A model generated the notes under the pieces. The model worked only from the letters and a program-made list of their open reading frames with translations. It did not search any database and had not been told where the DNA came from. A stretch of 64,000 nucleotides of DNA. It comes from Bacteroidota bacterium. Lineage in GTDB: Bacteria > Bacteroidota > Bacteroidia > Sphingobacteriales > Sphingobacteriaceae. Position numbers and translations under genes: made by a program. Numbering within the stretch: position 1 is the first letter of the stretch; each line of letters opens with the position of its first letter. Positions 1 to 64,000 of the stretch are shown one piece after another. The DNA lies in the NCBI GenBank assembly GCA_040387995.1, contig JAZKCT010000055.1, positions 5,372 to 69,371 on the forward strand. The letters are read 5' to 3'.

Positions 1-2
1 CG

Positions 3-302
3 ATGAAAATGATCGAAGGAAACTGGCAGCCTGTATTCTGGGTCTATTATGATGACGCTAGACAGTTGCTTAGCACAAAACGTATGATTAATCCCGGAAA
101 CGATGCATCAACATTGACATTCGATGATTTTTTTGTCAGAAGGTTGTTCTATAGTTACATCATCAAGGAAACAAATCCCGGAAATAAAAATATTATTGAC
201 ATGCTGGGATTAAGCGATCCTAAGGACCCAAAAAAACTATATGAATCTGAGCGGATCAAGAAATCGATTTCGGATTATGAGCAGAGCCTTTGGGAGTATT
301 AA
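3..302 (+). CDS. gldN: Gliding motility/T9SS protein GldN (PorN), C-terminal part, truncated by window start
   Basis: Motif PVFWVYY...NDASTLTFDDFFVRRLFYSYIIKE...E+IK..I.DYEQSLWEY is typical of the GldN C-terminus. Confidence 0.75.
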   Translation: MKMIEGNWQPVFWVYYDDARQLLSTKRMINPGNDASTLTFDDFFVRRLFYSYIIKETNPGNKNIIDMLGLSDPKDPKKLYESERIKKSISDYEQSLWEY

Positions 303-324
303 TCGCTAATTAATATTTATTTGT

Positions 325-394
325 CGTCATCTCGACTTTAGGAGTCTCTTGAACCAAATTCAGACAAGAGATCTCTCCTAAAGTCGAGATGACG
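325..394. repeat. REP-like palindromic element, copy 1
   Basis: Perfect 20-bp inverted repeat CGTCATCTCGACTTTAGGAG (325-344) / CTCCTAAAGTCGAGATGACG (375-394), plus inner TCTCTTG/CAAGAGA; lies between convergent gldN and uvrC. Confidence 0.85.
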
Positions 395-417
395 TGTTTT
401 ATGACTCCTTTTTTGGG

Positions 418-2214
418 CTATTCGGAGAAATATTGTAGAAGTGTCTGTACCTGCTTTTTATTCAATACTGTAGTAAGTTCAGCCTCAGTGGCTTCTTTTA
501 TCTTTTTAACGGACTTAAAATGTCGGAGCAGTTTGTCTGCCGTAGTTTTTCCAATTCCAGGAATTACTTCTAATTCCGTTTTTAGCGTCCCCTGATCCCG
601 CTTTTTTCTGTGGAAGGTAATTCCGAAACGATGTGCCTCATCCCGCAGTTGCTGGATTATCTTCAGGGTTTCAGATTTTTTATCTAAATACAGCGGATAG
701 GAATCACCCGGATAGTACAGTTCCTCCAGTCTTTTTGCGATGCCAATGACGGTGACCCTTTTCTCTATGCCAAGCTTTGCCAGACTCGTCATGGCAGAGG
801 AAAGCTGCCCCTTACCTCCATCAATGATAATCAGTTGAGGCAATGTATCCTCTTCTTCCAACATGCGCTTATATCGCCTGTAAACCGCTTCTTCCATCGT
901 CGCAAAATCATTTGGTCCTTCAACTGTCTTAACATTGAAATGCCTGTAGTCTTTTTTGGAAGGTTTAGCATCTTTGAATACGACAATTGCAGATACCGGA
1001 TATTTTCCCTGAAAATTGGAGTTGTCAAAACACTCGATGTGTTTAGGCAGCTGGGTAAGTCTCAGGTCTTTTTGCATGGTGGATAGAATCCTGTCTGTAC
1101 GCAGATCCGGATTTAATTTTTCATATTGGTTGAGCTTATCCTTTTTAAAGAAGAGTACGTTCTTTTGTGAAAGCTCCAGTAATTTTTTCTTCTCACCCAA
1201 TTTAGGTACTGTGAATTTCAGATTTTCATCCACTAAAATGATTTCGAAAGGGACAATGATTTCCCTGGATGTGCTGTGAAATTTGGTCCTAAATTCGGTA
1301 ATGGCAATGGTCAGCAATTCTTCATCAGTTTCATCCAAACGCTTTTTGATCTCGATGGTCTGGGTCTGAATGATGCTGCCATTCATGACTTTCAAATAAT
1401 TGACGAAGGCGTAGCGTTCATCTGAAGCGATGCTCACCACATCGATATTAGTGATTGCGCTGTTTACAACTGTTGATTTGCTCTGATATTTTTCAAGTAC
1501 CTGAAGTTTGCGCTGGTACTGGTGTGCATATTCAAAATTGAGCTGATCTACCGCATTTTTGATGGTTTGCTTAACACTTCGGATGACATTGCCGATTTTT
1601 CCATTGAGGATATCCTTGATCTCCTCGATACTGTTGTCATAGTCTTCCAGTGTTTGGTAGGCCTGACAAGGTCCTTTGCAGTTGCCGATCTGGAATTCGA
1701 GGCAAACCTTAAATTTGCCCCCTTCAATATTAGCCGGTGTTAGCGGAAGGTTACAAGTTCTCAGTGGATAGGTCTCCTTGATCAGGTCGAGTATGGTATG
1801 CATCATGCCTACAGATGCATAAGGGCCAAAATAGGTAGAGCCGTCTTTTACCATTTTCCGGGTCCAGAACACCCTTGGGAATGCTTCTTTTTTGATGATG
1901 ATCCAGGGATAAGTCTTGTCATCTTTGAGCATGATGTTGTACCTGGGCTGGTGTTTCTTGATGAGGCTGTTCTCCAGCAACCAGGCATCGATTTCAGTAT
2001 CAACAATGGTAAAGGTTATCTTTCTGATGCGGGAAACCAGAACCTTTGTTTTCCCGTTCATCTGGTTGTCCTTATTGAAATAAGAGCCAACACGATTGCG
2101 GAGGTCTTTGGCTTTGCCGATATAGATCAGCGTTCCGTCTGTATCCCAGTATTGGTAAACACCAGGCTTATGAGGAATATCTGCCAGTACCTTTTTATGA
2201 TCGAATACACTCAT
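418..2214 (-). CDS. uvrC: Excinuclease ABC subunit C
   Basis: N-terminal GIY-YIG (PGVYQY...IYIGKAKDLRNRV), RNase H-like domain (IECFDNSN, DGGKGQL, RDEAHRFGITFHR), C-terminal HhH. Confidence 0.97.
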   Translation of the reverse strand: MSVFDHKKVLADIPHKPGVYQYWDTDGTLIYIGKAKDLRNRVGSYFNKDNQMNGKTKVLVSRIRKITFTIVDTEIDAWLLENSLIKKHQPRYNIMLKDDKTYPWIIIKKEAFPRVFWTRKMVKDGSTYFGPYASVGMMHTILDLIKETYPLRTCNLPLTPANIEGGKFKVCLEFQIGNCKGPCQAYQTLEDYDNSIEEIKDILNGKIGNVIRSVKQTIKNAVDQLNFEYAHQYQRKLQVLEKYQSKSTVVNSAITNIDVVSIASDERYAFVNYLKVMNGSIIQTQTIEIKKRLDETDEELLTIAITEFRTKFHSTSREIIVPFEIILVDENLKFTVPKLGEKKKLLELSQKNVLFFKKDKLNQYEKLNPDLRTDRILSTMQKDLRLTQLPKHIECFDNSNFQGKYPVSAIVVFKDAKPSKKDYRHFNVKTVEGPNDFATMEEAVYRRYKRMLEEEDTLPQLIIIDGGKGQLSSAMTSLAKLGIEKRVTVIGIAKRLEELYYPGDSYPLYLDKKSETLKIIQQLRDEAHRFGITFHRKKRDQGTLKTELEVIPGIGKTTADKLLRHFKSVKKIKEATEAELTTVLNKKQVQTLLQYFSE

Positions 2215-2232
2215 AAGGCCGTATCAGATTAA

Positions 2233-4458
2233 TTAAAATCCAAGCTTTTCATCCAGTTCAGTGCTTTGATCCTGCTGTTGCTGATACTGGTTGCAATCGT
2301 AGATAATGGATACTCCGTTTTTCGGAGGCTCGAAATCTGCCTGATTAATTTTGAGTTTTGGATTTGAATATACACGTTTCATAAACCCTGCGAAAATCGG
2401 CAGGGCAGTGGTCGCTCCGTCACCTTGTGCGGTGCTGGTGAAGTGAAATGCACGGTCTTCGCAACCTGTCCACACTCCGGCAACGAGTTGTGGGCTAATG
2501 CCCATAAACCAACCATCAGAATTGTTTTGCGTTGTACCGGTTTTTCCACCTATAGGTGCCTTTACTCCATATTTGTTTGACAAGCGCCAACCTGTACCAC
2601 TGGTGATCACGCCCCGGAGCATCCTTGTCATGATATAGGCGACTTCTTCATTCATTGCAGGTACGGGAATTGGTTTTTCACTGTGAAGAACTACTCCGTT
2701 TTTATCTTCAATCCTTAAAATGTAAGTAGGTTTTGTCCAGACACCTTTGTTGGCGAAAGTACTGTAAGCACCAACCATATCGTACACAGATGCATCAAAA
2801 GAACCTAAGGCAATGGAAGGATAGGCAGGAACGTCAGTCGTGATGCCCATCTTTTTAGCCAGGGTAGACACAGCGGTTGGACCGACCTGTTTCATGAGGT
2901 AGGCGGCAATGTAGTTCTGAGATAAAGCGAGGCCTTTTTGTAAGGTCAGATAGCCCGGAACTGTACCGCTCGAACGTGGGGTCCATGGTTCGCTGCCCGG
3001 GACTTCAATTGTGACGGGCTCATTGAGAACTGTATAGCAGGGAGAATAGCCATTTTCTACTGCCACGGCATAAGTAAAAGGCTTTGCAGTAGAACCAACT
3101 TGTCTGGTTCCCATTTTTACCTGGTCGTATTTGAAATGTTCATAGTTGATCCCGCCGACCCAGGCTTTCACATAACCAGTCTGGGGATCCATGGCCATCA
3201 TTGCATTCCTGAGTAACATTTTGTAATATTTTACGGAGTCGATGGGTTTCATTACCGTATCAATATTGCCTTTCCAGGTAAAAATGGTCAGCTTGACAGG
3301 CGTGTTAAAATCTTCTTTGATCTCTTCTTCAGATTTGCCTTCGAGTTGCAGTGATTTGTACCTATCGGATCTCTTTACGCCCTGTTCGATCTGCATTTCC
3401 TTACCCTTAAAAGGATTTCTGCCTTTCCAACTCTTTAAAAATGAGGCCTGGAGGATCTTCATATATTCTTTTTGAGCCTCTTCTGCATATACCTGCATGT
3501 CGTAATTGAGTGTCGTTATGATGCGAAGCCCATCCCTGTCCAGATCATATGGAGTGCCGTCTGGTTTAGTGATGGAGCGCTCTTCGAATATCTTTTTGAT
3601 GTCGCTTTTAAGAACAGCTCTGAAATAAGGTGCTATACCTTCATTAACCGTAGCAGCACTAAACCTGAGGCCAAGGGGCTTCTCTTTTTCCTTTAGGTAA
3701 TCCTGTTCAGTTAGTTTCTCTGCTTTTACCATTAGTTCCATAATGGTATTCCGCCTGGCGAGCGAGCGGTCCGGGTTTCTGGTAGGTGAATACCGGGTGA
3801 TTCCTTTTAAGATTCCGACTAACGTAGCTGCCTGAGCGACACTAAGCTTGTCTGGGGTAGTATTGTAGTATACCCTTGCGGCAGATTTAATACCATAGGC
3901 CTGGTTGCCAAAGTCAACAGTATTGAGGTACATGACGATAATCTCCTGTTTGGTATAATTTCGTTCGAGTTTAACCGCGATTACCCACTCTTTGAACTTT
4001 TGGAGCATTCGTTTGACGATGTTCCGTTCCCTTCCTTCTTCTGAAAAAAGATTTAAGGCTAGTTGCTGGGTAATGGTACTTCCGCCTTGTTTTTTGCCGA
4101 TTAGATTGTAAAGAATGATGGTAAAAGTACGTTTGAAATCGATACCTGAATGCTCCAGGAAACGGATATCTTCAGTGGCAATCAATGCATTGATCACATT
4201 GGGGGATATTTCCGAATAGGCCACACTCGAGCGGTTTTGGACAAAGTAAGTGCCGAGAACCCTGCCGTCATCCGTAACAATTTCGGATGCCTGGTTGCTT
4301 TTTGGATGCTCAATATCCCTGAACGATGGCAGCTCACCGAACAGACCGAAGCCAATGGCAATGATGAAGAGTGCAAATAAAACCAGTGCCCCGATTAATA
4401 GCTTCCATAAGGTGTAATTGTACTTTCTGATCTCTACCTGCGAAAGTGGTTTCTTCAT
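2233..4458 (-). CDS. Class A penicillin-binding protein (PBP1A, transglycosylase + transpeptidase)
   Basis: N-terminal TM anchor, EDIRF..HSGID and GGSTITQQLA transglycosylase motifs, STAK, SQN and KTGT transpeptidase motifs. Confidence 0.93.
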   Translation of the reverse strand: MKKPLSQVEIRKYNYTLWKLLIGALVLFALFIIAIGFGLFGELPSFRDIEHPKSNQASEIVTDDGRVLGTYFVQNRSSVAYSEISPNVINALIATEDIRFLEHSGIDFKRTFTIILYNLIGKKQGGSTITQQLALNLFSEEGRERNIVKRMLQKFKEWVIAVKLERNYTKQEIIVMYLNTVDFGNQAYGIKSAARVYYNTTPDKLSVAQAATLVGILKGITRYSPTRNPDRSLARRNTIMELMVKAEKLTEQDYLKEKEKPLGLRFSAATVNEGIAPYFRAVLKSDIKKIFEERSITKPDGTPYDLDRDGLRIITTLNYDMQVYAEEAQKEYMKILQASFLKSWKGRNPFKGKEMQIEQGVKRSDRYKSLQLEGKSEEEIKEDFNTPVKLTIFTWKGNIDTVMKPIDSVKYYKMLLRNAMMAMDPQTGYVKAWVGGINYEHFKYDQVKMGTRQVGSTAKPFTYAVAVENGYSPCYTVLNEPVTIEVPGSEPWTPRSSGTVPGYLTLQKGLALSQNYIAAYLMKQVGPTAVSTLAKKMGITTDVPAYPSIALGSFDASVYDMVGAYSTFANKGVWTKPTYILRIEDKNGVVLHSEKPIPVPAMNEEVAYIMTRMLRGVITSGTGWRLSNKYGVKAPIGGKTGTTQNNSDGWFMGISPQLVAGVWTGCEDRAFHFTSTAQGDGATTALPIFAGFMKRVYSNPKLKINQADFEPPKNGVSIIYDCNQYQQQQDQSTELDEKLGF

Positions 4459-4459
4459 T

Positions 4460-7252
4460 TTAATAGTTGTTTTTGTAGAATTCCATGTATTTGTTTAACA
4501 GGTCTTTATTGGTCAGTTTTTCAAAGTTCTCTTTACTGACGATAAAGCTGCTGTAGACATTAACAGGAACCTTCATGATCTGTTTTAATTGAGCATCTAT
4601 CCCACTGGCATAGGATTTGGCATCTTCAAAATTACTAAAGTTCCCTACATAAATGAGCTGATCATTGTCAAATTCTTTTATTTGATGCTTTAGGTTGCTT
4701 CCTGAATAATTGCCACGATTGAACTGGCCAATGCCAAAACGGGATGAGCTTAACGTTAACGAGGCATCCGCTACGTCAATAACGTAATAATACACAGTAG
4801 ATTTAGCATTGCTAAACGGTCCCTCTGTCTTGATTTTTTCCGGAGCAACAATTGGAGCTGCAACCGGAGGATTAGGTAGCACTGGAGCTGCTAAGGGGTC
4901 TGTTTTTTTAACGATGTCAGAAACGACTGGCACGGGTGAGCCGACAGATTCCTGCTGTTGCGTAACCACCGTAGAAGTTGCTTTAGTGGCTGGTAGGAAG
5001 GGCGGTTCATTCGGGTCAAAATCCGTGATGGCTATTGGCCTCTTTTTTAATTCATCCAGATGTGCCATGATGTAAGACAAATGTGCCTTAACAAGAGGCG
5101 TAATCAATTTGTCTTCAGGGAACCGGAGGATGATGGAATCGAGGGACTGAATCAGCGCGTTTACATCAGCCGTACGTCCGATAGAAATTGCATTAAGATA
5201 GGCAAACTGCGGAGATAAAAGTCCCTGTGCTGTTTCAGGGCGACCTTTAATTTCTGCTATAACATTGCCGAATTCTTTGCTTGCATACTTGTCAAAAATG
5301 TCATTGTATTTTTTATTCAGCGCTGCCTCAAATTCAGATTGTTTTGCAGAGAAATTAGGATCTGGAATTGTTTTGGCGTAGATGGAGCCAGGAAATTCTG
5401 TGAGTACCTTGCTTTTAAATTCGTTTGATTTGGCCGGGTTTTTCTCTTTATTGATGAGAAATAAACTATAATAGACCGCAGGAAGGTGATTGTTGGACGG
5501 AAATCTTTTTACTAAGGTAGTATAAGTTTCTTCAGCTTCCTCCGGATCCTGAAGCTCCTGCAAATAAAAGCTGGCGATTTCGTAGTAAGCATCGATAATT
5601 TTTTGATTCGATTGGGTGAGTAAATCAGGAGTAACCGGCAGTGCGTCCGTATATTGCTTGACGAGAGTTGCCTTGTCTTTTACAAGAGGAAGTGCCTCGC
5701 CAGTTGCCGCTGGATCAGCAGCAATGCTGTTTGCGAGGTCCTGTGTAGTTTCCTGAGCGGAAGATCTCATGCTCTGACGCCAGTTGTTTTCCAATTTTCG
5801 GCCACCCCATTTTTTCTTAAAATCATTGAAACCGATACTGACTGCAGTTGGGTTACTGAAATAGAAAGAGTTTTGCGATTGATTTTTATTGCCTTGACTC
5901 GCACCAAAAGCCGCAGGCATGTTGGCGGAGGTATTGTTTTCATTTGGCTGTTGGGATGCTTGTACAGGCGGATTGGCCAATGCCTCTATCAACGGAGCCC
6001 GGCTCGCTTCTGGCTGCCTTGCAATATATTGTAGGGTATCTTCGGTAGCAATGATCTGGAGACGATTGGTCAGATAGGCCAGATTTTGCGTTTTTTTAGC
6101 AATCAAATCATATCCGGGGTAGCTTTTAGGCAGCGTAGCTATGGTACTGTCGTAATAGGATTTTGCCTCGGGATAATTTTTGAACTGTTTGAAATTCAGA
6201 TCTGCAATACGGAGGTAGGATAATCCTTTTTGATACAAATTGGCGGTACTCCGCTGGATAGAAAGCTGGTAGAATTTTTTTGCCTCATCGTATTCCTCCT
6301 TCGACGCATGTGCTTCGGCTACCTGGAAATAGATCTGATCATTATAATCTAAATTCTTATCGTCTTTTAACAAACTAAGCAATTCATCTTCGTTCGTTTT
6401 TCCTGTTTTGCCCTGCAAACCGCGCAGTTTGATCTGATTGAGGTTTGCATTGAAATACATTTCAAATGGCGCATTACTGCGCTCGACCTTTCTGTAGTTT
6501 TTTGATGCTTCGCCATAATTTTTCTGGCTTTCAAACAACTGACCAAGAATGTATGTCCATCTAATCTTATTTTGGTTCTCAGCATTTGATTTTACGGCAT
6601 CCTTAAGATAGGAAATGGCAGCTTCATTGTTTTTGAGATAGATGCACATCTGTGCCAGTGTAGCGAGCGGTTCTGATCGGTTTCTTTTGGCTTTTACAAT
6701 TGGCATAATGGCTTCCATCGTATCTAAAACCTGGTTGGCCTCTGCAATGCGTTTAAGTTGCATCAGGCTTCTTGCTTTCCAGTTGAGCGCTTCCAGATAG
6801 CTGCCTGTATTGTTTTTATACGTTTTAATGGTGTAGTCGAAATATTCTGCGGCGTTGAAATAGCTGCCGTTGTAAAAGTTTGCCTTGCCCAGCAAGAGAT
6901 AAGCATCATCAAGATAATTGCTATAGTTCTTTTCGAGGATAATGTTCTGGGCTTTTTTTATAATGTCGTCCATCGGCTTGAGATTTAAAGAGGCTCCAGG
7001 AAACGAACTGTCGTTTTCCGGTCCGAGATAAACCGGTAGAATTTGGTCATAATTATCTACGTAGGTTTCAGTAAGCTCTTGCTGGTGAGCCGAGAGTGTT
7101 GCTTTTGCATTGTACAAATAATTGTACCTGGCGGTAAGGTTTTGCAATGCTCTTGAAGTTGCGGTATCTCTTTGTGAACTGCATGAACAGATCATACATA
7201 GACCGAAGCTAAATAGTAGTATCTTTAAATTGCTTGTGGCGTGCTGTTTCAA
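4460..7252 (-). CDS. TPR-repeat lipoprotein, SprE/PorW-like (type IX secretion/gliding)
   Basis: Lipobox-like CSCS, NLTARYNYLYNA and YLDDAYLLLGKANFY motifs, many TPRs, WG.RKLENNWR motif; 1 bp from the PBP1A gene. Confidence 0.65.
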   Translation of the reverse strand: MKQHATSNLKILLFSFGLCMICSCSSQRDTATSRALQNLTARYNYLYNAKATLSAHQQELTETYVDNYDQILPVYLGPENDSSFPGASLNLKPMDDIIKKAQNIILEKNYSNYLDDAYLLLGKANFYNGSYFNAAEYFDYTIKTYKNNTGSYLEALNWKARSLMQLKRIAEANQVLDTMEAIMPIVKAKRNRSEPLATLAQMCIYLKNNEAAISYLKDAVKSNAENQNKIRWTYILGQLFESQKNYGEASKNYRKVERSNAPFEMYFNANLNQIKLRGLQGKTGKTNEDELLSLLKDDKNLDYNDQIYFQVAEAHASKEEYDEAKKFYQLSIQRSTANLYQKGLSYLRIADLNFKQFKNYPEAKSYYDSTIATLPKSYPGYDLIAKKTQNLAYLTNRLQIIATEDTLQYIARQPEASRAPLIEALANPPVQASQQPNENNTSANMPAAFGASQGNKNQSQNSFYFSNPTAVSIGFNDFKKKWGGRKLENNWRQSMRSSAQETTQDLANSIAADPAATGEALPLVKDKATLVKQYTDALPVTPDLLTQSNQKIIDAYYEIASFYLQELQDPEEAEETYTTLVKRFPSNNHLPAVYYSLFLINKEKNPAKSNEFKSKVLTEFPGSIYAKTIPDPNFSAKQSEFEAALNKKYNDIFDKYASKEFGNVIAEIKGRPETAQGLLSPQFAYLNAISIGRTADVNALIQSLDSIILRFPEDKLITPLVKAHLSYIMAHLDELKKRPIAITDFDPNEPPFLPATKATSTVVTQQQESVGSPVPVVSDIVKKTDPLAAPVLPNPPVAAPIVAPEKIKTEGPFSNAKSTVYYYVIDVADASLTLSSSRFGIGQFNRGNYSGSNLKHQIKEFDNDQLIYVGNFSNFEDAKSYASGIDAQLKQIMKVPVNVYSSFIVSKENFEKLTNKDLLNKYMEFYKNNY

Positions 7253-7360
7253 AAATAGAGATTAAGTTAATGCTGCTTATTAATATTAAGATATATACAA
7301 AAGTATTTTATTCGGCAATAAAATCTTAAGAAAAGATGTTTTATTTAGTGTTATTGAGAT

Positions 7361-7585
7361 ATGAACGAAACAGAGGATAAAAAACGGGCGGTTAATAATT
7401 TTGCCAGGTATTCTGCGATTAGTTTCCAGATGCTGGCAACCATTGGCGTGTTTGCCTTTGCAGGATATAAGATCGATCAGCAAAGAAACGCGAAGACCCC
7501 GCTTTGCACTGCAATTTTAAGCTTAATTGGTGTGGTCATATCACTGTATCAGGTTGTAAAGCAATTGAATAAAAACAGCCGCTGA
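7361..7585 (+). CDS. AtpZ/AtpI-family small membrane protein
   Basis: Two TM helices, GYKIDQ motif, first gene of the atp cluster. Confidence 0.75.
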   Translation: MNETEDKKRAVNNFARYSAISFQMLATIGVFAFAGYKIDQQRNAKTPLCTAILSLIGVVISLYQVVKQLNKNSR

Positions 7586-7610
7586 TTATTTAAAGCTGGG
7601 GGTAAATTCT

Positions 7611-7618
7611 TACTTTTG
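7611..7618 (+). promoter_or_regulatory. Bacteroidota primary sigma -7 promoter element
   Basis: TACTTTTG matches TAnnTTTG, 15 bp upstream of the next ORF. Confidence 0.55.
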
Positions 7619-7633
7619 TAAAAAATATAAATT

Positions 7634-8020
7634 TTGAGCATTCAAAGGTTCACCCTTTTTTATTTATTGTATTGCGTCTTCATTGCGCTGTTGGCTTATG
7701 CAATCCCATTAATTTTTCCCGGAACTGCGATTTTACTCGGAAAATTTTGGGTGGTCTATGGTTTTCTTGCCGGGGTCACATTTATAGCTTATGTTCTGGC
7801 TTATTTGGGCATTAAACGTAACCCTGAAGCCGGTGTGATGGCCATTATGGGTTCGATTGCATTGAAAATGATTTTTTCTATGGCTTTTGTGTTGATTTAC
7901 AGCTTGAAAGCTCATGAAAAGGGGATCGTGTTTGTACTGAACTTTTTTTCTTTATATTTATTGTTCAGCTTCTTTGAAATATACGCTTTGTTGTGTAACT
8001 TGCGCCACCAAAATAAATAG
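7634..8020 (+). CDS. Four-TM membrane protein of the atp operon (ATP synthase I-like accessory)
   Basis: Hydrophobic 128 aa ORF with TTG start, directly before atpB. Confidence 0.6.
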   Translation: MSIQRFTLFYLLYCVFIALLAYAIPLIFPGTAILLGKFWVVYGFLAGVTFIAYVLAYLGIKRNPEAGVMAIMGSIALKMIFSMAFVLIYSLKAHEKGIVFVLNFFSLYLLFSFFEIYALLCNLRHQNK

Positions 8021-8037
8021 TAAAAATCTGCGACTAA

Positions 8038-9198
8038 ATGGATTGTAGCCACGTTTTTGAGTTTAAAGTTAATAGGTTAATTGTTGTTTTTACGCTTTTT
8101 TTAGCGTTTTTTTCTGCTGCACCTGCTGCTTTTGCTCAGGAAGACACAGTTAATTCAGTAGCGCAAGCGCATCTGGAGGATACTGCGCATGTTGCTGAAG
8201 GCGGACATGCTGAGCAAAGTAAAAAGTTTGATATTGGTAAGTTCGCTTTGCACCATATTGCTGATTCGCACAGCTGGCATGTGATTGGTGAGACTTATAT
8301 TAGTCTACCGGTGATTTTGTATACTTCTAATGGCTTTGTCACTTTTAGTTCTGGTGATTTTAATCACGATGACGATGCGAAAGTTGTTGTAGAAAGAAAA
8401 GGCCTTCGTTTTGTGAAGCTGCATGAGAAAATTTATTATGCTTCGTCTGCTGCAAATGAACATGGTTCTTTTGTTGATCTTGATGAGAAGCACCATGCTT
8501 CTAATTCACGTCCTCTGGATCTTTCCATTACGAAGAACGTTTGTACGCTTTTTCTGTCGATCATTATCATACTTGCTGTGTTTCTTAATGTGGCTAAGGG
8601 CTATAGGGTTCGTAAGGGTAAATCTCCTAAAGGTTTGCAGTCCTGGATGGAGCCGATCATTCTTTTTGTCCGTGATGATATTGCCAAGCCTAACTTGGGT
8701 CATAAGTATGAGCGTTTCATGCCTTATTTACTGACCGTGTTTTTCTTTATCTGGTTTAACAATATGCTTGGTTTGGTTCCTTTTCTTCCGGGAGGAGCGA
8801 ATTTGACCGGGAATATTGCAGTAACTTTAGTTTTGGCAGTTGCAACTTTCTGTCTGACAGTATTCAATGGGAACAAATACTACTGGAAGCATATTTTCAT
8901 GCCGGATGTGCCCTGGTGGATGTATATCGTGATGGTTCCGGTTGAGCTTTTCGGTATTTTTACCAAGCCGATCGCATTGATGATTCGTTTGTTTGCAAAC
9001 ATCACTGCCGGCCACATTTTGGTGCTGTCGCTGATCTGTCTGGTTTTCGTTTTCAATAGTTTGTGGATTGCTCCTGTTTCTGTTGCGTTTGCTGTGTTCA
9101 TCGGTGCAATTGAATTGCTGGTTGCTTTTATCCAGGCCTTTATATTTACGATTTTGTCTGCCTTGTTTATCGGTATGGCAATTGAGGAACACCATTAA
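8038..9198 (+). CDS. atpB: F0F1 ATP synthase subunit a (long Bacteroidota form)
   Basis: ALMIRLFANITAGH with the conserved Arg, ELLVAFIQAFIF; N-terminal soluble extension. Confidence 0.96.
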   Translation: MDCSHVFEFKVNRLIVVFTLFLAFFSAAPAAFAQEDTVNSVAQAHLEDTAHVAEGGHAEQSKKFDIGKFALHHIADSHSWHVIGETYISLPVILYTSNGFVTFSSGDFNHDDDAKVVVERKGLRFVKLHEKIYYASSAANEHGSFVDLDEKHHASNSRPLDLSITKNVCTLFLSIIIILAVFLNVAKGYRVRKGKSPKGLQSWMEPIILFVRDDIAKPNLGHKYERFMPYLLTVFFFIWFNNMLGLVPFLPGGANLTGNIAVTLVLAVATFCLTVFNGNKYYWKHIFMPDVPWWMYIVMVPVELFGIFTKPIALMIRLFANITAGHILVLSLICLVFVFNSLWIAPVSVAFAVFIGAIELLVAFIQAFIFTILSALFIGMAIEEHH

Positions 9199-9224
9199 TA
9201 AGAATTATTTTTTAACAACAATAA

Positions 9225-9449
<225 letters not shown>

Positions 9450-9457
9450 AACTAATT

Positions 9458-9488
9458 TGTGCCAGGCATACGCCTGGCACATTTTTTT
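9458..9488 (+). terminator. Intra-operon hairpin with U-tract after atpE
   Basis: TGTGCCAGGC-ATAC-GCCTGGCACA followed by TTTTTTT. Confidence 0.7.
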
Positions 9489-9527
9489 GTTAAAGAAGAA
9501 GAAGATTATTTTATAATACATACGTAG

Positions 9528-10022
9528 ATGGAATTATTAGTACCTGAATTTGGATTGGTTATCTTGCAGACGATAGCTTTCTTATTGCTGATGTTTTTGT
9601 TGGCAAAATTCGCATGGAAGCCTGTTTTGGCGGCTATTAAAGAACGCGAGCAATCAATTGACGAAGCATTGAACAAAGCTGAACTGGCTAAACAGGAAAT
9701 GACGCGTTTGACTTCCCAGAACGAGGAATTAATGAAAGAGGCGCGTGCTGAACGTGACAGCATATTAAAAGAGGCAAAAAACCTTAAAGATAGTATTCTT
9801 CATGAGGCGAAAACTCAAGCCCATACCGAAGGTGCTAAATTAATTGAAAAAGCAAGGATTGAAATTGAAAATCAGAAGAAGGCTGCTTTAGCGGAACTTA
9901 AAACTCAGGTTTCGAGTTTGTCACTGGAGATTGCTGAACGTGTATTGCGCAGCCAACTGGATGATCAGGCCAAACAGCAGGATCTAGTAGCTAACCTTTT
10001 AAAAGACGTTGAACTGAACTAG
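9528..10022 (+). CDS. atpF: F0F1 ATP synthase subunit b
   Basis: Single N-terminal TM, KFAWKPVL..IKERE, long coiled coil. Confidence 0.95.
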   Translation: MELLVPEFGLVILQTIAFLLLMFLLAKFAWKPVLAAIKEREQSIDEALNKAELAKQEMTRLTSQNEELMKEARAERDSILKEAKNLKDSILHEAKTQAHTEGAKLIEKARIEIENQKKAALAELKTQVSSLSLEIAERVLRSQLDDQAKQQDLVANLLKDVELN

Positions 10023-10053
10023 TGTTTGGGTTTAATCAGATATAACGAAGATA

Positions 10054-10602
10054 ATGTCAGAAAACAAAGCAGCATCAAGATACGCCAAGTCGCTAATTGA
10101 TCTTTCCGTTGAGCAGAATGCACTGGAAGAAATCAAGAATGATATGGTTCTTTTAGATCAGGTAATTGATGGCAATCCTGAATTGGAGGCGATCCTGAAA
10201 AATCCAATAGTTCCCCTGGACAAGAAAGCCGGAATATTGGAGCAGGTTTTTGGCGCTCACGTTCATGCCGTGACCAATGCTTTTTTAAAGTTAGTGGTCA
10301 AAAAAGGCCGTTCTGCAATTTTATATGGAACTGCTAAGGCATTCATTGCACAATACAATTTAAGTAAGGGTATTGTGACTGCTGAAGTAACTTCGGCGAT
10401 CGGATTAACGGATGCAAATAGAACCGAGATCGTGGCGATTGTGAAGAAGGAAGCTGGTGCTAAGGAAGTGGTGATCAATGAGAAAGTCAATGAGAAACTG
10501 ATTGGAGGTTTTATACTAAAAGTTGGTGACAGGCAGTTTGATGCCAGCATTCTTCATGGATTGAATAAATTGAAAAAAGAATTTGCTCAGGGTATCGTTT
10601 AG
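10054..10602 (+). CDS. atpH: F0F1 ATP synthase subunit delta
   Basis: ASRYAKSL start, LIGGFILKVGDRQFDAS C-terminus. Confidence 0.95.
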   Translation: MSENKAASRYAKSLIDLSVEQNALEEIKNDMVLLDQVIDGNPELEAILKNPIVPLDKKAGILEQVFGAHVHAVTNAFLKLVVKKGRSAILYGTAKAFIAQYNLSKGIVTAEVTSAIGLTDANRTEIVAIVKKEAGAKEVVINEKVNEKLIGGFILKVGDRQFDASILHGLNKLKKEFAQGIV

Positions 10603-10657
10603 TCCTGGGAAATAGAAGATAACATATACTGATTTATAAAAGAAATAATATAAAATT

Positions 10658-12232
10658 ATGGTAGAGGTAAGACCAGACGAAGTATCGGCAATTATCAGGC
10701 AACAATTGGCGGGCTTCAAATCAGAAGCAGAACTTGAGGAAGTTGGTACCGTATTGCAAGTGGGTGATGGTATTGCCCGTGTATATGGCTTAACTAAAGT
10801 TCAATCAGGTGAGTTAGTTGAGTTTGAAAACGGCTTGCAAGGAATTGTTTTGAACCTTGAGGAAGATAATGTTGGAGTGGTTCTTTTGGGCCCTTCAGAC
10901 AATATCAAAGAAGGTGATACGATCAAACGTACCAAGAAAATCGCCTCTATCAAAGTTGGAGAAGGTATGCTGGGCCGTGTTGTAAACACGCTGGGCGAGC
11001 CTATTGACGGTAAAGGTCCGATTCTGGGGCAAACTTACGAAATGCCGATCGAACGTAAAGCTCCCGGTGTAATTTATCGTCAGCCAGTAACTGAGCCTTT
11101 ACAAACTGGTATAAAAGCGATCGACGGTATGATTCCAATCGGACGTGGTCAGCGTGAATTGGTAATCGGTGACCGTCAGATTGGTAAAACTGCTGTTTGT
11201 ATCGATACCATTATCAACCAAAAAGAGTTTTATGAGGCTGGTAACCCGGTATTCTGTATCTATGTGGCTTGCGGACAAAAAGCGAGTACTGTAGCGAACA
11301 TCGTGCGTACACTGGAAGAAAATGGTGCAATGGCATATACTGTGGTTGTAGCTGCTTCTGCCGCTGAGCCTGCTCCATTACAGTTCTATGCACCTTTCTC
11401 TGGTGCAGCTATTGGTGAGTTTTTCCGCGATACGGGAAGGCCTGCATTGATCGTTTATGATGACTTGTCTAAACAGGCTGTAGCTTACCGTGAGGTTTCT
11501 TTACTATTGCGTCGCCCACCAGGTCGTGAGGCTTATCCAGGAGACGTGTTTTATCTGCACAGCCGTTTATTGGAGCGCGCAGCTAAAATCAATTCGAATG
11601 ATGAAATCGCTCAAGCGATGAACGATTTGCCTGAATCATTGAAAGGTATCGTAAAAGGTGGTGGTTCGTTAACAGCCCTTCCAATTATCGAAACTCAGGC
11701 AGGTGACGTTTCTGCTTATATTCCTACTAACGTAATTTCAATTACTGACGGACAGATCTTCCTGGAAAGTAACTTGTTCAACTCTGGTATTCGTCCAGCT
11801 ATTAACGTAGGTATTTCGGTATCACGTGTGGGTGGAAATGCGCAGATCAAATCAATGAAAAAAGTGGCTGGTACCTTGAAACTGGACCAGGCTCAATACC
11901 GCGAATTGGAGGCTTTCTCCAAATTCGGTTCGGATCTGGACGCAGCGACCAAATCTGTATTGGATAAGGGTGCACGTAACGTAGAGATCCTTAAGCAAGG
12001 CCAGTTCTCGCCAATGACAGTGGAGAAGCAAGTTGCGATCATTTATATTGGTACTAAGAACCTGATGCGTTCGGTTCCTGTAAATAAAGTAAAAGAGTTT
12101 GAAGCTGAGTATTTACAACAGCTTGAATTGCGTCATCCGGAAACTTTGAAAGCGCTTAAAGCTGGTAAGTTTGATGATCAAATTACAGGAGTATTGGAAA
12201 CTGTAGCTAAGGAGCTTTCAGGTAAATATTAA
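10658..12232 (+). CDS. atpA: F0F1 ATP synthase subunit alpha
   Basis: [18 protein letters not shown] Walker [27 protein letters not shown]. Confidence 0.99.
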
Positions 12233-12236
12233 TTAG

Positions 12237-13121
12237 ATGGCTAATTTAAAAGAAGTAAGAAACCGTATAGCGTCGGTACAATCTACGCAGCAGATCACCA
12301 AAGCCATGAAGATGGTCTCGGCCGCTAAGTTGAAACGTGCGACCAACGCTATTATACAATTACGTCCTTATGCTACAAAGTTGAAAGAAATCCTTGGAAA
12401 TCTTTCAGCAAGCCTTGAGGGATCTTCATCTCCTTTTATCCAGGAACGTGAGCCTAATAAGGTATTAATCGTAGCAGTTTCTTCTAATCGTGGTTTGGCC
12501 GGAGCATTCAATATGAATGTGATTAAGACTACGAATAACCTGATTGCCGGGAAATACAATGAGCAGTATAAGAACGGTAACGTAAGTATCTTAGCTATTG
12601 GTAAAAAGACTCAGGATTTTTACGAGAAGCGTGGCTATAAAGTAATTGGGAATAACAATGAAGTATATGCTGCACTGACTTTTGAGAATGTGACTAAGAT
12701 TACCGATGCAATTATGGCTGGTTTTGTAAAGGGAGATTTTGATAAGGTTGAATTGGTGTACAACAGGTTTAAAAATGCTGCTGTCCAGATTCTGACAACC
12801 GAGCAATTGCTTCCTCTGCCTAAAGCAGAAGCAGAGGCAAATGACAAGATTTCTTCCAATGTGGATTATATCCTCGAGCCGTCGCAAGAACAGATCGTTG
12901 AGCAGTTGATCCCTAAATCCATTAAAATCCAATTGTACAAAGCGGTGTTGGACTCTCATGCTTCTGAGCATGGGGCACGTATGACGTCCATGGACAAGGC
13001 GACCGAGAATGCGGGTGATTTGCTGAAAGCTTTGAAGCTTTCGTACAACCAGGCCCGTCAGGCTGCAATTACAACAGAGCTTACAGAAATCGTAAGTGGT
13101 GCTGCTGCATTGAACGGTTAG
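12237..13121 (+). CDS. atpG: F0F1 ATP synthase subunit gamma
   Basis: QITKAMKMVSAAKL, RGLAGAFN, SEHGARMTSMDKATENA, RQAAITTELTEIV. Confidence 0.98.
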   Translation: MANLKEVRNRIASVQSTQQITKAMKMVSAAKLKRATNAIIQLRPYATKLKEILGNLSASLEGSSSPFIQEREPNKVLIVAVSSNRGLAGAFNMNVIKTTNNLIAGKYNEQYKNGNVSILAIGKKTQDFYEKRGYKVIGNNNEVYAALTFENVTKITDAIMAGFVKGDFDKVELVYNRFKNAAVQILTTEQLLPLPKAEAEANDKISSNVDYILEPSQEQIVEQLIPKSIKIQLYKAVLDSHASEHGARMTSMDKATENAGDLLKALKLSYNQARQAAITTELTEIVSGAAALNG

Positions 13122-13141
13122 TCTTCCTGACAAATATTAAG

Positions 13142-13174
13142 GCCCTTCGGATTTCATCCGGAGGGCTTTGTTTT
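13142..13174 (+). terminator. Intrinsic terminator after atpG
   Basis: GCCCTTCGGAT-TTC-ATCCGGAGGGC followed by TTTGTTTT. Confidence 0.75.
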
Positions 13175-13230
13175 ATAACTGATTTTTTGAAAAAGATAAC
13201 GCGTACTTGCTTCTTTTATAGAAAAAACAC

Positions 13231-13238
13231 TATTTTTG
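13231..13238 (+). promoter_or_regulatory. Bacteroidota -7 promoter element
   Basis: TATTTTTG, about 20 bp upstream of the ORF at 13260. Confidence 0.5.
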
Positions 13239-13259
13239 CGATGTAAATAATTTATCAGC

Positions 13260-13475
13260 ATGGAACAGACACCAAACCAAAATACCGAGAGCATGAAAAG
13301 GGCTAATGATACTGCGATCTACAGGCTGATGACTGTGGGTATATTAGTCGGAATCGTAGGCGTTTACCTTCGTTTTGCATTTGATTCTACTGCGTTGTCT
13401 ATCGTTTCTTGGGTAATCTTATTGATTGGATCTATCATTGCCTGTAAAGGTGTATTTAAAATATTAAACGCATAA
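13260..13475 (+). CDS. Small two-TM hypothetical membrane protein
   Basis: 71 aa, two hydrophobic helices, preceded by a promoter motif. Confidence 0.7.
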   Translation: MEQTPNQNTESMKRANDTAIYRLMTVGILVGIVGVYLRFAFDSTALSIVSWVILLIGSIIACKGVFKILNA

Positions 13476-13593
13476 GTTTAAAATCTCTTGTTCGGATCCC
13501 CATCAGTATTAAAACTGTTGGGGATTTTTTTTGCGCAAAGGTTACCTATTTCAAGAATTGGTATTAAGGGAAAAACCATTTATAATTAATTTT

Positions 13594-14448
13594 ATGAAGA
13601 AATATTTAATCTATTGTGTATTCGCAATAGTGGCTTTCGGCTGCAACGGAGAAAAAAGAGAAGCCCACAATACTGCAGATACTACAGAGGCGAATCTGGA
13701 AAATAATGATACTTTACTCACGGAGAAAATCATCAAAACAGCAGACATGCGTTTTCGGGTTAAGGATGTACAATCCTCAAAAGAAAAATTGACGGGTATA
13801 ATCCGTAATATGGGGGGAAACCTCTCAGAATTTTCGATACAAAGCAATGTTCAGCAGAGGGAAAAAGTAAAGTATTCAGCAGATTCTCTTCTTGAACTAA
13901 CTGCATACACTACAGAAGGAATGCTGGTGGCTAAGGTGCCTTCTGATAAACTGGATGGTTTTACCAATCAGGTGGTGAAGCTTTCCGTTTTTGTTGACCA
14001 GCAATCGCTTAAAATGGATGACCAAAGTGTCGCTTACCTCGCCAATAAGTTAAAGAACATTAATCGGGCAGAGGCTGTGGAACAACTTAACAAGCATGCT
14101 TCGAAAAAAAGTAATAATGTGGAAACCGCGCTGTTTCTAAAGGACGACTATGTAGACAAAAAAATAGAGAACTTGCTTATTGACAATAAAGTAAAGTACA
14201 GCAATATCACCTTGAATTTTTATCAGGATAATGCCGTGAGAAAACAGTTGGTAGCCAATGATGATCTATACGATTACCGCCCGGGATTCGGGAATAGGAT
14301 CGTGTTAAATCTGCAAAATGGCTGGGTAGTATTTGTCGAGATTATACTGGCGCTGACAAATCTATGGGTATTGATTTTACTTGCTGTAGCAGGCTTCTTC
14401 ATATTCAGACGCTATAAAAGACAAGGCCTGTCTGTAAAAACTACTTAA
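13594..14448 (+). CDS. DUF4349-type lipoprotein with C-terminal TM
   Basis: Start placed at MKKYLIYC..FGC (lipobox); KIIKTADMRFRVKD and YSNITLNFYQ motifs; C-terminal TM helix. Confidence 0.7.
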   Translation: MKKYLIYCVFAIVAFGCNGEKREAHNTADTTEANLENNDTLLTEKIIKTADMRFRVKDVQSSKEKLTGIIRNMGGNLSEFSIQSNVQQREKVKYSADSLLELTAYTTEGMLVAKVPSDKLDGFTNQVVKLSVFVDQQSLKMDDQSVAYLANKLKNINRAEAVEQLNKHASKKSNNVETALFLKDDYVDKKIENLLIDNKVKYSNITLNFYQDNAVRKQLVANDDLYDYRPGFGNRIVLNLQNGWVVFVEIILALTNLWVLILLAVAGFFIFRRYKRQGLSVKTT

Positions 14449-15004
14449 CCCTTTTGGCGTTACCTTTTGCAAAAGCTTCCCAGCCGGAGTAACTTTTGCC
14501 TGTGCCGGTGGTACTAATCCGTTGAAAAGAATGGCAGACTGCTACCGATAGGCCGTCGGTAGCGTCTAAAAATTCAGGGGTTTCCTTAAAATTCAGGAGC
14601 CGCTGAAGCATGGCTGCTACTTGTTCTTTACTTGTGTTACCCTTTCCAGTAATGGATTGTTTGATCTTTCTGGGTGCATATTCGACCACAGGAATGTTTC
14701 TGGACAGGGCTGCTGCCATTGCAATGCCCTGCGCTCTGCCCAATTTGAGCATGACTTGTATATTTTTACCATAGAAGGGGGCTTCCAGGGCCAATACATC
14801 GGGTTTGTATTCATCCAGTAGCGCAAGGGTCTTTTCAAAGATACGCTGAAGTTTCAGGAAATGATCGTCAAGGTGATCCATTCTTACAATGCCCATTGTA
14901 ATGAGGTCAATTTTACTTCCTTTCTCCAGGATAATGCCGTAACCCATGATTGCCGTTCCGGGATCTATTCCCATGATCACCCTTTCCTTTTTTTCAACCA
15001 ACAT
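14441..15004 (-). CDS. ruvC: Holliday junction resolvase RuvC
   Basis: MGIDPGT..MGYGII, LALEAPFYGKN..V.LKLGRAQG, DATDGLSVAVCH. Confidence 0.96.
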   Translation of the reverse strand: MLVEKKERVIMGIDPGTAIMGYGIILEKGSKIDLITMGIVRMDHLDDHFLKLQRIFEKTLALLDEYKPDVLALEAPFYGKNIQVMLKLGRAQGIAMAAALSRNIPVVEYAPRKIKQSITGKGNTSKEQVAAMLQRLLNFKETPEFLDATDGLSVAVCHSFQRISTTGTGKSYSGWEAFAKGNAKRVK

Positions 15005-15023
15005 AGCACAATATTAAGCATAT

Positions 15024-16025
15024 TTGCACACAGTGGACAGAAAAAAATTGACATTATCCAACAAGAAAACACTTTCCTTTTTGCTGAAGGCAGTAATAGT
15101 TGTGTTTGCCTTTTGGTTTATCTACCATAAGTTGACAGCTAACGAAAATCTGCTTAATTTTAAAATGCTGATTAGTAAGCTACCTCAGGCGGAAATCGCC
15201 ATTGTACTTTCAATTGTCCTGATACTCATGTTGGCAAATTGGGGTCTTGAAGCGATAAAGTGGAAGCGACTAATCGCTCAGGTGGAGCAAATTTCACTAT
15301 GGCGAGCTATTGAGTCTGTTTTTTGTGGGCTTACCTGGGCTGTCTTTACACCGAACCGGATCGGAGAATATGGCGGGAGAATCTTTTTTTTGCCCCCTAA
15401 AAGACGAATTGTCGGTATTGTTGCAATGGCAGTGGGCAATATTGGCCAAATGGTTTTAACCAACGTTTTCGGCGCTATTGCGCTATGTGTGTTTATTTAT
15501 AGGTTTACAAGTATTGATTACCGGCTTTTTTATGCGTTGAGCGTCTTGTCTGGTATGTTTTGCCTTTTTTTTATCGTGTTCTATTTCAATATAAAATGGC
15601 TGAACGGACTTTTACTTTCGGTGAGGTTTACGAGAAAATACAAGAAATTTTACAGCATACTCGCCAGATATAAAAAGCAGGAGCTACTCAAAATTCTTCT
15701 TTTTTGTCTGGCGAGGTACGCCGTATTCAGTACACAGTATTTCATACTTTTTAATTGGTTGATTCCAGAGATACATTATTTGGATATTTTGATGATGGTA
15801 AGCATCATGTTCTTTGTCCAGTCAAGCCTGCCTTCTCTTGACCTCTTTGATATCGGTGTAAGAAGTGTTACGGCGTCCTATTTCTTCAAATCTGTGACTG
15901 ATCAGGAAGTCGCAGTAATAGCCTGTACAGCCATCATCTGGCTTGTAAATATTATAATTCCCGCTATCTTAGGCGTATATTTTGTTTTTAAACTCAGATT
16001 TTTTGGAAATATTCAGCATAATTAA
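15024..16025 (+). CDS. Lysylphosphatidylglycerol synthase TM / flippase-like membrane protein
   Basis: NWGLEAIKWKRL, FTPNRIGEYGGRI motifs, multi-TM. Confidence 0.75.
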   Translation: MHTVDRKKLTLSNKKTLSFLLKAVIVVFAFWFIYHKLTANENLLNFKMLISKLPQAEIAIVLSIVLILMLANWGLEAIKWKRLIAQVEQISLWRAIESVFCGLTWAVFTPNRIGEYGGRIFFLPPKRRIVGIVAMAVGNIGQMVLTNVFGAIALCVFIYRFTSIDYRLFYALSVLSGMFCLFFIVFYFNIKWLNGLLLSVRFTRKYKKFYSILARYKKQELLKILLFCLARYAVFSTQYFILFNWLIPEIHYLDILMMVSIMFFVQSSLPSLDLFDIGVRSVTASYFFKSVTDQEVAVIACTAIIWLVNIIIPAILGVYFVFKLRFFGNIQHN

Positions 16026-17145
16026 ATTCATATCCATTTTTCTAACTGTCTATTATCTGGTTGTAGTCTCTTCATTTATAAGAGGCTGGCATAAGATAAA
16101 AAACAGCAGTGAGCCCATAGAAAAATTAGACGGAACAACTATGGTAACCGTGATCATCGCGGCCCGGAACGAGGAAGGGAGCATAGCTAAAACATTAGAC
16201 GATCTTGTCGCACAGCGCTATCCTAAAGCCTTAACCGAAATTATATTCGTAGATGACCATTCGACAGACCGTACTTCTGAAATTATTAAATCTTATGCCA
16301 AACATGGGATCAAGTTAATCGTTCTTAACGAAGACAGCGCCTTGAATTCCTATAAAAAGATGGCGATTCAAAGGGCAATAGGTCAGTCAAGCGGACAACT
16401 AATCATTACGACAGATGCGGATTGCAGAATGGGGCATAACTGGATACAGACGATAGTCACTTTTTATGAAGCAAATCGTTTTAAAATGATTTCCTCCCCT
16501 GTGTCTTTTTTTGAAGAGCGAAATTACTTTGAAAAGGCCCAGTCGCTTGAGTTTCTTTATTTGATTGGTCTCGGTGCCTCCACTATCGGTAATGAAAAGC
16601 CGTCAACCTGCAATGGGGCCAATCTCGCCTATGAAAAGCAAGCTTTTTACGAAGTTGGAGGATTCAAAGGCATCGATGAACTTGCATCCGGTGATGATGA
16701 GTTGTTACTTCATAAAATGGCTGCCAGATTCGAAAAAGGCATCGGCTTTTTAAAAAGTGAAGACGCCATGGTTTATACCCATGCAAAGCGCACACTAGCA
16801 GAGTTCTTACAGCAAAGGAAACGATGGGCTTCTAAAAGCACTAAATACAAGAACAAAGCTATAATCGTGCTTGGCGTAGGGGTCTGGTTGTTCAACCTAA
16901 GTATATTGGTTAATATTCTGCTTGCATTCGTGGACGTAGGTTATTTGAAGATTGCGCTTGGTCAACTTGCATCAAAAGCATTGTTTGAATTTGTGTTCCT
17001 ATATGGCGTTACAAAATTCGCCAATAGAAGAGCATTGTTAGTCCTCCAGCCTATACTGAGTGTGTCACATATTGTTTATATTATCTATATTGGCATTGCC
17101 GGAAACACTGGTAAATATAACTGGAAAGGCAGGATGGTAAGATAA
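15982..17145 (+). CDS. Glycosyltransferase family 2 (membrane-bound); exact start uncertain
   Basis: VIIAARNEE, VDDHSTD, TTDADC, SGDDELLL, QRKRW motifs. Confidence 0.9.
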   Translation: MFLNSDFLEIFSIIKFISIFLTVYYLVVVSSFIRGWHKIKNSSEPIEKLDGTTMVTVIIAARNEEGSIAKTLDDLVAQRYPKALTEIIFVDDHSTDRTSEIIKSYAKHGIKLIVLNEDSALNSYKKMAIQRAIGQSSGQLIITTDADCRMGHNWIQTIVTFYEANRFKMISSPVSFFEERNYFEKAQSLEFLYLIGLGASTIGNEKPSTCNGANLAYEKQAFYEVGGFKGIDELASGDDELLLHKMAARFEKGIGFLKSEDAMVYTHAKRTLAEFLQQRKRWASKSTKYKNKAIIVLGVGVWLFNLSILVNILLAFVDVGYLKIALGQLASKALFEFVFLYGVTKFANRRALLVLQPILSVSHIVYIIYIGIAGNTGKYNWKGRMVR

Positions 17146-18236
17146 TGACAGCGTATCATAAACCTTCACAACGTATATGGAATAGATTCAGGAAAAATAT
17201 ATTGGCCCTGGGCGGACTTTCCTTTGTCTTGTTTTTGTTACTGGTCGGCATTTTGGGTTATCAAATCACGCCGGATCAAACCCCATATGCCAATACGATG
17301 CACATACAGATTAGAAATAAAAAGCCCGGAAGGGTTTTTACGTTTTTAGTCATTGGCAAAAACCCACAATTTAAAAAGATAGGAATTTTAGAAAAAATGC
17401 TTTATGGACAAGAAGCCGAATTCAAAAGTATTCCTATAACATCCTATAGAGTCATAAAAAACAAGAGCTACGTCAGGGAATACATTGGAGATGACGAAGT
17501 CGCCGAAGAAAAGGTCTATCCTCGATTAGGGCATGACTCAACTTATTCGAAAACGTATTGGTTGGGTACAGACAGTTATGGCCGAGATCTGTTAAGCAGG
17601 CTGATTATAGGTGTACGGGTATCCTTATCCGTAGGGCTTCTGGCCGTATTGATTTCATTACTAATTGGCGTCGGTCTGGGTGCAATAGCCGGATATTTTG
17701 GTGGTAAAACCGACGCCTTCATCAGCTGGTTTATGAATGTAATCTGGTCGCTACCCTCACTGTTGCTTGTCATTGCCATTTCATTTGCACTAGGAAAAGG
17801 CTTCTGGCAGATCTTCATTGCGGTTGGTTTGTCAACCTGGGTAGATGTAGCCAGGTTGGTGAGAGGCCAGGTAATGGCACTTAAAGAAGTGGGATTTGTA
17901 GAGGCATCCAAGGCATTGGGTTATTCCACCCCCCGAATTATCACCAGGCATATTTTACCAAATATTGCCGGTCCGATACTTGTCATGGCTTCCGCTAATT
18001 TTGCATCAGCAATTTTGCTTGAGACAGGGCTGAGTTTTTTGGGTTTCGGCGCGCAGCCACCTATGCCAAGCTGGGGAGCTATGATCAAAGAGCATTATGC
18101 GTACATCATTATGGATGCGGCCTATCTTGCGATTATACCAGGCCTTGCAATCATGTTGACAGTTTATGCATTTAATCTTTTAGCGACTGGACTGAGAGAT
18201 GCATTTGACGTAAAATCGCAAAATATTTCATTTTAG
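17145..18236 (+). CDS. ABC transporter permease (OppC/DppC-like)
   Basis: WLGTDSYGRDLLSRL, EAA loop FVEASKALGY...IITRHILPN, LSFLGFG...PSWGAMI. Confidence 0.88.
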   Translation: MTAYHKPSQRIWNRFRKNILALGGLSFVLFLLLVGILGYQITPDQTPYANTMHIQIRNKKPGRVFTFLVIGKNPQFKKIGILEKMLYGQEAEFKSIPITSYRVIKNKSYVREYIGDDEVAEEKVYPRLGHDSTYSKTYWLGTDSYGRDLLSRLIIGVRVSLSVGLLAVLISLLIGVGLGAIAGYFGGKTDAFISWFMNVIWSLPSLLLVIAISFALGKGFWQIFIAVGLSTWVDVARLVRGQVMALKEVGFVEASKALGYSTPRIITRHILPNIAGPILVMASANFASAILLETGLSFLGFGAQPPMPSWGAMIKEHYAYIIMDAAYLAIIPGLAIMLTVYAFNLLATGLRDAFDVKSQNISF

Positions 18237-18252
18237 CCTGCCATATAATCCT

Positions 18253-18260
18253 TAAATTTG
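18253..18260 (+). promoter_or_regulatory. Bacteroidota -7 promoter element
   Basis: TAAATTTG just upstream of rnhB. Confidence 0.45.
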
Positions 18261-18267
18261 TAGTCTC

Positions 18268-18867
18268 ATGTTATTACATTGTTATCAAAACGAGTTCCTG
18301 GAAGCAGGCTGTGATGAGGCTGGCCGCGGCTGTCTTGCGGGACCGGTATTTGCTGCTGCTGTTATACTTCCTCCGAATTTCCTGGCGGGTGAACTCAATG
18401 ATTCTAAAAAATTAAGCCATAAGCAGCGTTGCAGTTTACGGGTCATTATCGAAAAAGAAGCCATCGCCTGGGCGGTAGCAGAAGTAGATAATATAGAGAT
18501 CGATCAGATCAATATACTAAATGCGTCATTCCTGGCCATGCACCGTGCGGTTGAAAAATTAGCCATACAACCGAAGTATCTGAGCATTGATGGCAATCGT
18601 TTTAAAGCCTATCCCGGCATTCCTCATGCCTGTGTGATAAAGGGAGATGGGAAATACCTCAATATAGCAGCGGCCTCTATCCTCGCAAAGACACACCGGG
18701 ACGAATATATGGAGAAAGTATCCGGAACATACCCAAATTACCAATGGCATCAAAATAAGGGATATCCTACTGTTGTGCACAGAAATGCAGCACTAGAGCA
18801 CGGTCTGTCCCCCCTTCATAGAAAAACTTTCAATATCAGCGACCCGCAACTTGAGCTATTTTCGTAG
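18268..18867 (+). CDS. rnhB: Ribonuclease HII
   Basis: GCDEAGRGCLAGPV, LNDSKKL, IDGN, KGDGKY..IAAASILAKT.RD. Confidence 0.96.
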   Translation: MLLHCYQNEFLEAGCDEAGRGCLAGPVFAAAVILPPNFLAGELNDSKKLSHKQRCSLRVIIEKEAIAWAVAEVDNIEIDQINILNASFLAMHRAVEKLAIQPKYLSIDGNRFKAYPGIPHACVIKGDGKYLNIAAASILAKTHRDEYMEKVSGTYPNYQWHQNKGYPTVVHRNAALEHGLSPLHRKTFNISDPQLELFS

Positions 18868-18896
18868 AACAGAGTAGAAATCGTATTTTCACACTG

Positions 18897-20099
18897 TTGA
18901 AAACACTGATTCTTACCAGCAGAGTTCCGTTTCCTGTCAATAGCGGATACCCAATAGTAGTTTACAATACTATAAAGGGATTGCTACAACTTGGCGTTGA
19001 AATAACTTTGTTCAGCATTAATACCAGCAAACATCAGGTAGATGTTGATGACATTTACGATCCCGTCTTTGATAATATCCGCTTTCATTCCTTTGACCTG
19101 GATACAGAAGTAAATGTTTGGGGGGCGTTTTTCAATATATTTTCTAATCAGTCCTACAACGTTTCCAGGTTCTTTGACGATGATGCAGCCAGGATGCTGG
19201 AGGAAATACTTAGAGAAACAGAATTTGACATCATTCAGTTTGAGGGGCTTTTTATTGTACCCTACCTGGATGTGGTAAAGTCCAATAGCAAAGCAAAGCT
19301 CATTTACCGTGCCCATAATATCGAATTCGAAGTATGGGAACGCATCGCTATGACAGAGGGCTTTACACCCAGAAGGCGCTATCTGCAATTTCTTGCAAGG
19401 CGGTTAAAAGTTTATGAAACAGAACAGATTGATCGCTTTCATCAGATTTTTGCAATCAGTGAGCAGGACAGGCAAAGCATGCTTAGATTTGGCGGACAAG
19501 CGGGCATAGAGGTTGTCCCGGTGGCGCTTGATTTTAGCAAGTATATCCATGACGCTTCTAAAACCAGCTTTCCGACATTGTTTCATCTCGGGGCAATGGA
19601 CTGGCGTCCCAATAAAGAAGGACTGGAGTGGTTTTTAAATGAGATCTGGCCGGATATAGAAACCCTCAGCAGCGAACTGCGTTTTTATATTGCTGGTAAA
19701 CATATGCAGCAGGAATTTTTTGAATATGATTCAGAAAACCTGGTAGTAGAGGGGGAAGTATTTGATGCCGTCGAGTTTATCAATTCAAAAGCGATCATGA
19801 TCGTGCCCTTACTTTCGGGTAGTGGCATGCGGGTAAAGATTATCGAAGGAATGGCCATGAGTAAATGCATCATTGCTACGAGTATGGCAGCTGAAGGAAT
19901 CAGATGCGTACACGGCAGAGATATTCTGATTGCAGATACTGCAGATGAATTTTACAGATCTATTCTCCAATGCATCACCAATCCAACCAAATGGAGAGAT
20001 ATTGGTGAACATGCCCGAAAAACAGTGGAGCGGGACCACGACATCAATATTATTTCAGAAAGAATCCTCAATATCTATCACAGATTACTTGCTGGGTAA
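18897..20099 (+). CDS. Glycosyltransferase family 4
   Basis: HNIEFEVW, MDWRPNKEGL..F, GSGMRVKIIEGMA GT-B motifs; TTG start. Confidence 0.88.
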   Translation: MKTLILTSRVPFPVNSGYPIVVYNTIKGLLQLGVEITLFSINTSKHQVDVDDIYDPVFDNIRFHSFDLDTEVNVWGAFFNIFSNQSYNVSRFFDDDAARMLEEILRETEFDIIQFEGLFIVPYLDVVKSNSKAKLIYRAHNIEFEVWERIAMTEGFTPRRRYLQFLARRLKVYETEQIDRFHQIFAISEQDRQSMLRFGGQAGIEVVPVALDFSKYIHDASKTSFPTLFHLGAMDWRPNKEGLEWFLNEIWPDIETLSSELRFYIAGKHMQQEFFEYDSENLVVEGEVFDAVEFINSKAIMIVPLLSGSGMRVKIIEGMAMSKCIIATSMAAEGIRCVHGRDILIADTADEFYRSILQCITNPTKWRDIGEHARKTVERDHDINIISERILNIYHRLLAG

Positions 20100-20107
20100 A
20101 ATTTGCG

Positions 20108-20115
20108 TATTTTTG
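20108..20115 (+). promoter_or_regulatory. Bacteroidota -7 promoter element for gcvT
   Basis: TATTTTTG, 23 bp before the ATG at 20139. Confidence 0.5.
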
Positions 20116-20138
20116 CCCACGTTTTACAGAAAGATATT

Positions 20139-21218
20139 ATGAAGAATACCGCATTAACAGAAAAACACATTTCACTGGGTGCTAAAATGGTACCTTTTGC
20201 AGGATATAACATGCCCGTTCAATACGAAGGGATCAATGCAGAGCATGCCGTGGTAAGAAACGGTGTGGGCGTATTTGATGTAAGTCATATGGGTGAATTT
20301 ATTTTGAAAGGCGATAATGCCCTCGATTTAATTCAACGTGTAACCAGCAATGATGCCTCAAAATTATACGATGGAAAAGTGCAGTATTCCTGCCTTCCCA
20401 ACGAAGACGGAGGTATAGTCGACGATCTGTTGGTTTATCGCATTGACGAAAAAACCTATATGCTGGTTGTAAATGCTTCCAATATTGATAAGGACTGGAA
20501 CTGGATCCAAAAATTTAACGACAAAGGAGTGGAGATGCACAACATTTCTGACAAAACCTCCTTGCTGGCGATTCAGGGTCCCAAAGCGGCCGAGGCGCTG
20601 CAAAGTCTGACTGATGTAAATCTTGCGGCTATGGAATATTATAGTTTTGTGAAAGGTAGTTTTGCCGGAATAGACAATGTTGTGATCTCCGCAACAGGCT
20701 ATACCGGAGCAGGAGGATTTGAGATCTATTTTGACAATGAACATGCGAATTCGATATGGGAGGCTATTTTTGCTGCAGGATCGTCACTTGATATCAAGCC
20801 GATTGGTCTGGGTGCAAGGGACACGCTGCGCTTGGAAATGGGCTTTTGTTTGTACGGAAATGACATTGACGATACCACTTCACCGATTACTGCCGGCCTG
20901 GGCTGGATCACCAAATTCACCAAGCAATTTACGAACTCAGCAGCTTTGCTTGCACAAAAAGAGGCCGGAGTAGCGCAAAAGCTTGTTGGTTTTGAAATGA
21001 TTGAAAGGGGAATTCCGCGTCATGATTATGAGATTGTTAATGCTGAGGGTGTATCAATCGGGAAAGTTACTTCAGGAACGCAATCACCTTCTCTGCAAAA
21101 GGCAATCGGGATGGGGTATGTTGCTAAAGAAATGGCCAAAGAAGGAACAGAGATTTATATTAGCATCCGTAATGCAAGAATTAAAGCCCGTATAGTTAAG
21201 TTTCCTTTTTACAAGTAA
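20139..21218 (+). CDS. gcvT: Glycine cleavage system aminomethyltransferase T
   Basis: [41 protein letters not shown]; start placed at MKNT. Confidence 0.97.
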
Positions 21219-21228
21219 AAAACAGACA

Positions 21229-21939
21229 ATGCCTAAACGTATCGAAGTTTGTCTAACCCCTGCATTACTTCATCTTTATGATATCAGCGAGAGTATAGTC
21301 GTCGTCATCGATGTGCTCAGAGCCACCTCGTCCATGGTCTATGGAATTGATAACGGGGCTACCGCGATTATACCTGTGGCGCAGGTCGAGGATTGTCTCG
21401 GCTATGCTGACAAAGGATTCCTCTTGGCCGCAGAACGCGATGGCTGTGTGGTAGAGGGCTATGACTTTGGCAATTCGCCCTTTTCCTATTCCAGAGACAA
21501 AATTGAAGGAAAGACCATAGTGCTAACCACTACAAACGGAACAAAAGCGCTACATATGGCCAGAGAAAGCGCCAGTCAGGTAGTTGTTGGGGCTTTCTTA
21601 AATCTCGATGCGCTGTGTGAGTGGTTAAAAGTTCAGGATAAGAGCGTATTGTTGCTTTGCGCAGGCTGGAAAGACCAGTTCAACATTGAAGATACCTTAT
21701 TTGCTGGTGCTGTAGTAGCCGAGTTAAGAAAGGAATTTACGCATTATGACGATTCATCTGTGGCAGCCGAAGATTTGTATTTACTGGCAAAAGACGATCT
21801 GAGAACTTATCTTCATAAATCATCACATAGTCACCGTTTGGCCGAACTGAATATAGAAGAAGATGTCAGGTTTTGCCTGCAATTAAACCTTTGCAAGGCC
21901 ATTCCAGTTCTTGTAGGCGATGCACTGGTTGCTTTGTAA
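21229..21939 (+). CDS. comB: 2-phosphosulfolactate phosphatase family protein
   Basis: VIDVLRATS, AAERDG, FGNSP, TTTNGT, EDTLFAG. Confidence 0.9.
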   Translation: MPKRIEVCLTPALLHLYDISESIVVVIDVLRATSSMVYGIDNGATAIIPVAQVEDCLGYADKGFLLAAERDGCVVEGYDFGNSPFSYSRDKIEGKTIVLTTTNGTKALHMARESASQVVVGAFLNLDALCEWLKVQDKSVLLLCAGWKDQFNIEDTLFAGAVVAELRKEFTHYDDSSVAAEDLYLLAKDDLRTYLHKSSHSHRLAELNIEEDVRFCLQLNLCKAIPVLVGDALVAL

Positions 21940-21942
21940 AAC

Positions 21943-22998
21943 TCAATTGAGCTTTGGCTTATATTTAGAAAGGTTAAGAATTTTCTGGGCATCCTTTTCG
22001 GCCATCAGTTCCTGCAGTGTCACGTCCTTGTTTTCTTTCATATACTGTCTTACAATTTGCCAGCCGGTCCAGATACCTAGCTTGGGCGCAGACTCCGTTC
22101 TCTCTCCCAGGCCAGGTGTAAAAGGCCCCTCACTAAGGTATACCTGTATGTTTTCATAATTAGTTTCATACAGCAGATTATTTTGGAGGTAGAATCCCCA
22201 CAAATCACCTTCAAAGTGTTTGCACCATTCGATTTGCTTGGTTGTATAACCGATCTTGACCGAATCTGGTGTTTGATCTGGTAGTACCTGGTCCATAAAA
22301 TAGAGAATTTTTCCATTGTGAACCATCTTGCTGAGCAATGTGCGGTCCTCGTCCTTTGCAGGAAATAATTCTTCCCTTGCAAAGGTTTCCGTAACTCTGG
22401 GAACCAGGTATTCCGGAGCGAAGCGACGGGAAAGATAAACGGGAACGCTCGTAACGATGGCCTTGTAAAATTTGCTGTCTTTGCCCATAAACATATCCAG
22501 CCCAATACCCAAATAGTCATCTCCAACCGGAGTTTGTACAGCAAAACCAGATACAAAATAAACCAGTCTCGGAATTTTTACTTTTGGATAATAGTACCTG
22601 ATGTATTTAAAAGTTTCTGTCAGCTGCTCGTTATAAGGAGATAAATCTTTGAATACGCTATCTACCTCTTTCTGCAGATCGGCATATGCCGTATCGTTAT
22701 ACATCATTGCAGCGATTTTCTCAGTTGTGTATTCTCCATTTCCCACCATTCTGTGCGCAAAATCATCATAGAATGAACCATACTTTTTGTGCAGGAAAGC
22801 ATCAGTTTCTTTGATGTTCTTAGGTTTCCCTTCATAAAGATCACGATCAAAACGCTGCGCCTTTAAATCAACACGTATGTCGCCAATGTCAGGTTTATTC
22901 GTAGGATTGCAGGACACCATTAATATAGACTGAGAAAAAAAAGCAGTCACAAATAGAAAAAATAGATAGCTTTGACGGGATTTGACGTTATATCTCAT
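21943..22998 (-). CDS. gldB: Gliding motility lipoprotein GldB
   Basis: Lipobox LMVSC, RFDRDL, LGIGLDMFMG, EGPFTPGL...SAPKLGIWTGWQIVRQYM; start placed at MRYNV. Confidence 0.88.
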   Translation of the reverse strand: MRYNVKSRQSYLFFLFVTAFFSQSILMVSCNPTNKPDIGDIRVDLKAQRFDRDLYEGKPKNIKETDAFLHKKYGSFYDDFAHRMVGNGEYTTEKIAAMMYNDTAYADLQKEVDSVFKDLSPYNEQLTETFKYIRYYYPKVKIPRLVYFVSGFAVQTPVGDDYLGIGLDMFMGKDSKFYKAIVTSVPVYLSRRFAPEYLVPRVTETFAREELFPAKDEDRTLLSKMVHNGKILYFMDQVLPDQTPDSVKIGYTTKQIEWCKHFEGDLWGFYLQNNLLYETNYENIQVYLSEGPFTPGLGERTESAPKLGIWTGWQIVRQYMKENKDVTLQELMAEKDAQKILNLSKYKPKLN

Positions 22999-23053
22999 TG
23001 TAAACAAATATAAAAATACTTTTTCCATGCCTCGTGCTCTTAATAAAAATTAT

Positions 23054-23731
23054 ATGAAAAGAACCCTGATCGCCCTGCTGCTTATATTTTCGGCCAATTG
23101 TGTACTTGCACAAGACTTCGGTAAGACTTATGGATTCAGATTGGGGTTAACAGCACACCCTACTGTAGGATGGTTAAAGCCACAGGTCGGCAAAAGCAAT
23201 GGTGTTTCCCTTGGTTTTGCTTATGGCTTACTGGCGGATTTTAATTTTGCTGAAAATTATAGCTTTTCTACCGGACTGACCATTACTACGATCAATGGTA
23301 AAAGCACGGAAATCAACACACCTTATTATACTGCTCAGATACCGGCAGCCGGATCTGCACAAAACCCCCTGGAAATCAAATATAAACTACAATATGTAGA
23401 GTTGCCCTTCACCCTGAAACTTAGAACCGTAAAGATCGGTGAGGTTCGCTGGTATGGGCAATTTGGTTTATCCAACGACTTTAATATTGGGGCTAAGCAA
23501 GACGTCGACGTGACGGGTGGTTCCAAATACACTGACCTTAAGGTAGCTGATAATATCAAATTTTACAGGGCCGGACTAATCATCGGTGCCGGTGGCGAAT
23601 TCAATATTGGCGGACAGTCCAGCATCACAGCCGGCCTTACCTTCAACAATGGATTTACCGACATCACCGAGGATAAGGATACAAGCGTACGAAATCACTA
23701 TATTGGTATTAACCTGGGTATTTTCTTTTAA
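23054..23731 (+). CDS. Outer-membrane beta-barrel (porin/PorT-like family)
   Basis: Signal peptide MKRTLIALLL..., LQYVELPFTLK motif, terminal aromatic GIFF. Confidence 0.75.
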   Translation: MKRTLIALLLIFSANCVLAQDFGKTYGFRLGLTAHPTVGWLKPQVGKSNGVSLGFAYGLLADFNFAENYSFSTGLTITTINGKSTEINTPYYTAQIPAAGSAQNPLEIKYKLQYVELPFTLKLRTVKIGEVRWYGQFGLSNDFNIGAKQDVDVTGGSKYTDLKVADNIKFYRAGLIIGAGGEFNIGGQSSITAGLTFNNGFTDITEDKDTSVRNHYIGINLGIFF

Positions 23732-23749
23732 ACCGTATTTTTTAGACAC

Positions 23750-25390
23750 ATGAAAATAGCACTGGCGCAGCTCAACTACCATATTGGTAATTTTGAACAC
23801 AACACTAAAAAAATAACAGACCACATACAGTTGGCAAAAGAACAGGGTGCTGATCTGGTCGTGTTCGCAGAACTGGCTTTGTGCGGTTATCCGCCAAGAG
23901 ATTTTCTTGAATTTGATGAGTTCATTGACCTCTGCGAAGCTTCTGCCAGAGATATCGCTTCGCATTGCCATGGCATTGCCTGTATTGTTGGCCTGCCGGT
24001 AAGAAACGAAACGCTGGCAGGTAAGGACCTGTATAACGCGGCTTATTTTATTGAAGACGGCAAGATTAAATCTGTCATTAAAAAAGCACTGCTGCCCAAT
24101 TATGATGTCTTTGATGAGTACCGATATTTCGAGCCCTCCAGAGAATTTGACTGTATTGAATTTAGGGGACGCAAAATTGCTGTAACCATTTGTGAAGATC
24201 TTTGGAACATCAACAACAATCCTTTATATGTGTCCAATCCAATGGATGAGCTCATTCAGCAGGCTCCGGACTTGATGATCAACATTGCAGCTTCGCCGTT
24301 TTCTTATCTGCATGATGAAGAAAGGGTGATTGTACTGTCTGACAATGCAAAAAAATACAATTTGCCGCTTTTGTATGTAAACCAGGTTGGTGCACAGACA
24401 GAAATTGTTTTTGACGGAGGCTCATTGGTGCTTGACAGCGCCGGTAATGTGCTGGATGAAATGCCTTATTTTGAAGAAGCTTTGCGGGTATACGAATTGG
24501 AGGGACAGGATGTAAGAGGTTACAGTCCGGTATCCCGTAAGGTCGTTCCTGATGTGCAGCAGATTCACGATGCACTCATCCTTGGCATACAGGATTACTT
24601 TGGTAAATCAGGTTTCAACAAAGCTGTATTGGGCTTATCAGGCGGTATTGATTCTGCCATCGTCTGTGCTTTGGCCTGTCGTGCGCTTGGCCCTGAAAAC
24701 GTCATGGCCGTTTTGATGCCATCCAAATATTCCTCAGACCATTCCATTAAAGACGCGCTGGATTTGGTAACTAATTTTGGCTGTAAACATGAAATCATCC
24801 CTATTGAGGAAGCTGCAGAGGCTTTTGACAAGATGATGGCGCCAGCGTTTAGCGGACAACCCTTTAATTTAACCGAAGAAAACATCCAAGCCAGATGCAG
24901 GGGAGTCGTAGTAATGGCGATGTCTAATAAGTTCGGCTATATCTTGCTCAATACTTCCAATAAAAGTGAGTGCGCAGTAGGCTACGGCACGCTATATGGC
25001 GATATGTGTGGCGCTTTGGGTGTCATCGGTGATGTGTATAAAACACAGGTCTACCAACTGGCCGGTTATATCAACAAAGACAAAGAGCTTATACCGTTAA
25101 ACTCTATCGTTAAGCCCCCTTCTGCCGAACTACGTCCTGGTCAGAAGGATTCTGATTCTTTGCCAGAATACGATGAGCTGGACAGCATCCTGTTTCAGTA
25201 CATCGAAAAGAAACAAAGTTCGGCTGCCATTATCGCCCAGGGTTTTGAAGAAAGCCTGGTCAGGCGCATCATCAAAATGGTGAATACCGCAGAATTCAAA
25301 CGGTATCAGACGCCGCCAATCCTTCGGGTATCTCCAAAGGCATTTGGCATGGGCCGCAGAATGCCGATAGTAGGAAAGTACCTTTCTTAA
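23750..25390 (+). CDS. nadE: Glutamine-dependent NAD+ synthetase
   Basis: N-terminal nitrilase domain (E..K..ICED), LGLSGGIDS, NTSNKSE, KPPSAELRPGQKDSD. Confidence 0.96.
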   Translation: MKIALAQLNYHIGNFEHNTKKITDHIQLAKEQGADLVVFAELALCGYPPRDFLEFDEFIDLCEASARDIASHCHGIACIVGLPVRNETLAGKDLYNAAYFIEDGKIKSVIKKALLPNYDVFDEYRYFEPSREFDCIEFRGRKIAVTICEDLWNINNNPLYVSNPMDELIQQAPDLMINIAASPFSYLHDEERVIVLSDNAKKYNLPLLYVNQVGAQTEIVFDGGSLVLDSAGNVLDEMPYFEEALRVYELEGQDVRGYSPVSRKVVPDVQQIHDALILGIQDYFGKSGFNKAVLGLSGGIDSAIVCALACRALGPENVMAVLMPSKYSSDHSIKDALDLVTNFGCKHEIIPIEEAAEAFDKMMAPAFSGQPFNLTEENIQARCRGVVVMAMSNKFGYILLNTSNKSECAVGYGTLYGDMCGALGVIGDVYKTQVYQLAGYINKDKELIPLNSIVKPPSAELRPGQKDSDSLPEYDELDSILFQYIEKKQSSAAIIAQGFEESLVRRIIKMVNTAEFKRYQTPPILRVSPKAFGMGRRMPIVGKYLS

Positions 25391-27009
25391 AATTTGGATT
25401 GCTTACCCGCTCTTGAGGCCGTAAACTTATGATAAGGGATGATCAGCGCAAGCAGAATACCTAGCAAAGATAAAGTCATAGGGATAAAATCCCCGTTCTT
25501 GACATAAAATGTCGATTCGTCATTCAAATTGATATCTGCCTTAAGTGCCGTTCTGGTCCACCATTTGGTTTGCTGTAATAAATTTCCCTTCTGATCAATA
25601 ATGCCGGAAATCCCTGTATTCGCCGATCTTACCACATAACGGCGTGTTTCAATTGCCCTCAGTTTCGCATACAGCAGGTGCTGGTCTTTTCCAGAAGTAT
25701 TGCCCCACCAGCCGTCGTTGGTAATGATGGCAATGAATTGGGCGCCATTTTTCACCGCTTCGCCGATCCAGTTTCCCCATAGCGATTCATAACAAACAAC
25801 CGGAGCCGCTCCGATGCCCTGCTGAGAATAAAATACGCCAGGTTTTTCCTGAGTTCCATAGCCACCTATAGAGCCTCCAAATCCTTCAAATACTGGCGCC
25901 AGAAACGACAATGCTTCCGGAAACGGCATTCTTTCCACTCCTGGTACGAGTTTAGATTTATGATAAAACTGTACATTCGCCGAATTTTCAATCTGCATGG
26001 CGGAATTAAAGACATCTACATAAGTCAGTGGATCCACTTTTCTGGCACTTACAGTTTCCTGGCTATTGTAAAACTTTATCGTTTCAATTCCGGTAATCAG
26101 GCTCGCATTTTTATATTTTTCCAAAAAATGCTGAGCAGTAATAAAATCTGAATTGCTGCGTATGTTGTCTTCATTGTTCTGTCTGCTTGATATCGCTGTT
26201 TCAGGCCAAATAAAATATTCTGTATTGGGCTGGGCAATGGAATCCGATAAATGACTGAGGATCTCGAGTTGCTCAGCAGAAGAGAGGCTCGTGAATTTGT
26301 CATAAGGGTCAATGTTTGGTTGTACGACCACGACATTCACCGGCACAGATTTTTCGGTGTACTGGTTATATAGAAACAATGACAGTCCCGCAGGAACGAT
26401 GATTGTGCAAAGCCAAACCAAAGCCATAGATCGCTTCCTGGTGCTGTAGGCTTCATAGGCAAGGATATTGCTCAGCAGGATCCATAGTGAACCGCCATAC
26501 ACGCCTGTATATTCATACCACTGTGCCAACTGGTGCATTCCGGAGAAGCCATTGCCTAGTGTCATCCAGGGAAAGGCCAGCTGCCAACTTTCATGCAGGT
26601 ATTCCATGGCGATGTAAAAACAAATCAAACCGAGATAGGCGATAAACCGGTTTGCAACCCTGCCCAGACGGTAATAGAGCCAAAAGGCAAAAGTCATCAG
26701 TAAAGCCCCCAATCCATAGGGAATCAATGAGACAAAAAAAGCGACATAAGGGTTGTTGACCGCGCTAATCGCGTTGTAGACCCAATAAATGGAGGCCGTG
26801 TTCCAAACCAGGAAACAAAGGCCGGCAGTTAGAAATATCTTTTTTCCTTTTTTCGCTGCGTCAGTCTCCTTAATTTTATTCAGTGCAATCAGCAATGGCA
26901 CCAGTCCCACCAGCAATAAAGGGGTAGTGTAAGGAATAGGGGGCCAGGCCAGCCACAATAAAAAAGCACTGAGCAGCGCGAGCGCAAACGGATTTTTAAA
27001 AGCGTTCAT
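25387..27009 (-). CDS. lnt: Apolipoprotein N-acyltransferase
   Basis: FPWMTLG, QPNIDPYDKF, WPETA, KSKLVPGVE, VCYES, TNDGWW, RSANTGIS. Confidence 0.95.
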   Translation of the reverse strand: MNAFKNPFALALLSAFLLWLAWPPIPYTTPLLLVGLVPLLIALNKIKETDAAKKGKKIFLTAGLCFLVWNTASIYWVYNAISAVNNPYVAFFVSLIPYGLGALLMTFAFWLYYRLGRVANRFIAYLGLICFYIAMEYLHESWQLAFPWMTLGNGFSGMHQLAQWYEYTGVYGGSLWILLSNILAYEAYSTRKRSMALVWLCTIIVPAGLSLFLYNQYTEKSVPVNVVVVQPNIDPYDKFTSLSSAEQLEILSHLSDSIAQPNTEYFIWPETAISSRQNNEDNIRSNSDFITAQHFLEKYKNASLITGIETIKFYNSQETVSARKVDPLTYVDVFNSAMQIENSANVQFYHKSKLVPGVERMPFPEALSFLAPVFEGFGGSIGGYGTQEKPGVFYSQQGIGAAPVVCYESLWGNWIGEAVKNGAQFIAIITNDGWWGNTSGKDQHLLYAKLRAIETRRYVVRSANTGISGIIDQKGNLLQQTKWWTRTALKADINLNDESTFYVKNGDFIPMTLSLLGILLALIIPYHKFTASRAGKQSKF

Positions 27010-27018
27010 GGAACCAGG

Positions 27019-27684
27019 TTATAGGCTGTCTAAAATATCACCTTTTTTGGCCTCGTATTCTTCTTGTGTTATCAAGTGCTTGTCATAAAGGGTTTTCAGC
27101 TTTCTCAATTTTAAAGTTGTCTCATCTTCCGGAGCTTCAACGGGCGCAGGCGTAGGGGCGGGTTGCGCTATAACTGGCTTTTCTTCCTCTGCAGGTGCAA
27201 CAGGAGGTGCATAAGGTTCTTCCGCTACTGCATTTACCGTTACCGGCGAAGGTTTAGCGCGTCTTTCTTCTACTTCTGCAAGGTGCTGCTGTTCTTTAAA
27301 TTGATCCAGTTGCTCATAAGCAGCCTGGTAAAGTTTGCGTGCCTGTACTTTCGGAATGTATTCGGTGACTATATTTTCTCCATGCAAGGGCACGCAGATA
27401 AATTTAGAGCCAAAAATTTCCTCTTTAAATGAGACCTCTTTGATGTTTTTCCAGGAAATGTCTTTAAAGTTCATGGTAAAACCCAGATTGCCGGGTGTGC
27501 AATAAAAAATACGACGGGTGCTTACTGCAATGCAGTCCGGTAAAATATTTACTGCAGGTTTCTTCTGAACAGCCAGGTAAATCAGTTCTTCACTGGCGGT
27601 CAGCATGTCGTTCAACTTGCCCAATACTTTCTCTACCGCTTTTGGATCCTGTTCGTCACTTAAAAATCTATCTATTAAATTCAT
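27019..27684 (-). CDS. Bacterial PH-domain protein with C-terminal SHOCT domain
   Basis: N-terminal PH-like region, Pro/Ala/Glu linker, LRKLKTLYDKHLITQEEYEAKK SHOCT motif. Confidence 0.75.
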   Translation of the reverse strand: MNLIDRFLSDEQDPKAVEKVLGKLNDMLTASEELIYLAVQKKPAVNILPDCIAVSTRRIFYCTPGNLGFTMNFKDISWKNIKEVSFKEEIFGSKFICVPLHGENIVTEYIPKVQARKLYQAAYEQLDQFKEQQHLAEVEERRAKPSPVTVNAVAEEPYAPPVAPAEEEKPVIAQPAPTPAPVEAPEDETTLKLRKLKTLYDKHLITQEEYEAKKGDILDSL

Positions 27685-27725
27685 GTTGTCCTATCCTTAT
27701 TGTTTTTTTTATCGTTTTGTCTTTT

Positions 27726-27754
27726 CGTCATCTCGACGATAGGAGAGAGCTCTT
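27726..27754. repeat. REP-like element, half copy (copy 2)
   Basis: CGTCATCTCGACGATAGGAGAGAGCTCTT matches the left arm of copies 1 and 3. Confidence 0.7.
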
Positions 27755-27767
27755 ACATAGCGTGATG

Positions 27768-28478
27768 TCATGGTACCTCTTTATATTTCGATTTCTTCTT
27801 TACCTCCTCGGCTCCAGCGATACAAATTACGAATTCCCCCTTTAATATATTGTTTTCGAAATGTGATTTTATCTCCGTCAATGTGCCTCTTACCGTTTCT
27901 TCGTACAATTTCGTAAGCTCCCTGCTTACTGAAGCCTGCCGGTCAGCCCCCAGATATTGTGCAAATTCCTCGAGTGTTTTCAGGAGCCGGTGCGGACTTT
28001 CATACAAGACGATTGTCCTTTCTTCTTCAGCCAGTTTCTTAAAGCGTGTTTGCCTGCCTTTTTTTACTGGAAGGAAACCTTCGAATACAAAACTATCGGA
28101 GGGTAAACCGGAATTGACCAGTGCCGGAACAAATGCCGTAGCTCCCGGCAGGCATTCTACAAGCAGGTCATTCTTGATCGCTTCCCTGACCAGAAAAAAT
28201 CCAGGATCAGAGATCGCGGGTGTTCCGGCATCAGAGATCAAAGCCACATTTTTTCCTTCCTTCAAAAATTTGATAATTTCTGAGGTAGCCTGGTGCTCAT
28301 TGTGCTGGTGATGGGAATAGGCTTTTTTATCAATACCAAAGTGTTTTAGCATGGGCGCACTGGTACGCGTGTCCTCCGCCAGAATTACATCTACCTCCTT
28401 TAAAATGCGAATCGCCCTGAAGGTCATGTCCTCCAGATTTCCGATCGGCGTGGGTATGAGAAACAGTTTACCTTCCAT
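27768..28478 (-). CDS. rsmI: 16S rRNA C1402 2'-O-methyltransferase
   Basis: PTPIGNLEDMTFRA, AEDTR, SDAGTPAISDPG, YESPHRL, RELTKLYEE. Confidence 0.96.
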   Translation of the reverse strand: MEGKLFLIPTPIGNLEDMTFRAIRILKEVDVILAEDTRTSAPMLKHFGIDKKAYSHHQHNEHQATSEIIKFLKEGKNVALISDAGTPAISDPGFFLVREAIKNDLLVECLPGATAFVPALVNSGLPSDSFVFEGFLPVKKGRQTRFKKLAEEERTIVLYESPHRLLKTLEEFAQYLGADRQASVSRELTKLYEETVRGTLTEIKSHFENNILKGEFVICIAGAEEVKKKSKYKEVP

Positions 28479-28530
28479 ATTTATTAGCTAACCGGTTAAA
28501 CTCGGCATTCGCAATGACGACTTAAGTTCT

Positions 28531-28538
28531 TATCTTTG
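28531..28538 (+). promoter_or_regulatory. Bacteroidota -7 promoter element for serS
   Basis: TATCTTTG, 16 bp before the serS ATG. Confidence 0.6.
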
Positions 28539-28554
28539 TTTAAAAAATAAAATA

Positions 28555-29826
28555 ATGCTGCAAGTTAATTATATCCGCGAAAATAGAGAGAAAGTTTTAG
28601 AGCGACTGAGTGTACGTAATTTTAAACAACCTGAACTGGTAGACGAAATCATCCAAATTGATGAAGAGCGCAGACAGGTCCAAACTTCGCTGGATAACTT
28701 GTCGGCCATTGCCAATGCGAGTGCCAAACAGATTGGTGAACTGATGCGCAGCGGTAAAAAGGAAGAGGCGGAGGTGTTAAAATCTGAAACGACCAACAAC
28801 AAGGAACAACATAAAAAATTGTCTGACCACCTCACACAGCTGGAGCTTCAACTGCATAACCACATTGTGCAATTGCCAAACCTGCCGCACCAATTGGTGA
28901 AAACAGGGAGCACAGCAGAGGAAAATGAAGTAGTTTATACACACGGACAACCGGCTGAATTGCCTGAAAGTGCCATACCGCATTGGGAACTGACTGCTAA
29001 ATATGATATTATCGATTTTGAGCTAGGTACTAAAATCACAGGAGCAGGTTTCCCGGTATATAAGGGCAAAGGGGCGAGGCTTCAACGGGCTTTGATCAAC
29101 TTCTTTTTAGACCATGCTACTGAAGCAGGTTACAGAGAGATGCAGGTACCCCATTTGGTCAATGAAGCTTCAGGCTTTGGTACAGGCCAATTACCCGATA
29201 AAGAGGGACAGATGTACCATGCAGGAGTAGACAACCTGTACCTCATCCCGACGGCAGAGGTTCCTGTAACCAACCTTTACAGGGATGTGATCCTGAAAGA
29301 AGAAGAACTGCCAATAAAAAATACGGCCTATACCCCTTGTTTCCGGAGAGAGGCCGGTTCTTATGGCGCCCACGTACGCGGATTGAACAGACTTCACCAG
29401 TTTGACAAGGTTGAAGTCGTACAGGTCGTTCATCCAGACCAGTCTTACGAAGTGCTGGAGCAAATGAGTGCTTATGTGCAGTCGCTGCTTCAGGAGCTGG
29501 GCCTGCATTACCGCGTACTGCGCCTTTGCGGAGGCGATATGGGCTTTACCTCAGCAATGACTTATGACATGGAAGTCTGGAGTGCTGCCCAGCAACGGTG
29601 GCTGGAGGTATCTTCTGTGTCCAATTTTGAAACCTACCAGAGCAACAGGTTAAAACTCAGATTCAAAGGTGCTTCTGGTAAAACACAACTGGCACATACG
29701 TTAAATGGCAGTGCATTGGCCTTGCCACGTATTGTTGCCTCTATTTTAGAAAACAACCAGACAGAGCGGGGGATCAAGATTCCTGAAGCTTTGGTAAAAT
29801 ATACCGGTTTCGAATATATCGATTAA
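28555..29826 (+). CDS. serS: Seryl-tRNA synthetase
   Basis: N-terminal coiled coil, LIPTAEVPV, CFRREAGSYG..RGL.RLHQFDKVE, HTLNGSALA.PR. Confidence 0.98.
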   Translation: MLQVNYIRENREKVLERLSVRNFKQPELVDEIIQIDEERRQVQTSLDNLSAIANASAKQIGELMRSGKKEEAEVLKSETTNNKEQHKKLSDHLTQLELQLHNHIVQLPNLPHQLVKTGSTAEENEVVYTHGQPAELPESAIPHWELTAKYDIIDFELGTKITGAGFPVYKGKGARLQRALINFFLDHATEAGYREMQVPHLVNEASGFGTGQLPDKEGQMYHAGVDNLYLIPTAEVPVTNLYRDVILKEEELPIKNTAYTPCFRREAGSYGAHVRGLNRLHQFDKVEVVQVVHPDQSYEVLEQMSAYVQSLLQELGLHYRVLRLCGGDMGFTSAMTYDMEVWSAAQQRWLEVSSVSNFETYQSNRLKLRFKGASGKTQLAHTLNGSALALPRIVASILENNQTERGIKIPEALVKYTGFEYID

Positions 29827-29909
29827 AAGCAAGTTCGCCTTAAAGGCAAGTAGTCTTCTTAAAGCCAGGCAGTCGTCTTAACGCTATTCGGTCGTCATAA
29901 TGGTCCGGT

Positions 29910-30010
29910 CGTCCTCTCGACGATAGGAGAGATCTCTTGGTTTAGTAGGAAAGATTAGTATTAAGAGCTTAGCTCAGACAAGAGACCTCTCACATACGTT
30001 CGAGATGACG
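29910..30010. repeat. REP-like palindromic element, copy 3, with trailing degenerate AGATGAC repeats to about 30055
   Basis: Left arm CGTCCTCTCGACGATAGGAGAGATCTCTTG, right arm CAAGAGACCTCTC...TCGAGATGACG; shares CAGACAAGAGA with copy 1. Confidence 0.75.
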
Positions 30011-30062
30011 GAGCAGATTTAAGATGACTAAGCAGATCCGAGATGGACGGAGCACAAAAAAG

Positions 30063-30094
30063 AAAGCCCAGATGCAAATCCGGGCTTTTGTTTT
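30063..30094. terminator. Bidirectional terminator between serS and the convergent small gene
   Basis: AAAGCCC..GAT / ATC..GGGCTTT stem flanked by A and T tracts. Confidence 0.6.
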
Positions 30095-30127
30095 AAATAG
30101 GTAGGTAATTATATAGGGAGGATGTAA

Positions 30128-30439
30128 TTAAAGGATAAGGATCAGCAATAAAATGATAATGATGATCGCACCTACTGAAAGATAAACACCACCGCCCATT
30201 GCTTTGGCTTCTTGTTTCAGTCCTTTCAATTCTGTTTTTAATGCTTTTTTCTCTTCTCTGGACAATTGCGATTTGTCCATGGACCTGATCTCTTCCACGC
30301 GGTTCTGGATTCGTTCCAGTTGGACTTTCTGTTCAGCCGTCATTTCAGTTTTCGCCTTGTTGTTGCTTGCAGCAGAAACAGTATTTGCACTGATGGTCAG
30401 TGTGAAAATCAGCACTAGGGAGTAGATCAATTTTTTCAT
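30128..30439 (-). CDS. Small secreted helical hypothetical protein with hydrophobic C-terminal tail
   Basis: Signal peptide, coiled-coil middle, GGGVYLSVGAIIIIILLLILIL end. Confidence 0.8.
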   Translation of the reverse strand: MKKLIYSLVLIFTLTISANTVSAASNNKAKTEMTAEQKVQLERIQNRVEEIRSMDKSQLSREEKKALKTELKGLKQEAKAMGGGVYLSVGAIIIIILLLILIL

Positions 30440-30475
30440 AAGATTCGGGTTTTAGTATCAGTTATTCTTAATAAC

Positions 30476-30510
30476 AAAAAACCTACCAAAAACAATTGGT
30501 AGGTTTTTTT
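30476..30510. terminator. Intrinsic terminator after the SIMPL gene
   Basis: AAAAAACCTACCAA / TTGGTAGGTTTTTT inverted repeat. Confidence 0.7.
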
Positions 30511-30558
30511 TACTGTTTTTTAATAAAAGTGTCTACTTCAGTAGTCAGAGCGTACTAT

Positions 30559-31266
30559 TTATTTGATCTCAAATACCGTATTCATCACGTAGTTGAGTTT
30601 GATTTTTTTGAAGTCAATTTCAGGAGCAGATGCAGCCTCTGCGTTAGCGCCGTCAAAACTGGTTTTCATCATTACGTTTCTGTACATGGCTTGTGGAAAT
30701 ACCTCGTTGTTGATCTCCTGAATGTCAATTACACTGCCCAGTTTATCGCCAAGCGCTTCAACAAGATAGGTAGCTTTGGCTTTTGCAGCTTGTAAGGCCT
30801 GGATCTTCAATTCCCTTTTCAGGGTCTCAATTTTGGAGTAGTCATAACTCTCGATGTTGGTATAGGCAATTCCTTTCGGATCAATGGCACCAATGATCGC
30901 ATTCCATTTGTTCAGGTCGGTAACCTTCAAACGATACTGCTTGCTGGCCAAAAAATCAGGATTTTTCTTTTTCTCAGTAGTAATGGTAAAGCTCGACAGG
31001 TTGTTGATGGTCAGATTCTCTTTATCAATGCCTGCTTTTTGTACCGCAGTATACAATTGATTCTCCAGGTCTGTGATGTCCACTTTCTTTTTGCTGTTAC
31101 CATCTTTCAGGTATTCTTTCAGCGAAATGGTCAGGTAAATGATATCAGGAGTGACTTCAGTTTCAGCGGAACCGCTTACAGTGATTTTTTTTCTAAGGTC
31201 TGCTTGTTGGGCCAGGGCACTTACACTTAATAAGGCAAAGAAGGCAAGGGTGAATAACTTTTTCAT
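30559..31266 (-). CDS. SIMPL (DUF541) domain periplasmic protein
   Basis: Signal peptide, ITVSGSAETEVTPD, ALQAAKAKA.YL.EALG.KLG. Confidence 0.85.
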   Translation of the reverse strand: MKKLFTLAFFALLSVSALAQQADLRKKITVSGSAETEVTPDIIYLTISLKEYLKDGNSKKKVDITDLENQLYTAVQKAGIDKENLTINNLSSFTITTEKKKNPDFLASKQYRLKVTDLNKWNAIIGAIDPKGIAYTNIESYDYSKIETLKRELKIQALQAAKAKATYLVEALGDKLGSVIDIQEINNEVFPQAMYRNVMMKTSFDGANAEAASAPEIDFKKIKLNYVMNTVFEIK

Positions 31267-31347
31267 AATTAAATATTCTTTGTGTATTTGATAGGTAGAT
31301 GTAATTATCGTACCAATTCCACAAAGAATATTTAATTAAAATGAGGG

Positions 31348-31950
31348 TTAATCCTCAACTACTTCATTATTAGGGCCAATTTCTTCGACAGACTCTTCTT
31401 TAAAATAAGATTTCTGGAAAATCAGGATGATCACCACCCCAACTGAAATTGCCGCATCCGCTACATTGAAGACAGGTCTGAAAAATACGAAGTCTTCACC
31501 GCCCCAAATCGGTACCCATGCAGGGAACACGCCTTCCAGCAGCGGGAAATAAAACATGTCTACTACCCTTCCGTGAAACAAACCGGCATAACCATAGATT
31601 TTTCCGTAGAGAACAGAGTCGATGATATTGCCCAATGCGCCGGCAAAAATCAAGGCAACATTTAAGATCAGGCCGCGGTGGTATTTTTTCTGAATCAGGT
31701 AATGCAGACCATAGCCAATCCCTGCTACGGCAGCAATTCTGAACAAGGATAACGCAAGCTTGCCAAATTCACCACCAAACTCAAGACCAAAAGCCATTCC
31801 GTTGTTTTCGGTAAAATGAATAATAAACCAGTCACCAATAATCTTAAATTCCTGACCAATATACATATGGGTCTTAATCCAGGTCTTCAGAACCTGGTCA
31901 GCCAACAAAACAAGGAAGATGATCAACAAAGGTTTTGTATATCCCTTCAT
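31348..31950 (-). CDS. lspA: Lipoprotein signal peptidase II
   Basis: DQVLK, ENNGMAFG, GALGNIID, GRVVDM, FNVADAAISVG. Confidence 0.95.
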   Translation of the reverse strand: MKGYTKPLLIIFLVLLADQVLKTWIKTHMYIGQEFKIIGDWFIIHFTENNGMAFGLEFGGEFGKLALSLFRIAAVAGIGYGLHYLIQKKYHRGLILNVALIFAGALGNIIDSVLYGKIYGYAGLFHGRVVDMFYFPLLEGVFPAWVPIWGGEDFVFFRPVFNVADAAISVGVVIILIFQKSYFKEESVEEIGPNNEVVED

Positions 31951-32333
31951 TACGACTGCTTCAGTTTAGCTTCCATACTCAAGGTAGCATGCGGTACTGC
32001 ACGTAAACGTTCTTTCTGGATCAGTTTACCGGTTTCCCTGCAAATGCCATACGTTTTGTTCTCGATACGTACCAATGCAGCTTCCAGATTTTCAATAAAC
32101 TTTTTCTGACGTGCGGCCAGTTGGTTTAGCTGCTCTTTTTCAAGAGTAGCCGATCCATCCTCGAGGGTTTTATACGTACCTGAAGTGTCCTCTGTTCCAT
32201 TAGAATTCGGACTGCTTAACGAGCGCGACAAGTCCAGAAATTCTTCCCTTGCCATCCTTAACTTTCCCTGGATCAATTCCTTGAATTCGAGAAGTTCACT
32301 ATCCGAGTACCTGGTTTTTATAGCTTTTTCCAT
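31950..32333 (-). CDS. TraR/DksA family transcription factor
   Basis: Coiled coil then ALVRIENKTYGICRETGKLIQKERLRAVPHATL. Confidence 0.88.
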   Translation of the reverse strand: MEKAIKTRYSDSELLEFKELIQGKLRMAREEFLDLSRSLSSPNSNGTEDTSGTYKTLEDGSATLEKEQLNQLAARQKKFIENLEAALVRIENKTYGICRETGKLIQKERLRAVPHATLSMEAKLKQS

Positions 32334-32339
32334 AATATT

Positions 32340-35300
32340 TTATTGTTGTGCAATCAAAATTTGTAGTTCAACATCATCGATTACTATTTTGTTTCCCTTG
32401 TCTAAAGATTCCGTTAATTTAAGATCATCTGCTAATATTTCAGCGCAAATGTACTGCTTATTTTTCTCCACAGCAGTTGCTAACAGGTTATGGTTCTGTA
32501 AAGTCACCGTAATCCTGTCGGTAACTTCAAAATTAAGTTCTTTTCTCAGGTTCTGAATCCTGTTGATCAGTTCACGTGACAGGCCTTCCTGTTTCAATTC
32601 CTCTGTAATGGTTACATCTAGGGCTACAGTAAGACTACCCGTATTGGCTACCTGCCAGCCTGGAATATCCTCAGCCATAACTTCCACATCACTGAGGAGG
32701 ATCAGGTAATTGGTTTCAGGCAGCAAGATTTCTCCTTGAGACTCCAGTATTGAAATCTCTTCCTGCGTGAATTCAGAGATCGCCTGTGCCACCGCTTTCA
32801 TGTCCTTGCCTACTTTTTGTCCAAGGGTCTTAAAATTAGGTTTAATCTTTTTGGTGATAAATCCGGCAGTGTCGGTTATGAACTCGATATCCTTAATGTT
32901 TGTTTCCGAAAGGATCAGGTCTTTGACCAGCTTCACACGGTCCGCGAACTTATGGTCTAGTACAGGGATCAGGATCTTTGCCAGTGGCTGGCGTACATTG
33001 ATGCTGGTTTTCTTTCTAAGCGACAACACCATCGATGAAATGTCCTGTGCCAGGCGCATGCGCTCATTGAGTTCGGTATCAATCAAACTGCCATCTGCAT
33101 CAGCCAGCAAAGTAAGGTGTACCGACTCATATGGGTTTGCAGCATCTCCGGCAGTCAGATTTTGAAAAAGCCAGTCCGAGAAGAACGGCGCGATTGGCGC
33201 CATCAGTTGCGATAAACTGGTCAGGCAGGCATACAAAGTTTCATAAGCCGCTTTTTTATCCGCAGTCATTTCTCCCTTCCAGAAGCGACGGCGGGACAGG
33301 CGGATGTACCAGTTACTCAGGTGTTCATCTACAAAAGCCTGAATGGCCCTTGCTGCTTTGGTCGGCTCATAGGCATTATAGCTTTCGTCCACTTCAGCTA
33401 CCAGTGTCTGCAGTAAAGACAAGATCCACCTGTCCAGTTCACTGCGTTCCGCTACCGGAGTCAGGTTGTTGTGGTCTATCTCAAACTTATCAATATTAGC
33501 ATACAGCGCAAAGAAGGTGTAAGTATTGTATAAGGTTCCGAAGAATTTGCGGCGTACTTCGGCAATTCCGTCTACGTCAAATTTCAGGTTGTCCCATGGA
33601 TTTGCATTGGAGATCATGTACCAGCGCGTCGCATCCGGACCATACTCCTCCAGCGTCTTAAAAGGATCCGTAGCGTTACCGAGACGTTTAGACATTTTCT
33701 GTCCGTTTTTGTCCAGCACCAGGCCGTTGGAAACTACATTTTTATAAGCAACTTTATCAAATACCAACGTACCAATCGCATGCAGGGTATAAAACCATCC
33801 GCGTGTCTGATCTACACCTTCAGCAATGAAATCTGCCGGAAAATCTTTATTGTCGTCAATTTTGTCCTTGTTTTCAAAAGGATAGTGCCATTGTGCATAA
33901 GGCATTGCACCCGAATCAAACCAAACATCGATCAGGTCGCTTTCCCTTGTCATTGGTTTGCCGGATGGCGAGACCAGGACAACACCGTCCACTACATTTT
34001 TATGTAAATCTACCAGGTCGTAGTTTTCTTCAGACATGTTTCCGATCTCAAATCCTTTAAATGGATTTTCAGTCATGAACCCGGCGGTTATTGCTTTTTC
34101 GATACCCCTGTATAATTCTTCTACCGAACCGATCAGTACCTCTTCTTTCTTATCTTCCGTTCTCCAGATCGGCAATGGGATACCCCAGTACCTGGAGCGC
34201 GAAAGGTTCCAGTCGTTGGCATTTTTCAACCAGTTACCAAAACGGCCTTCGCCCGTAGATTTTGGTTTCCAGTTGATGGTCTCGTTCAGGTCAAACATCC
34301 TGTCTTTAACATCCGTTACCTTAATGAACCAGGAATCCAGCGGATAATACAACAGCGGCTCGTCCGTTCTCCAGCTGTGCGGGTAACTGTGCACGTACTT
34401 TTCGACTTTAAAAGCCTTATTTTCTTCTTTCAGACGGATCGCAATCTCCACATCTACTGATTTCTCAGGAGCTGCTCCGGCATCATAATATTCATTTTTT
34501 ACATACTTGCCGGCCAGATCGCCTACATGCGATGTGAACCTGCCTTGCAGATCAACCAATGGCACCGGTGTTCCGTTTTCGTCCAGTACCAGCATCGGCG
34601 GAATCTCAGGGACGGCTTCTTTAGCTACTTTAGCATCATCAGCGCCGAAAGTTGGTGCCGTATGCACAATACCGGTTCCGTCTTCTGTCGTTACAAAATC
34701 GCCAGAGATCACACGGAAGGCATTTTCAGCATGCTGGTAAGGCAATACATAATCCAGCAGTTGCTCATACCGGATGCCTACCAGGTCAGTTCCTTTACAT
34801 TCGGTCAGGATCTGGTACGGGATTTTTTTATCGCCCGCTTTAAAGTTGTCAAAATCTTCAGCTGCTGAACTTTCAAAATAAACTTTGCTGAATTGTTTGC
34901 CAACCAGGTTTTTAGCGAGGATGACATTGACAGGAAGAAAAGTATATTGATTGAAAGTCCTGACCAGAACATACTCTATTTTCGGCCCAACAGTCAGCGC
35001 AGTATTTGACGGCAGTGTCCATGGTGTGGTAGTCCATGCCAATATTGAAATTGTTCCAAATCCTTTCAGAAATTCAGGAAGTGTTTGCTCCAGGGCTTTA
35101 AACTGGGCCACAATGGTCGTGTCCGTTACATCGCGGTAAGCGCCAGGCTGGTTCACTTCATGCGAACTCAATCCCGTACCTGCTTTAGGCGAATACGGCT
35201 GGATGGTATACCCCTTGTACAACAAACCTTTATCATAGATCTGCTTTAAGAGCCACCAAACCGTCTCCATATATTTAGACTTGTAGGTGATGTACGGATC

Positions 35301-35735
35301 ATTCATATCCACCCAATAGCCCATCTTTTCCGTGAGGTCGTTCCACACATCCGTGTAACGCATTACTGTACGCTTGCAGGCTTCGTTGTATTCCTCGATA
35401 GAGATGGTTTTTCCGATATCCTCCTTGGTAATTCCCAGTTCTTTTTCAGTACCCAGTTCCACAGGAAGGCCATGGGTATCCCAACCGGCTTTCCGTTTTA
35501 CCTGGAAACCTTTCTGGGTTTTGTAACGGCAAAAAATATCCTTAATCGCGCGGGCCATAACATGGTGAATACCAGGCATCCCGTTGGCCGAAGGCGGGCC
35601 TTCATAAAAAGTAAACGGATTCGACTTTGACCGGGTGGAAATGCTTTTTTCGAAGATGTTTTCCTTCTTCCAAAAGTCAAGTATTTCTTGCCCTATTTTA
35701 GCCAGTTCTAATTGTTTAAATTCCCTATACATCAA
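32340..35735 (-). CDS. ileS: Isoleucyl-tRNA synthetase, type 2 (long), with GIHH in place of HIGH
   Basis: EGPPSANGMPGIHH, GWDTHGLPVE, WTTTPWTLPSN, GTGIVH, DWNLSRSRYWG, DQTRGWF, KMSKR. Confidence 0.98.
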   Translation of the reverse strand: MMYREFKQLELAKIGQEILDFWKKENIFEKSISTRSKSNPFTFYEGPPSANGMPGIHHVMARAIKDIFCRYKTQKGFQVKRKAGWDTHGLPVELGTEKELGITKEDIGKTISIEEYNEACKRTVMRYTDVWNDLTEKMGYWVDMNDPYITYKSKYMETVWWLLKQIYDKGLLYKGYTIQPYSPKAGTGLSSHEVNQPGAYRDVTDTTIVAQFKALEQTLPEFLKGFGTISILAWTTTPWTLPSNTALTVGPKIEYVLVRTFNQYTFLPVNVILAKNLVGKQFSKVYFESSAAEDFDNFKAGDKKIPYQILTECKGTDLVGIRYEQLLDYVLPYQHAENAFRVISGDFVTTEDGTGIVHTAPTFGADDAKVAKEAVPEIPPMLVLDENGTPVPLVDLQGRFTSHVGDLAGKYVKNEYYDAGAAPEKSVDVEIAIRLKEENKAFKVEKYVHSYPHSWRTDEPLLYYPLDSWFIKVTDVKDRMFDLNETINWKPKSTGEGRFGNWLKNANDWNLSRSRYWGIPLPIWRTEDKKEEVLIGSVEELYRGIEKAITAGFMTENPFKGFEIGNMSEENYDLVDLHKNVVDGVVLVSPSGKPMTRESDLIDVWFDSGAMPYAQWHYPFENKDKIDDNKDFPADFIAEGVDQTRGWFYTLHAIGTLVFDKVAYKNVVSNGLVLDKNGQKMSKRLGNATDPFKTLEEYGPDATRWYMISNANPWDNLKFDVDGIAEVRRKFFGTLYNTYTFFALYANIDKFEIDHNNLTPVAERSELDRWILSLLQTLVAEVDESYNAYEPTKAARAIQAFVDEHLSNWYIRLSRRRFWKGEMTADKKAAYETLYACLTSLSQLMAPIAPFFSDWLFQNLTAGDAANPYESVHLTLLADADGSLIDTELNERMRLAQDISSMVLSLRKKTSINVRQPLAKILIPVLDHKFADRVKLVKDLILSETNIKDIEFITDTAGFITKKIKPNFKTLGQKVGKDMKAVAQAISEFTQEEISILESQGEILLPETNYLILLSDVEVMAEDIPGWQVANTGSLTVALDVTITEELKQEGLSRELINRIQNLRKELNFEVTDRITVTLQNHNLLATAVEKNKQYICAEILADDLKLTESLDKGNKIVIDDVELQILIAQQ

Positions 35736-35761
35736 TCAAGTATCTCCAAAAATTAAGGATG

Positions 35762-35769
35762 CAAAGTTA
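35762..35769 (-). promoter_or_regulatory. Bacteroidota -7 promoter element for ileS
   Basis: TAACTTTG on the minus strand, 26 bp before the ATG. Confidence 0.6.
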
Positions 35770-35896
35770 AGGATTTAGGACTTGAATTCCTATCTTAAGG
35801 GGTAAATATTAGCAGTATGAGCAGCATTGCCTGAAAAGGATACTTAAGCTTGAGGCTCTTTAAGGACAGGAACAGGTCAGAAACATAAAAGGAACG

Positions 35897-35934
35897 CAAA
35901 AGGTTCGGATAAAGGTACCCCCTACCCGAACCTT
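35897..35934 (-). terminator. Intrinsic terminator after the lipoprotein gene
   Basis: AAGGTTCGG (35900-35908) / CCGAACCTT (35926-35934), with U-tract on the minus strand. Confidence 0.6.
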
Positions 35935-36008
35935 ATACGTTGTTGTTACGTTCTTCTTGCGTTACTGGCTACAGCCAGCACAATGAATAACCATTCTGTT
36001 TTTAGGTG

Positions 36009-36431
36009 CTAATCGAAGGCGATCTTATCCGGACCTGATAGTTTTTGGATGTGACAAGCACATTTTCCACCTGCAATTTTCACCGTCGCTGTCTTGGTCT
36101 GATTTGTGGCTTCGTAAGTTCCGCTGATTTTGATGTCATCACCGTTTTCAGCGAGTACTTTCCTATGGCTGTCGTCGGCGATGACATAGGTTCCGGCAAC
36201 AAGGCTTAAACTGGCTAGGGTTGCACTTTTTAGGGTGTCGCCTGTACGCTTGTTGACCGCACTGTAGTTTTTTACGGGAACGCCAAGACCGTTCTTATCT
36301 GTAAATGAAACCATAACATAAGAAAAACTCTGGTCGCATATTTTGCTTTCGCAATCTGAGGGCGTCTCTGATGTTTCGCAGGATGAAAACGTCACTACTG
36401 CAAGAAGTAGGATAAAGATGGCTTTGTACAT
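36009..36431 (-). CDS. Hypothetical lipoprotein
   Basis: Lipobox TFSSC, beta-rich body with paired Cys. Confidence 0.8.
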   Translation of the reverse strand: MYKAIFILLLAVVTFSSCETSETPSDCESKICDQSFSYVMVSFTDKNGLGVPVKNYSAVNKRTGDTLKSATLASLSLVAGTYVIADDSHRKVLAENGDDIKISGTYEATNQTKTATVKIAGGKCACHIQKLSGPDKIAFD

Positions 36432-36638
36432 ATCGGTTGATTTTTACACTAATACGAGTGCAGATCGGCAAATGCTACAGGCAACTGCGTAATTGTAAAA
36501 TGAATGTAACGGACCTGCTGCGGTTAAAAGTACCTGTAAGCGCAGCGAATCTGCAGCACTAGCGCAGAAATTCCACAGAAAGGCGCAGCCAGGTAGCTTT
36601 GCCGGTATAAATTTCCTTATTTTTAGTCAAAAAAAACT

Positions 36639-37529
36639 ATGCTGCTCGTACAGAACATCCGTTTAAGTAGAATTTTGCGAAACACCTGGCAGGTAGACCT
36701 GATTATGATTGTTTCCTGTACCGGTGCCTACCTGATCCGGGAATATTTGATTGCCAATCATTTTGAGATCCCTGTTATTATTCCTTCTTTGTTGGGTACT
36801 GCCATTGCTTTTTTCATTGGTTTCAACAACAACCAGGCATACGACCGCTGGTGGGAGGGCCGAAAAATCTGGGGTTCTCTGGTCAATGATTCAAGGTCTT
36901 TTGCAAGGGCATTGATCAACTATGTAGATGGTGAACAGGAATTGGCCGAGGTAATGATTTGCAGACACATTGCGTTTTTATATGCTTTAAAAGCCAGTTT
37001 GAGGGGGGCGACTGATGAAATTTACATCAAATATTTGAGCCAGGAAGATCTGAAGGAGATCAGCAGTCATAGCAATACACACAATGCGATTTTAAATCTC
37101 CAGTCCCGGGACCTGCAGCGGCTTTCTAAACTCAATGCCATTGATGGCTTTCGATTTATCGAGATTAATGAACAGCTGAACCGGTTTTCGGATAGTATGG
37201 GGATGAGTGAACGCATTCGGAACACCGTTTTCCCTACGACTTATACCTACCTAACTAAGGTATTCATCTGGCTTTTCGTGGTCAGTTTTACGCTGGTGAT
37301 CAGTCAGTCGGCCGGTGTGTACGCCATTTTTCTGGGCTGGATGATCGGTTTTGTCTTTGTGTCCACACAGATCAATGGCATGAGCCTGGTCAACCCTTTC
37401 GATAATCAGTCGGCAGGTGTGCCGCTCAATCAGATTACGCGGACCATAGAAATCAATTTATTGCAGATGATGGGAAAAGAAGAAATACCTGAGCCCGTTA
37501 AGCCCATCAATGATGAATACATTTTGTAA
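36639..37529 (+). CDS. Bestrophin-family (UPF0187) ion channel
   Basis: FIGFNNNQAYDRWWEGRKIWGSLVNDSR, ERIRNTVFP..Y, NPFD...GVPL. Confidence 0.9.
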   Translation: MLLVQNIRLSRILRNTWQVDLIMIVSCTGAYLIREYLIANHFEIPVIIPSLLGTAIAFFIGFNNNQAYDRWWEGRKIWGSLVNDSRSFARALINYVDGEQELAEVMICRHIAFLYALKASLRGATDEIYIKYLSQEDLKEISSHSNTHNAILNLQSRDLQRLSKLNAIDGFRFIEINEQLNRFSDSMGMSERIRNTVFPTTYTYLTKVFIWLFVVSFTLVISQSAGVYAIFLGWMIGFVFVSTQINGMSLVNPFDNQSAGVPLNQITRTIEINLLQMMGKEEIPEPVKPINDEYIL

Positions 37530-37570
37530 CATTTAGATAGGCTGTTGCTTAGCATAAAATCGGGCAGCTG

Positions 37571-37599
37571 AGGTGGATGTAACCCTAAAACATCCACCT
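37571..37599 (+). terminator. Hairpin after the bestrophin gene
   Basis: AGGTGGATGT / ACATCCACCT perfect 10-bp stem. Confidence 0.6.
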
Positions 37600-37860
37600 G
37601 TGCTCCCTTTCAAATCACCCTCTCTATCTATAAACAAGCATCCTCCCCGGACACTTCTTTTAATGCAAAAGGCAGGCCATGACGACAATCGCCCTTGATG
37701 GGCTTTTTGAGGATGGTGTGTAAAAATGCCCGGTGTAGAAAATCACCATATTGTTGAACTCCCGCCCCTTAGCGGCTGAAACTAATGTGGAATTGTTTAA
37801 AAGTTTTTTGCAAATACAAACTTCAGAATCGCTAAATTGTTAGTACTAACAGATAGCAGT

Positions 37861-37972
37861 TTATTCCGAGAAAAAAAGTCCTGTGAGCGGGTGATCCGCG
37901 TAGGGCAGGCACAACATAAAGGAGGGTCAAACAAGCTGGTGAAAACTACTTGTCTGCCCCTCCTGTTTTTTT
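37861..37972 (+). ncRNA. Candidate riboswitch/attenuator leader or small RNA with intrinsic terminator; family unidentified
   Basis: Nested stems (GTCCTG/TAGGGC, GCGG/CCGC), then terminator GGAGGG..CAAG/CTTG..CCCTCC + T7; alternative pairing GGGCAGGCA with TGTCTGCCC. Confidence 0.5.
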
Positions 37973-38025
37973 CTGAGGGTATCTGGTTTGATTTTTGTTA
38001 ACCATATCACTCAAGAACTTCAGCC

Positions 38026-38265
38026 ATGATACGGATTTTAAAACTTCAAAAAGCAGTGATTGCCTTTATACTAGGTGTAGTGGCATTGGTGGCATACAGA
38101 ATAATGAGCGAAAACAAACTGGAGTCGAGCCGGTATCTCTTAACCCTGTCCGGCATTTTATTCATAGCCGGGGCATTGATGTTTTTGTATCCGATCCTAT
38201 CGGCTAAAAAAGTTAAAGAAGAAGATTGCGTGGAATTGGATCCTGAAAAGCAGGAAGAACTTTAA
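38026..38265 (+). CDS. Small two-TM hypothetical protein
   Basis: 79 aa, two hydrophobic helices, acidic tail; stop overlaps the convergent plc stop. Confidence 0.7.
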   Translation: MIRILKLQKAVIAFILGVVALVAYRIMSENKLESSRYLLTLSGILFIAGALMFLYPILSAKKVKEEDCVELDPEKQEEL

Positions 38266-40643
38266 ACAATACCACCCATATAAGGATCGGTAATAGACTC
38301 TCCTCCGTTTTCTGCGTGACCTGCATGTTGCCTGTAATAGTCCTTGTTTCCATTTATCGTGAGACTAAGGTCATACCAACCATTGCTTTTTTGGAGATCT
38401 ACCGGCATTTTTACCTTGCTTTTTGATGCAATGACCAATGTCCTGGAATAGCTGCTTTTATACGCGTTGTCCGTCAGTTTAATTTCTACCGGCGTACTGC
38501 CTCTGTTTTCAATCTCAACTTCAATATTACCAGTCATCTTTTTGGCCAGTACTCCAGTCGTTTCGTATAAACAGTTTACCGTTATTTCCGGGTCGTTTGT
38601 CCCGCCCTTAAACGCGCGGTAAAAGCCGTTCGGCCCATTCACACAGAGGTGATAACTTCCGCTCGCAAAGCTTTTTAATTCGATATTGTCTGTTATTTTT
38701 TCACCGCCTGTGACAGCGTAAGACCATGTTTTCCCAAATTCTGCATTGAAGGGCAGGGGTGTGTACATGTTGAAAGGAGCACCTTTTGGCAATAGTTTTT
38801 GGCCAAAATTTCCTTTGTCTGATGCGAAAGAAATTTCCAGATGAGTTTTAGAATCGCTGACCCGACACTCTGCATGCAACTGATAAGGCAATGCACATGC
38901 CTTTTTAACACCTTTTTCCTGAGCGGGCATGAATTTAGATGCGCCAGGCGCAAAAGGAAGATGGGTATTGATCCTGGCGATCTCTGAGGGACTAAGCGGA
39001 TCTGGTTTTAACTGCGCAGGTTTGTTTTTCGCATTTTGGATATTGGTGATTACTTCGTCTTTTTTCTGCAGCTGCGGAAGCTGAGCGGATTCCTTTTTTG
39101 CAGGTCTGAAAGCCGAGCTGAGGTCTCCGCAAATGGCCCGCCGCCAACTACTGATCTGGTTGCTCTTAATCTTTTTGCCTGTTTTTTTGCTCAGGAAATT
39201 CTCCAGGAACATGATCGTTGAGGTATGGTCGCAAACTTCAGAGTTGACATAGCCTCCCTTGCTCCATGGAGAAGCAATGAGCATCGGTACCCGGTAACCC
39301 AGACCTATTGGACTGTCTTTTTTTACTTCATAATCAGCTGCGACATTTATTTTGGAAGAGACCTTTCCTGTCGCAGAACTTCCCGGTTTGGGCACCACAT
39401 ATGGCGGGATATGGTCAAAATACCCATCGTTTTCGTCATATGTCAGAATAAAAATTGTTTTTTTCCAGACCTCCGGGTTTTTCGTGAGGATTTCTATTGC
39501 TTCTGAAACATACCAGGTGCCGTAAAGCGGGGAACTGGTATGGTCTGAAAATCGTTGAGGGGCCACCAGCCAGGATACTGCCGGAAGTTTACCGCTGTCG
39601 ACATCCGAACGAAATTGGTGGAAAATGTCGTTTTTTGGAATCCGGATATTCTGTTTGATCCCCTGATCGTCCTTATAGTCAAATGGCGCCAACTCAAGGT
39701 AATTGAAAGGCGCATTGATGTTGGTTGCAAATGCCTTGTCAATCAGGTTTTTTTCCCGGCTGCTTAAGGCTTCATATTTCTCTCTTACTTCTTTGGCACT
39801 CAGGTTCTTTTTAGGATCTCCGTTTTTTCGGAACCAGGCCGAAAGTCTTACATTGTAACGCTTGACGTATTCAATGGCATTGTCGCCATAGTTGCCCAGC
39901 CAGTCGTCCACCTCTTCGCCCTGGACATCGCTGGTCCATATTTCATTCTGGTAGATTTTCCAGCTTATGCCGTTGTCTTCCAATACCTCAGGGAAAGTAT
40001 CCCAGTCAACATATACGTCATCACGGGATTCAGCCTGTGAGTTGTTTACCGCAGCATTAATCAGTTTGCCATTCTGCTCTGGTTGTATGGTGCCTGTCCA
40101 CATGAACAAGCGGTTGGGTGTGGTGCCTGTCAGAGAGGAACAAAAATGATGATCGCATATGGTGAAGGCATCTGCCATCGCATAGTAAAAAGGAACATCT
40201 GAACGTTCATAATGGCCGAGGCACATGAGTGATTTTACAGGGACCCATTTGTCGTATTTCCCCTGGTTGCGTGCTGCCAGCTGATCGGTCCATGAATGTG
40301 GAAGACCTCCCTGCCAGGTGATCTTGGTTTTGTTAATATCGATGTGAAAAGGAGCAAAGGTATTGCCCTTATCGTCTTTCTGCAACCATACTTTATTTTG
40401 ATCCGGAAGAATACGTGCTCTTGGATCATTGAACCCCCTTACGCCTTTTAATTTGCCAAACATGTGGTCAAATGAGCGGTTTTCCTGCATCAGGATGACC
40501 ACATGTTCCGCATCATAAAAGGTAGTTCCCGGATCGGCACTAATGGCCATTGCTTTTTGAAGAGACATGGGAATAACGTTTGGCAATCCGGCTGCGCCGG
40601 ATAATAATGCTGCTTTTTTGAGAAATTCCCTTCTTGAATCCAT
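38262..40643 (-). CDS. Tat-exported phosphocholine-specific phospholipase C (PlcN/PlcH family)
   Basis: Tat motif SRREFLK, HVVILMQENRSFDH, GTTPNRLF, TYDENDGYFDH, GLGYRVP, C-terminal DUF756-like region. Confidence 0.92.
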   Translation of the reverse strand: MDSRREFLKKAALLSGAAGLPNVIPMSLQKAMAISADPGTTFYDAEHVVILMQENRSFDHMFGKLKGVRGFNDPRARILPDQNKVWLQKDDKGNTFAPFHIDINKTKITWQGGLPHSWTDQLAARNQGKYDKWVPVKSLMCLGHYERSDVPFYYAMADAFTICDHHFCSSLTGTTPNRLFMWTGTIQPEQNGKLINAAVNNSQAESRDDVYVDWDTFPEVLEDNGISWKIYQNEIWTSDVQGEEVDDWLGNYGDNAIEYVKRYNVRLSAWFRKNGDPKKNLSAKEVREKYEALSSREKNLIDKAFATNINAPFNYLELAPFDYKDDQGIKQNIRIPKNDIFHQFRSDVDSGKLPAVSWLVAPQRFSDHTSSPLYGTWYVSEAIEILTKNPEVWKKTIFILTYDENDGYFDHIPPYVVPKPGSSATGKVSSKINVAADYEVKKDSPIGLGYRVPMLIASPWSKGGYVNSEVCDHTSTIMFLENFLSKKTGKKIKSNQISSWRRAICGDLSSAFRPAKKESAQLPQLQKKDEVITNIQNAKNKPAQLKPDPLSPSEIARINTHLPFAPGASKFMPAQEKGVKKACALPYQLHAECRVSDSKTHLEISFASDKGNFGQKLLPKGAPFNMYTPLPFNAEFGKTWSYAVTGGEKITDNIELKSFASGSYHLCVNGPNGFYRAFKGGTNDPEITVNCLYETTGVLAKKMTGNIEVEIENRGSTPVEIKLTDNAYKSSYSRTLVIASKSKVKMPVDLQKSNGWYDLSLTINGNKDYYRQHAGHAENGGESITDPYMGGIV

Positions 40644-40648
40644 AATTT

Positions 40649-42001
40649 TTATTGGTGCAATGCTTTCCAGATGATATCGTAAACGCCTGTGGCAGGTTGG
40701 TTTTCTGAGTTGAGTGCTTTATCGGTAATTAATACCGGGTGAAATTCGGCAGGTGTATCCACACTACCGTGTGATCCTCCGATCAGCGTGGCATCCAATG
40801 GGATCACATCCATTACATAACGGAAACCTGCTTTCTTGCGGAGTAACTTATAACCAGCTCTTGCTTTGGAGGACATAAACATTTCCACCGGATCATAGCC
40901 CGGTTTCTTGTGGATGTCTACACACCGCGCATAGTCAGGCGCTACGGCATCATCCAGCCAGAAGTAATAAGTGAACCAGCTTTCAGGAGCAGCTACGACA
41001 ACAAAATCGCCTGCCCTGGAGTGGTCAATGCCATATTTCTGTTTTCCCGCTTCATCCAGGATCAGGGCGATGCCTGCCGCTTTTTCCAGGATGGATTTTA
41101 CCAGTTCTTTGACCGATGGGTCGTTGATGTAAATGTGGGCAACCTGGTGGTCGGCCACAACAAAAGCCTTAGAAGCCCCAGCGTCGAGGAGTTCAAGTCC
41201 CCTTTCTACGCGGATTTGCAATAAATTATTTTCCCTGAACAGCCTGTTTAAGTGTATTGGCTGGCGCACGGGAACAATACCATATTCAGAAAGAATAATG
41301 ATGTTTGCACCCTGTTTTTCATAATGGCGCACGAGGCCTTCGACTACCTGGTCTACTTCAGTCAGCTCTTTACCTATTTTGCTAAAGTCATGGCCAAATT
41401 TCTGCAGACAATAATCCAGATGTGGTAAGTAAATCAGTGTCAGTGTTGGATCGTATTGTTCATCGGTAATAATCGCTGCATCAGCGATCCATTTGGTTGA
41501 TTTGATATTTGCGCCAGGTCCCCAAAATTGAAATAATGGAAACTGTCCCAGTTTGTCCTGCAGCAGATCTCTGAGTTCAGCGGGTTCTGAGTAGCAGTCT
41601 GGCATTTTTCTACCATCAGCAAGGTAGTTTGGACGAGGGGTAACCGAATAGTCTGCGTTGGAGTACATGTTGTACCACCAAAACATGTTGGAACAAGTGA
41701 AATTAGGATCTTCCTTTTTAGCCCGGTCCCAGATTTTGTCGACCAACACCAATTTGTTGGATTGTTTCCAGAACTTAATTTCCGCATCGGTATGGTCATA
41801 CCAGCCGTTGCCCACAATTCCGTGTTCTGAAGGTGTTTTTCCGGTCAGATAGGTTGACTGCACTGCCGTAGTTACCGCTGGCAGCATGGGCGCGATGGTC
41901 TGCAGATTTTTTTCTTCGCTATATTTTTTAAGGAATGGCGTATATGAACCGATCAGATTGGACGATAAACCAACAACATCTATTACAACAGTCTTTTTCA
42001 T
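40649..42001 (-). CDS. eboF: EboF, alkaline phosphatase/nucleotide pyrophosphatase family
   Basis: VVIDVVGL, PAVTTAVQSTYLTG, HGIVGNGWY, YLPHLDYCLQ, GYDPVEMF; position in the ebo cluster. Confidence 0.88.
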   Translation of the reverse strand: MKKTVVIDVVGLSSNLIGSYTPFLKKYSEEKNLQTIAPMLPAVTTAVQSTYLTGKTPSEHGIVGNGWYDHTDAEIKFWKQSNKLVLVDKIWDRAKKEDPNFTCSNMFWWYNMYSNADYSVTPRPNYLADGRKMPDCYSEPAELRDLLQDKLGQFPLFQFWGPGANIKSTKWIADAAIITDEQYDPTLTLIYLPHLDYCLQKFGHDFSKIGKELTEVDQVVEGLVRHYEKQGANIIILSEYGIVPVRQPIHLNRLFRENNLLQIRVERGLELLDAGASKAFVVADHQVAHIYINDPSVKELVKSILEKAAGIALILDEAGKQKYGIDHSRAGDFVVVAAPESWFTYYFWLDDAVAPDYARCVDIHKKPGYDPVEMFMSSKARAGYKLLRKKAGFRYVMDVIPLDATLIGGSHGSVDTPAEFHPVLITDKALNSENQPATGVYDIIWKALHQ

Positions 42002-42002
42002 T

Positions 42003-43211
42003 TTAATTCAATTGATTGACAACCCATTGCAGTTCCTTGCTGATAGATTCTGCGATCGGTAATTTGATTTGTTCAGGCAATACTTCCCAAGTATAGGTTT
42101 CAACCTCAAGGTGCTGGGTAAATGGCCTGTTTTTCTGAAGCTGTAATACTTCGATGATGTCGCTTTGGGTAGTGGAAAGTAATCCGATTTCCCGGATAGA
42201 GATCGGGACATGAAAGTGTGCTCTCCATTCCGCTACATTTTCATTTTCAAAATCCTCCAGTGCAGGAGGGAGGTCGGTATACCTGATGAGTTCCCCGTCA
42301 TTTTTACGCGCGACCACCTGGTGAAGATATACTGGCTCATTGAACAGGTCGAAAGCTTTTTTGAGGTCAGCTTTTTCTGCAGCAGGTCTGTCAAGTTTGG
42401 CTTTCAGGGCCGCACTGATCTGGATTTTTCCTACGGTAATGTTCTTTTGTTCGAGTTCCTGGAGAACAGCCTTGTGTGGTTCATATCCGATTGCAAAATG
42501 ACAGACGTCATAACAAATGCAAACGTGCGTTCTAATCATGGCCTCAGCGGCGGTTGGCCCAACATTAAAAGCCGCTGCGACTTCAGGGATTCCCAGGGTC
42601 ATCAGGTCGCCTTCAAACCAGTCAATAAATTCTCTTCCGGTCTCCATGATGCCATCTGGCTCAGGCTCTATATCCAGGTGCAGTACTTTTCCTGTTTCCC
42701 GCTGAATCAGCACCAGTTCTTTGATGACTTCAATGACGTTTAAAGTACCTGTTTTGGTTGCCTGCGCCAGTTCTTCCGGGCTTTTAAACCAATGTCTGTA
42801 ACTTAAGGGATTGGTAGAAACCCCACCGTCCATGCCTTCCGGAAGTAACTGCGCTAAAATGTGGAACAACCGGATGCTGTATGTCTTTCTGGCATCTGTT
42901 GTCCAGTCTGGCGCGTGTACATCAGCTTTGACCACGGTATGATGAAATTCCCCGTAAGGAAAACCATTCATAGTGAAGACATAGGTGTCATTGTCAGCAA
43001 GCCATTTCTTGAACTGGTCAAGAGCCAGCTGGTCTGACAAACCGATGCTCGATTCATTAGAGAGCCTCAGTCCCAGTCCCATAGGTGCATGTGGTGATAA
43101 TGTCTTTTTGATCACCGGAAAATTGATCTGGAGGGCTTCAAAGTCATTTGCCCAATTCTTGCCAGCGTGGATATTGGTACAATAGGTGAGGTGGCCGCTG
43201 TTGACTTTCAT
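42003..43211 (-). CDS. eboE: EboE, xylose-isomerase-like TIM barrel
   Basis: HLTYCTNIH, FTMNGFPYGEFH, LDIEPEP, CYDVCHFA, RAHFHVP, HLEVETYTW. Confidence 0.92.
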   Translation of the reverse strand: MKVNSGHLTYCTNIHAGKNWANDFEALQINFPVIKKTLSPHAPMGLGLRLSNESSIGLSDQLALDQFKKWLADNDTYVFTMNGFPYGEFHHTVVKADVHAPDWTTDARKTYSIRLFHILAQLLPEGMDGGVSTNPLSYRHWFKSPEELAQATKTGTLNVIEVIKELVLIQRETGKVLHLDIEPEPDGIMETGREFIDWFEGDLMTLGIPEVAAAFNVGPTAAEAMIRTHVCICYDVCHFAIGYEPHKAVLQELEQKNITVGKIQISAALKAKLDRPAAEKADLKKAFDLFNEPVYLHQVVARKNDGELIRYTDLPPALEDFENENVAEWRAHFHVPISIREIGLLSTTQSDIIEVLQLQKNRPFTQHLEVETYTWEVLPEQIKLPIAESISKELQWVVNQLN

Positions 43212-43212
43212 G

Positions 43213-44388
43213 TTAATGAGTTGTGTTTACGCTTGTTTTATCTTTGATGAACCTGGCAACATAATTGCTGGCTGCTATGAGCAGCTCGTGGTCCATTTCG
43301 TGAACTTCTTCGCCCTTGCCCAGGTCAGTCAGCAGCGTGATGGTGAGCACGCCACCCAGGTGTTCCTGAAATTCTGCGAGGCCCTTTAATATTGGGGAAT
43401 CCGTGTCTTTAATCTGGATAATTGGATCAGAGATACCGAAATGAAGTGCAGTTAAAACATTTAAAATTCTTAAGGCCTTTTCTTCGGTCAACATGCCTTT
43501 CATAAAAGAGTATACGCTGTCCAGCGCAATGCCCATTGCTACAGCTTCACCGTGCAGTACTTCAAAATTACTCAATTGTTCCAGTTTGTGCGCCGCCCAA
43601 TGTCCAAAGTCAAGCGGCCTTGCCGAACCAGTTTCAAACGGGTCGTCACCCGCAATGTGGTCCATGTGGAGCTTTGCGCAGTGCTTAATGAGGTAATTCA
43701 TGCTTTCCAGATCCCTTGTCGCCAATTGATCTGCGTGTGCCTCCAGCCAATAGAAAAACTCGGCATCTTTGATCAGCGCCACCTTGATGGCCTCGGAAAT
43801 GCCAGAACGGTAGTCCCGGTCAGTCAGTGTGCTGAGGAAGTCTTCGTCGTTAAATACTGCTACTGGCGGTGCAAAGGTGCCCAGGAAGTTTTTCTTGCGT
43901 TTGTAGTTGATGCCATTTTTGACACCAATGCCAGAGTCATTTTGTGAAAGTACGGTAGTAGGAATGCGGATATGCTTGATTCCGCGGTGGGAAACCGCTG
44001 CGGCATAGCCAACCAGGTCAAGTACTGCTCCACCACCAATAGCAGCGATGTAGGAATGCCTGTCTATCCCATGCACATTTACTGCCTCCACAATCTGGTC
44101 AAACAGTGCGGTATCGTTTTTAGCTGCTTCTCCTCCCGGAACAATCAGGATTTCTGAGATCAACTGCAGGTCACTGTATTGGGAAAAGTAATTTCTGATT
44201 GCATCGCTGATTGCCGGATGCGCATCTGCCACGCCCTGATCCAGCACAAAGAATATTTTGCGCAATGCAGTTGATGGCCGTTCTTTAAAGAAGTTTGATA
44301 AAGTGGTATTTCCTGTATCGAATAGCGAAGCGGTGAAGTATACATTATACTCAAATTTTACGCTAAACGATTGTTTTAAATAGTTCAT
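43213..44388 (-). CDS. eboD: EboD, 3-dehydroquinate synthase-like sugar phosphate cyclase
   Basis: GGEAAKN, IDRHSY..AIGGGAVLD, PTTVLSQNDSGIGVKN, PLDFGHWAAHKLE, LHGEAVAMG. Confidence 0.92.
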   Translation of the reverse strand: MNYLKQSFSVKFEYNVYFTASLFDTGNTTLSNFFKERPSTALRKIFFVLDQGVADAHPAISDAIRNYFSQYSDLQLISEILIVPGGEAAKNDTALFDQIVEAVNVHGIDRHSYIAAIGGGAVLDLVGYAAAVSHRGIKHIRIPTTVLSQNDSGIGVKNGINYKRKKNFLGTFAPPVAVFNDEDFLSTLTDRDYRSGISEAIKVALIKDAEFFYWLEAHADQLATRDLESMNYLIKHCAKLHMDHIAGDDPFETGSARPLDFGHWAAHKLEQLSNFEVLHGEAVAMGIALDSVYSFMKGMLTEEKALRILNVLTALHFGISDPIIQIKDTDSPILKGLAEFQEHLGGVLTITLLTDLGKGEEVHEMDHELLIAASNYVARFIKDKTSVNTTH

Positions 44389-44403
44389 AGATCTAATAAT
44401 TGC

Positions 44404-45291
44404 CTAAGTAACCGCAAAGGCTTTACTTAGTAAAAGTGATATTGGTAAAAGAATAACGATAAACACGGCCAAATGCCATGCCCCGAATGCGCTTGCCCAT
44501 GCGGCATTCATCAGGATGAGGGCGATAACCCCGGATTTTACGGCTTTGCCAATATTTGGTCCTATCGGATTTTGAATGGCTTTGATCAGCGGCAAAAAAA
44601 TCATCAGCAAAAAAGGGATCACAAATACGGTGGTCAGGGGCAATTGTCCATTGATGGCAGCAAATGTCAGCAAGGCAGCGATAACCACTGCGTACAGCGC
44701 TGCGGCAAAATAAAGCGTTTTTTTACTGCCACCATGCACCTCTCCGCGACTGATCATGGTAATGGCTGCAATGTAGATGATGGGCACAATGGCTAGATAC
44801 CACCAGGTATGCAGGGTGGAGGGAAGAATACTTACGCCCAGCAATAAATTAAGTCCCCGGCATAGTCCCATATTGACCGGTCCGAGAATGGCATTGTGCT
44901 TTAAAAACTTATTATATACCAGACAGGCGATCATGATGCCTGCAGCCAGGTATTGCGAAGCCGGACTGTACATACCTGCAGCAAAAATCCCGATGACAAA
45001 TAAGACACCACCAAAGATCGCTGCCCCCTGTTCAGATACCAGGCCGCTGGATATTGGCCTTTCAGGGCGCTCTACCTTGTCCAGTTCTGCGTCAAAAACA
45101 TCATTATAGATAATTCCACCGCTATACAGGCCTATTGTGGCGATGCAAAGCAATATGGCTGGCAGCAATTGTGCATTCAGTCCAAAAGAAAGGAAATAAC
45201 CGGATATGGCAATCCCCGCAACCACATCTGCAACTGACGTGACCACGTTTGCAGGACGCATAAGTCTGAGGTAACCTAATAGCTTATTCAC
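44404..45291 (-). CDS. eboC: EboC, UbiA-family prenyltransferase
   Basis: LMRPANVVTSVAD, NDVFDAELD..ERPERPI, MGLCRGLNLLLG, ITMISRGEV. Confidence 0.92.
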   Translation of the reverse strand: MNKLLGYLRLMRPANVVTSVADVVAGIAISGYFLSFGLNAQLLPAILLCIATIGLYSGGIIYNDVFDAELDKVERPERPISSGLVSEQGAAIFGGVLFVIGIFAAGMYSPASQYLAAGIMIACLVYNKFLKHNAILGPVNMGLCRGLNLLLGVSILPSTLHTWWYLAIVPIIYIAAITMISRGEVHGGSKKTLYFAAALYAVVIAALLTFAAINGQLPLTTVFVIPFLLMIFLPLIKAIQNPIGPNIGKAVKSGVIALILMNAAWASAFGAWHLAVFIVILLPISLLLSKAFAVT

Positions 45292-45296
45292 CCTGA

Positions 45297-46283
45297 TTAA
45301 GAAATAATAATGGAATTCTTATCTATTCTTGGCTGTTGACCACCGCGAAGGATAGAATTGCTTTCAAACTTCTGGCTTTGATCGATCGGTCCGACTGAAG
45401 TAAAGTCGCTTTCATTGATCTGACCACTTTGCGCAAATGCAGTGATTGCATTTCTATAAGTAACCAGTTCTATATCGGCCAGACTGATTCCTGATTTTTT
45501 CATCAATGCCGCAGTTTTAGGAATGGCCAGCGGATCGCTGATTCCCCAATCGGCCGCAGAATTGATCATAATTCTTTCTGATCCGTACTGTTTGACTACT
45601 TCTACCATGCGCTCATTGCCCATTTTGGTAAAAGGATAAATGGTAAATGCTGCCCAGAATCCCCGGTCCAGCACTTCTTTCACTGTTTCTTCATTGTTGT
45701 GGTCTACGATGACCATATGCGGGGCAACACCTTGCTCAATCGAGATGTCCATGCTGCGCTGTGTTCCTTTTTTCTTATCCCGGTGGGGGGTGTGGATTTG
45801 GACGGGAAGCCCTGCTTCTTTGGCCAGATCTAATTGGAGCCTGAAATATTTTTCTTCAGCAGCAGTTTGGTCGTCAAAACCAATCTCACCAATACCCACC
45901 ACCCCTTCTTTGAAAATAAAATTGGGCAGGATCTCCATCACTTGTTCCGCAAGGGCCTCATTATTGGCTTCACGGGAATTTAAGCCGATGGTACAATAAT
46001 GCTTGATGCCAAACTGGGATGATCTGAAACGTTCCCAGCCGATCAGGCTGCTATAATAATCTGTGAAACTTGCCAGGCCAGTACGGGGCTGGCCCAGCCA
46101 GAAGGCAGGCTCAATAAGTGCCACAATACCAGCATCCGCCATGGCCTGGTAATCATCGGTAGTGCGGGAGGTCATGTGGACATGCGGATCGAAGAACTTC
46201 ATTCCGTTAACATCATTCAGATCAAGGGAAGTTTGAATTTTTTCTCCTTCGCTTCTTTCCTGGAAATTTTCATTACAGCACAT
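45297..46283 (-). CDS. eboB: EboB, TatD-family metallohydrolase
   Basis: FDPHVHMTSRTTDDY, GEIGFD, IHTPHRDK, DHNNEETV, NSAADWG. Confidence 0.9.
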   Translation of the reverse strand: MCCNENFQERSEGEKIQTSLDLNDVNGMKFFDPHVHMTSRTTDDYQAMADAGIVALIEPAFWLGQPRTGLASFTDYYSSLIGWERFRSSQFGIKHYCTIGLNSREANNEALAEQVMEILPNFIFKEGVVGIGEIGFDDQTAAEEKYFRLQLDLAKEAGLPVQIHTPHRDKKKGTQRSMDISIEQGVAPHMVIVDHNNEETVKEVLDRGFWAAFTIYPFTKMGNERMVEVVKQYGSERIMINSAADWGISDPLAIPKTAALMKKSGISLADIELVTYRNAITAFAQSGQINESDFTSVGPIDQSQKFESNSILRGGQQPRIDKNSIIIS

Positions 46284-46306
46284 AATTCAAGTATTTTTAT
46301 CTGGTG

Positions 46307-46963
46307 TTATAGTTCTATTAGTTTGTAGATTTCAGGATGCACCGTTCTGTGCGCAGCTTGCCGCTCCTCTACATAGTCTTTGAGCGTTTCTGAAAGCGAC
46401 CTGTTTTTTCTTTCGCTGATGCCGATGATTTTGGTCACATCTTTTTCAGTAAAGAAGGCTTTCAGTATCAACTGGTTCCAGGAACTTTCAGGAAGGTATT
46501 TAGCAGGGTATGGGTTGTGGTACATGATCGCTTCCAGCACTGTGCCGATATTGCTCCTGATGCCTTCTTCACAGCGGTGTATCCAGGCCTCAGGAAAGCT
46601 GTAAACTGGCAATGCCGAATAAAGGGCAACCAGTTCGTTCATTTCAGCTGCGGCGAATAAGCCATCAACTTTTTTTAGATAGGTTTCCTGATTGTCGGAA
46701 GGCAACTGCATAAGCAGCCATACACGGCATAAGTGGTCGATGCTCCAGTCTGAAACATCAAGGCCATTCGCTGCCACTGATAATTCACCTTCTTCTAATA
46801 CCACCGTCCTTTTACCCGTAAAGCGCGGTATGTGAGAGAAGGTAAGGTTTAGTTGTACAGATTTCTCCTCTGCTTTGACCAGGCTGATTTTTTGTTCAAG
46901 CCACGCCATTGCCTCAGCGCTCAGGCTACGCCTGATGATCCTTTCTACATCTGTTAAAAGCAT
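46307..46963 (-). CDS. eboA: EboA domain protein
   Basis: ELVALYSALP, EGIRSNI..VLEAI...NPYPA.Y.....WNQLILKAFF, DYVEERQAAHR. Confidence 0.88.
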   Translation of the reverse strand: MLLTDVERIIRRSLSAEAMAWLEQKISLVKAEEKSVQLNLTFSHIPRFTGKRTVVLEEGELSVAANGLDVSDWSIDHLCRVWLLMQLPSDNQETYLKKVDGLFAAAEMNELVALYSALPVYSFPEAWIHRCEEGIRSNIGTVLEAIMYHNPYPAKYLPESSWNQLILKAFFTEKDVTKIIGISERKNRSLSETLKDYVEERQAAHRTVHPEIYKLIEL

Positions 46964-46968
46964 ATCTC

Positions 46969-47340
46969 TTAGTTAACAGCCACAAAATAGTTGATGGCAA
47001 GAGCCCCGCTGATGATGAGCAGACCAAAGAATTCCCTGGTTTTCTCAATATACGGCTTGGTCGCCTGCATGCTTTCAACTAGACTTGGGCTTTTGTACTT
47101 CATTATCCAGTCTCGTACCCCGTCTTTAGAAAAAAACAAAATGACGGCATAAACTAAGTAGAAAGATATGGCCCCGAGATAAACATTCGGATAAAATTTA
47201 TTAAATATGGCAAATCCACAACAAACGGCGGATACCATGTAGATCGGCACCCAAAGCCAGGGGTCGACATCGTTGAGATTCAGATAAGCAAATGCAACAA
47301 ATGCTATACAGAAAATGGAATTTAAAATGCTAAGCAGCAT
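46969..47340 (-). CDS. Transmembrane-220-family membrane protein, first gene of the ebo operon
   Basis: FAYLNLNDVDP.LWVPIY and REFFGLLI motifs; 5 bp from eboA. Confidence 0.75.
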   Translation of the reverse strand: MLLSILNSIFCIAFVAFAYLNLNDVDPWLWVPIYMVSAVCCGFAIFNKFYPNVYLGAISFYLVYAVILFFSKDGVRDWIMKYKSPSLVESMQATKPYIEKTREFFGLLIISGALAINYFVAVN

Positions 47341-47599
47341 ACTCGTAAAGATTTAATTTGTGTGTTGTGTTGATTACTAAATGCAAATAAACAGATAATT
47401 ATACCGATTTAGCAATATGCAATTGTAATATTTTTCCTAGATTCAAAGACAGGCGTAAATCTGAAAATAAATGCAACGAACGTAAAAGTAGGGTGCTTTA
47501 CGTGACGTTCCGGGAAATGGTACTGATGAGAAATGTGGGTTGAAAATGTCAAAGCCCAGGCCGATCCGCCGGGGCTTAGTTTTATAGGGTTTGTACGGT

Positions 47600-48331
47600 T
47601 TATTTAACGCGGCTCCAGATTTCATGGATCTTAGCCCCTTTGCTGCTTAGTCCGCTGTGGTTCCAGTTTCCGTCTTCCAATTTTGCGTCAAAAGTCAGCG
47701 CAGCGCCGACTCTGCTGCTATCACGCGAAAAGAACTTGATGTGTTCTGTATATTTTCCGTCTTTGAACGTATAAGTTCCACCTCCTGTACCTGAAAATTG
47801 CTTTTTACCCGGATCGATGGCTACCCATTGGAACCGCGTGCCTGTGAGTACTTTGTAAGTTTGTCGGGTTCCTGTCTGGTGAATTGCAGCCATTTTACCA
47901 TCCTCAGCCATTCTTCCGGTAATGTGCCATACACCCGCAAGCGGGGTTTTACTGTCATCTGTCCGGTCAAAACTGATCTTTCCATCCCAGAGCTGAATGG
48001 ACAAGCGGCTTCCGGATACGGTAAAAGGAACATCCATGCCTGTGCCTACACTAGTTGAATCTGAAGTATTAAAAAGGACCTTAGCTTTTAGTGTATTGTC
48101 TTTGATTTCATAAGTACCGCCCTGACTGGAGATAAACCGGTTTCCCTGGTAAGCAGTATGAAAATAAAAGCCATCCTGAAAAAGCAGCTGGTGTTGTTCA
48201 TCCCCATCCCTAAGTTCCCAGGCACCTGTTACTGCATTTGATTGTGCATGGACACAGGTAGTGAAAATGAGCATAAATAGCAGCAGTGAGACACTGCTGC
48301 TGTATTTTTTTAGGATCATTATAGTTTTCAT
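47600..48331 (-). CDS. Secreted protein with two tandem lipocalin-like beta-barrel repeats
   Basis: Signal peptide; duplicated G.W ... GGTY..KD ... DSS.VG units. Confidence 0.7.
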   Translation of the reverse strand: MKTIMILKKYSSSVSLLLFMLIFTTCVHAQSNAVTGAWELRDGDEQHQLLFQDGFYFHTAYQGNRFISSQGGTYEIKDNTLKAKVLFNTSDSTSVGTGMDVPFTVSGSRLSIQLWDGKISFDRTDDSKTPLAGVWHITGRMAEDGKMAAIHQTGTRQTYKVLTGTRFQWVAIDPGKKQFSGTGGGTYTFKDGKYTEHIKFFSRDSSRVGAALTFDAKLEDGNWNHSGLSSKGAKIHEIWSRVK

Positions 48332-48387
48332 ATCTGGTTAATCTTTATTTTTAGTAATAAAGATAACAAATTACCAGGAATGTATTG

Positions 48388-49581
48388 TTATGCCTGAAGT
48401 CCGGGTATTTCAACAACCTCGTCAACCTCAACACTATAGTCTACACCTGGAACTTCAAATCCGAACAGGTTAAAAAAGTCTGTTTTATAGCCTTCCAGAT
48501 CACCGATCTCCGGTAAGGTCTCTGTTGCAGCTTGTTGCCATAAGGCAAATACTTCTTCCTGAACATCTGGTCTCATTTCCCAATCGTCGATTCTGATCCT
48601 GCCTTTTTCATCGATACTTAATGCCGCTGAGGAATATAAATGCTCCTGGAAAAGCCTGCTGATTTGTTCAATACAACCCTCGTGGATGCCTTTGGCTTTC
48701 ATCACCTTATAGAGCAGGGAGATGTACAAAGGAATTACCGGAATTGCAGAGCTCGCTTGGGTAACAAGCGCTTTATTTACAGAGACGTAAGCTTCTCCGT
48801 TGATGTCTTTTAATTGGTCTGATATGGTAAATGCAGTCGCTTCAAGGTGGTCTTTCGCGCGTCCTATGGTGCCTTTACGGTACACGGGTTCGGTAAGCGC
48901 AGGGCCGATATAGGAATAGGCCACTGTTTTGACGCCCTGGGCAAGCAGCCCCTCTTTTTTTAAAGCATCGATCCACATTTCCCAGTCCTCACCGCCCATT
49001 ACAGCCACTGTATTGGAGACCTCGTCCTCATTCGCAGGTGAGATGGAAACAGTAGAAACGATTCCGGTATGGAAATCTACCGTTTTATCACTGAAGGTCT
49101 CTTCAATTGGTTTTAGAACAGAATTATGGGTTTCTCCGGTTGTGGGATGAACTCTTTTTGGAGAAGCCAGACTGTAAATTACGAGATCAATTTGTCCAAG
49201 GTCTGCTTTGATCAGTTCAATGGTTTGCTGTTTGATCTCGTTAGAGAAGGCATCGCCATTGATGCTTTTGGCATAAAGGCCAGCTTCATTGGCGAAAGCC
49301 TCAAAAGCTGCGGTATTGTACCAGCCTGCAGAAGCCGGCTTGCCGGGAGCAGGTGGTTTTTCAAAATAGACACCTATGGTGGCGGCCTCTGAGCCAAATG
49401 CGGCGGTGATTCTTGAGGCCAGGCCAAAGCCTGTCGAAGCACCTATGACCAGCACTTTTTTAGGGCCGTTAACCGTTCCTTTAGATTTTACGTAGTCAAT
49501 TTGTTTCAATACATTTTGTCTGCATCCTTCGGGATGCGCTGTAAGGCAAATAAATCCGCGTGTTCTTGGACTGATAATCAT
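48388..49581 (-). CDS. fabV: Enoyl-ACP reductase FabV (trans-2-enoyl-CoA reductase family)
   Basis: AHPEGC, KVLVIGASTGFGLASRI, INGDAFS, YSLASP, YSYIGP, GTIGRAKDHL, IRIDDWEM. Confidence 0.95.
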   Translation of the reverse strand: MIISPRTRGFICLTAHPEGCRQNVLKQIDYVKSKGTVNGPKKVLVIGASTGFGLASRITAAFGSEAATIGVYFEKPPAPGKPASAGWYNTAAFEAFANEAGLYAKSINGDAFSNEIKQQTIELIKADLGQIDLVIYSLASPKRVHPTTGETHNSVLKPIEETFSDKTVDFHTGIVSTVSISPANEDEVSNTVAVMGGEDWEMWIDALKKEGLLAQGVKTVAYSYIGPALTEPVYRKGTIGRAKDHLEATAFTISDQLKDINGEAYVSVNKALVTQASSAIPVIPLYISLLYKVMKAKGIHEGCIEQISRLFQEHLYSSAALSIDEKGRIRIDDWEMRPDVQEEVFALWQQAATETLPEIGDLEGYKTDFFNLFGFEVPGVDYSVEVDEVVEIPGLQA

Positions 49582-49624
49582 ATGTTGCTGCTATAATTTG
49601 TAAATGAGGTTAGATTAATTCCGA

Positions 49625-49632
49625 CAAAGCTA
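49625..49632 (-). promoter_or_regulatory. Bacteroidota -7 promoter element for fabV
   Basis: TAGCTTTG on the minus strand. Confidence 0.45.
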
Positions 49633-49645
49633 AAGTTTTTATTGA

Positions 49646-50209
49646 TCAAAGGAGTATGCAGCGCTCGCCTTCCAGAAGTATTTTGCATTGCTCGTCGTTT
49701 GTTGGGATACTGATTTCATCCAGTTCTTTTCTATGGTTTAGTTTGATCTCCTTGCGGCTTTTTGCCCGGAGAAACCTTCTGATATCATCACTGTTGGCCA
49801 ATACGAGTCCAGGCACCTGGGCTGGCTGGTTGTCTTCATCTTTGGCCACCATTGTAAAATAGCTGGTATTGGTATGTTTGACTTCGTTGGTCTTTACATT
49901 TTCAGAAACTACCCTGATGCCCACTACAATGGAGGTTTTGCCGACGTAGTTGACCGAAGCCATAAGTGACACCAAATCGCCAACCTCTATAGGCTGCAGG
50001 AAATTGACGGTGTCGATAGAAGCAGTGACACAGTAGTTTCCGGCATGTTTAGAAGCGCAGACATAGGCTACTTTATCCATCAGCGAAAGCAAAATTCCTC
50101 CGTGGATTTTCCCGCCGAAATTGGAATAGGAGGGGATCATTAACTCTGTTAAAACTGTTTTGGAAAAGCTGACTGGTTTATAAGTAATGTTTTGTGTTGG
50201 ATCGGACAT
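49646..50209 (-). CDS. Acyl-CoA thioesterase (hotdog fold)
   Basis: NFGGKIHGGILL.LMDKVAY.CA, VTASID.V.FL.PI.VG. Confidence 0.92.
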   Translation of the reverse strand: MSDPTQNITYKPVSFSKTVLTELMIPSYSNFGGKIHGGILLSLMDKVAYVCASKHAGNYCVTASIDTVNFLQPIEVGDLVSLMASVNYVGKTSIVVGIRVVSENVKTNEVKHTNTSYFTMVAKDEDNQPAQVPGLVLANSDDIRRFLRAKSRKEIKLNHRKELDEISIPTNDEQCKILLEGERCILL

Positions 50210-50343
50210 TGCAGGATTAAGTTGTCTGTTCAGTGTTACGCTAAAATAAGCAGGATAAACCGGATCGAGGGTAAAATTTAGAAATAATTAAAATTATGGG
50301 AGGTCTTGCCTTTTTGGAGATCAAAAGAAATTAGAGGGTCAAA

Positions 50344-50384
50344 AAAAATGGACAACTTCGGATTTATTGAAGTTGTCCATTTTT
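50344..50384. terminator. Strong bidirectional hairpin
   Basis: Perfect 16-bp inverted repeat AAAAATGGACAACTTC / GAAGTTGTCCATTTTT with a 9-nt loop. Confidence 0.75.
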
Positions 50385-50385
50385 G

Positions 50386-50506
50386 TGGTGGCTAAGATAC
50401 GGATTTCGAATCAATTCCATAATAATGTCCTCAAATTAGTGAATATGGACATAGATTGACCTAAAAATCAGGGTTTTATTTTTGATGGTCGGAGTTAGTT
50501 CGAACC
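50386..50506 (-). other. Two degenerate tRNA-3'-end-like / att-scar sequences
   Basis: Minus strand reads GATTCGAAATCCGTATCTTAGCCACCA and GGTTCGAACTAACTCCGACCA (T-loop-like TTCGAA, ending ACCA); no full cloverleaf. Confidence 0.35.
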
Positions 50507-50587
50507 AACTTTTTTAAAGATTTTAGTATTTCTGATTTTCGTAACATATAACTTAGCTTAATTTTTTATGTAGCAAGCGATAAACAT

Positions 50588-51172
50588 TTAAAAAAGGAAG
50601 GTTAAAATAACGGTGGCAACTGTTAAATATCCCAGACAAGCACGCAGGTGTTTCAATGCAAAACTAAGCTGGTTCTTTACCGTCTGTTCAGAAAGGTGCA
50701 GCAGCGCGGCGATTTCTGGGATACTCCTATTTTCTTCCCGGCTTAGCTGGTAAATTTCCCTTATCCTTGGGCTGAGCTGATCCAGGGCCAGACGGATCTG
50801 CTCTTTTAATTCTTTGGCGGCAAGTTGCTGTTCGATCTCCGAGCCTGGACTGGTCTGCAAAGCGATCACCATTTCCATATGAGCTTCCCTGGTAATGTTT
50901 TTCCGGATTTTATCGATGATCTGATAACGGACAAGGGTAAATAAATAAGCTTCCAGGTTTCGCTCCACCATTATAGCGTTTCTCTGCGCCCATAATTTAA
51001 CAAATACATCGTGGATAATGTCCCTGGCATCTTCCAGATCATACAGCTTGGAACTGGCAAATCCGGTTAATTTGTCCGCATACCTGGAATAAATCTCGGT
51101 AAAAGCAGATTCATCATCTTCTTTAAGAAGATCAGACAGTTTAAGGTCACTTAACAATTGATAGTCGGACAT
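50588..51172 (-). CDS. ECF RNA polymerase sigma-70 factor
   Basis: AFTEIYSRY, DIIHDVFVKLW region 2, LSPRIREIYQLSREE..SIPEIA...TVKNQL region 4. Confidence 0.93.
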   Translation of the reverse strand: MSDYQLLSDLKLSDLLKEDDESAFTEIYSRYADKLTGFASSKLYDLEDARDIIHDVFVKLWAQRNAIMVERNLEAYLFTLVRYQIIDKIRKNITREAHMEMVIALQTSPGSEIEQQLAAKELKEQIRLALDQLSPRIREIYQLSREENRSIPEIAALLHLSEQTVKNQLSFALKHLRACLGYLTVATVILTFLF

Positions 51173-51317
51173 GTCTGTTTAGCTTTTATCGCAAGTTCGA
51201 GCACTTACCCCGGCAAGCTTGACAAAATTATGCAGCTTTACAACAACCACATCCAACAATAAATAACTCCTCTGTACTGATCTCCTGACTATTTTCATTT
51301 AAGTTTTTAATAGTTAA

Positions 51318-54059
51318 TTATAAGCGACGTCTTGCATCGTTTCCGGCAGCATCCACATTCTCTTTGTTATTCTGCTTTTTCCCAACGGAGAAGTTGTAGT
51401 TCAGTGACAACCCGATATAACGTGCATAGTCTACTTTATTTCGCACTACGTTCCGGCTAAACTCAGGCGTATTGATCTCATACCTGGGTTTATACAAATG
51501 TAAAGGATCCCAGATCTCCGCCGTACAGTTAAGTTTGTCTTTAAAAAAGCTCTTTTTTATCAGCACATTGACCGACTGCTCCCCAAACTGGTCGTACAAA
51601 TTACGGAAGCTTGGGCTGTTATAGTATCCGGAAATTTCTAAGAAATATTTCCCGGGCAGGTTAAATTTGCTGGATGCCCAAACGTTTTGCGTAAACTTTT
51701 CGCGATGAAATCCAAGATTTCCATCAACCTCAAGTGTCCGGTATCTAAAGGTTGCGTTGGTATTGAACTCCCACCAGCTGGTCAGTTTAATGGGAATATA
51801 AATCGAGGTGAAAACATTATTATTATCACTCAGGTTCTCATCTTTTGAAATGATGAGCTCGCCCTGGTTGGTTACATTTTCAGCGATCCCATTGCTGGTA
51901 TTCTGGTAGCCTGCGGTAAAGGAATACTTATTCTTTAGCAAATATTCCAGCTGGAGGTTATTACTGTAATAGGGAACCAGCTCCGGGTTTCCCAATCGGA
52001 TGGTATTTAAACTGGTGTAGGAAACAAAGGGGTTTAACTGACGAAATCCCGGACGCTCTATTCTTCTGTTATAAGAGAGGGTTAAGGAATGATTTTCTCC
52101 AAGTTTCCGGTTAAAATAGGCAGAAGGAAACAGGTTCCACTGGTTGCGTGCTATTGTGGCACCGGTTATTGGGGAGTGACCGTTGTAATTGGTTTGCTCA
52201 GTTCTTAGCCCAATTTTGTACCCCCATTCTTTGTAGGTTTTAGCAAGTGTCCCGTAAAATGCCAGAATGTGTTCGTTGTACAGGAACTTGTCAGATTGCA
52301 GCGGGTCTATTGGTGCCTGCTCATTGAGTCCAAGTCGGTAATCCAGGCTATAATCGGTAGCTGAACCTGTGTACTTAGCGCCCGCCCCCAAAACCATGGA
52401 ATTGGAAAGATGTTTTTCGAGGTCTGCATTGGCGACGTGAATGGTGGATCTGCCCCTGGTGTAATTAAACAGGCTGTCGCGGGAACGAGATTCCCCACCA
52501 CCTGCGTTTAAAAACCGCGTTTCCAGCGCAGAAGGATCGTTTAAACCATAATAGATAAAGCTATAACCTACATCCAGTCTGCTGCCCATCGTGTCCAGTT
52601 TATTCCGGTAAAAAGCATTAGCCATATGATTGGCGTATTTAAAGGTGGTGGTTCTTTGAGAAATCAGCGAAGAATCGGCCACCTCGGGGTCGGAAGAATA
52701 ATACCTTGCATCGGTAGTCAGGTTATTGCTGATGTCCCCGGGGTTAGCGAACATATTATAGCTCAGACCAATGGTTTGCCTCAGATCCAGTTTATAGTCC
52801 GCGCTCGCATTGTAAGCTACAGAATTGTAACGCTCCAGGTACTTTTCGTCCTGGCGGGTAGACAGTCCGGTGCCGTAGAAGGTTTGCTCGATATGATCCT
52901 CGTAAAATGCGGGCCAGCGCCTATAGTTGAAGCCGCCCTGAAGGTTGAATTTCCCTGCGCGATAGTTTAAAAATGCGGAGCCTATGACATTGCTTTCCGA
53001 GCTGCGAAAGAACCCGGCATTGACATTCCCGGAGAGTCCATATTTAAATTCGGACTTTAAAACGATGTTAACCACAACGCCGGCATTTTGCGCATCACTT
53101 TCCGCTCCCGGCACAATCCTAAGCTCGTAAGACTTAATGGATTCAGAAGGGATAGACCTCAAATAACCCAGCAACTGGTCTCCCGGAAGCAGGATCCTCC
53201 TGTTGTCTACATAAACCGTAATGCCTTCATCACCGCGAAAGCGCAGGTCCCTTCCGTTAAAAGTGACCCCGGGAATCACATTGAAAAGCTGGAGCGCATT
53301 TTGTCCTTTTTCATAAATGCCTCCTTCAATGTTCAGGATCAGTTTATCAATTGACCGGCTGATCAATGGCCGGCTGGCTTTGATGGACACATCTTTTAAT
53401 TGGATGGCCGAAGCCATCAGCAAGATGTCAGCAAGCTGCACCTCCTTTGCTGTTCCCACAGTGATCTTTTGCACAAGGCTGTCGGTTTCCGGGGAAACGA
53501 CTTTAAGCAGGTAATCGCCCTGTTCAAAAACTTTCAGGCTAAACCTGCCGCCGGTATCAGCCAGGGCGGTAAAGATGACCTTTGGATTGGCCTGCTTAAG
53601 GATGCTGATGGTTGCAAATTCCGCTGGTTTGCCCTCAGGGCCTAAAATCCTTCCTTTAATCGTGAATCCGTCCTGCTGATCTCTTTTCTGCAAAAGGATG
53701 CTGTTATCGATCTGCCGGAAAGAAAAGTCGGAATTTCGGAGCAACTCATACAGGGTTGTTTCAACAGAACGGGTGCTGTAGTCTAAATGAAGTCCGGAAA
53801 TTTCCCTGATCTCAGCTTTTCGGAAATAAAAGCGAAAAGGGGTTTGCGCTTCGATTTTGCGAAGCGCTACCAGCAGGCTTTCATCTTCCAGTCGGATAGT
53901 GACACTTTGCTCAGCCATGCTTTGGCCCTTGACATCGGTGGCCAGGGTCATTTGGGCGGAAGCAGAAATGATCAGCAATATAGCAGTACTTATGCGCATC
54001 AGGTGAATGATAAATTTTTCAATAGTTAACCGATCCCACAATATTGTAGAATTTTTCAT
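51318..54059 (-). CDS. TonB-dependent-type outer-membrane receptor with N-terminal STN signalling and carboxypeptidase-regulatory-like domains
   Basis: Long signal region, STN-like IEAQTPFRFYF, D.TGGRFSL, plug IDKLILNIE, beta-barrel with NWNLFPSAY and YNRRIERP; no susD follows. Confidence 0.8.
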   Translation of the reverse strand: MKNSTILWDRLTIEKFIIHLMRISTAILLIISASAQMTLATDVKGQSMAEQSVTIRLEDESLLVALRKIEAQTPFRFYFRKAEIREISGLHLDYSTRSVETTLYELLRNSDFSFRQIDNSILLQKRDQQDGFTIKGRILGPEGKPAEFATISILKQANPKVIFTALADTGGRFSLKVFEQGDYLLKVVSPETDSLVQKITVGTAKEVQLADILLMASAIQLKDVSIKASRPLISRSIDKLILNIEGGIYEKGQNALQLFNVIPGVTFNGRDLRFRGDEGITVYVDNRRILLPGDQLLGYLRSIPSESIKSYELRIVPGAESDAQNAGVVVNIVLKSEFKYGLSGNVNAGFFRSSESNVIGSAFLNYRAGKFNLQGGFNYRRWPAFYEDHIEQTFYGTGLSTRQDEKYLERYNSVAYNASADYKLDLRQTIGLSYNMFANPGDISNNLTTDARYYSSDPEVADSSLISQRTTTFKYANHMANAFYRNKLDTMGSRLDVGYSFIYYGLNDPSALETRFLNAGGGESRSRDSLFNYTRGRSTIHVANADLEKHLSNSMVLGAGAKYTGSATDYSLDYRLGLNEQAPIDPLQSDKFLYNEHILAFYGTLAKTYKEWGYKIGLRTEQTNYNGHSPITGATIARNQWNLFPSAYFNRKLGENHSLTLSYNRRIERPGFRQLNPFVSYTSLNTIRLGNPELVPYYSNNLQLEYLLKNKYSFTAGYQNTSNGIAENVTNQGELIISKDENLSDNNNVFTSIYIPIKLTSWWEFNTNATFRYRTLEVDGNLGFHREKFTQNVWASSKFNLPGKYFLEISGYYNSPSFRNLYDQFGEQSVNVLIKKSFFKDKLNCTAEIWDPLHLYKPRYEINTPEFSRNVVRNKVDYARYIGLSLNYNFSVGKKQNNKENVDAAGNDARRRL

Positions 54060-54114
54060 AATTTTAAATGTTTTAAGTGATTCCGAATTGTTTAAAACCC
54101 CGGTTTTCCGGGAT

Positions 54115-54146
54115 ACCCGTAAACTGATTGCCGTCGGTTTACGGGT
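54115..54146. other. Intergenic hairpin between fecR and the receptor gene
   Basis: ACCCGTAAAC / GTTTACGGGT 10-bp stem next to an A/T tract. Confidence 0.55.
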
Positions 54147-54230
54147 TCTTTTTTTGGGGTATTGCTTCTAAAGCGTTCCCACCGGCGCCAGGCATTAGGT
54201 GCTATTCATATTCATTTTGTCTTCATGCGA

Positions 54231-55211
54231 TTAATTACAGCCCTGGCCGTAAATGGTGATACTGCCGTCGGATTGCTGTTTCCATGTGGCGTTGTTGAAT
54301 CCACAGATCACGTTTAAGATTTTAGCTAATTGATCCTGTTTAAATGTGCTGCCGCTGAACCGGCAGGTTTTTAACTTTTCATTATCAAAGGATATCTTTA
54401 CTTGGAAGTGTTTTTCCAACTGTGCCGCTGCGCTTTCAAAAGTGACATCATCAAAGTCCATTTCGTTGCTTATCCAGGCAATTATTTTTTCGGCCTCAAT
54501 TGTTTTTTTGCTGAAATTTCCGCTTAACAAGTCGACGGTTACCTGCTGATCAGGGGTGAGAATACTGATTTTATCTCCCCTGGTGACGCTCACCCTTCCG
54601 CGCGTTACGGTAACCTCAACACTTTGTCCGGTTTTGTTTTCTTTAACATTAAATGCGGTTCCAAGTACAGTGGTGGTTACCTCCCCGGTATGGATCACAA
54701 ACGGTCTGCCGGCATCGTGTTTAACGTCAAAAAAACCTTCTCCAGAAAGAGAGACGGTTCTCAATTTTTTATTAAAATCTGGTTCATATTTTAATTCAGA
54801 ACCGGCATTCAGCCAAACCCGGGTGCCATCTGGCAGCGTAATTTGTCTTTTTTGCGCTTTCGCTTCAGCGATCACTGTCGTTTTTGTACTAAGATCATCC
54901 TGATCTGACCATGGCCTGCTCAGGTATATGCCAAAAAGCAAGACCAGTAACGCAGCGACACCCGCTAGCTTATACCATAGGTAGTGATTGGGCGTCTTCA
55001 CCAATGATTTTGGTTCATTCTTATGAATCGATGTTTTGATGTCTGCAAATACACCTGAAAGCCACTGGTCTTTATCCGAACGGTTGAGCTGCTGCCAGCC
55101 AGGATCAGCAATACTGTTTTCAGTCAGCCATTTTTCTACCAGGCGGTCTTCCTCAATGGAGGTCTCCCTGTTCAGGTATCGGTCTAGTAGGATTTTTGTA
55201 TTCGGGTTCAT
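54231..55211 (-). CDS. FecR-family anti-sigma factor
   Basis: LLDRYL..ETS.EE, TM helix, ITLPDGTRVWLNAGSEL, LSGEGFFDVKHD..RPF, VLGTAFNV. Confidence 0.95.
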   Translation of the reverse strand: MNPNTKILLDRYLNRETSIEEDRLVEKWLTENSIADPGWQQLNRSDKDQWLSGVFADIKTSIHKNEPKSLVKTPNHYLWYKLAGVAALLVLLFGIYLSRPWSDQDDLSTKTTVIAEAKAQKRQITLPDGTRVWLNAGSELKYEPDFNKKLRTVSLSGEGFFDVKHDAGRPFVIHTGEVTTTVLGTAFNVKENKTGQSVEVTVTRGRVSVTRGDKISILTPDQQVTVDLLSGNFSKKTIEAEKIIAWISNEMDFDDVTFESAAAQLEKHFQVKISFDNEKLKTCRFSGSTFKQDQLAKILNVICGFNNATWKQQSDGSITIYGQGCN

Positions 55212-55230
55212 ATTTCCGGATTTTGACTAT

Positions 55231-55256
55231 AGACGTATGAACTGCCGTTTGGTACC
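55231..55256 (-). promoter_or_regulatory. Possible ECF-type promoter for fecR
   Basis: Minus strand GGTACC-N15-CGTCT, 19 bp upstream of the ATG; resemblance only. Confidence 0.3.
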
Positions 55257-55475
55257 ATATCAAAATGAATTATTTTTTTTGACGACCACACCTTAAAAAA
55301 GGAAAGTCAATAGTAAACGGTTTAGTTTTAAGTAATCCATCTTATTTTGTGGCTGAAAATCAAATAGTAGAACTTATGATCAGCTCATTGGTAAAATCCT
55401 TTTCCAAATGATCAGAAGGCACGATGCCCGAAAGGGCCGCCGGAAATTTGTGTCTTTAAATTCAGCACTGAAACC

Positions 55476-55688
55476 TCAAAATAGGCAAGTAATTAGGCCA
55501 AATAGAATCAATAACAAGCCGATGCCGTTTAACAGCCATTCCAGAAATTTGATCAATAGGCTCGCTAAATAACCGGAATAAACCGGCATCCCTGCCGCAT
55601 TTCTGCGGTAAAACCTGCGTCTGCCGATCAGGTAACGGATAAATAAACCTGCCGCTAATAGTAGCAGCCCATCTATATCTAAATGCAT
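55476..55688 (-). CDS. Small two-TM membrane protein typical of Bacteroidota mobile elements
   Basis: RYLIGRRRFYRRNAAG between two TM helices. Confidence 0.7.
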   Translation of the reverse strand: MHLDIDGLLLLAAGLFIRYLIGRRRFYRRNAAGMPVYSGYLASLLIKFLEWLLNGIGLLLILFGLITCLF

Positions 55689-55702
55689 AATTTTTTCAGT
55701 TT

Positions 55703-55729
55703 AAAAAGGGGAGGGTCTATATCCTCCCC
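55703..55729 (-). terminator. Hairpin with U-tract on the minus strand
   Basis: GGGGAGG / CCTCCCC stem, AAAAA on the plus strand. Confidence 0.55.
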
Positions 55730-55742
55730 GATAAAGAATAGA

Positions 55743-56219
55743 TTAAAAGTGCATCAGTAATATTCTTCGACTGGTCAGCCGGTTTGCCACCCAAACATGA
55801 CTTTGCCCGTAACCTGTGCTAAACTCTGCTGATGAACCTACAATTTCCTGGCAATCTCTGGCCAATTTGCGCAATACGTATTCTTGATAGGTTTCCCCCC
55901 TTTTTTTTGCATTGGGATAAACCTCCAGACCGTATCGGTTATAAAACCGGAGCAGGTCAATTACCTGGTGCAAAGCCTCGGGCAGGCTTGGGGTTTCCAG
56001 AATTCCAAAAATCAGCTTCCCGGTTTCGTTTGTTGCCTCGGGATACCTTAACAAGTAAATGCCGTGGGTATCTAGCCTCCAATTGCTGTACCCGTGCTTT
56101 CTGCAAAATTCGCAGGCCTGATTAAAGGCCGATATTTCATCGTCTCCTTTGCGCAGGTATAATCTTAAGCCTAAAGCATCGAGCGGGGAAAGGTATAGGT
56201 TTGTTGTTTGCGTATCCAT
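55743..56219 (-). CDS. Hypothetical protein (mobile-element cargo)
   Basis: 158 aa ORF co-oriented with neighbours; GYGQSHVWV..RILLMHF C-terminal motif. Confidence 0.7.
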   Translation of the reverse strand: MDTQTTNLYLSPLDALGLRLYLRKGDDEISAFNQACEFCRKHGYSNWRLDTHGIYLLRYPEATNETGKLIFGILETPSLPEALHQVIDLLRFYNRYGLEVYPNAKKRGETYQEYVLRKLARDCQEIVGSSAEFSTGYGQSHVWVANRLTSRRILLMHF

Positions 56220-56258
56220 AACGTGGTAATAGTGGGGGCTTTCGCCCCCGTGAAAAAA

Positions 56259-57320
56259 TCAGTTAAATTCTATTGCGCCGTATCTTGAAAAATCAGCGCA
56301 GAGGTCAAAGGCCTTTTGCCCTTTTTGCAGACCTGTCCCGTACATAATGGATTTGAACTTGCTTTCGGTATCCCTATAAGTTTTGAAGTTTTGATAGTAT
56401 CCGGTAATGGCATTGTAAGCGCCAAATAAAGTCCCCTTTGTGGTTTCTTCCTGCTGGCTTGGGCTAGTCATTGCGTATTCAAATACGTTGTCAATGGTAT
56501 TTTTATACAGGCTGGAAAGGTTGTCTAAATTGCCATTTTGAAGCGCTTCAGTCGTTTCTCTGTTGGGTGCCATGGCAATTTGAATGAGTTTTTTAACTTC
56601 ACTATCTGAAATTCTGATCCTAGACCAGTGGTTAAATACTTCTTCCAGTTCACCAGCTAACTGGTTGCTTAAGCCCAATAGCCGGTGCGCTACTTTTAGC
56701 CTGTCCTGTACGTTGGCGGTATGTTTTAAGCGGATGCAATTGGTTTTGTTGCGCATAGCGGCATTTAAAGTATTGTTACAAACAATGCGGGTGGGGGTAA
56801 AAGCGGCGGTAATGCTTCCATAACCATCGTGCGAAGTGGTCAGAAAAAGGTATTTTTCAATCAAATCGTTACGGCCGACACGGATATAATCGGGCAATTT
56901 TGCAGTGATAAAGATCCGCTCACCTTTACCTAATGCGCCCGCTGTCTCATACTGGATGCCGCCACTTCCCCCGACAATGCTGTCAAAAAATTCAAAGGCC
57001 TGCACGTTTTGCACAATCTCATAATCCCTGCCCACTACGCCCAAAACATCCTCTGTATCGGTGCGTACAGTAGCGTAATAATCAGGAACTTTGAGTTCAG
57101 CAATGACTAAATCCCGGTCGGGGTCGCCTACATTGTTTTCATTGTCGTAGGTAAACAGCTTGCGCTTTTCTACCGTGTAATCCAGTCCGGCATAGCGCAG
57201 GGCTTCACTACTGGTCGGGTAATTTTCTATAATTGTGCCCAGCCCGTGCCATGCTTTTTCTTTTACGCTCATAAAGGCGTGTTTCCCTGTAGCCGTGTTA
57301 TAATTTAAGTTGTGTGCCAT
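56259..57320 (-). CDS. DUF932-family phage/plasmid-like protein
   Basis: MAHNLN, AWHGLG, VVGRDYEIVQN..AFEFFD, YETAGAL..GERIFITAKLP, TSHDGYG, RIVCNNTL, TLFGAYNAITGY. Confidence 0.88.
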   Translation of the reverse strand: MAHNLNYNTATGKHAFMSVKEKAWHGLGTIIENYPTSSEALRYAGLDYTVEKRKLFTYDNENNVGDPDRDLVIAELKVPDYYATVRTDTEDVLGVVGRDYEIVQNVQAFEFFDSIVGGSGGIQYETAGALGKGERIFITAKLPDYIRVGRNDLIEKYLFLTTSHDGYGSITAAFTPTRIVCNNTLNAAMRNKTNCIRLKHTANVQDRLKVAHRLLGLSNQLAGELEEVFNHWSRIRISDSEVKKLIQIAMAPNRETTEALQNGNLDNLSSLYKNTIDNVFEYAMTSPSQQEETTKGTLFGAYNAITGYYQNFKTYRDTESKFKSIMYGTGLQKGQKAFDLCADFSRYGAIEFN

Positions 57321-57325
57321 GATAG

Positions 57326-57505
57326 TTAGTTTAAGGGGTTAAATGGTGCTGTTGTTAAAATCTCTGTTTCTATTACGGTAATATTCTTCGTGCCTGAAAA
57401 CTGGTACTTGGTCTCCTGCTCAAATTCCTGTACGGTTTCCGACAAATTGGAAAGTTTGCTATCTACCGTTACCCTAATGGTCAGGTATAAATGGTGCTGT
57501 TTCAT
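57326..57505 (-). CDS. 59-aa ORF missing from the ORF track; paralog of 57474-57698
   Basis: Hand translation MKQHHLYLTIRVTVDSKLSNLSETVQEFEQETKYQFSGTKNITVIETEILTTAPFNPLN; stop lies 5 bp before the DUF932 ATG. Confidence 0.7.
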   Translation of the reverse strand: MKQHHLYLTIRVTVDSKLSNLSETVQEFEQETKYQFSGTKNITVIETEILTTAPFNPLN

Positions 57506-57698
57506 AAGAATTCAATTTATTAATGTGCGGATTGCGAACCCTTGATAACAGGATTTCAGTTTCCATAATATTGACATTGGCCGTATCGGTCATGGCTAAT
57601 TTGGAATGGCTTTCAACCTCGCTGACAATAGCAGATAGGCTTTCATGATCGGCGTGAACGGTCACGCGGACCATAATAAATAGTGTTTCGTACTTCAT
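57474..57698 (-). CDS. Small hypothetical protein, tandem paralog
   Basis: MKYETLFIMVRVTV...N.N+METEIL aligns with the 59-aa ORF. Confidence 0.7.
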   Translation of the reverse strand: MKYETLFIMVRVTVHADHESLSAIVSEVESHSKLAMTDTANVNIMETEILLSRVRNPHINKLNSYETAPFIPDH

Positions 57699-57832
57699 AG
57701 CGGTAAAGCATGGTTAGTTTTAAATTCCCTGAACTGGCTATTAAAGGCGGCCGGATTATCGTTTTCCAATTCATCTGCGTATCCTTCCCAGTAAAGCCGG
57801 TCTAAAAATTCAATAAATGCGTCTAACATCAT
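57695..57832 (-). CDS. 45-aa acidic ORF missing from the ORF track
   Basis: MMLDAFIEFLDRLYWEGYADELENDNPAAFNSQFREFKTNHALPL; ATGA stop/start overlap with the next gene. Confidence 0.6.
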   Translation of the reverse strand: MMLDAFIEFLDRLYWEGYADELENDNPAAFNSQFREFKTNHALPL

Positions 57833-57885
57833 CGTAGATTTAAGTGAATAGTAGCCTCCCAAACCAGTCGGGAGGCAATCAGAAT

Positions 57886-58470
57886 TTAAAGGGTTAAAGA
57901 AATTTGGCTTTCTACTTCAGTCAATTTATCAGTGCAAAGCGTTTTAATGTTGTTTGCCACCTGGTTAATAATAAAAGGGTTTTTCGTGCTGAACGTATTG
58001 CCGTTATCATCGGTAATTTTCAGCTCGCAACGCTGAAAATGGTTCAGGTTGGTTTCCTCTGCTTCGTCCTCCTGTTTGATCTCAAAGGATTCTAAATTGT
58101 CAATCGTGCCGATCAACTTTTCCCTTTGGTTGGACAAACGGCTTAAATCTTTGATTTTTTTCAAGGTCTGCTCTAAATTTAAAGCCGGTTTTTCCTGCAA
58201 CAGTTGCGCTTTAATTTCCAGTTTAGTAGGTTCAGCTTTCACTTCTTCGGGTTTTGCTTCCTCTGCTTTCTTTTCAGATACCGCATTGACCGGATTACCC
58301 GCCACAAATTTTGGCTCCTCTTTTTTTCTCGGCTCTTCCGCCTTTTTTTCCTCAAAAGCCTGGCTTAAGGGCAACCCATTAGCCGTTGGCGTTTTTACTG
58401 CTTCCACTGATTTTACAGGAATGTTATTTACTTTGTTGTCTTTTTCGCTGGTGATTACTGTAGTTTTCAT
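57886..58470 (-). CDS. Hypothetical protein, first gene of the leading-region cassette
   Basis: Low-complexity Lys/Glu/Pro N-half, coiled-coil C-half with FSTKNPFII; AT-rich Bacteroidota-type start context. Confidence 0.8.
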   Translation of the reverse strand: MKTTVITSEKDNKVNNIPVKSVEAVKTPTANGLPLSQAFEEKKAEEPRKKEEPKFVAGNPVNAVSEKKAEEAKPEEVKAEPTKLEIKAQLLQEKPALNLEQTLKKIKDLSRLSNQREKLIGTIDNLESFEIKQEDEAEETNLNHFQRCELKITDDNGNTFSTKNPFIINQVANNIKTLCTDKLTEVESQISLTL

Positions 58471-58665
58471 GATCTTTTATTTTTAGTGTTCTCTGATAGT
58501 TAAATAATATGTTGTGAGCCGTTAATTGCTTTATGGGATTCTTCGCCGTGCTAAGGCGGTGCTTTATTTTTTGCCTGTTTCATGTCCTTAATTTTTTTAG
58601 CCGTCCTGCCTCCGCCCTTCGGCAGGAGCCATTTCCGGCTTTTTGTTAAGCACCCGCTCCTGAAA

Positions 58666-58907
58666 GGCAGGGGTTACAGGCAAGGCTTTTGGAAAAAAAA
58701 TACTACCCAAGCGAAGCGCAGGTGTGGAGATTATTTTTCTAAAACCAGCGAAGCAAAGCGGAGCCGCCTTGACTAGGTAATCCCTGCCAATCAGAAATTT
58801 GTTGCGCAAACAGCCAAAATCAACCCTTATCAACCCTATGAGAATCTCACAAAAAACTTAAGCAAGGGAGAGCAAGTCTGGCCTTAAGGAACGGCGGCCA
58901 GTCTTGC
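58666..58907. promoter_or_regulatory. Large imperfect stem-loops (ssDNA promoter / ssi-like candidate)
   Basis: 58666-58677 pairs with 58777-58788, 58681-58686 with 58766-58771, 58687-58701 with 58730-58744; second hairpin at 58872-58907. Confidence 0.5.
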
Positions 58908-58983
58908 AAAAAAAGCAGCAATGCGGCTGAAGGGAAGTATGACCAAAGCGGCAGCGCTGCGCACCTGACATGCACCCATAAAA

Positions 58984-59628
58984 TCAATTGCTTTTAAACA
59001 AAAGCGGATCATCATCACCTGGTTTTCTCACGATGTAAACCGTCTTAAATTCCGGTGGGGGACAGGAATACAGCCTGCGTGCCAGTTCCACTGCTGCCAG
59101 TACGGAACTGGCTTTAGCTACACCCATGCCTTTGAAACTACACAACGAAGAATAGCTACTGCTTTTCAGCATATGGATCTTTCCGCCCATGCCTTCCAGT
59201 ATGCGGCCGGCCAGCTCAATAGCCGATTCGCCAGGCGAACCCGAGCCCAGCAAAATAGCCAGCAGTTCCGCATTATTTATTTTATTTGCACCATGCGCAA
59301 ACAGCTTTTCCCTTGGACGTGTATCCTCAGGCATCGCTTTAATCCCTTTTGAAACCCTCGATTCTTCTGCCACCTCTCTAAGCGTCTGGTATCCGCGCCC
59401 CTGGTAAGCAGCCGACTGGAATAGCGAAGCGAAAGCGCTGATAAAATCCTCCAGGTGATTTTCAAAAACGACGAACGACCACCTTTTATAGCTGCCGTCG
59501 GGCTGCTGTTCACTGCGGGTTAACTGGATATAGCGGCTGTCATTCTCCGCGCGTTTAAAATCTAAAAAGTAATGTCTTTTGTCAGTGGCCGAAAAGGATT
59601 CCGAGGCCAGTATTTCTTTCTTTTTCAT
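58984..59628 (-). CDS. PUR-alpha-like (DUF3276) domain fused to the RadC N-terminal HhH region, lacking the JAB domain
   Basis: RHYFLDFKRAEND.RYIQLT.S PUR-like N-half; RPREKL...G...+NNAELLAILLGSG...SAIELA..IL and GMGVAKA..+LAAVELARR. Confidence 0.8.
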   Translation of the reverse strand: MKKKEILASESFSATDKRHYFLDFKRAENDSRYIQLTRSEQQPDGSYKRWSFVVFENHLEDFISAFASLFQSAAYQGRGYQTLREVAEESRVSKGIKAMPEDTRPREKLFAHGANKINNAELLAILLGSGSPGESAIELAGRILEGMGGKIHMLKSSSYSSLCSFKGMGVAKASSVLAAVELARRLYSCPPPEFKTVYIVRKPGDDDPLLFKSN

Positions 59629-59692
59629 GGTGCTTAGAATTAGTTCCCAGCAAAGCTCTGCAAGCTAAAATGCTGCAATCGGTACAAAAACA

Positions 59693-59745
59693 ACTTACCT
59701 GATCCGGTATTTTAACACCCGATCCAACAAGCACTTACCCGATCT
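59693..59745. repeat. Three direct repeats ACC(C/T)GATC at exact 20-bp spacing
   Basis: Starts at 59697, 59717 and 59737, in the divergent intergenic region. Confidence 0.75.
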
Positions 59746-60192
59746 TTGAAATATTTTCGGGATAATTTCGTTCTGCAATTACCAACTTTAATGAAATTAC
59801 AGATGTCCAGTGGTTTGAAAACTTGTGAATGGTGTAATAAAATACTGCATGGCCGCTCGGACCAGCGTTTTTGCAATGATGCATGTAGGAATACCTACAA
59901 CAGGGAAAAAAGGCAGTTTGAAAAAATTCAGATGCATCCCAATGCCCCGGAAATATTCAGGGTTTTAAAAACGAATTACGAAATACTTAAAAAGGGAATA
60001 CCCGGTCAGGTACCATATTTTAGAGGCTCAAAATGCGATACAGAAGTCTTTATGAAAAGTGGCATTAACCTTAAATTTTACACCAGTTCATTTAATGATT
60101 CAAATCAATGGTTTTGTGTGTTTGATTATTGCTATTCGATAAAAGGTGATGAAACCCGAATCATTTGTATTGAAGAGCAGGCGGATTTATGA
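59746..60192 (+). CDS. Zn-ribbon hypothetical protein (DUF2116-like); true start probably downstream
   Basis: CEWCNKILHGRSDQRFCNDACRNTYNREK motif. Confidence 0.75.
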   Translation: MKYFRDNFVLQLPTLMKLQMSSGLKTCEWCNKILHGRSDQRFCNDACRNTYNREKRQFEKIQMHPNAPEIFRVLKTNYEILKKGIPGQVPYFRGSKCDTEVFMKSGINLKFYTSSFNDSNQWFCVFDYCYSIKGDETRIICIEEQADL

Positions 60193-60277
60193 AAGTCAAT
60201 TGTACGACATAAATTATGATGGTGGTAGTATGCGAATTGTACAATATGTATGTTTGGGGTTGCATACCGCACGTTTC

Positions 60278-60661
60278 TTAAACACGTTCAGCAACAGCGA
60301 ACGCTAAAGTTAAAATTTCAGAATGTGTGATAGTAACATGCCATTTGTTGATACCGAATTTGTCACTGAGGGTTTTGACTTTTCCTGAAAGTTTTACCTC
60401 CGGCTGGCCGTTTGGAGAGCGAATGATATCAATGTCTTTAAGGGAAATGTCATCCTGCATTCCCGTTCCAAGGCACTTTAATATCGCCTCTTTTGCAGCG
60501 AAACGCCCCGCAATGAAATTGTCTTTAGAAGCGTGTGCATGAAATAGCGCTAATTCACTTTCTGACAGGATCCTGCTAGGAAAATTACCCTGTGTGTCCC
60601 AGGCAAGTAATTTGCTGTTTTGGTCGTGTTGAACAATATCACTTCCGATTCCAATGATCAT
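60278..60661 (-). CDS. acpS: AcpS-type 4'-phosphopantetheinyl transferase (holo-ACP synthase)
   Basis: MIIGIGSDIV, AGRFAAKEAILKCLGTG, NGQPEVKL, VTITHS motifs. Confidence 0.88.
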   Translation of the reverse strand: MIIGIGSDIVQHDQNSKLLAWDTQGNFPSRILSESELALFHAHASKDNFIAGRFAAKEAILKCLGTGMQDDISLKDIDIIRSPNGQPEVKLSGKVKTLSDKFGINKWHVTITHSEILTLAFAVAERV

Positions 60662-60672
60662 GGGACAGGCAA

Positions 60673-61263
60673 TTAATTTATTGCCAGGTAATCGATTTCT
60701 TTTGTTAAAAGATTAAAGTTGACACGACCGCCTCCATTATTTATTAACAACCGGAACATATCATAAGCTTTTAAAATAGCCTTTTCCCATTCTTTGGAAG
60801 TACGTGCGTTGACTTCAAAATTCTCAGTCATTTCCTTAACGATTCGTAGCGTCGTACGTGATACTTTAGAAGCGCCCTCAAAATACTTTTTACGCTTTGC
60901 CTCATTAAAAATGACCATAGATAGCGCTTCTTCTGTTATAGTTGCCCTTGCTCCATCTTCAATTTCATCTAGTAAGACATCGCTTTTGCGCTTACGCTTC
61001 ATCATGGCACGGGTACAAGGTGACCAGCCAAGCAGGGTAGCAAAGGTGTAGTGAAAAATATCGTGATAACGGTAGAAATCATTGCTGTAAGCATTATCAT
61101 TGATGACATCCCCAATCTGCTCATCGTCATTGAGTACAACACGCACTTCTTCCCTGATCCCATTTCCTACCTCATAAAAAGAGACAGAAAAGGACCGCGG
61201 GATTTGTTCCTCAGGCTTACAGCCTGCATCAAAATAACTATTTTGCTTTTTTGATCGTGTCAT
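60673..61263 (-). CDS. Stand-alone MazG C-terminal (MazG_C) domain protein
   Basis: EQIPRSF, IGD.INDNAY..D.YRYHDIFH...A.LLGWSP..RAMMKRKRKS...DEIEDGARA.ITEEALS; no N-terminal MazG helical domain. Confidence 0.75.
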   Translation of the reverse strand: MTRSKKQNSYFDAGCKPEEQIPRSFSVSFYEVGNGIREEVRVVLNDDEQIGDVINDNAYSNDFYRYHDIFHYTFATLLGWSPCTRAMMKRKRKSDVLLDEIEDGARATITEEALSMVIFNEAKRKKYFEGASKVSRTTLRIVKEMTENFEVNARTSKEWEKAILKAYDMFRLLINNGGGRVNFNLLTKEIDYLAIN

Positions 61264-62092
61264 TTTTTATTTCGTTAGCTAATATACTATCTATTTTTTG
61301 AACCAGAACCTTATCAGTTAATGTTTTACGTATTTCGGTGATAACTTCCTCTGTTGATTCTTTAGATTTTCTGCCATCCGCGAATCCCCGGTCATAGGCT
61401 ACCCAATCCCAACCTAACTTTAAAGCTATCGCAATAAAAAGGCCAATGATAATTTTATATAACCAGTCGTTGCGATCTTTTTTCTCGTCTGATTTTACAA
61501 TCTTTTCAGAAAGGGATTGTTCAACGGCTACAATTTTATCTAACAGAGCTTTTGGCGAAGTCAGTTCTCCCCGTTTTAAAAACTCAATATATTTTGGCGG
61601 AATATGATCGAGTTTTTTAAAATGATCGTTGTTGTCATTGTAAGCTTCATCTTCGCTTAGTTCATGCTTCATCTCCGCAAACCAAATCGGGAAATAAGGT
61701 TCGCCAAAATTAAGTACAATTGTAGAAGGCCCTGCATTGTATACAGAAAATAGCAAATGGTCATTGAAACCAGGGTCAACATGAAAACCAGATACGTTAA
61801 TGAGACCCTTTAGCTTTTCTCCGGCTTTGATAGAAATAAAGGCAATTTTGTCTTTTGGAATACTGACCTTTTCTTTTGTTAGCAACAAGGCAAACTGTCC
61901 TGGATTGATATCAATCTGCCGGTCGTCTTTATCCAATGTTTCTACCTTTCCTGTCTTAGAGTCAGTGAGGTAAACTTCTTTGCCAAGGGATAATTCATAC
62001 GCGCCGTTTTTTACCCTTCGGGCATCAAATGGATCTATCACGTTTGATGTTGTTTGTAAGACCAGTAATTCTTTTACACCTAAAAATGCCAT
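61238..62092 (-). CDS. dCTP deaminase/dUTPase-fold protein with substituted deaminase residues and a C-terminal TM helix
   Basis: AYELSLG, INPGQFALLLT.E.V, GLINVSGFHVDPGF, VYNAG; hydrophobic WLYKIIIGLFIAIALKLGWDWV near the C-terminus. Confidence 0.8.
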   Translation of the reverse strand: MAFLGVKELLVLQTTSNVIDPFDARRVKNGAYELSLGKEVYLTDSKTGKVETLDKDDRQIDINPGQFALLLTKEKVSIPKDKIAFISIKAGEKLKGLINVSGFHVDPGFNDHLLFSVYNAGPSTIVLNFGEPYFPIWFAEMKHELSEDEAYNDNNDHFKKLDHIPPKYIEFLKRGELTSPKALLDKIVAVEQSLSEKIVKSDEKKDRNDWLYKIIIGLFIAIALKLGWDWVAYDRGFADGRKSKESTEEVITEIRKTLTDKVLVQKIDSILANEIKNDTIKKAK

Positions 62093-62133
62093 CTCTATTA
62101 ATTTTTATTTATTTCAATCAGTCATCTATTACC

Positions 62134-63222
62134 TCAGTCCAATATTTCTATCAACCGCGGAGCCTGCTGTATCCTGTGGTTAATTCCCCATTTTGGCGGG
62201 AACCAGTAATCAATTTTTGAGGCGTTGCTCCGAAATTTCTGCTTAATGTTTACCCGTTCACTTGCTCCTTTGATGTCAGGATGTTTCACTCTGGCATATT
62301 TGTCCACTTCACAAAATAAATTCTGACAATCTATCAACTGCAGCTTTCTAGTCCAAAGATCTTTAAACTCTAAACCCAGACGTTCGAACTCCCGTTCCTG
62401 GCTATCGGTCATCAGTTTAATAATCTCCACATTATTCAGTCCCCCAGTATTGGAAAAACATTTACTGATTCCTCCTTTTGCGCCAGGACCTGGCACAACA
62501 AAAGATGATTCAGAAAAATCAGTTAGGGTAGAATAATTGATGTCAATTACCAACTGATAAGCCAGGAAGTCTCCAAGTCCAGGAAACCTTTTGATCAATT
62601 CAAACGCATGTTGCATATTCTTGGCAGTAACCAGATGCTCATGCGTATCCTCTGCAATCATGAACTCGATTAACTTAAGGTGGTTGGAGTGCTTTCTGGT
62701 ATAACCAAAATAAGAGCCTCCTGACGGCATGATGTAAGCAGCCGAATAGATTCGCTCGCCGGCCAACATGGCTATCGTTAAGATCTTATCATAAGCTTCA
62801 AAATTATAGTCTTCGAAAGTTATCGTTCCAAATTCTGCAAGAAGTAACTCCCAGGTATCTATTTTGTTGAATAGCTTAAATACTAAAATGCGGAAAAGTA
62901 TTTCCTTAGGTGTATTTGGAAACTGATCATTGTAGATCACGTTTTTAATGAGGTATTGACTGACCCTATCCGCTGCCCGATACGCATTTGTAAACTTGTA
63001 TTTATTTAAAATATCGTCATCTGACCAGGGTGCACTCAGACCGTTAAACCTGTTAAAAAATGCTTCCTGGCGCAGTGCAGCAAACTTCCAATAAGAGATG
63101 TATACGTCCGTAACAATAGCAGGAGCAAGAGAAACATGAATATTTATCGTATGCCCGGTAGTGTTTGCTGCCGGGGCTGTAGTTGATTTACTTTCTTTGT
63201 TTTGTTTTGTCATGACCTGCAA
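62134..63222 (-). CDS. 5-hydroxymethyl-dU DNA kinase-like protein (aGPT-Pplase clade 1 / helical domain family)
   Basis: YWKFAALRQ..F, W.DD.IL..YKFTNAYRAADRVSQY, FKLFNK..TW, YSAAY, FPGLGDFLAYQ..ID.NY, GPGA.GG, LIDCQNLFCEVDKYAR. Confidence 0.8.
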   Translation of the reverse strand: MQVMTKQNKESKSTTAPAANTTGHTINIHVSLAPAIVTDVYISYWKFAALRQEAFFNRFNGLSAPWSDDDILNKYKFTNAYRAADRVSQYLIKNVIYNDQFPNTPKEILFRILVFKLFNKIDTWELLLAEFGTITFEDYNFEAYDKILTIAMLAGERIYSAAYIMPSGGSYFGYTRKHSNHLKLIEFMIAEDTHEHLVTAKNMQHAFELIKRFPGLGDFLAYQLVIDINYSTLTDFSESSFVVPGPGAKGGISKCFSNTGGLNNVEIIKLMTDSQEREFERLGLEFKDLWTRKLQLIDCQNLFCEVDKYARVKHPDIKGASERVNIKQKFRSNASKIDYWFPPKWGINHRIQQAPRLIEILD

Positions 63223-63231
63223 AGATAACCG

Positions 63232-63978
63232 CTATAGAATAGAACTTAAATTAATTCTGTCCAATAAATCCTTGGCAGATGTCTTTCCCAGATTGTCCAG
63301 TTGTTCCACCCCGATAAAGCAATTCAACCGCTCGAATTCAAGACCAGTTTCCTGGGCGATAAATTTTCCTAGATTGATCAGTCCCAGCCAATTTCCGTAG
63401 GCCCGGCGGTAAAAAAACTGAATCGCATAAAAACTATTCAGCACCAGGCCACCTGTTTCTGATTTGTAAAATGTAACATGCTGAAGGCAGGGGAATCTCT
63501 GGTATGGGCCGTTGGTATGGTCCTGTTCAGGATCAAAGATTGATGCCTGGAGCTTGGATCTCCGTTTATTAGTGGTGCTTAAAATAGAGGTAATGATCAT
63601 CTCCAGCTGGTTGATCGGCTGTCCAGCATTTTGATAAGCGATCATTCTTTGGAAATAAGTACCCTTGTGATTACTGGAATCTATGCGCCTGATACGTTGA
63701 TAATTTCGCATATATTGGTCGTACAGTTCATGGCGATCCCATCCGCAAAACTGATAAAGGGATTGCGGGAAAATTGTTTCTGAAACAGTTTGTATCGATG
63801 GTAAATCGTGACTGGCCAGATCAGCATCCAACAATTCCCGAACATCTGAAGATTCCACAAAGTCAGTAAGGGTCAATAATAGTGGACTAATTTCTTTTCC
63901 AGAGTTACTCACCAGCGTATTCAGTACTTCAGTCCAGGCTTCTGATAAATTGGTGTTTTTAATAAATAATGGTTCCAT
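63232..63978 (-). CDS. Divergent thymidylate synthase-fold protein (dUMP hydroxymethylase-like)
   Basis: TVSETIFP, GTYFQRM, ASIFDP, FPCL catalytic-Cys motif, AYGNW equivalent of the TS PFN motif. Confidence 0.75.
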   Translation of the reverse strand: MEPLFIKNTNLSEAWTEVLNTLVSNSGKEISPLLLTLTDFVESSDVRELLDADLASHDLPSIQTVSETIFPQSLYQFCGWDRHELYDQYMRNYQRIRRIDSSNHKGTYFQRMIAYQNAGQPINQLEMIITSILSTTNKRRSKLQASIFDPEQDHTNGPYQRFPCLQHVTFYKSETGGLVLNSFYAIQFFYRRAYGNWLGLINLGKFIAQETGLEFERLNCFIGVEQLDNLGKTSAKDLLDRINLSSIL

Positions 63979-64000
63979 AAATTGCTAATCTAGATCGTTT

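Follow-up and report, generated by a model that had tools for sequence, protein, structure and literature searches.

What does an enzyme of the thymidylate synthase (TS) fold do once it has kept the residues of covalent catalysis and lost those that hold folate? Few enzyme scaffolds have been studied as closely as the TS fold, which is also a drug target and until recently was thought to be folate-bound. Here, we describe a divergent TS-like gene from a Bacteroidota bacterium, located in a 64,000-nucleotide stretch of contig JAZKCT010000055.1 (assembly GCA_040387995.1; the whole stretch is called the window). The gene (63232..63978) is an intact open reading frame with an ATG start that encodes 248 amino acids; like all features given below, it lies on the minus strand.

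Fold and active site

Structure prediction and fold-level structural comparison (AF2, Foldseek, VIA-align) returned a TS fold with Z scores of 13-15. The AF2 model (pLDDT 84.5, pTM 0.87) matched the CMP hydroxymethylase MilA and many TS entries in Foldseek with probability 1.00. In VIA-align its top structural match was 9iqu (Z 15.3, rmsd 3.4, 202 residues), with MilA at Z 14.5 and E. coli TS at Z ~13 (rmsd 3.5, ~198 residues aligned), model residues 12..246 pairing with residues 1..225 of the E. coli chain. Compared with the ThyA profile in hhalign, the family profile gave 83% probability (E 1e-6), a figure that needed profile-profile comparison with a 17-sequence ThyA alignment; single-sequence hhalign of the protein against E. 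coli ThyA gave just 2.6%. PDB sequence searches with the single protein and with the family profile had no TS entries among their matches, and Pfam returned no family for the protein at E<=1, PF00303 included, whose gathering threshold was not reached. The best sequence-model match was TIGR03283 (archaeal TS, NCBIfam; 51.8 bits, E 7.2e-14), under its cut-off of 174.55 bits and close to the 55.5 bits reached on this model by the ordinary ThyA of the genome. Judged by these models, the TS fold of the reading frame is real and not a chance resemblance. The family comprises 934 representative clusters at E<=1e-3.

An initial annotation of this DNA had aligned the protein by hand to E. coli ThyA and read four motif changes, all of which the exact codons reproduce. 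PCH has become P163-C164-L165 (63484..63492), the catalytic-cysteine motif that hhalign pairs with ThyA P145-C146-H147, and PFN has become Y194-G195-N196 (63391..63399), its Asn standing for the uracil-specifying N177. R166-S167-x-D169 has become A185-I186-Q187-F188 (63415..63426, replacing ThyA R166-S167-C168-D169), and H207-x-Y209 has become Q226-L227-D228 (63295..63303, replacing the 3'-OH contacts of ThyA H207-L208-Y209 in hhalign), a stretch that varies across the family. Conservation was counted over 143 cluster representatives of the TS-like family. Cys164, Asn196, Tyr108, R111, Q124, D153, P163 and G199 are unchanged in 143/143, Gly195 in 142/143, and residue 192 is K or R in 143/143; hhalign equates Tyr108 with ThyA Y94 (the general base) and C164 with Cys146. 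W15, the almost invariant F70-P71, R111, D153 and K/R192 are conserved residues of the family's own. Because the eight residues named first are invariant, the active site is conserved and not decaying, with the pattern of a working site.

The annotation's statement that phosphate-binding motifs are lacking held for one part of the site. The equivalents of R21 (P32 in hhalign), R166 and S167 are gone, but the R126-R127 pair, which in ThyA supplies phosphate contacts from across the dimer, is kept as R139-R140 (63559..63564 by hhalign; R139 in 134/143 and R140 in 83/143 representatives). That pair had been overlooked, as had the invariant R111 and the basic residue 192. Position 185 is A in 91 representatives, P in 31, G in 9 and T in 6, and R in four distant plasmid variants. 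On the folate side, by hhalign E58 is replaced by the almost invariant P71 and W80/W83 by Y93/I96, both variable in the family, and F188 takes the place of D169. The last ~38 residues of ThyA, which close it over folate, have no counterpart, the model stopping at ThyA residue ~225 of 264. At the L143 position the protein has R161 and 111/143 representatives have Gly, although a 3-residue loop insertion makes this mapping approximate.

The alignment register around Asn196 bears on several of these assignments. AF2 places a strand at 178-189 and a helix at 191-211, which fit at an ungapped offset of 19 what we take to be strand 158-169 and helix J (173-192) of ThyA. Where distant members of the family keep an Arg, it is residue 185 and precedes the Asn by exactly 11 residues, the same distance that separates R166 from N177 in ThyA. 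Because of this fit and this spacing, the register of the initial annotation (N196 = N177, A185 = R166) seems the better one. We rejected a gapped hhalign register for residues 182-199 that sets R192 on R166 and deletes N177: it interrupts the continuous AF2 strand, shortens the helix, and is at odds with the 11 residues between R185 and N196 in distant members. With Cys164, Asn196 and Tyr108 the same in all 143 representatives, it is plausible that Cys164 can still attack C6 of a uracil-type base. The protein most likely acts at C5/C6 of a pyrimidine, independently of folate, as part of a defence-type system.

That it is not a thymidylate synthase, as the annotation had concluded, is well supported. 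The PF00303 and TIGR03283 results above are joined by the missing folate elements and R21, R166, S167, H207 and Y209 equivalents (half of the dUMP contacts), and the gene sits in a mobile, regulated cassette. A canonical ThyA is encoded elsewhere in the same genome (C32:43644-44432, PF00303 E 1.4e-131) and presumably fills the dTMP-making role. Orthologs of the TS-like protein are labelled 'thymidylate synthase' in several databases, which would favour the organism's own enzyme or a spare copy of it; the gene is sporadic as well as mobile, though, its constant neighbour HMUDK_hel having been found in 5 of 401 Bacteroidota genomes sampled. With the canonical ThyA present, that reading is already contradicted, and we give it a negligible chance.

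Gene cassette and mobility

The TS-like gene is part of an eight-gene operon encoding a carrier protein, a CapH-like repressor, a CapP-like peptidase, the TS-like protein, HMUDK_hel, a membrane Dcd-like protein, MazG_C and AcpS, with intergenic distances of -26 to +41 nt. Upstream, a CapP/ImmA-IrrE-type M78 peptidase gene (PF06114) has its 3' end inside the window (63985..64000; full gene at 5985-6848 of L002, whose position x is window position x+58000). The CapH-like HTH gene (L002 6850-7185, PF01381) and the carrier-protein gene (L002 7166-7459; ACP-like fold, conserved Ser) lie outside the window. The HMUDK_hel gene (62134..63222, PF18723 E 5.7e-106), which starts 9 nt downstream of the TS-like gene, encodes a helical, DNA-glycosylase-like protein of aGPT-Pplase clade-1 type. 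Beyond it are genes for a dCTP deaminase/dUTPase-fold (Dcd-like) protein with a C-terminal hydrophobic helix (61238..62092; PF22769 E 1.1e-11, TIGR02274 E 1.6e-16), a stand-alone MazG_C protein (60673..61263, PF18722 E 1.9e-65; 26-nt overlap with the Dcd-like gene) and, last in the operon, an AcpS-type phosphopantetheinyl transferase (60278..60661, PF01648 E 2.2e-17). An XRE-type HTH repressor (PF01381) and an M78 metallopeptidase (PF06114), the gene pair of CapH/CapP, are thus encoded with the operon; PADLOC matched both (capH 1.3e-17, capP 9.3e-16) and had no matching model for the four cassette enzymes.

Around the TS-like gene, 41 loci were compared: HMUDK_hel occurs in 41, M78 in 40, AcpS in 39, HTH in 37, MazG_C in 36, the carrier in 36 and Dcd in 30. 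Both AcpS-less loci among the 41 are truncated contigs, as are nearly all loci that lack carrier or AcpS; some cassette variants have the carrier with AcpS absent. MazG stands in for the Dcd-like gene in some loci. In Flavobacteriia the cassette is split into one operon with carrier, HTH, M78, TS-like and AcpS genes and a convergent second operon with Dcd, MazG_C and HMUDK_hel, and therefore the TS-like gene travels with the carrier and AcpS. Exhaustive homologue search and locus inspection recovered the natural fusions TS-like::HMUDK_hel (P0213), TS-like::MazG::MazG_C and HMUDK_hel::MazG::MazG_C; a word-index search for longer, fused forms of the TS-like protein returned zero. A Sulfitobacter plasmid variant carries a uracil-DNA glycosylase (UDG) gene in place of HMUDK_hel, and two cassettes carry an additional canonical-type (DS-4-type) TS besides the divergent TS-like gene.

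The operon sits on a conjugative element, with conjugative-transposon tra genes nearby and an OLD/AriA-like ATPase gene adjoining it. The cassette was found in at least five phyla, and relatives occur on 24 plasmids, of which 14 are conjugative. A tblastn search of 50,697 phage genomes at E<=0.01 found no relatives of the TS-like protein, and IMG/VR viral contigs yielded no confirmed relative with search patterns that reach the close clade only. A literature search for carrier protein, TS and ImmA/CapP together gave nothing relevant, an earlier mention in 2013/2015 papers of the Aravind group being possible. The cassette is mobile, apparently DNA-damage-switched and probably of anti-phage type.

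Carrier protein and predicted docking

A cognate carrier of ACP fold with a conserved Ser and a phosphopantetheinyl transferase (PF01648) are both encoded in the cassette. The carrier has an invariant Ser43 at the start of helix II; its AF2 model (pLDDT 89.6) begins helix II at residue 43, and its top Foldseek matches are carrier proteins throughout, ACP or PCP, with a probability of up to 0.99 but E values of 0.06 or weaker. A Streptomyces ortholog is annotated 'acyl carrier protein' at NCBI.

Complex prediction of the TS-like protein with the carrier scored 0.73 against 0.51 for the best control, a margin of +0.22 where +0.20 was required and a result at the level of models. In the benchmark for the complex-score mark, 58/80 solved complexes and 2/110 mismatched pairs reached it. 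Contact agreement between runs was 100%, with a partner pLDDT of at least 85. The predicted interface sets carrier residues 42-45, with Ser43, against TS-like residues 71, 73, 74, 77, 89 and 92, within a surface of residues 58-99 (63682..63807) that includes the family motif TVSETIFPxSLY with the almost invariant F70 and P71. From the 83% hhalign alignment and the folate contacts of ThyA, we take this segment to correspond to ThyA ~45-86, which lines the folate channel on one side. In this prediction the carrier docks at the folate side of the TS-like cleft, with its phosphopantetheine Ser at the former channel wall. The best control, an unrelated 101-residue protein, was placed on the same TS-like surface.

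Proposed mechanism and alternatives

We put at somewhat short of an even chance the reading that the TS-like protein is a catalytically competent, folate-independent member of the TS superfamily and the pyrimidine-modifying core of a mobile, inducible, CapH/CapP-like-controlled defence-type cassette. On DNA damage or infection, the M78 peptidase would remove the HTH repressor and the operon would be expressed. The Dcd-like enzyme, or MazG in other cassettes, would turn dCTP/dUTP-type triphosphates into a uracil mononucleotide. In the TS-like protein, Asn196 would bind the uracil-type base, Cys164 would attack C6, and Tyr108 would serve as the C5 base. The partner on the C5 side would be the phosphopantetheine arm of the cassette carrier, not methylene-tetrahydrofolate; the cassette AcpS would make the carrier holo, and the arm would enter via the ThyA-type folate channel. 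What the enzyme makes, either a uracil nucleotide modified at C5 or an intermediate tethered to the carrier, would pass to MazG_C and the HMUDK_hel protein, which may act on nucleotides or DNA to the harm of the invading replicon.

Where the initial annotation had allowed for a different C5 donor, the docking prediction offers the cassette carrier as a concrete candidate. That the enzyme swapped folate for a carrier-borne phosphopantetheine thiol with an anti-phage output is a tentative proposal; the thiol could be a one-carbon shuttle (S-hydroxymethyl/thionium) or a nucleophile that traps the C5 exocyclic-methylene, and trapping would yield a uracil nucleotide, or a base in DNA, that is thio-modified or tethered to the carrier. 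Catalysis, substrate and the role of the thiol are what we infer, and the new chemistry that the annotation had anticipated would follow if they are right. Weighing against the mechanism are the narrow complex-prediction margin with a control at 0.51 on the same surface, the loss of R21, R166, S167, H207 and Y209, which is odd if a plain dNMP is still used, the carrier without AcpS in some variants, and the canonical-type TS in two cassettes, which leaves room for the TS-like protein to have a task different from the first C5 modification.

That loss of free 5'-phosphate (R21, R166, S167) and 3'-OH (H207, Y209) contacts would be explained if the same cassette and cysteine worked on uracil or 5-hydroxymethyluracil flipped out of DNA, together with the DNA-glycosylase-like HMUDK_hel or, in some variants, UDG. 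The natural TS-like::HMUDK_hel fusion, the UDG replacement in the Sulfitobacter plasmid variant and charge all favour such a substrate, the TS-like family having a median pI of 9.1 versus 6.5 for canonical ThyA and HMUDK_hel being basic; moreover, bases in DNA are the target on which aGPT-Pplase-type proteins act (PMC8989533). The window's own TS-like copy, however, is acidic (pI 5.6), the R126/R127 equivalents are kept, as is that of R166 in distant members, and the TS-like::MazG::MazG_C fusion with the constant NTP pyrophosphatase/deaminase favours a mononucleotide. We know of no TS-fold enzyme that has a polymer as its substrate. A base within a polynucleotide is possible, given the HMUDK_hel fusion and the UDG replacement, but the MazG fusions point to a mononucleotide at least as strongly, and we consider action on DNA bases rather unlikely.

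Alternatively, the protein may be a minimal enzyme of conventional one-carbon chemistry that hydroxymethylates or methylates dUMP using free formaldehyde, or a pterin or folate that is otherwise bound or delivered by another protein, with the carrier acting elsewhere and the docking an artefact. We find it doubtful. It draws support from the short archaeal TS family TIGR03283 as best sequence-model match (E 7e-14), from the 0.51 of a control protein in the docking comparison, and from the structure atlas, where some neighbours are TS cores with a separate pterin-binding domain fused to them (PF14251 in 94% of one cluster), by which short TS cores can take C1 units from a separate module; the Gly at the L143 position in most members would also expose C5 to water, as in hydroxymethylases (PMC13326640). 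Yet a pterin-binding partner is absent from every cassette examined, no relative was found in the 50,697 phage genomes, dUMP hydroxymethylases being plentiful in phages, and a canonical-type TS co-occurs in two cassettes. E58 is replaced by the almost invariant P71 and D169 by hydrophobic residues, and to our knowledge both are required in all characterised folate-dependent TS and hydroxymethylases. A non-catalytic TS-fold binder of uracil nucleotides, whether a sensor or a scaffold for HMUDK_hel and MazG proteins, would fit the loss of many canonical catalytic and binding residues, and the fusions could mean scaffolding alone; with Cys164, Tyr108, Asn196, R111 and D153 unchanged across 143 representative clusters from at least five phyla, it is very improbable.

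If the folate-independent, carrier-assisted reading is true, it would widen the chemistry of the TS fold and bring carrier-protein chemistry, for which we know of no described role there, into nucleotide or DNA modification. The large clade of 934 representative clusters keeps the residues of covalent catalysis, has its folate pocket gone, and has its own carrier and AcpS alongside. It marks a widespread, mobile cassette that appears DNA-damage-switched and is probably a new anti-phage system, and residues C164, N196 and carrier S43 make the reading directly testable.

Comparison with known systems

Among defence systems, DS-4 ('NTTI'; TS, dNMP kinase, HMUDK_hel, TIR and Nmad2) gives E. coli protection against phage (DeWeirdt, Mahoney and Laub, Science 2026, PMC13092281). 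It shares with the present operon a TS-family protein beside HMUDK_hel in a mobile defence operon, with a nucleotide-kinase-type protein in DS-4. Its TS, in contrast, has 361 aa, is detected by PF00303 and keeps R-S-x-D, the TS-like protein belonging to another clade, and DS-4 is without carrier, AcpS, Dcd, MazG_C and a CapH/CapP pair. TIR and Nmad2 were not found among the Pfam matches of the operon, so HMUDK_hel alone is common to DS-4 at this level. Experimental validation of defence exists only for DS-4, a distant relation. [quoted passage not shown] 6F/S12C, PMC13092281). The same triad forms the second half of the present cassette, whereas the predicted system, which is unvalidated, is by its description without TS-like protein, carrier and AcpS. 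Nucleotide-centric conflict systems, reportedly described by Burroughs and colleagues in 2015, may be set alongside this triad.

Among enzymes, the TS-like protein shares with E. coli ThyA the fold over ThyA residues 1-225, the P-C nucleophile motif, Y94, R126/R127, the D/N-Q motif of helix H, and N177. It differs in the replaced equivalents of R21, E58, W80, W83, L143, H147, R166, S167, D169, H207 and Y209, and has an extra 11-residue N-terminal strand and no C-terminal ~38 residues. TS-fold hydroxymethylases are non-methylating and feed base-modification pathways with a dCTPase/dUTPase and a kinase. MilA (Z 14.5) and the phage dCMP/dUMP hydroxymethylases share the TS fold and a residue other than a bulky hydrophobic one at the L143 position; they have Asp/Glu there, where the TS-like family has Gly or Arg, and retain the contacts to folate and to the mononucleotide.

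The best structural matches are the similarly short flavin-dependent 5-hydroxy-dCMP synthases (phage HY126 AfhB, PDB 9iqu/9iqc, and RB69 gp48; Z 15.3 and 14.9). The TS-like protein differs from them in Asn196 and F188, with no sign of flavin, and the likeness is at the level of the fold only. The synthases are marked by N177D and D169N, with Cys146 and the contacts to dCMP retained, and they provide a precedent for a cofactor switch within the TS fold (PMC13326640).

Description

The open reading frame at 63232-63978 (-) is intact, begins with ATG, and encodes a 248-aa protein (the TS-like enzyme) that is hardly recognised by sequence libraries. No Pfam family matches at E<=1, PDB sequence searches find nothing, PHROGs returns weak thymidylate synthase (TS) matches, and the NCBIfam archaeal TS model TIGR03283 scores 51.8 bits (cut-off 174.55). 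Structural prediction provides clear evidence for a TS fold, as the initial annotation had proposed. An AlphaFold2 model (30 orthologs as input; pLDDT 84.5, pTM 0.87) matches MilA and dozens of thymidylate synthases in Foldseek with probability 1.00, and VIA-align gives Z 15.3 to AfhB (9iqu, a flavin-dependent dCMP hydroxylase; rmsd 3.4 over 202 residues), 14.5 to MilA and ~13 to E. coli TS, where model residues 12-246 cover ThyA 1-225. Profile-profile alignment (hhalign) between 56 diverse members of the family and 17 sequences of canonical ThyA yields a probability of 83% (E 1e-6).

Exact-codon translation yields P163-C164-L165, Y194-G195-N196, A185-I186-Q187-F188 and Q226-L227-D228, reproducing the four motifs (PCL, YGN, A-I-Q-F, Q-L-D) previously read by hand. 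In a residue map drawn from the hhalign alignment, ThyA Y94, D110-Q111, R126-R127 and P145-C146 correspond to Y108, N123-Q124, R139-R140 and P163-C164, while R21, E58, W80, W83 and H147 are replaced by P32, P71, Y93, I96 and L165, and L143 by R161 (Gly in most relatives). Across residues 182-199, hhalign offers a gapped alignment (7-in/7-out) that places R192 on R166 and deletes N177. This register was rejected because strand 178-189 and helix 191-211 of the model are both unbroken, fitting strand iv (158-169) and helix J (173-192) of ThyA at an offset of 19, and because distant plasmid-borne members that retain an Arg carry it at position 185, exactly 11 residues ahead of the Asn, the same spacing as R166 to N177. 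The ungapped register, A185 = R166, I186 = S167, F188 = D169, N196 = N177, Q226 = H207 and D228 = Y209, is thus taken as the right one on the model, and the earlier hand alignment to ThyA holds.

The family comprises 934 clusters (50% identity) at E<=1e-3 and 590 at E<=1e-10. Among 143 representatives, C164, N196, Y108, R111, Q124, D153, P163 and G199 are invariant, F70 (142), G195 (142) and P71 (141) nearly so, and all have Lys or Arg as residue 192; 134 keep R139, and A, P, G or T stands at position 185. Such conservation is that of an active site which has its own design and is being maintained, rather than of a TS in decay. The earlier statement that phosphate- and folate-binding motifs are lacking stands for folate (there is no equivalent of E58, W80, W83 or D169 and no closing C-terminus), but the dUMP phosphate cage is only half lost, with R139-R140 kept. 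That the protein is not a thymidylate synthase is further supported by a canonical ThyA on another contig of the same genome (PF00303, E 1.4e-131), so there is practically no chance that it is the housekeeping enzyme.

The TS-like gene stands fourth in a compact row of eight genes (intergenic gaps -26 to +41 nt). Genes 1 to 3 lie just past the window end, in locus L002, and encode a 97-aa carrier protein, an XRE-type HTH protein and an M78 peptidase. Genes 5 to 8 encode HMUDK_hel (a helical, DNA-glycosylase-like protein; PF18723, E 5.7e-106), a Dcd/dUTPase-fold protein (61238-62092 (-)), MazG_C and AcpS. The Dcd/dUTPase-fold protein ends in a C-terminal hydrophobic helix, WLYKIIIGLFIAIALKLGWDWV, and is probably membrane-anchored, which would be unusual within that enzyme family. 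The HTH protein and peptidase have capH (1.3e-17) and capP (9.3e-16) as best PADLOC matches; in many immune operons, CapH/CapP act as a switch that responds to DNA damage/ssDNA (bioRxiv 10.1101/2022.04.27.489752).

The operon is flanked by an OLD/AriA-like ATPase and CTnDOT-type tra genes, and travels as cargo on an integrative conjugative element. The ATPase (623 aa, ABC/OLD-type; L002 7642-9513 (+), ~1.6 kb past the window end) is divergently transcribed, has ATPase-Toprim_I-B (2e-24), AriAB (9e-22), AbiLi and PtuA as best PADLOC matches, and is a probable second defence gene. L002 10846-18873 (-) encodes homologs of TraM, TraJ and TraG from Bacteroides-type conjugative transposons. A DUF932 protein (56259-57320 (-)) and a UPF0758_N (RadC-like N-terminal) + DUF3276 protein (58984-59628 (-)) are typical cargo of such elements. 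Genes at 48388-54059 (-) for a FabV-type enoyl reductase, a 4HBT thioesterase, an ECF sigma factor with FecR and an outer-membrane beta-barrel protein resemble ordinary chromosomal genes, and the element edge may lie there.

At 41 loci in other genomes, the TS-like gene is accompanied by HMUDK_hel (41), M78 peptidase (40), AcpS (39), HTH (37), MazG_C (36), carrier (36) and Dcd (30); truncated contigs account for four of the five loci lacking the carrier and both lacking AcpS. HMUDK_hel occurs in 5 of 401 Bacteroidota genomes sampled. No relatives of the TS-like gene were found among 50,697 phage genomes or among viral contigs; 24 plasmids, 14 of them conjugative, carry one, in Cyanobacteria, Alpha- and Betaproteobacteria and Actinomycetota. 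Flavobacteriia have two convergent operons, carrier-HTH-M78-TS-like-AcpS and Dcd-MazG_C-HMUDK_hel. Some variants have MazG in place of Dcd; others have a uracil-DNA glycosylase in place of HMUDK_hel, or an extra papain-like C1 peptidase. In plasmid variants (L054 6307-7020, 7689-8390; L070 5382-5990) this peptidase gene overlaps the start of the TS-like gene and no AcpS was seen; one of them has the uracil-DNA glycosylase gene where HMUDK_hel would stand. Two cassettes also encode a DS-4-type TS that Pfam recognises, one with a thymidylate-kinase-like kinase, which argues that the divergent enzyme is not redundant with an ordinary TS. The Bacteroidota variant L078 (features at 8710-9324 (+), 10317-11348 (+) and 11400-12455 (-)) has such a kinase and second TS (343 aa) in addition to the divergent gene, a convergent EEP-family nuclease or phosphatase gene just downstream, and a carrier (5806-6084) with a classical DSL motif.

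The carrier has an invariant Ser43, which in distant orthologs is part of the classical DSL motif. Its AlphaFold2 model (pLDDT 89.6) begins helix II at this residue, all top Foldseek matches are acyl or peptidyl carrier proteins (best E only 0.06), and in NCBI the Streptomyces ortholog bears the annotation acyl carrier protein. Complex prediction supports binding to the TS-like enzyme, with a score of 0.73 (best control 0.51; 58 of the 80 solved complexes reach the mark used, as do 2 of the 110 mismatched pairs), 100% contact agreement between runs and partner pLDDT of at least 85. The predicted interface sets carrier residues 42-45, 47-48, 50-51 and 63-66 against TS-like residues 58-99, which contain the N-terminal motif best conserved in the family (T64...F70-P71...L74) and map by hhalign to ThyA ~45-86. 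This stretch includes H51, S54, E58, I79 and W83, residues that border the cleft on its pterin/PABA-glutamate side, so the phosphopantetheine arm would enter at ThyA's folate entrance.

The invariant Cys/Asn/Tyr triad is most naturally read as serving a Michael addition in which Cys164 attacks C6 of a uracil-type base, and there is little chance that the enzyme is a non-catalytic binder. Folate is an unlikely co-substrate given the missing folate elements; conventional C1 chemistry with a donor delivered differently is also improbable. A substrate base that is flipped out of DNA would suit the natural fusion of TS-like enzyme to HMUDK_hel (protein P0213), the exchange of HMUDK_hel for uracil-DNA glycosylase, and the lost 5'-phosphate and 3'-OH contacts. 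MazG fusions (TS-like + MazG-MazG_C and HMUDK_hel + MazG-MazG_C) point instead to a nucleotide, and we judge a DNA substrate unlikely. The three fusions come from Verrucomicrobiota and a metagenome contig (L050 9938-11623 (+), L051 10858-12840 (+), L010 5225-7183 (+)). Our best, still tentative, explanation combines a uracil mononucleotide substrate that the Dcd-like or MazG enzyme would provide, a C5-side partner in the form of the holo-carrier thiol, and a product that would be handed to MazG_C and HMUDK_hel. The earlier interpretation as a whole is partly supported, and the hypothesis is specific and testable.

We found no paper on this clade or on a carrier-linked TS, in a search that did not extend to two possibly relevant Aravind-group papers. 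A MazG-C + dUTPase + aGPT-Pplase set has been predicted, unvalidated (PMC13092281). Flavin-dependent 5-hydroxy-dCMP synthases show that the TS fold can switch cofactor, but they keep the nucleotide contacts and have different signatures (PMC13326640). Among validated systems, DS-4 of E. coli (TS + dNMP kinase + HMUDK_hel + TIR + Nmad2; PMC13092281) comes closest; its TS, unlike the enzyme described here, is an ordinary one, and the system lacks a carrier.
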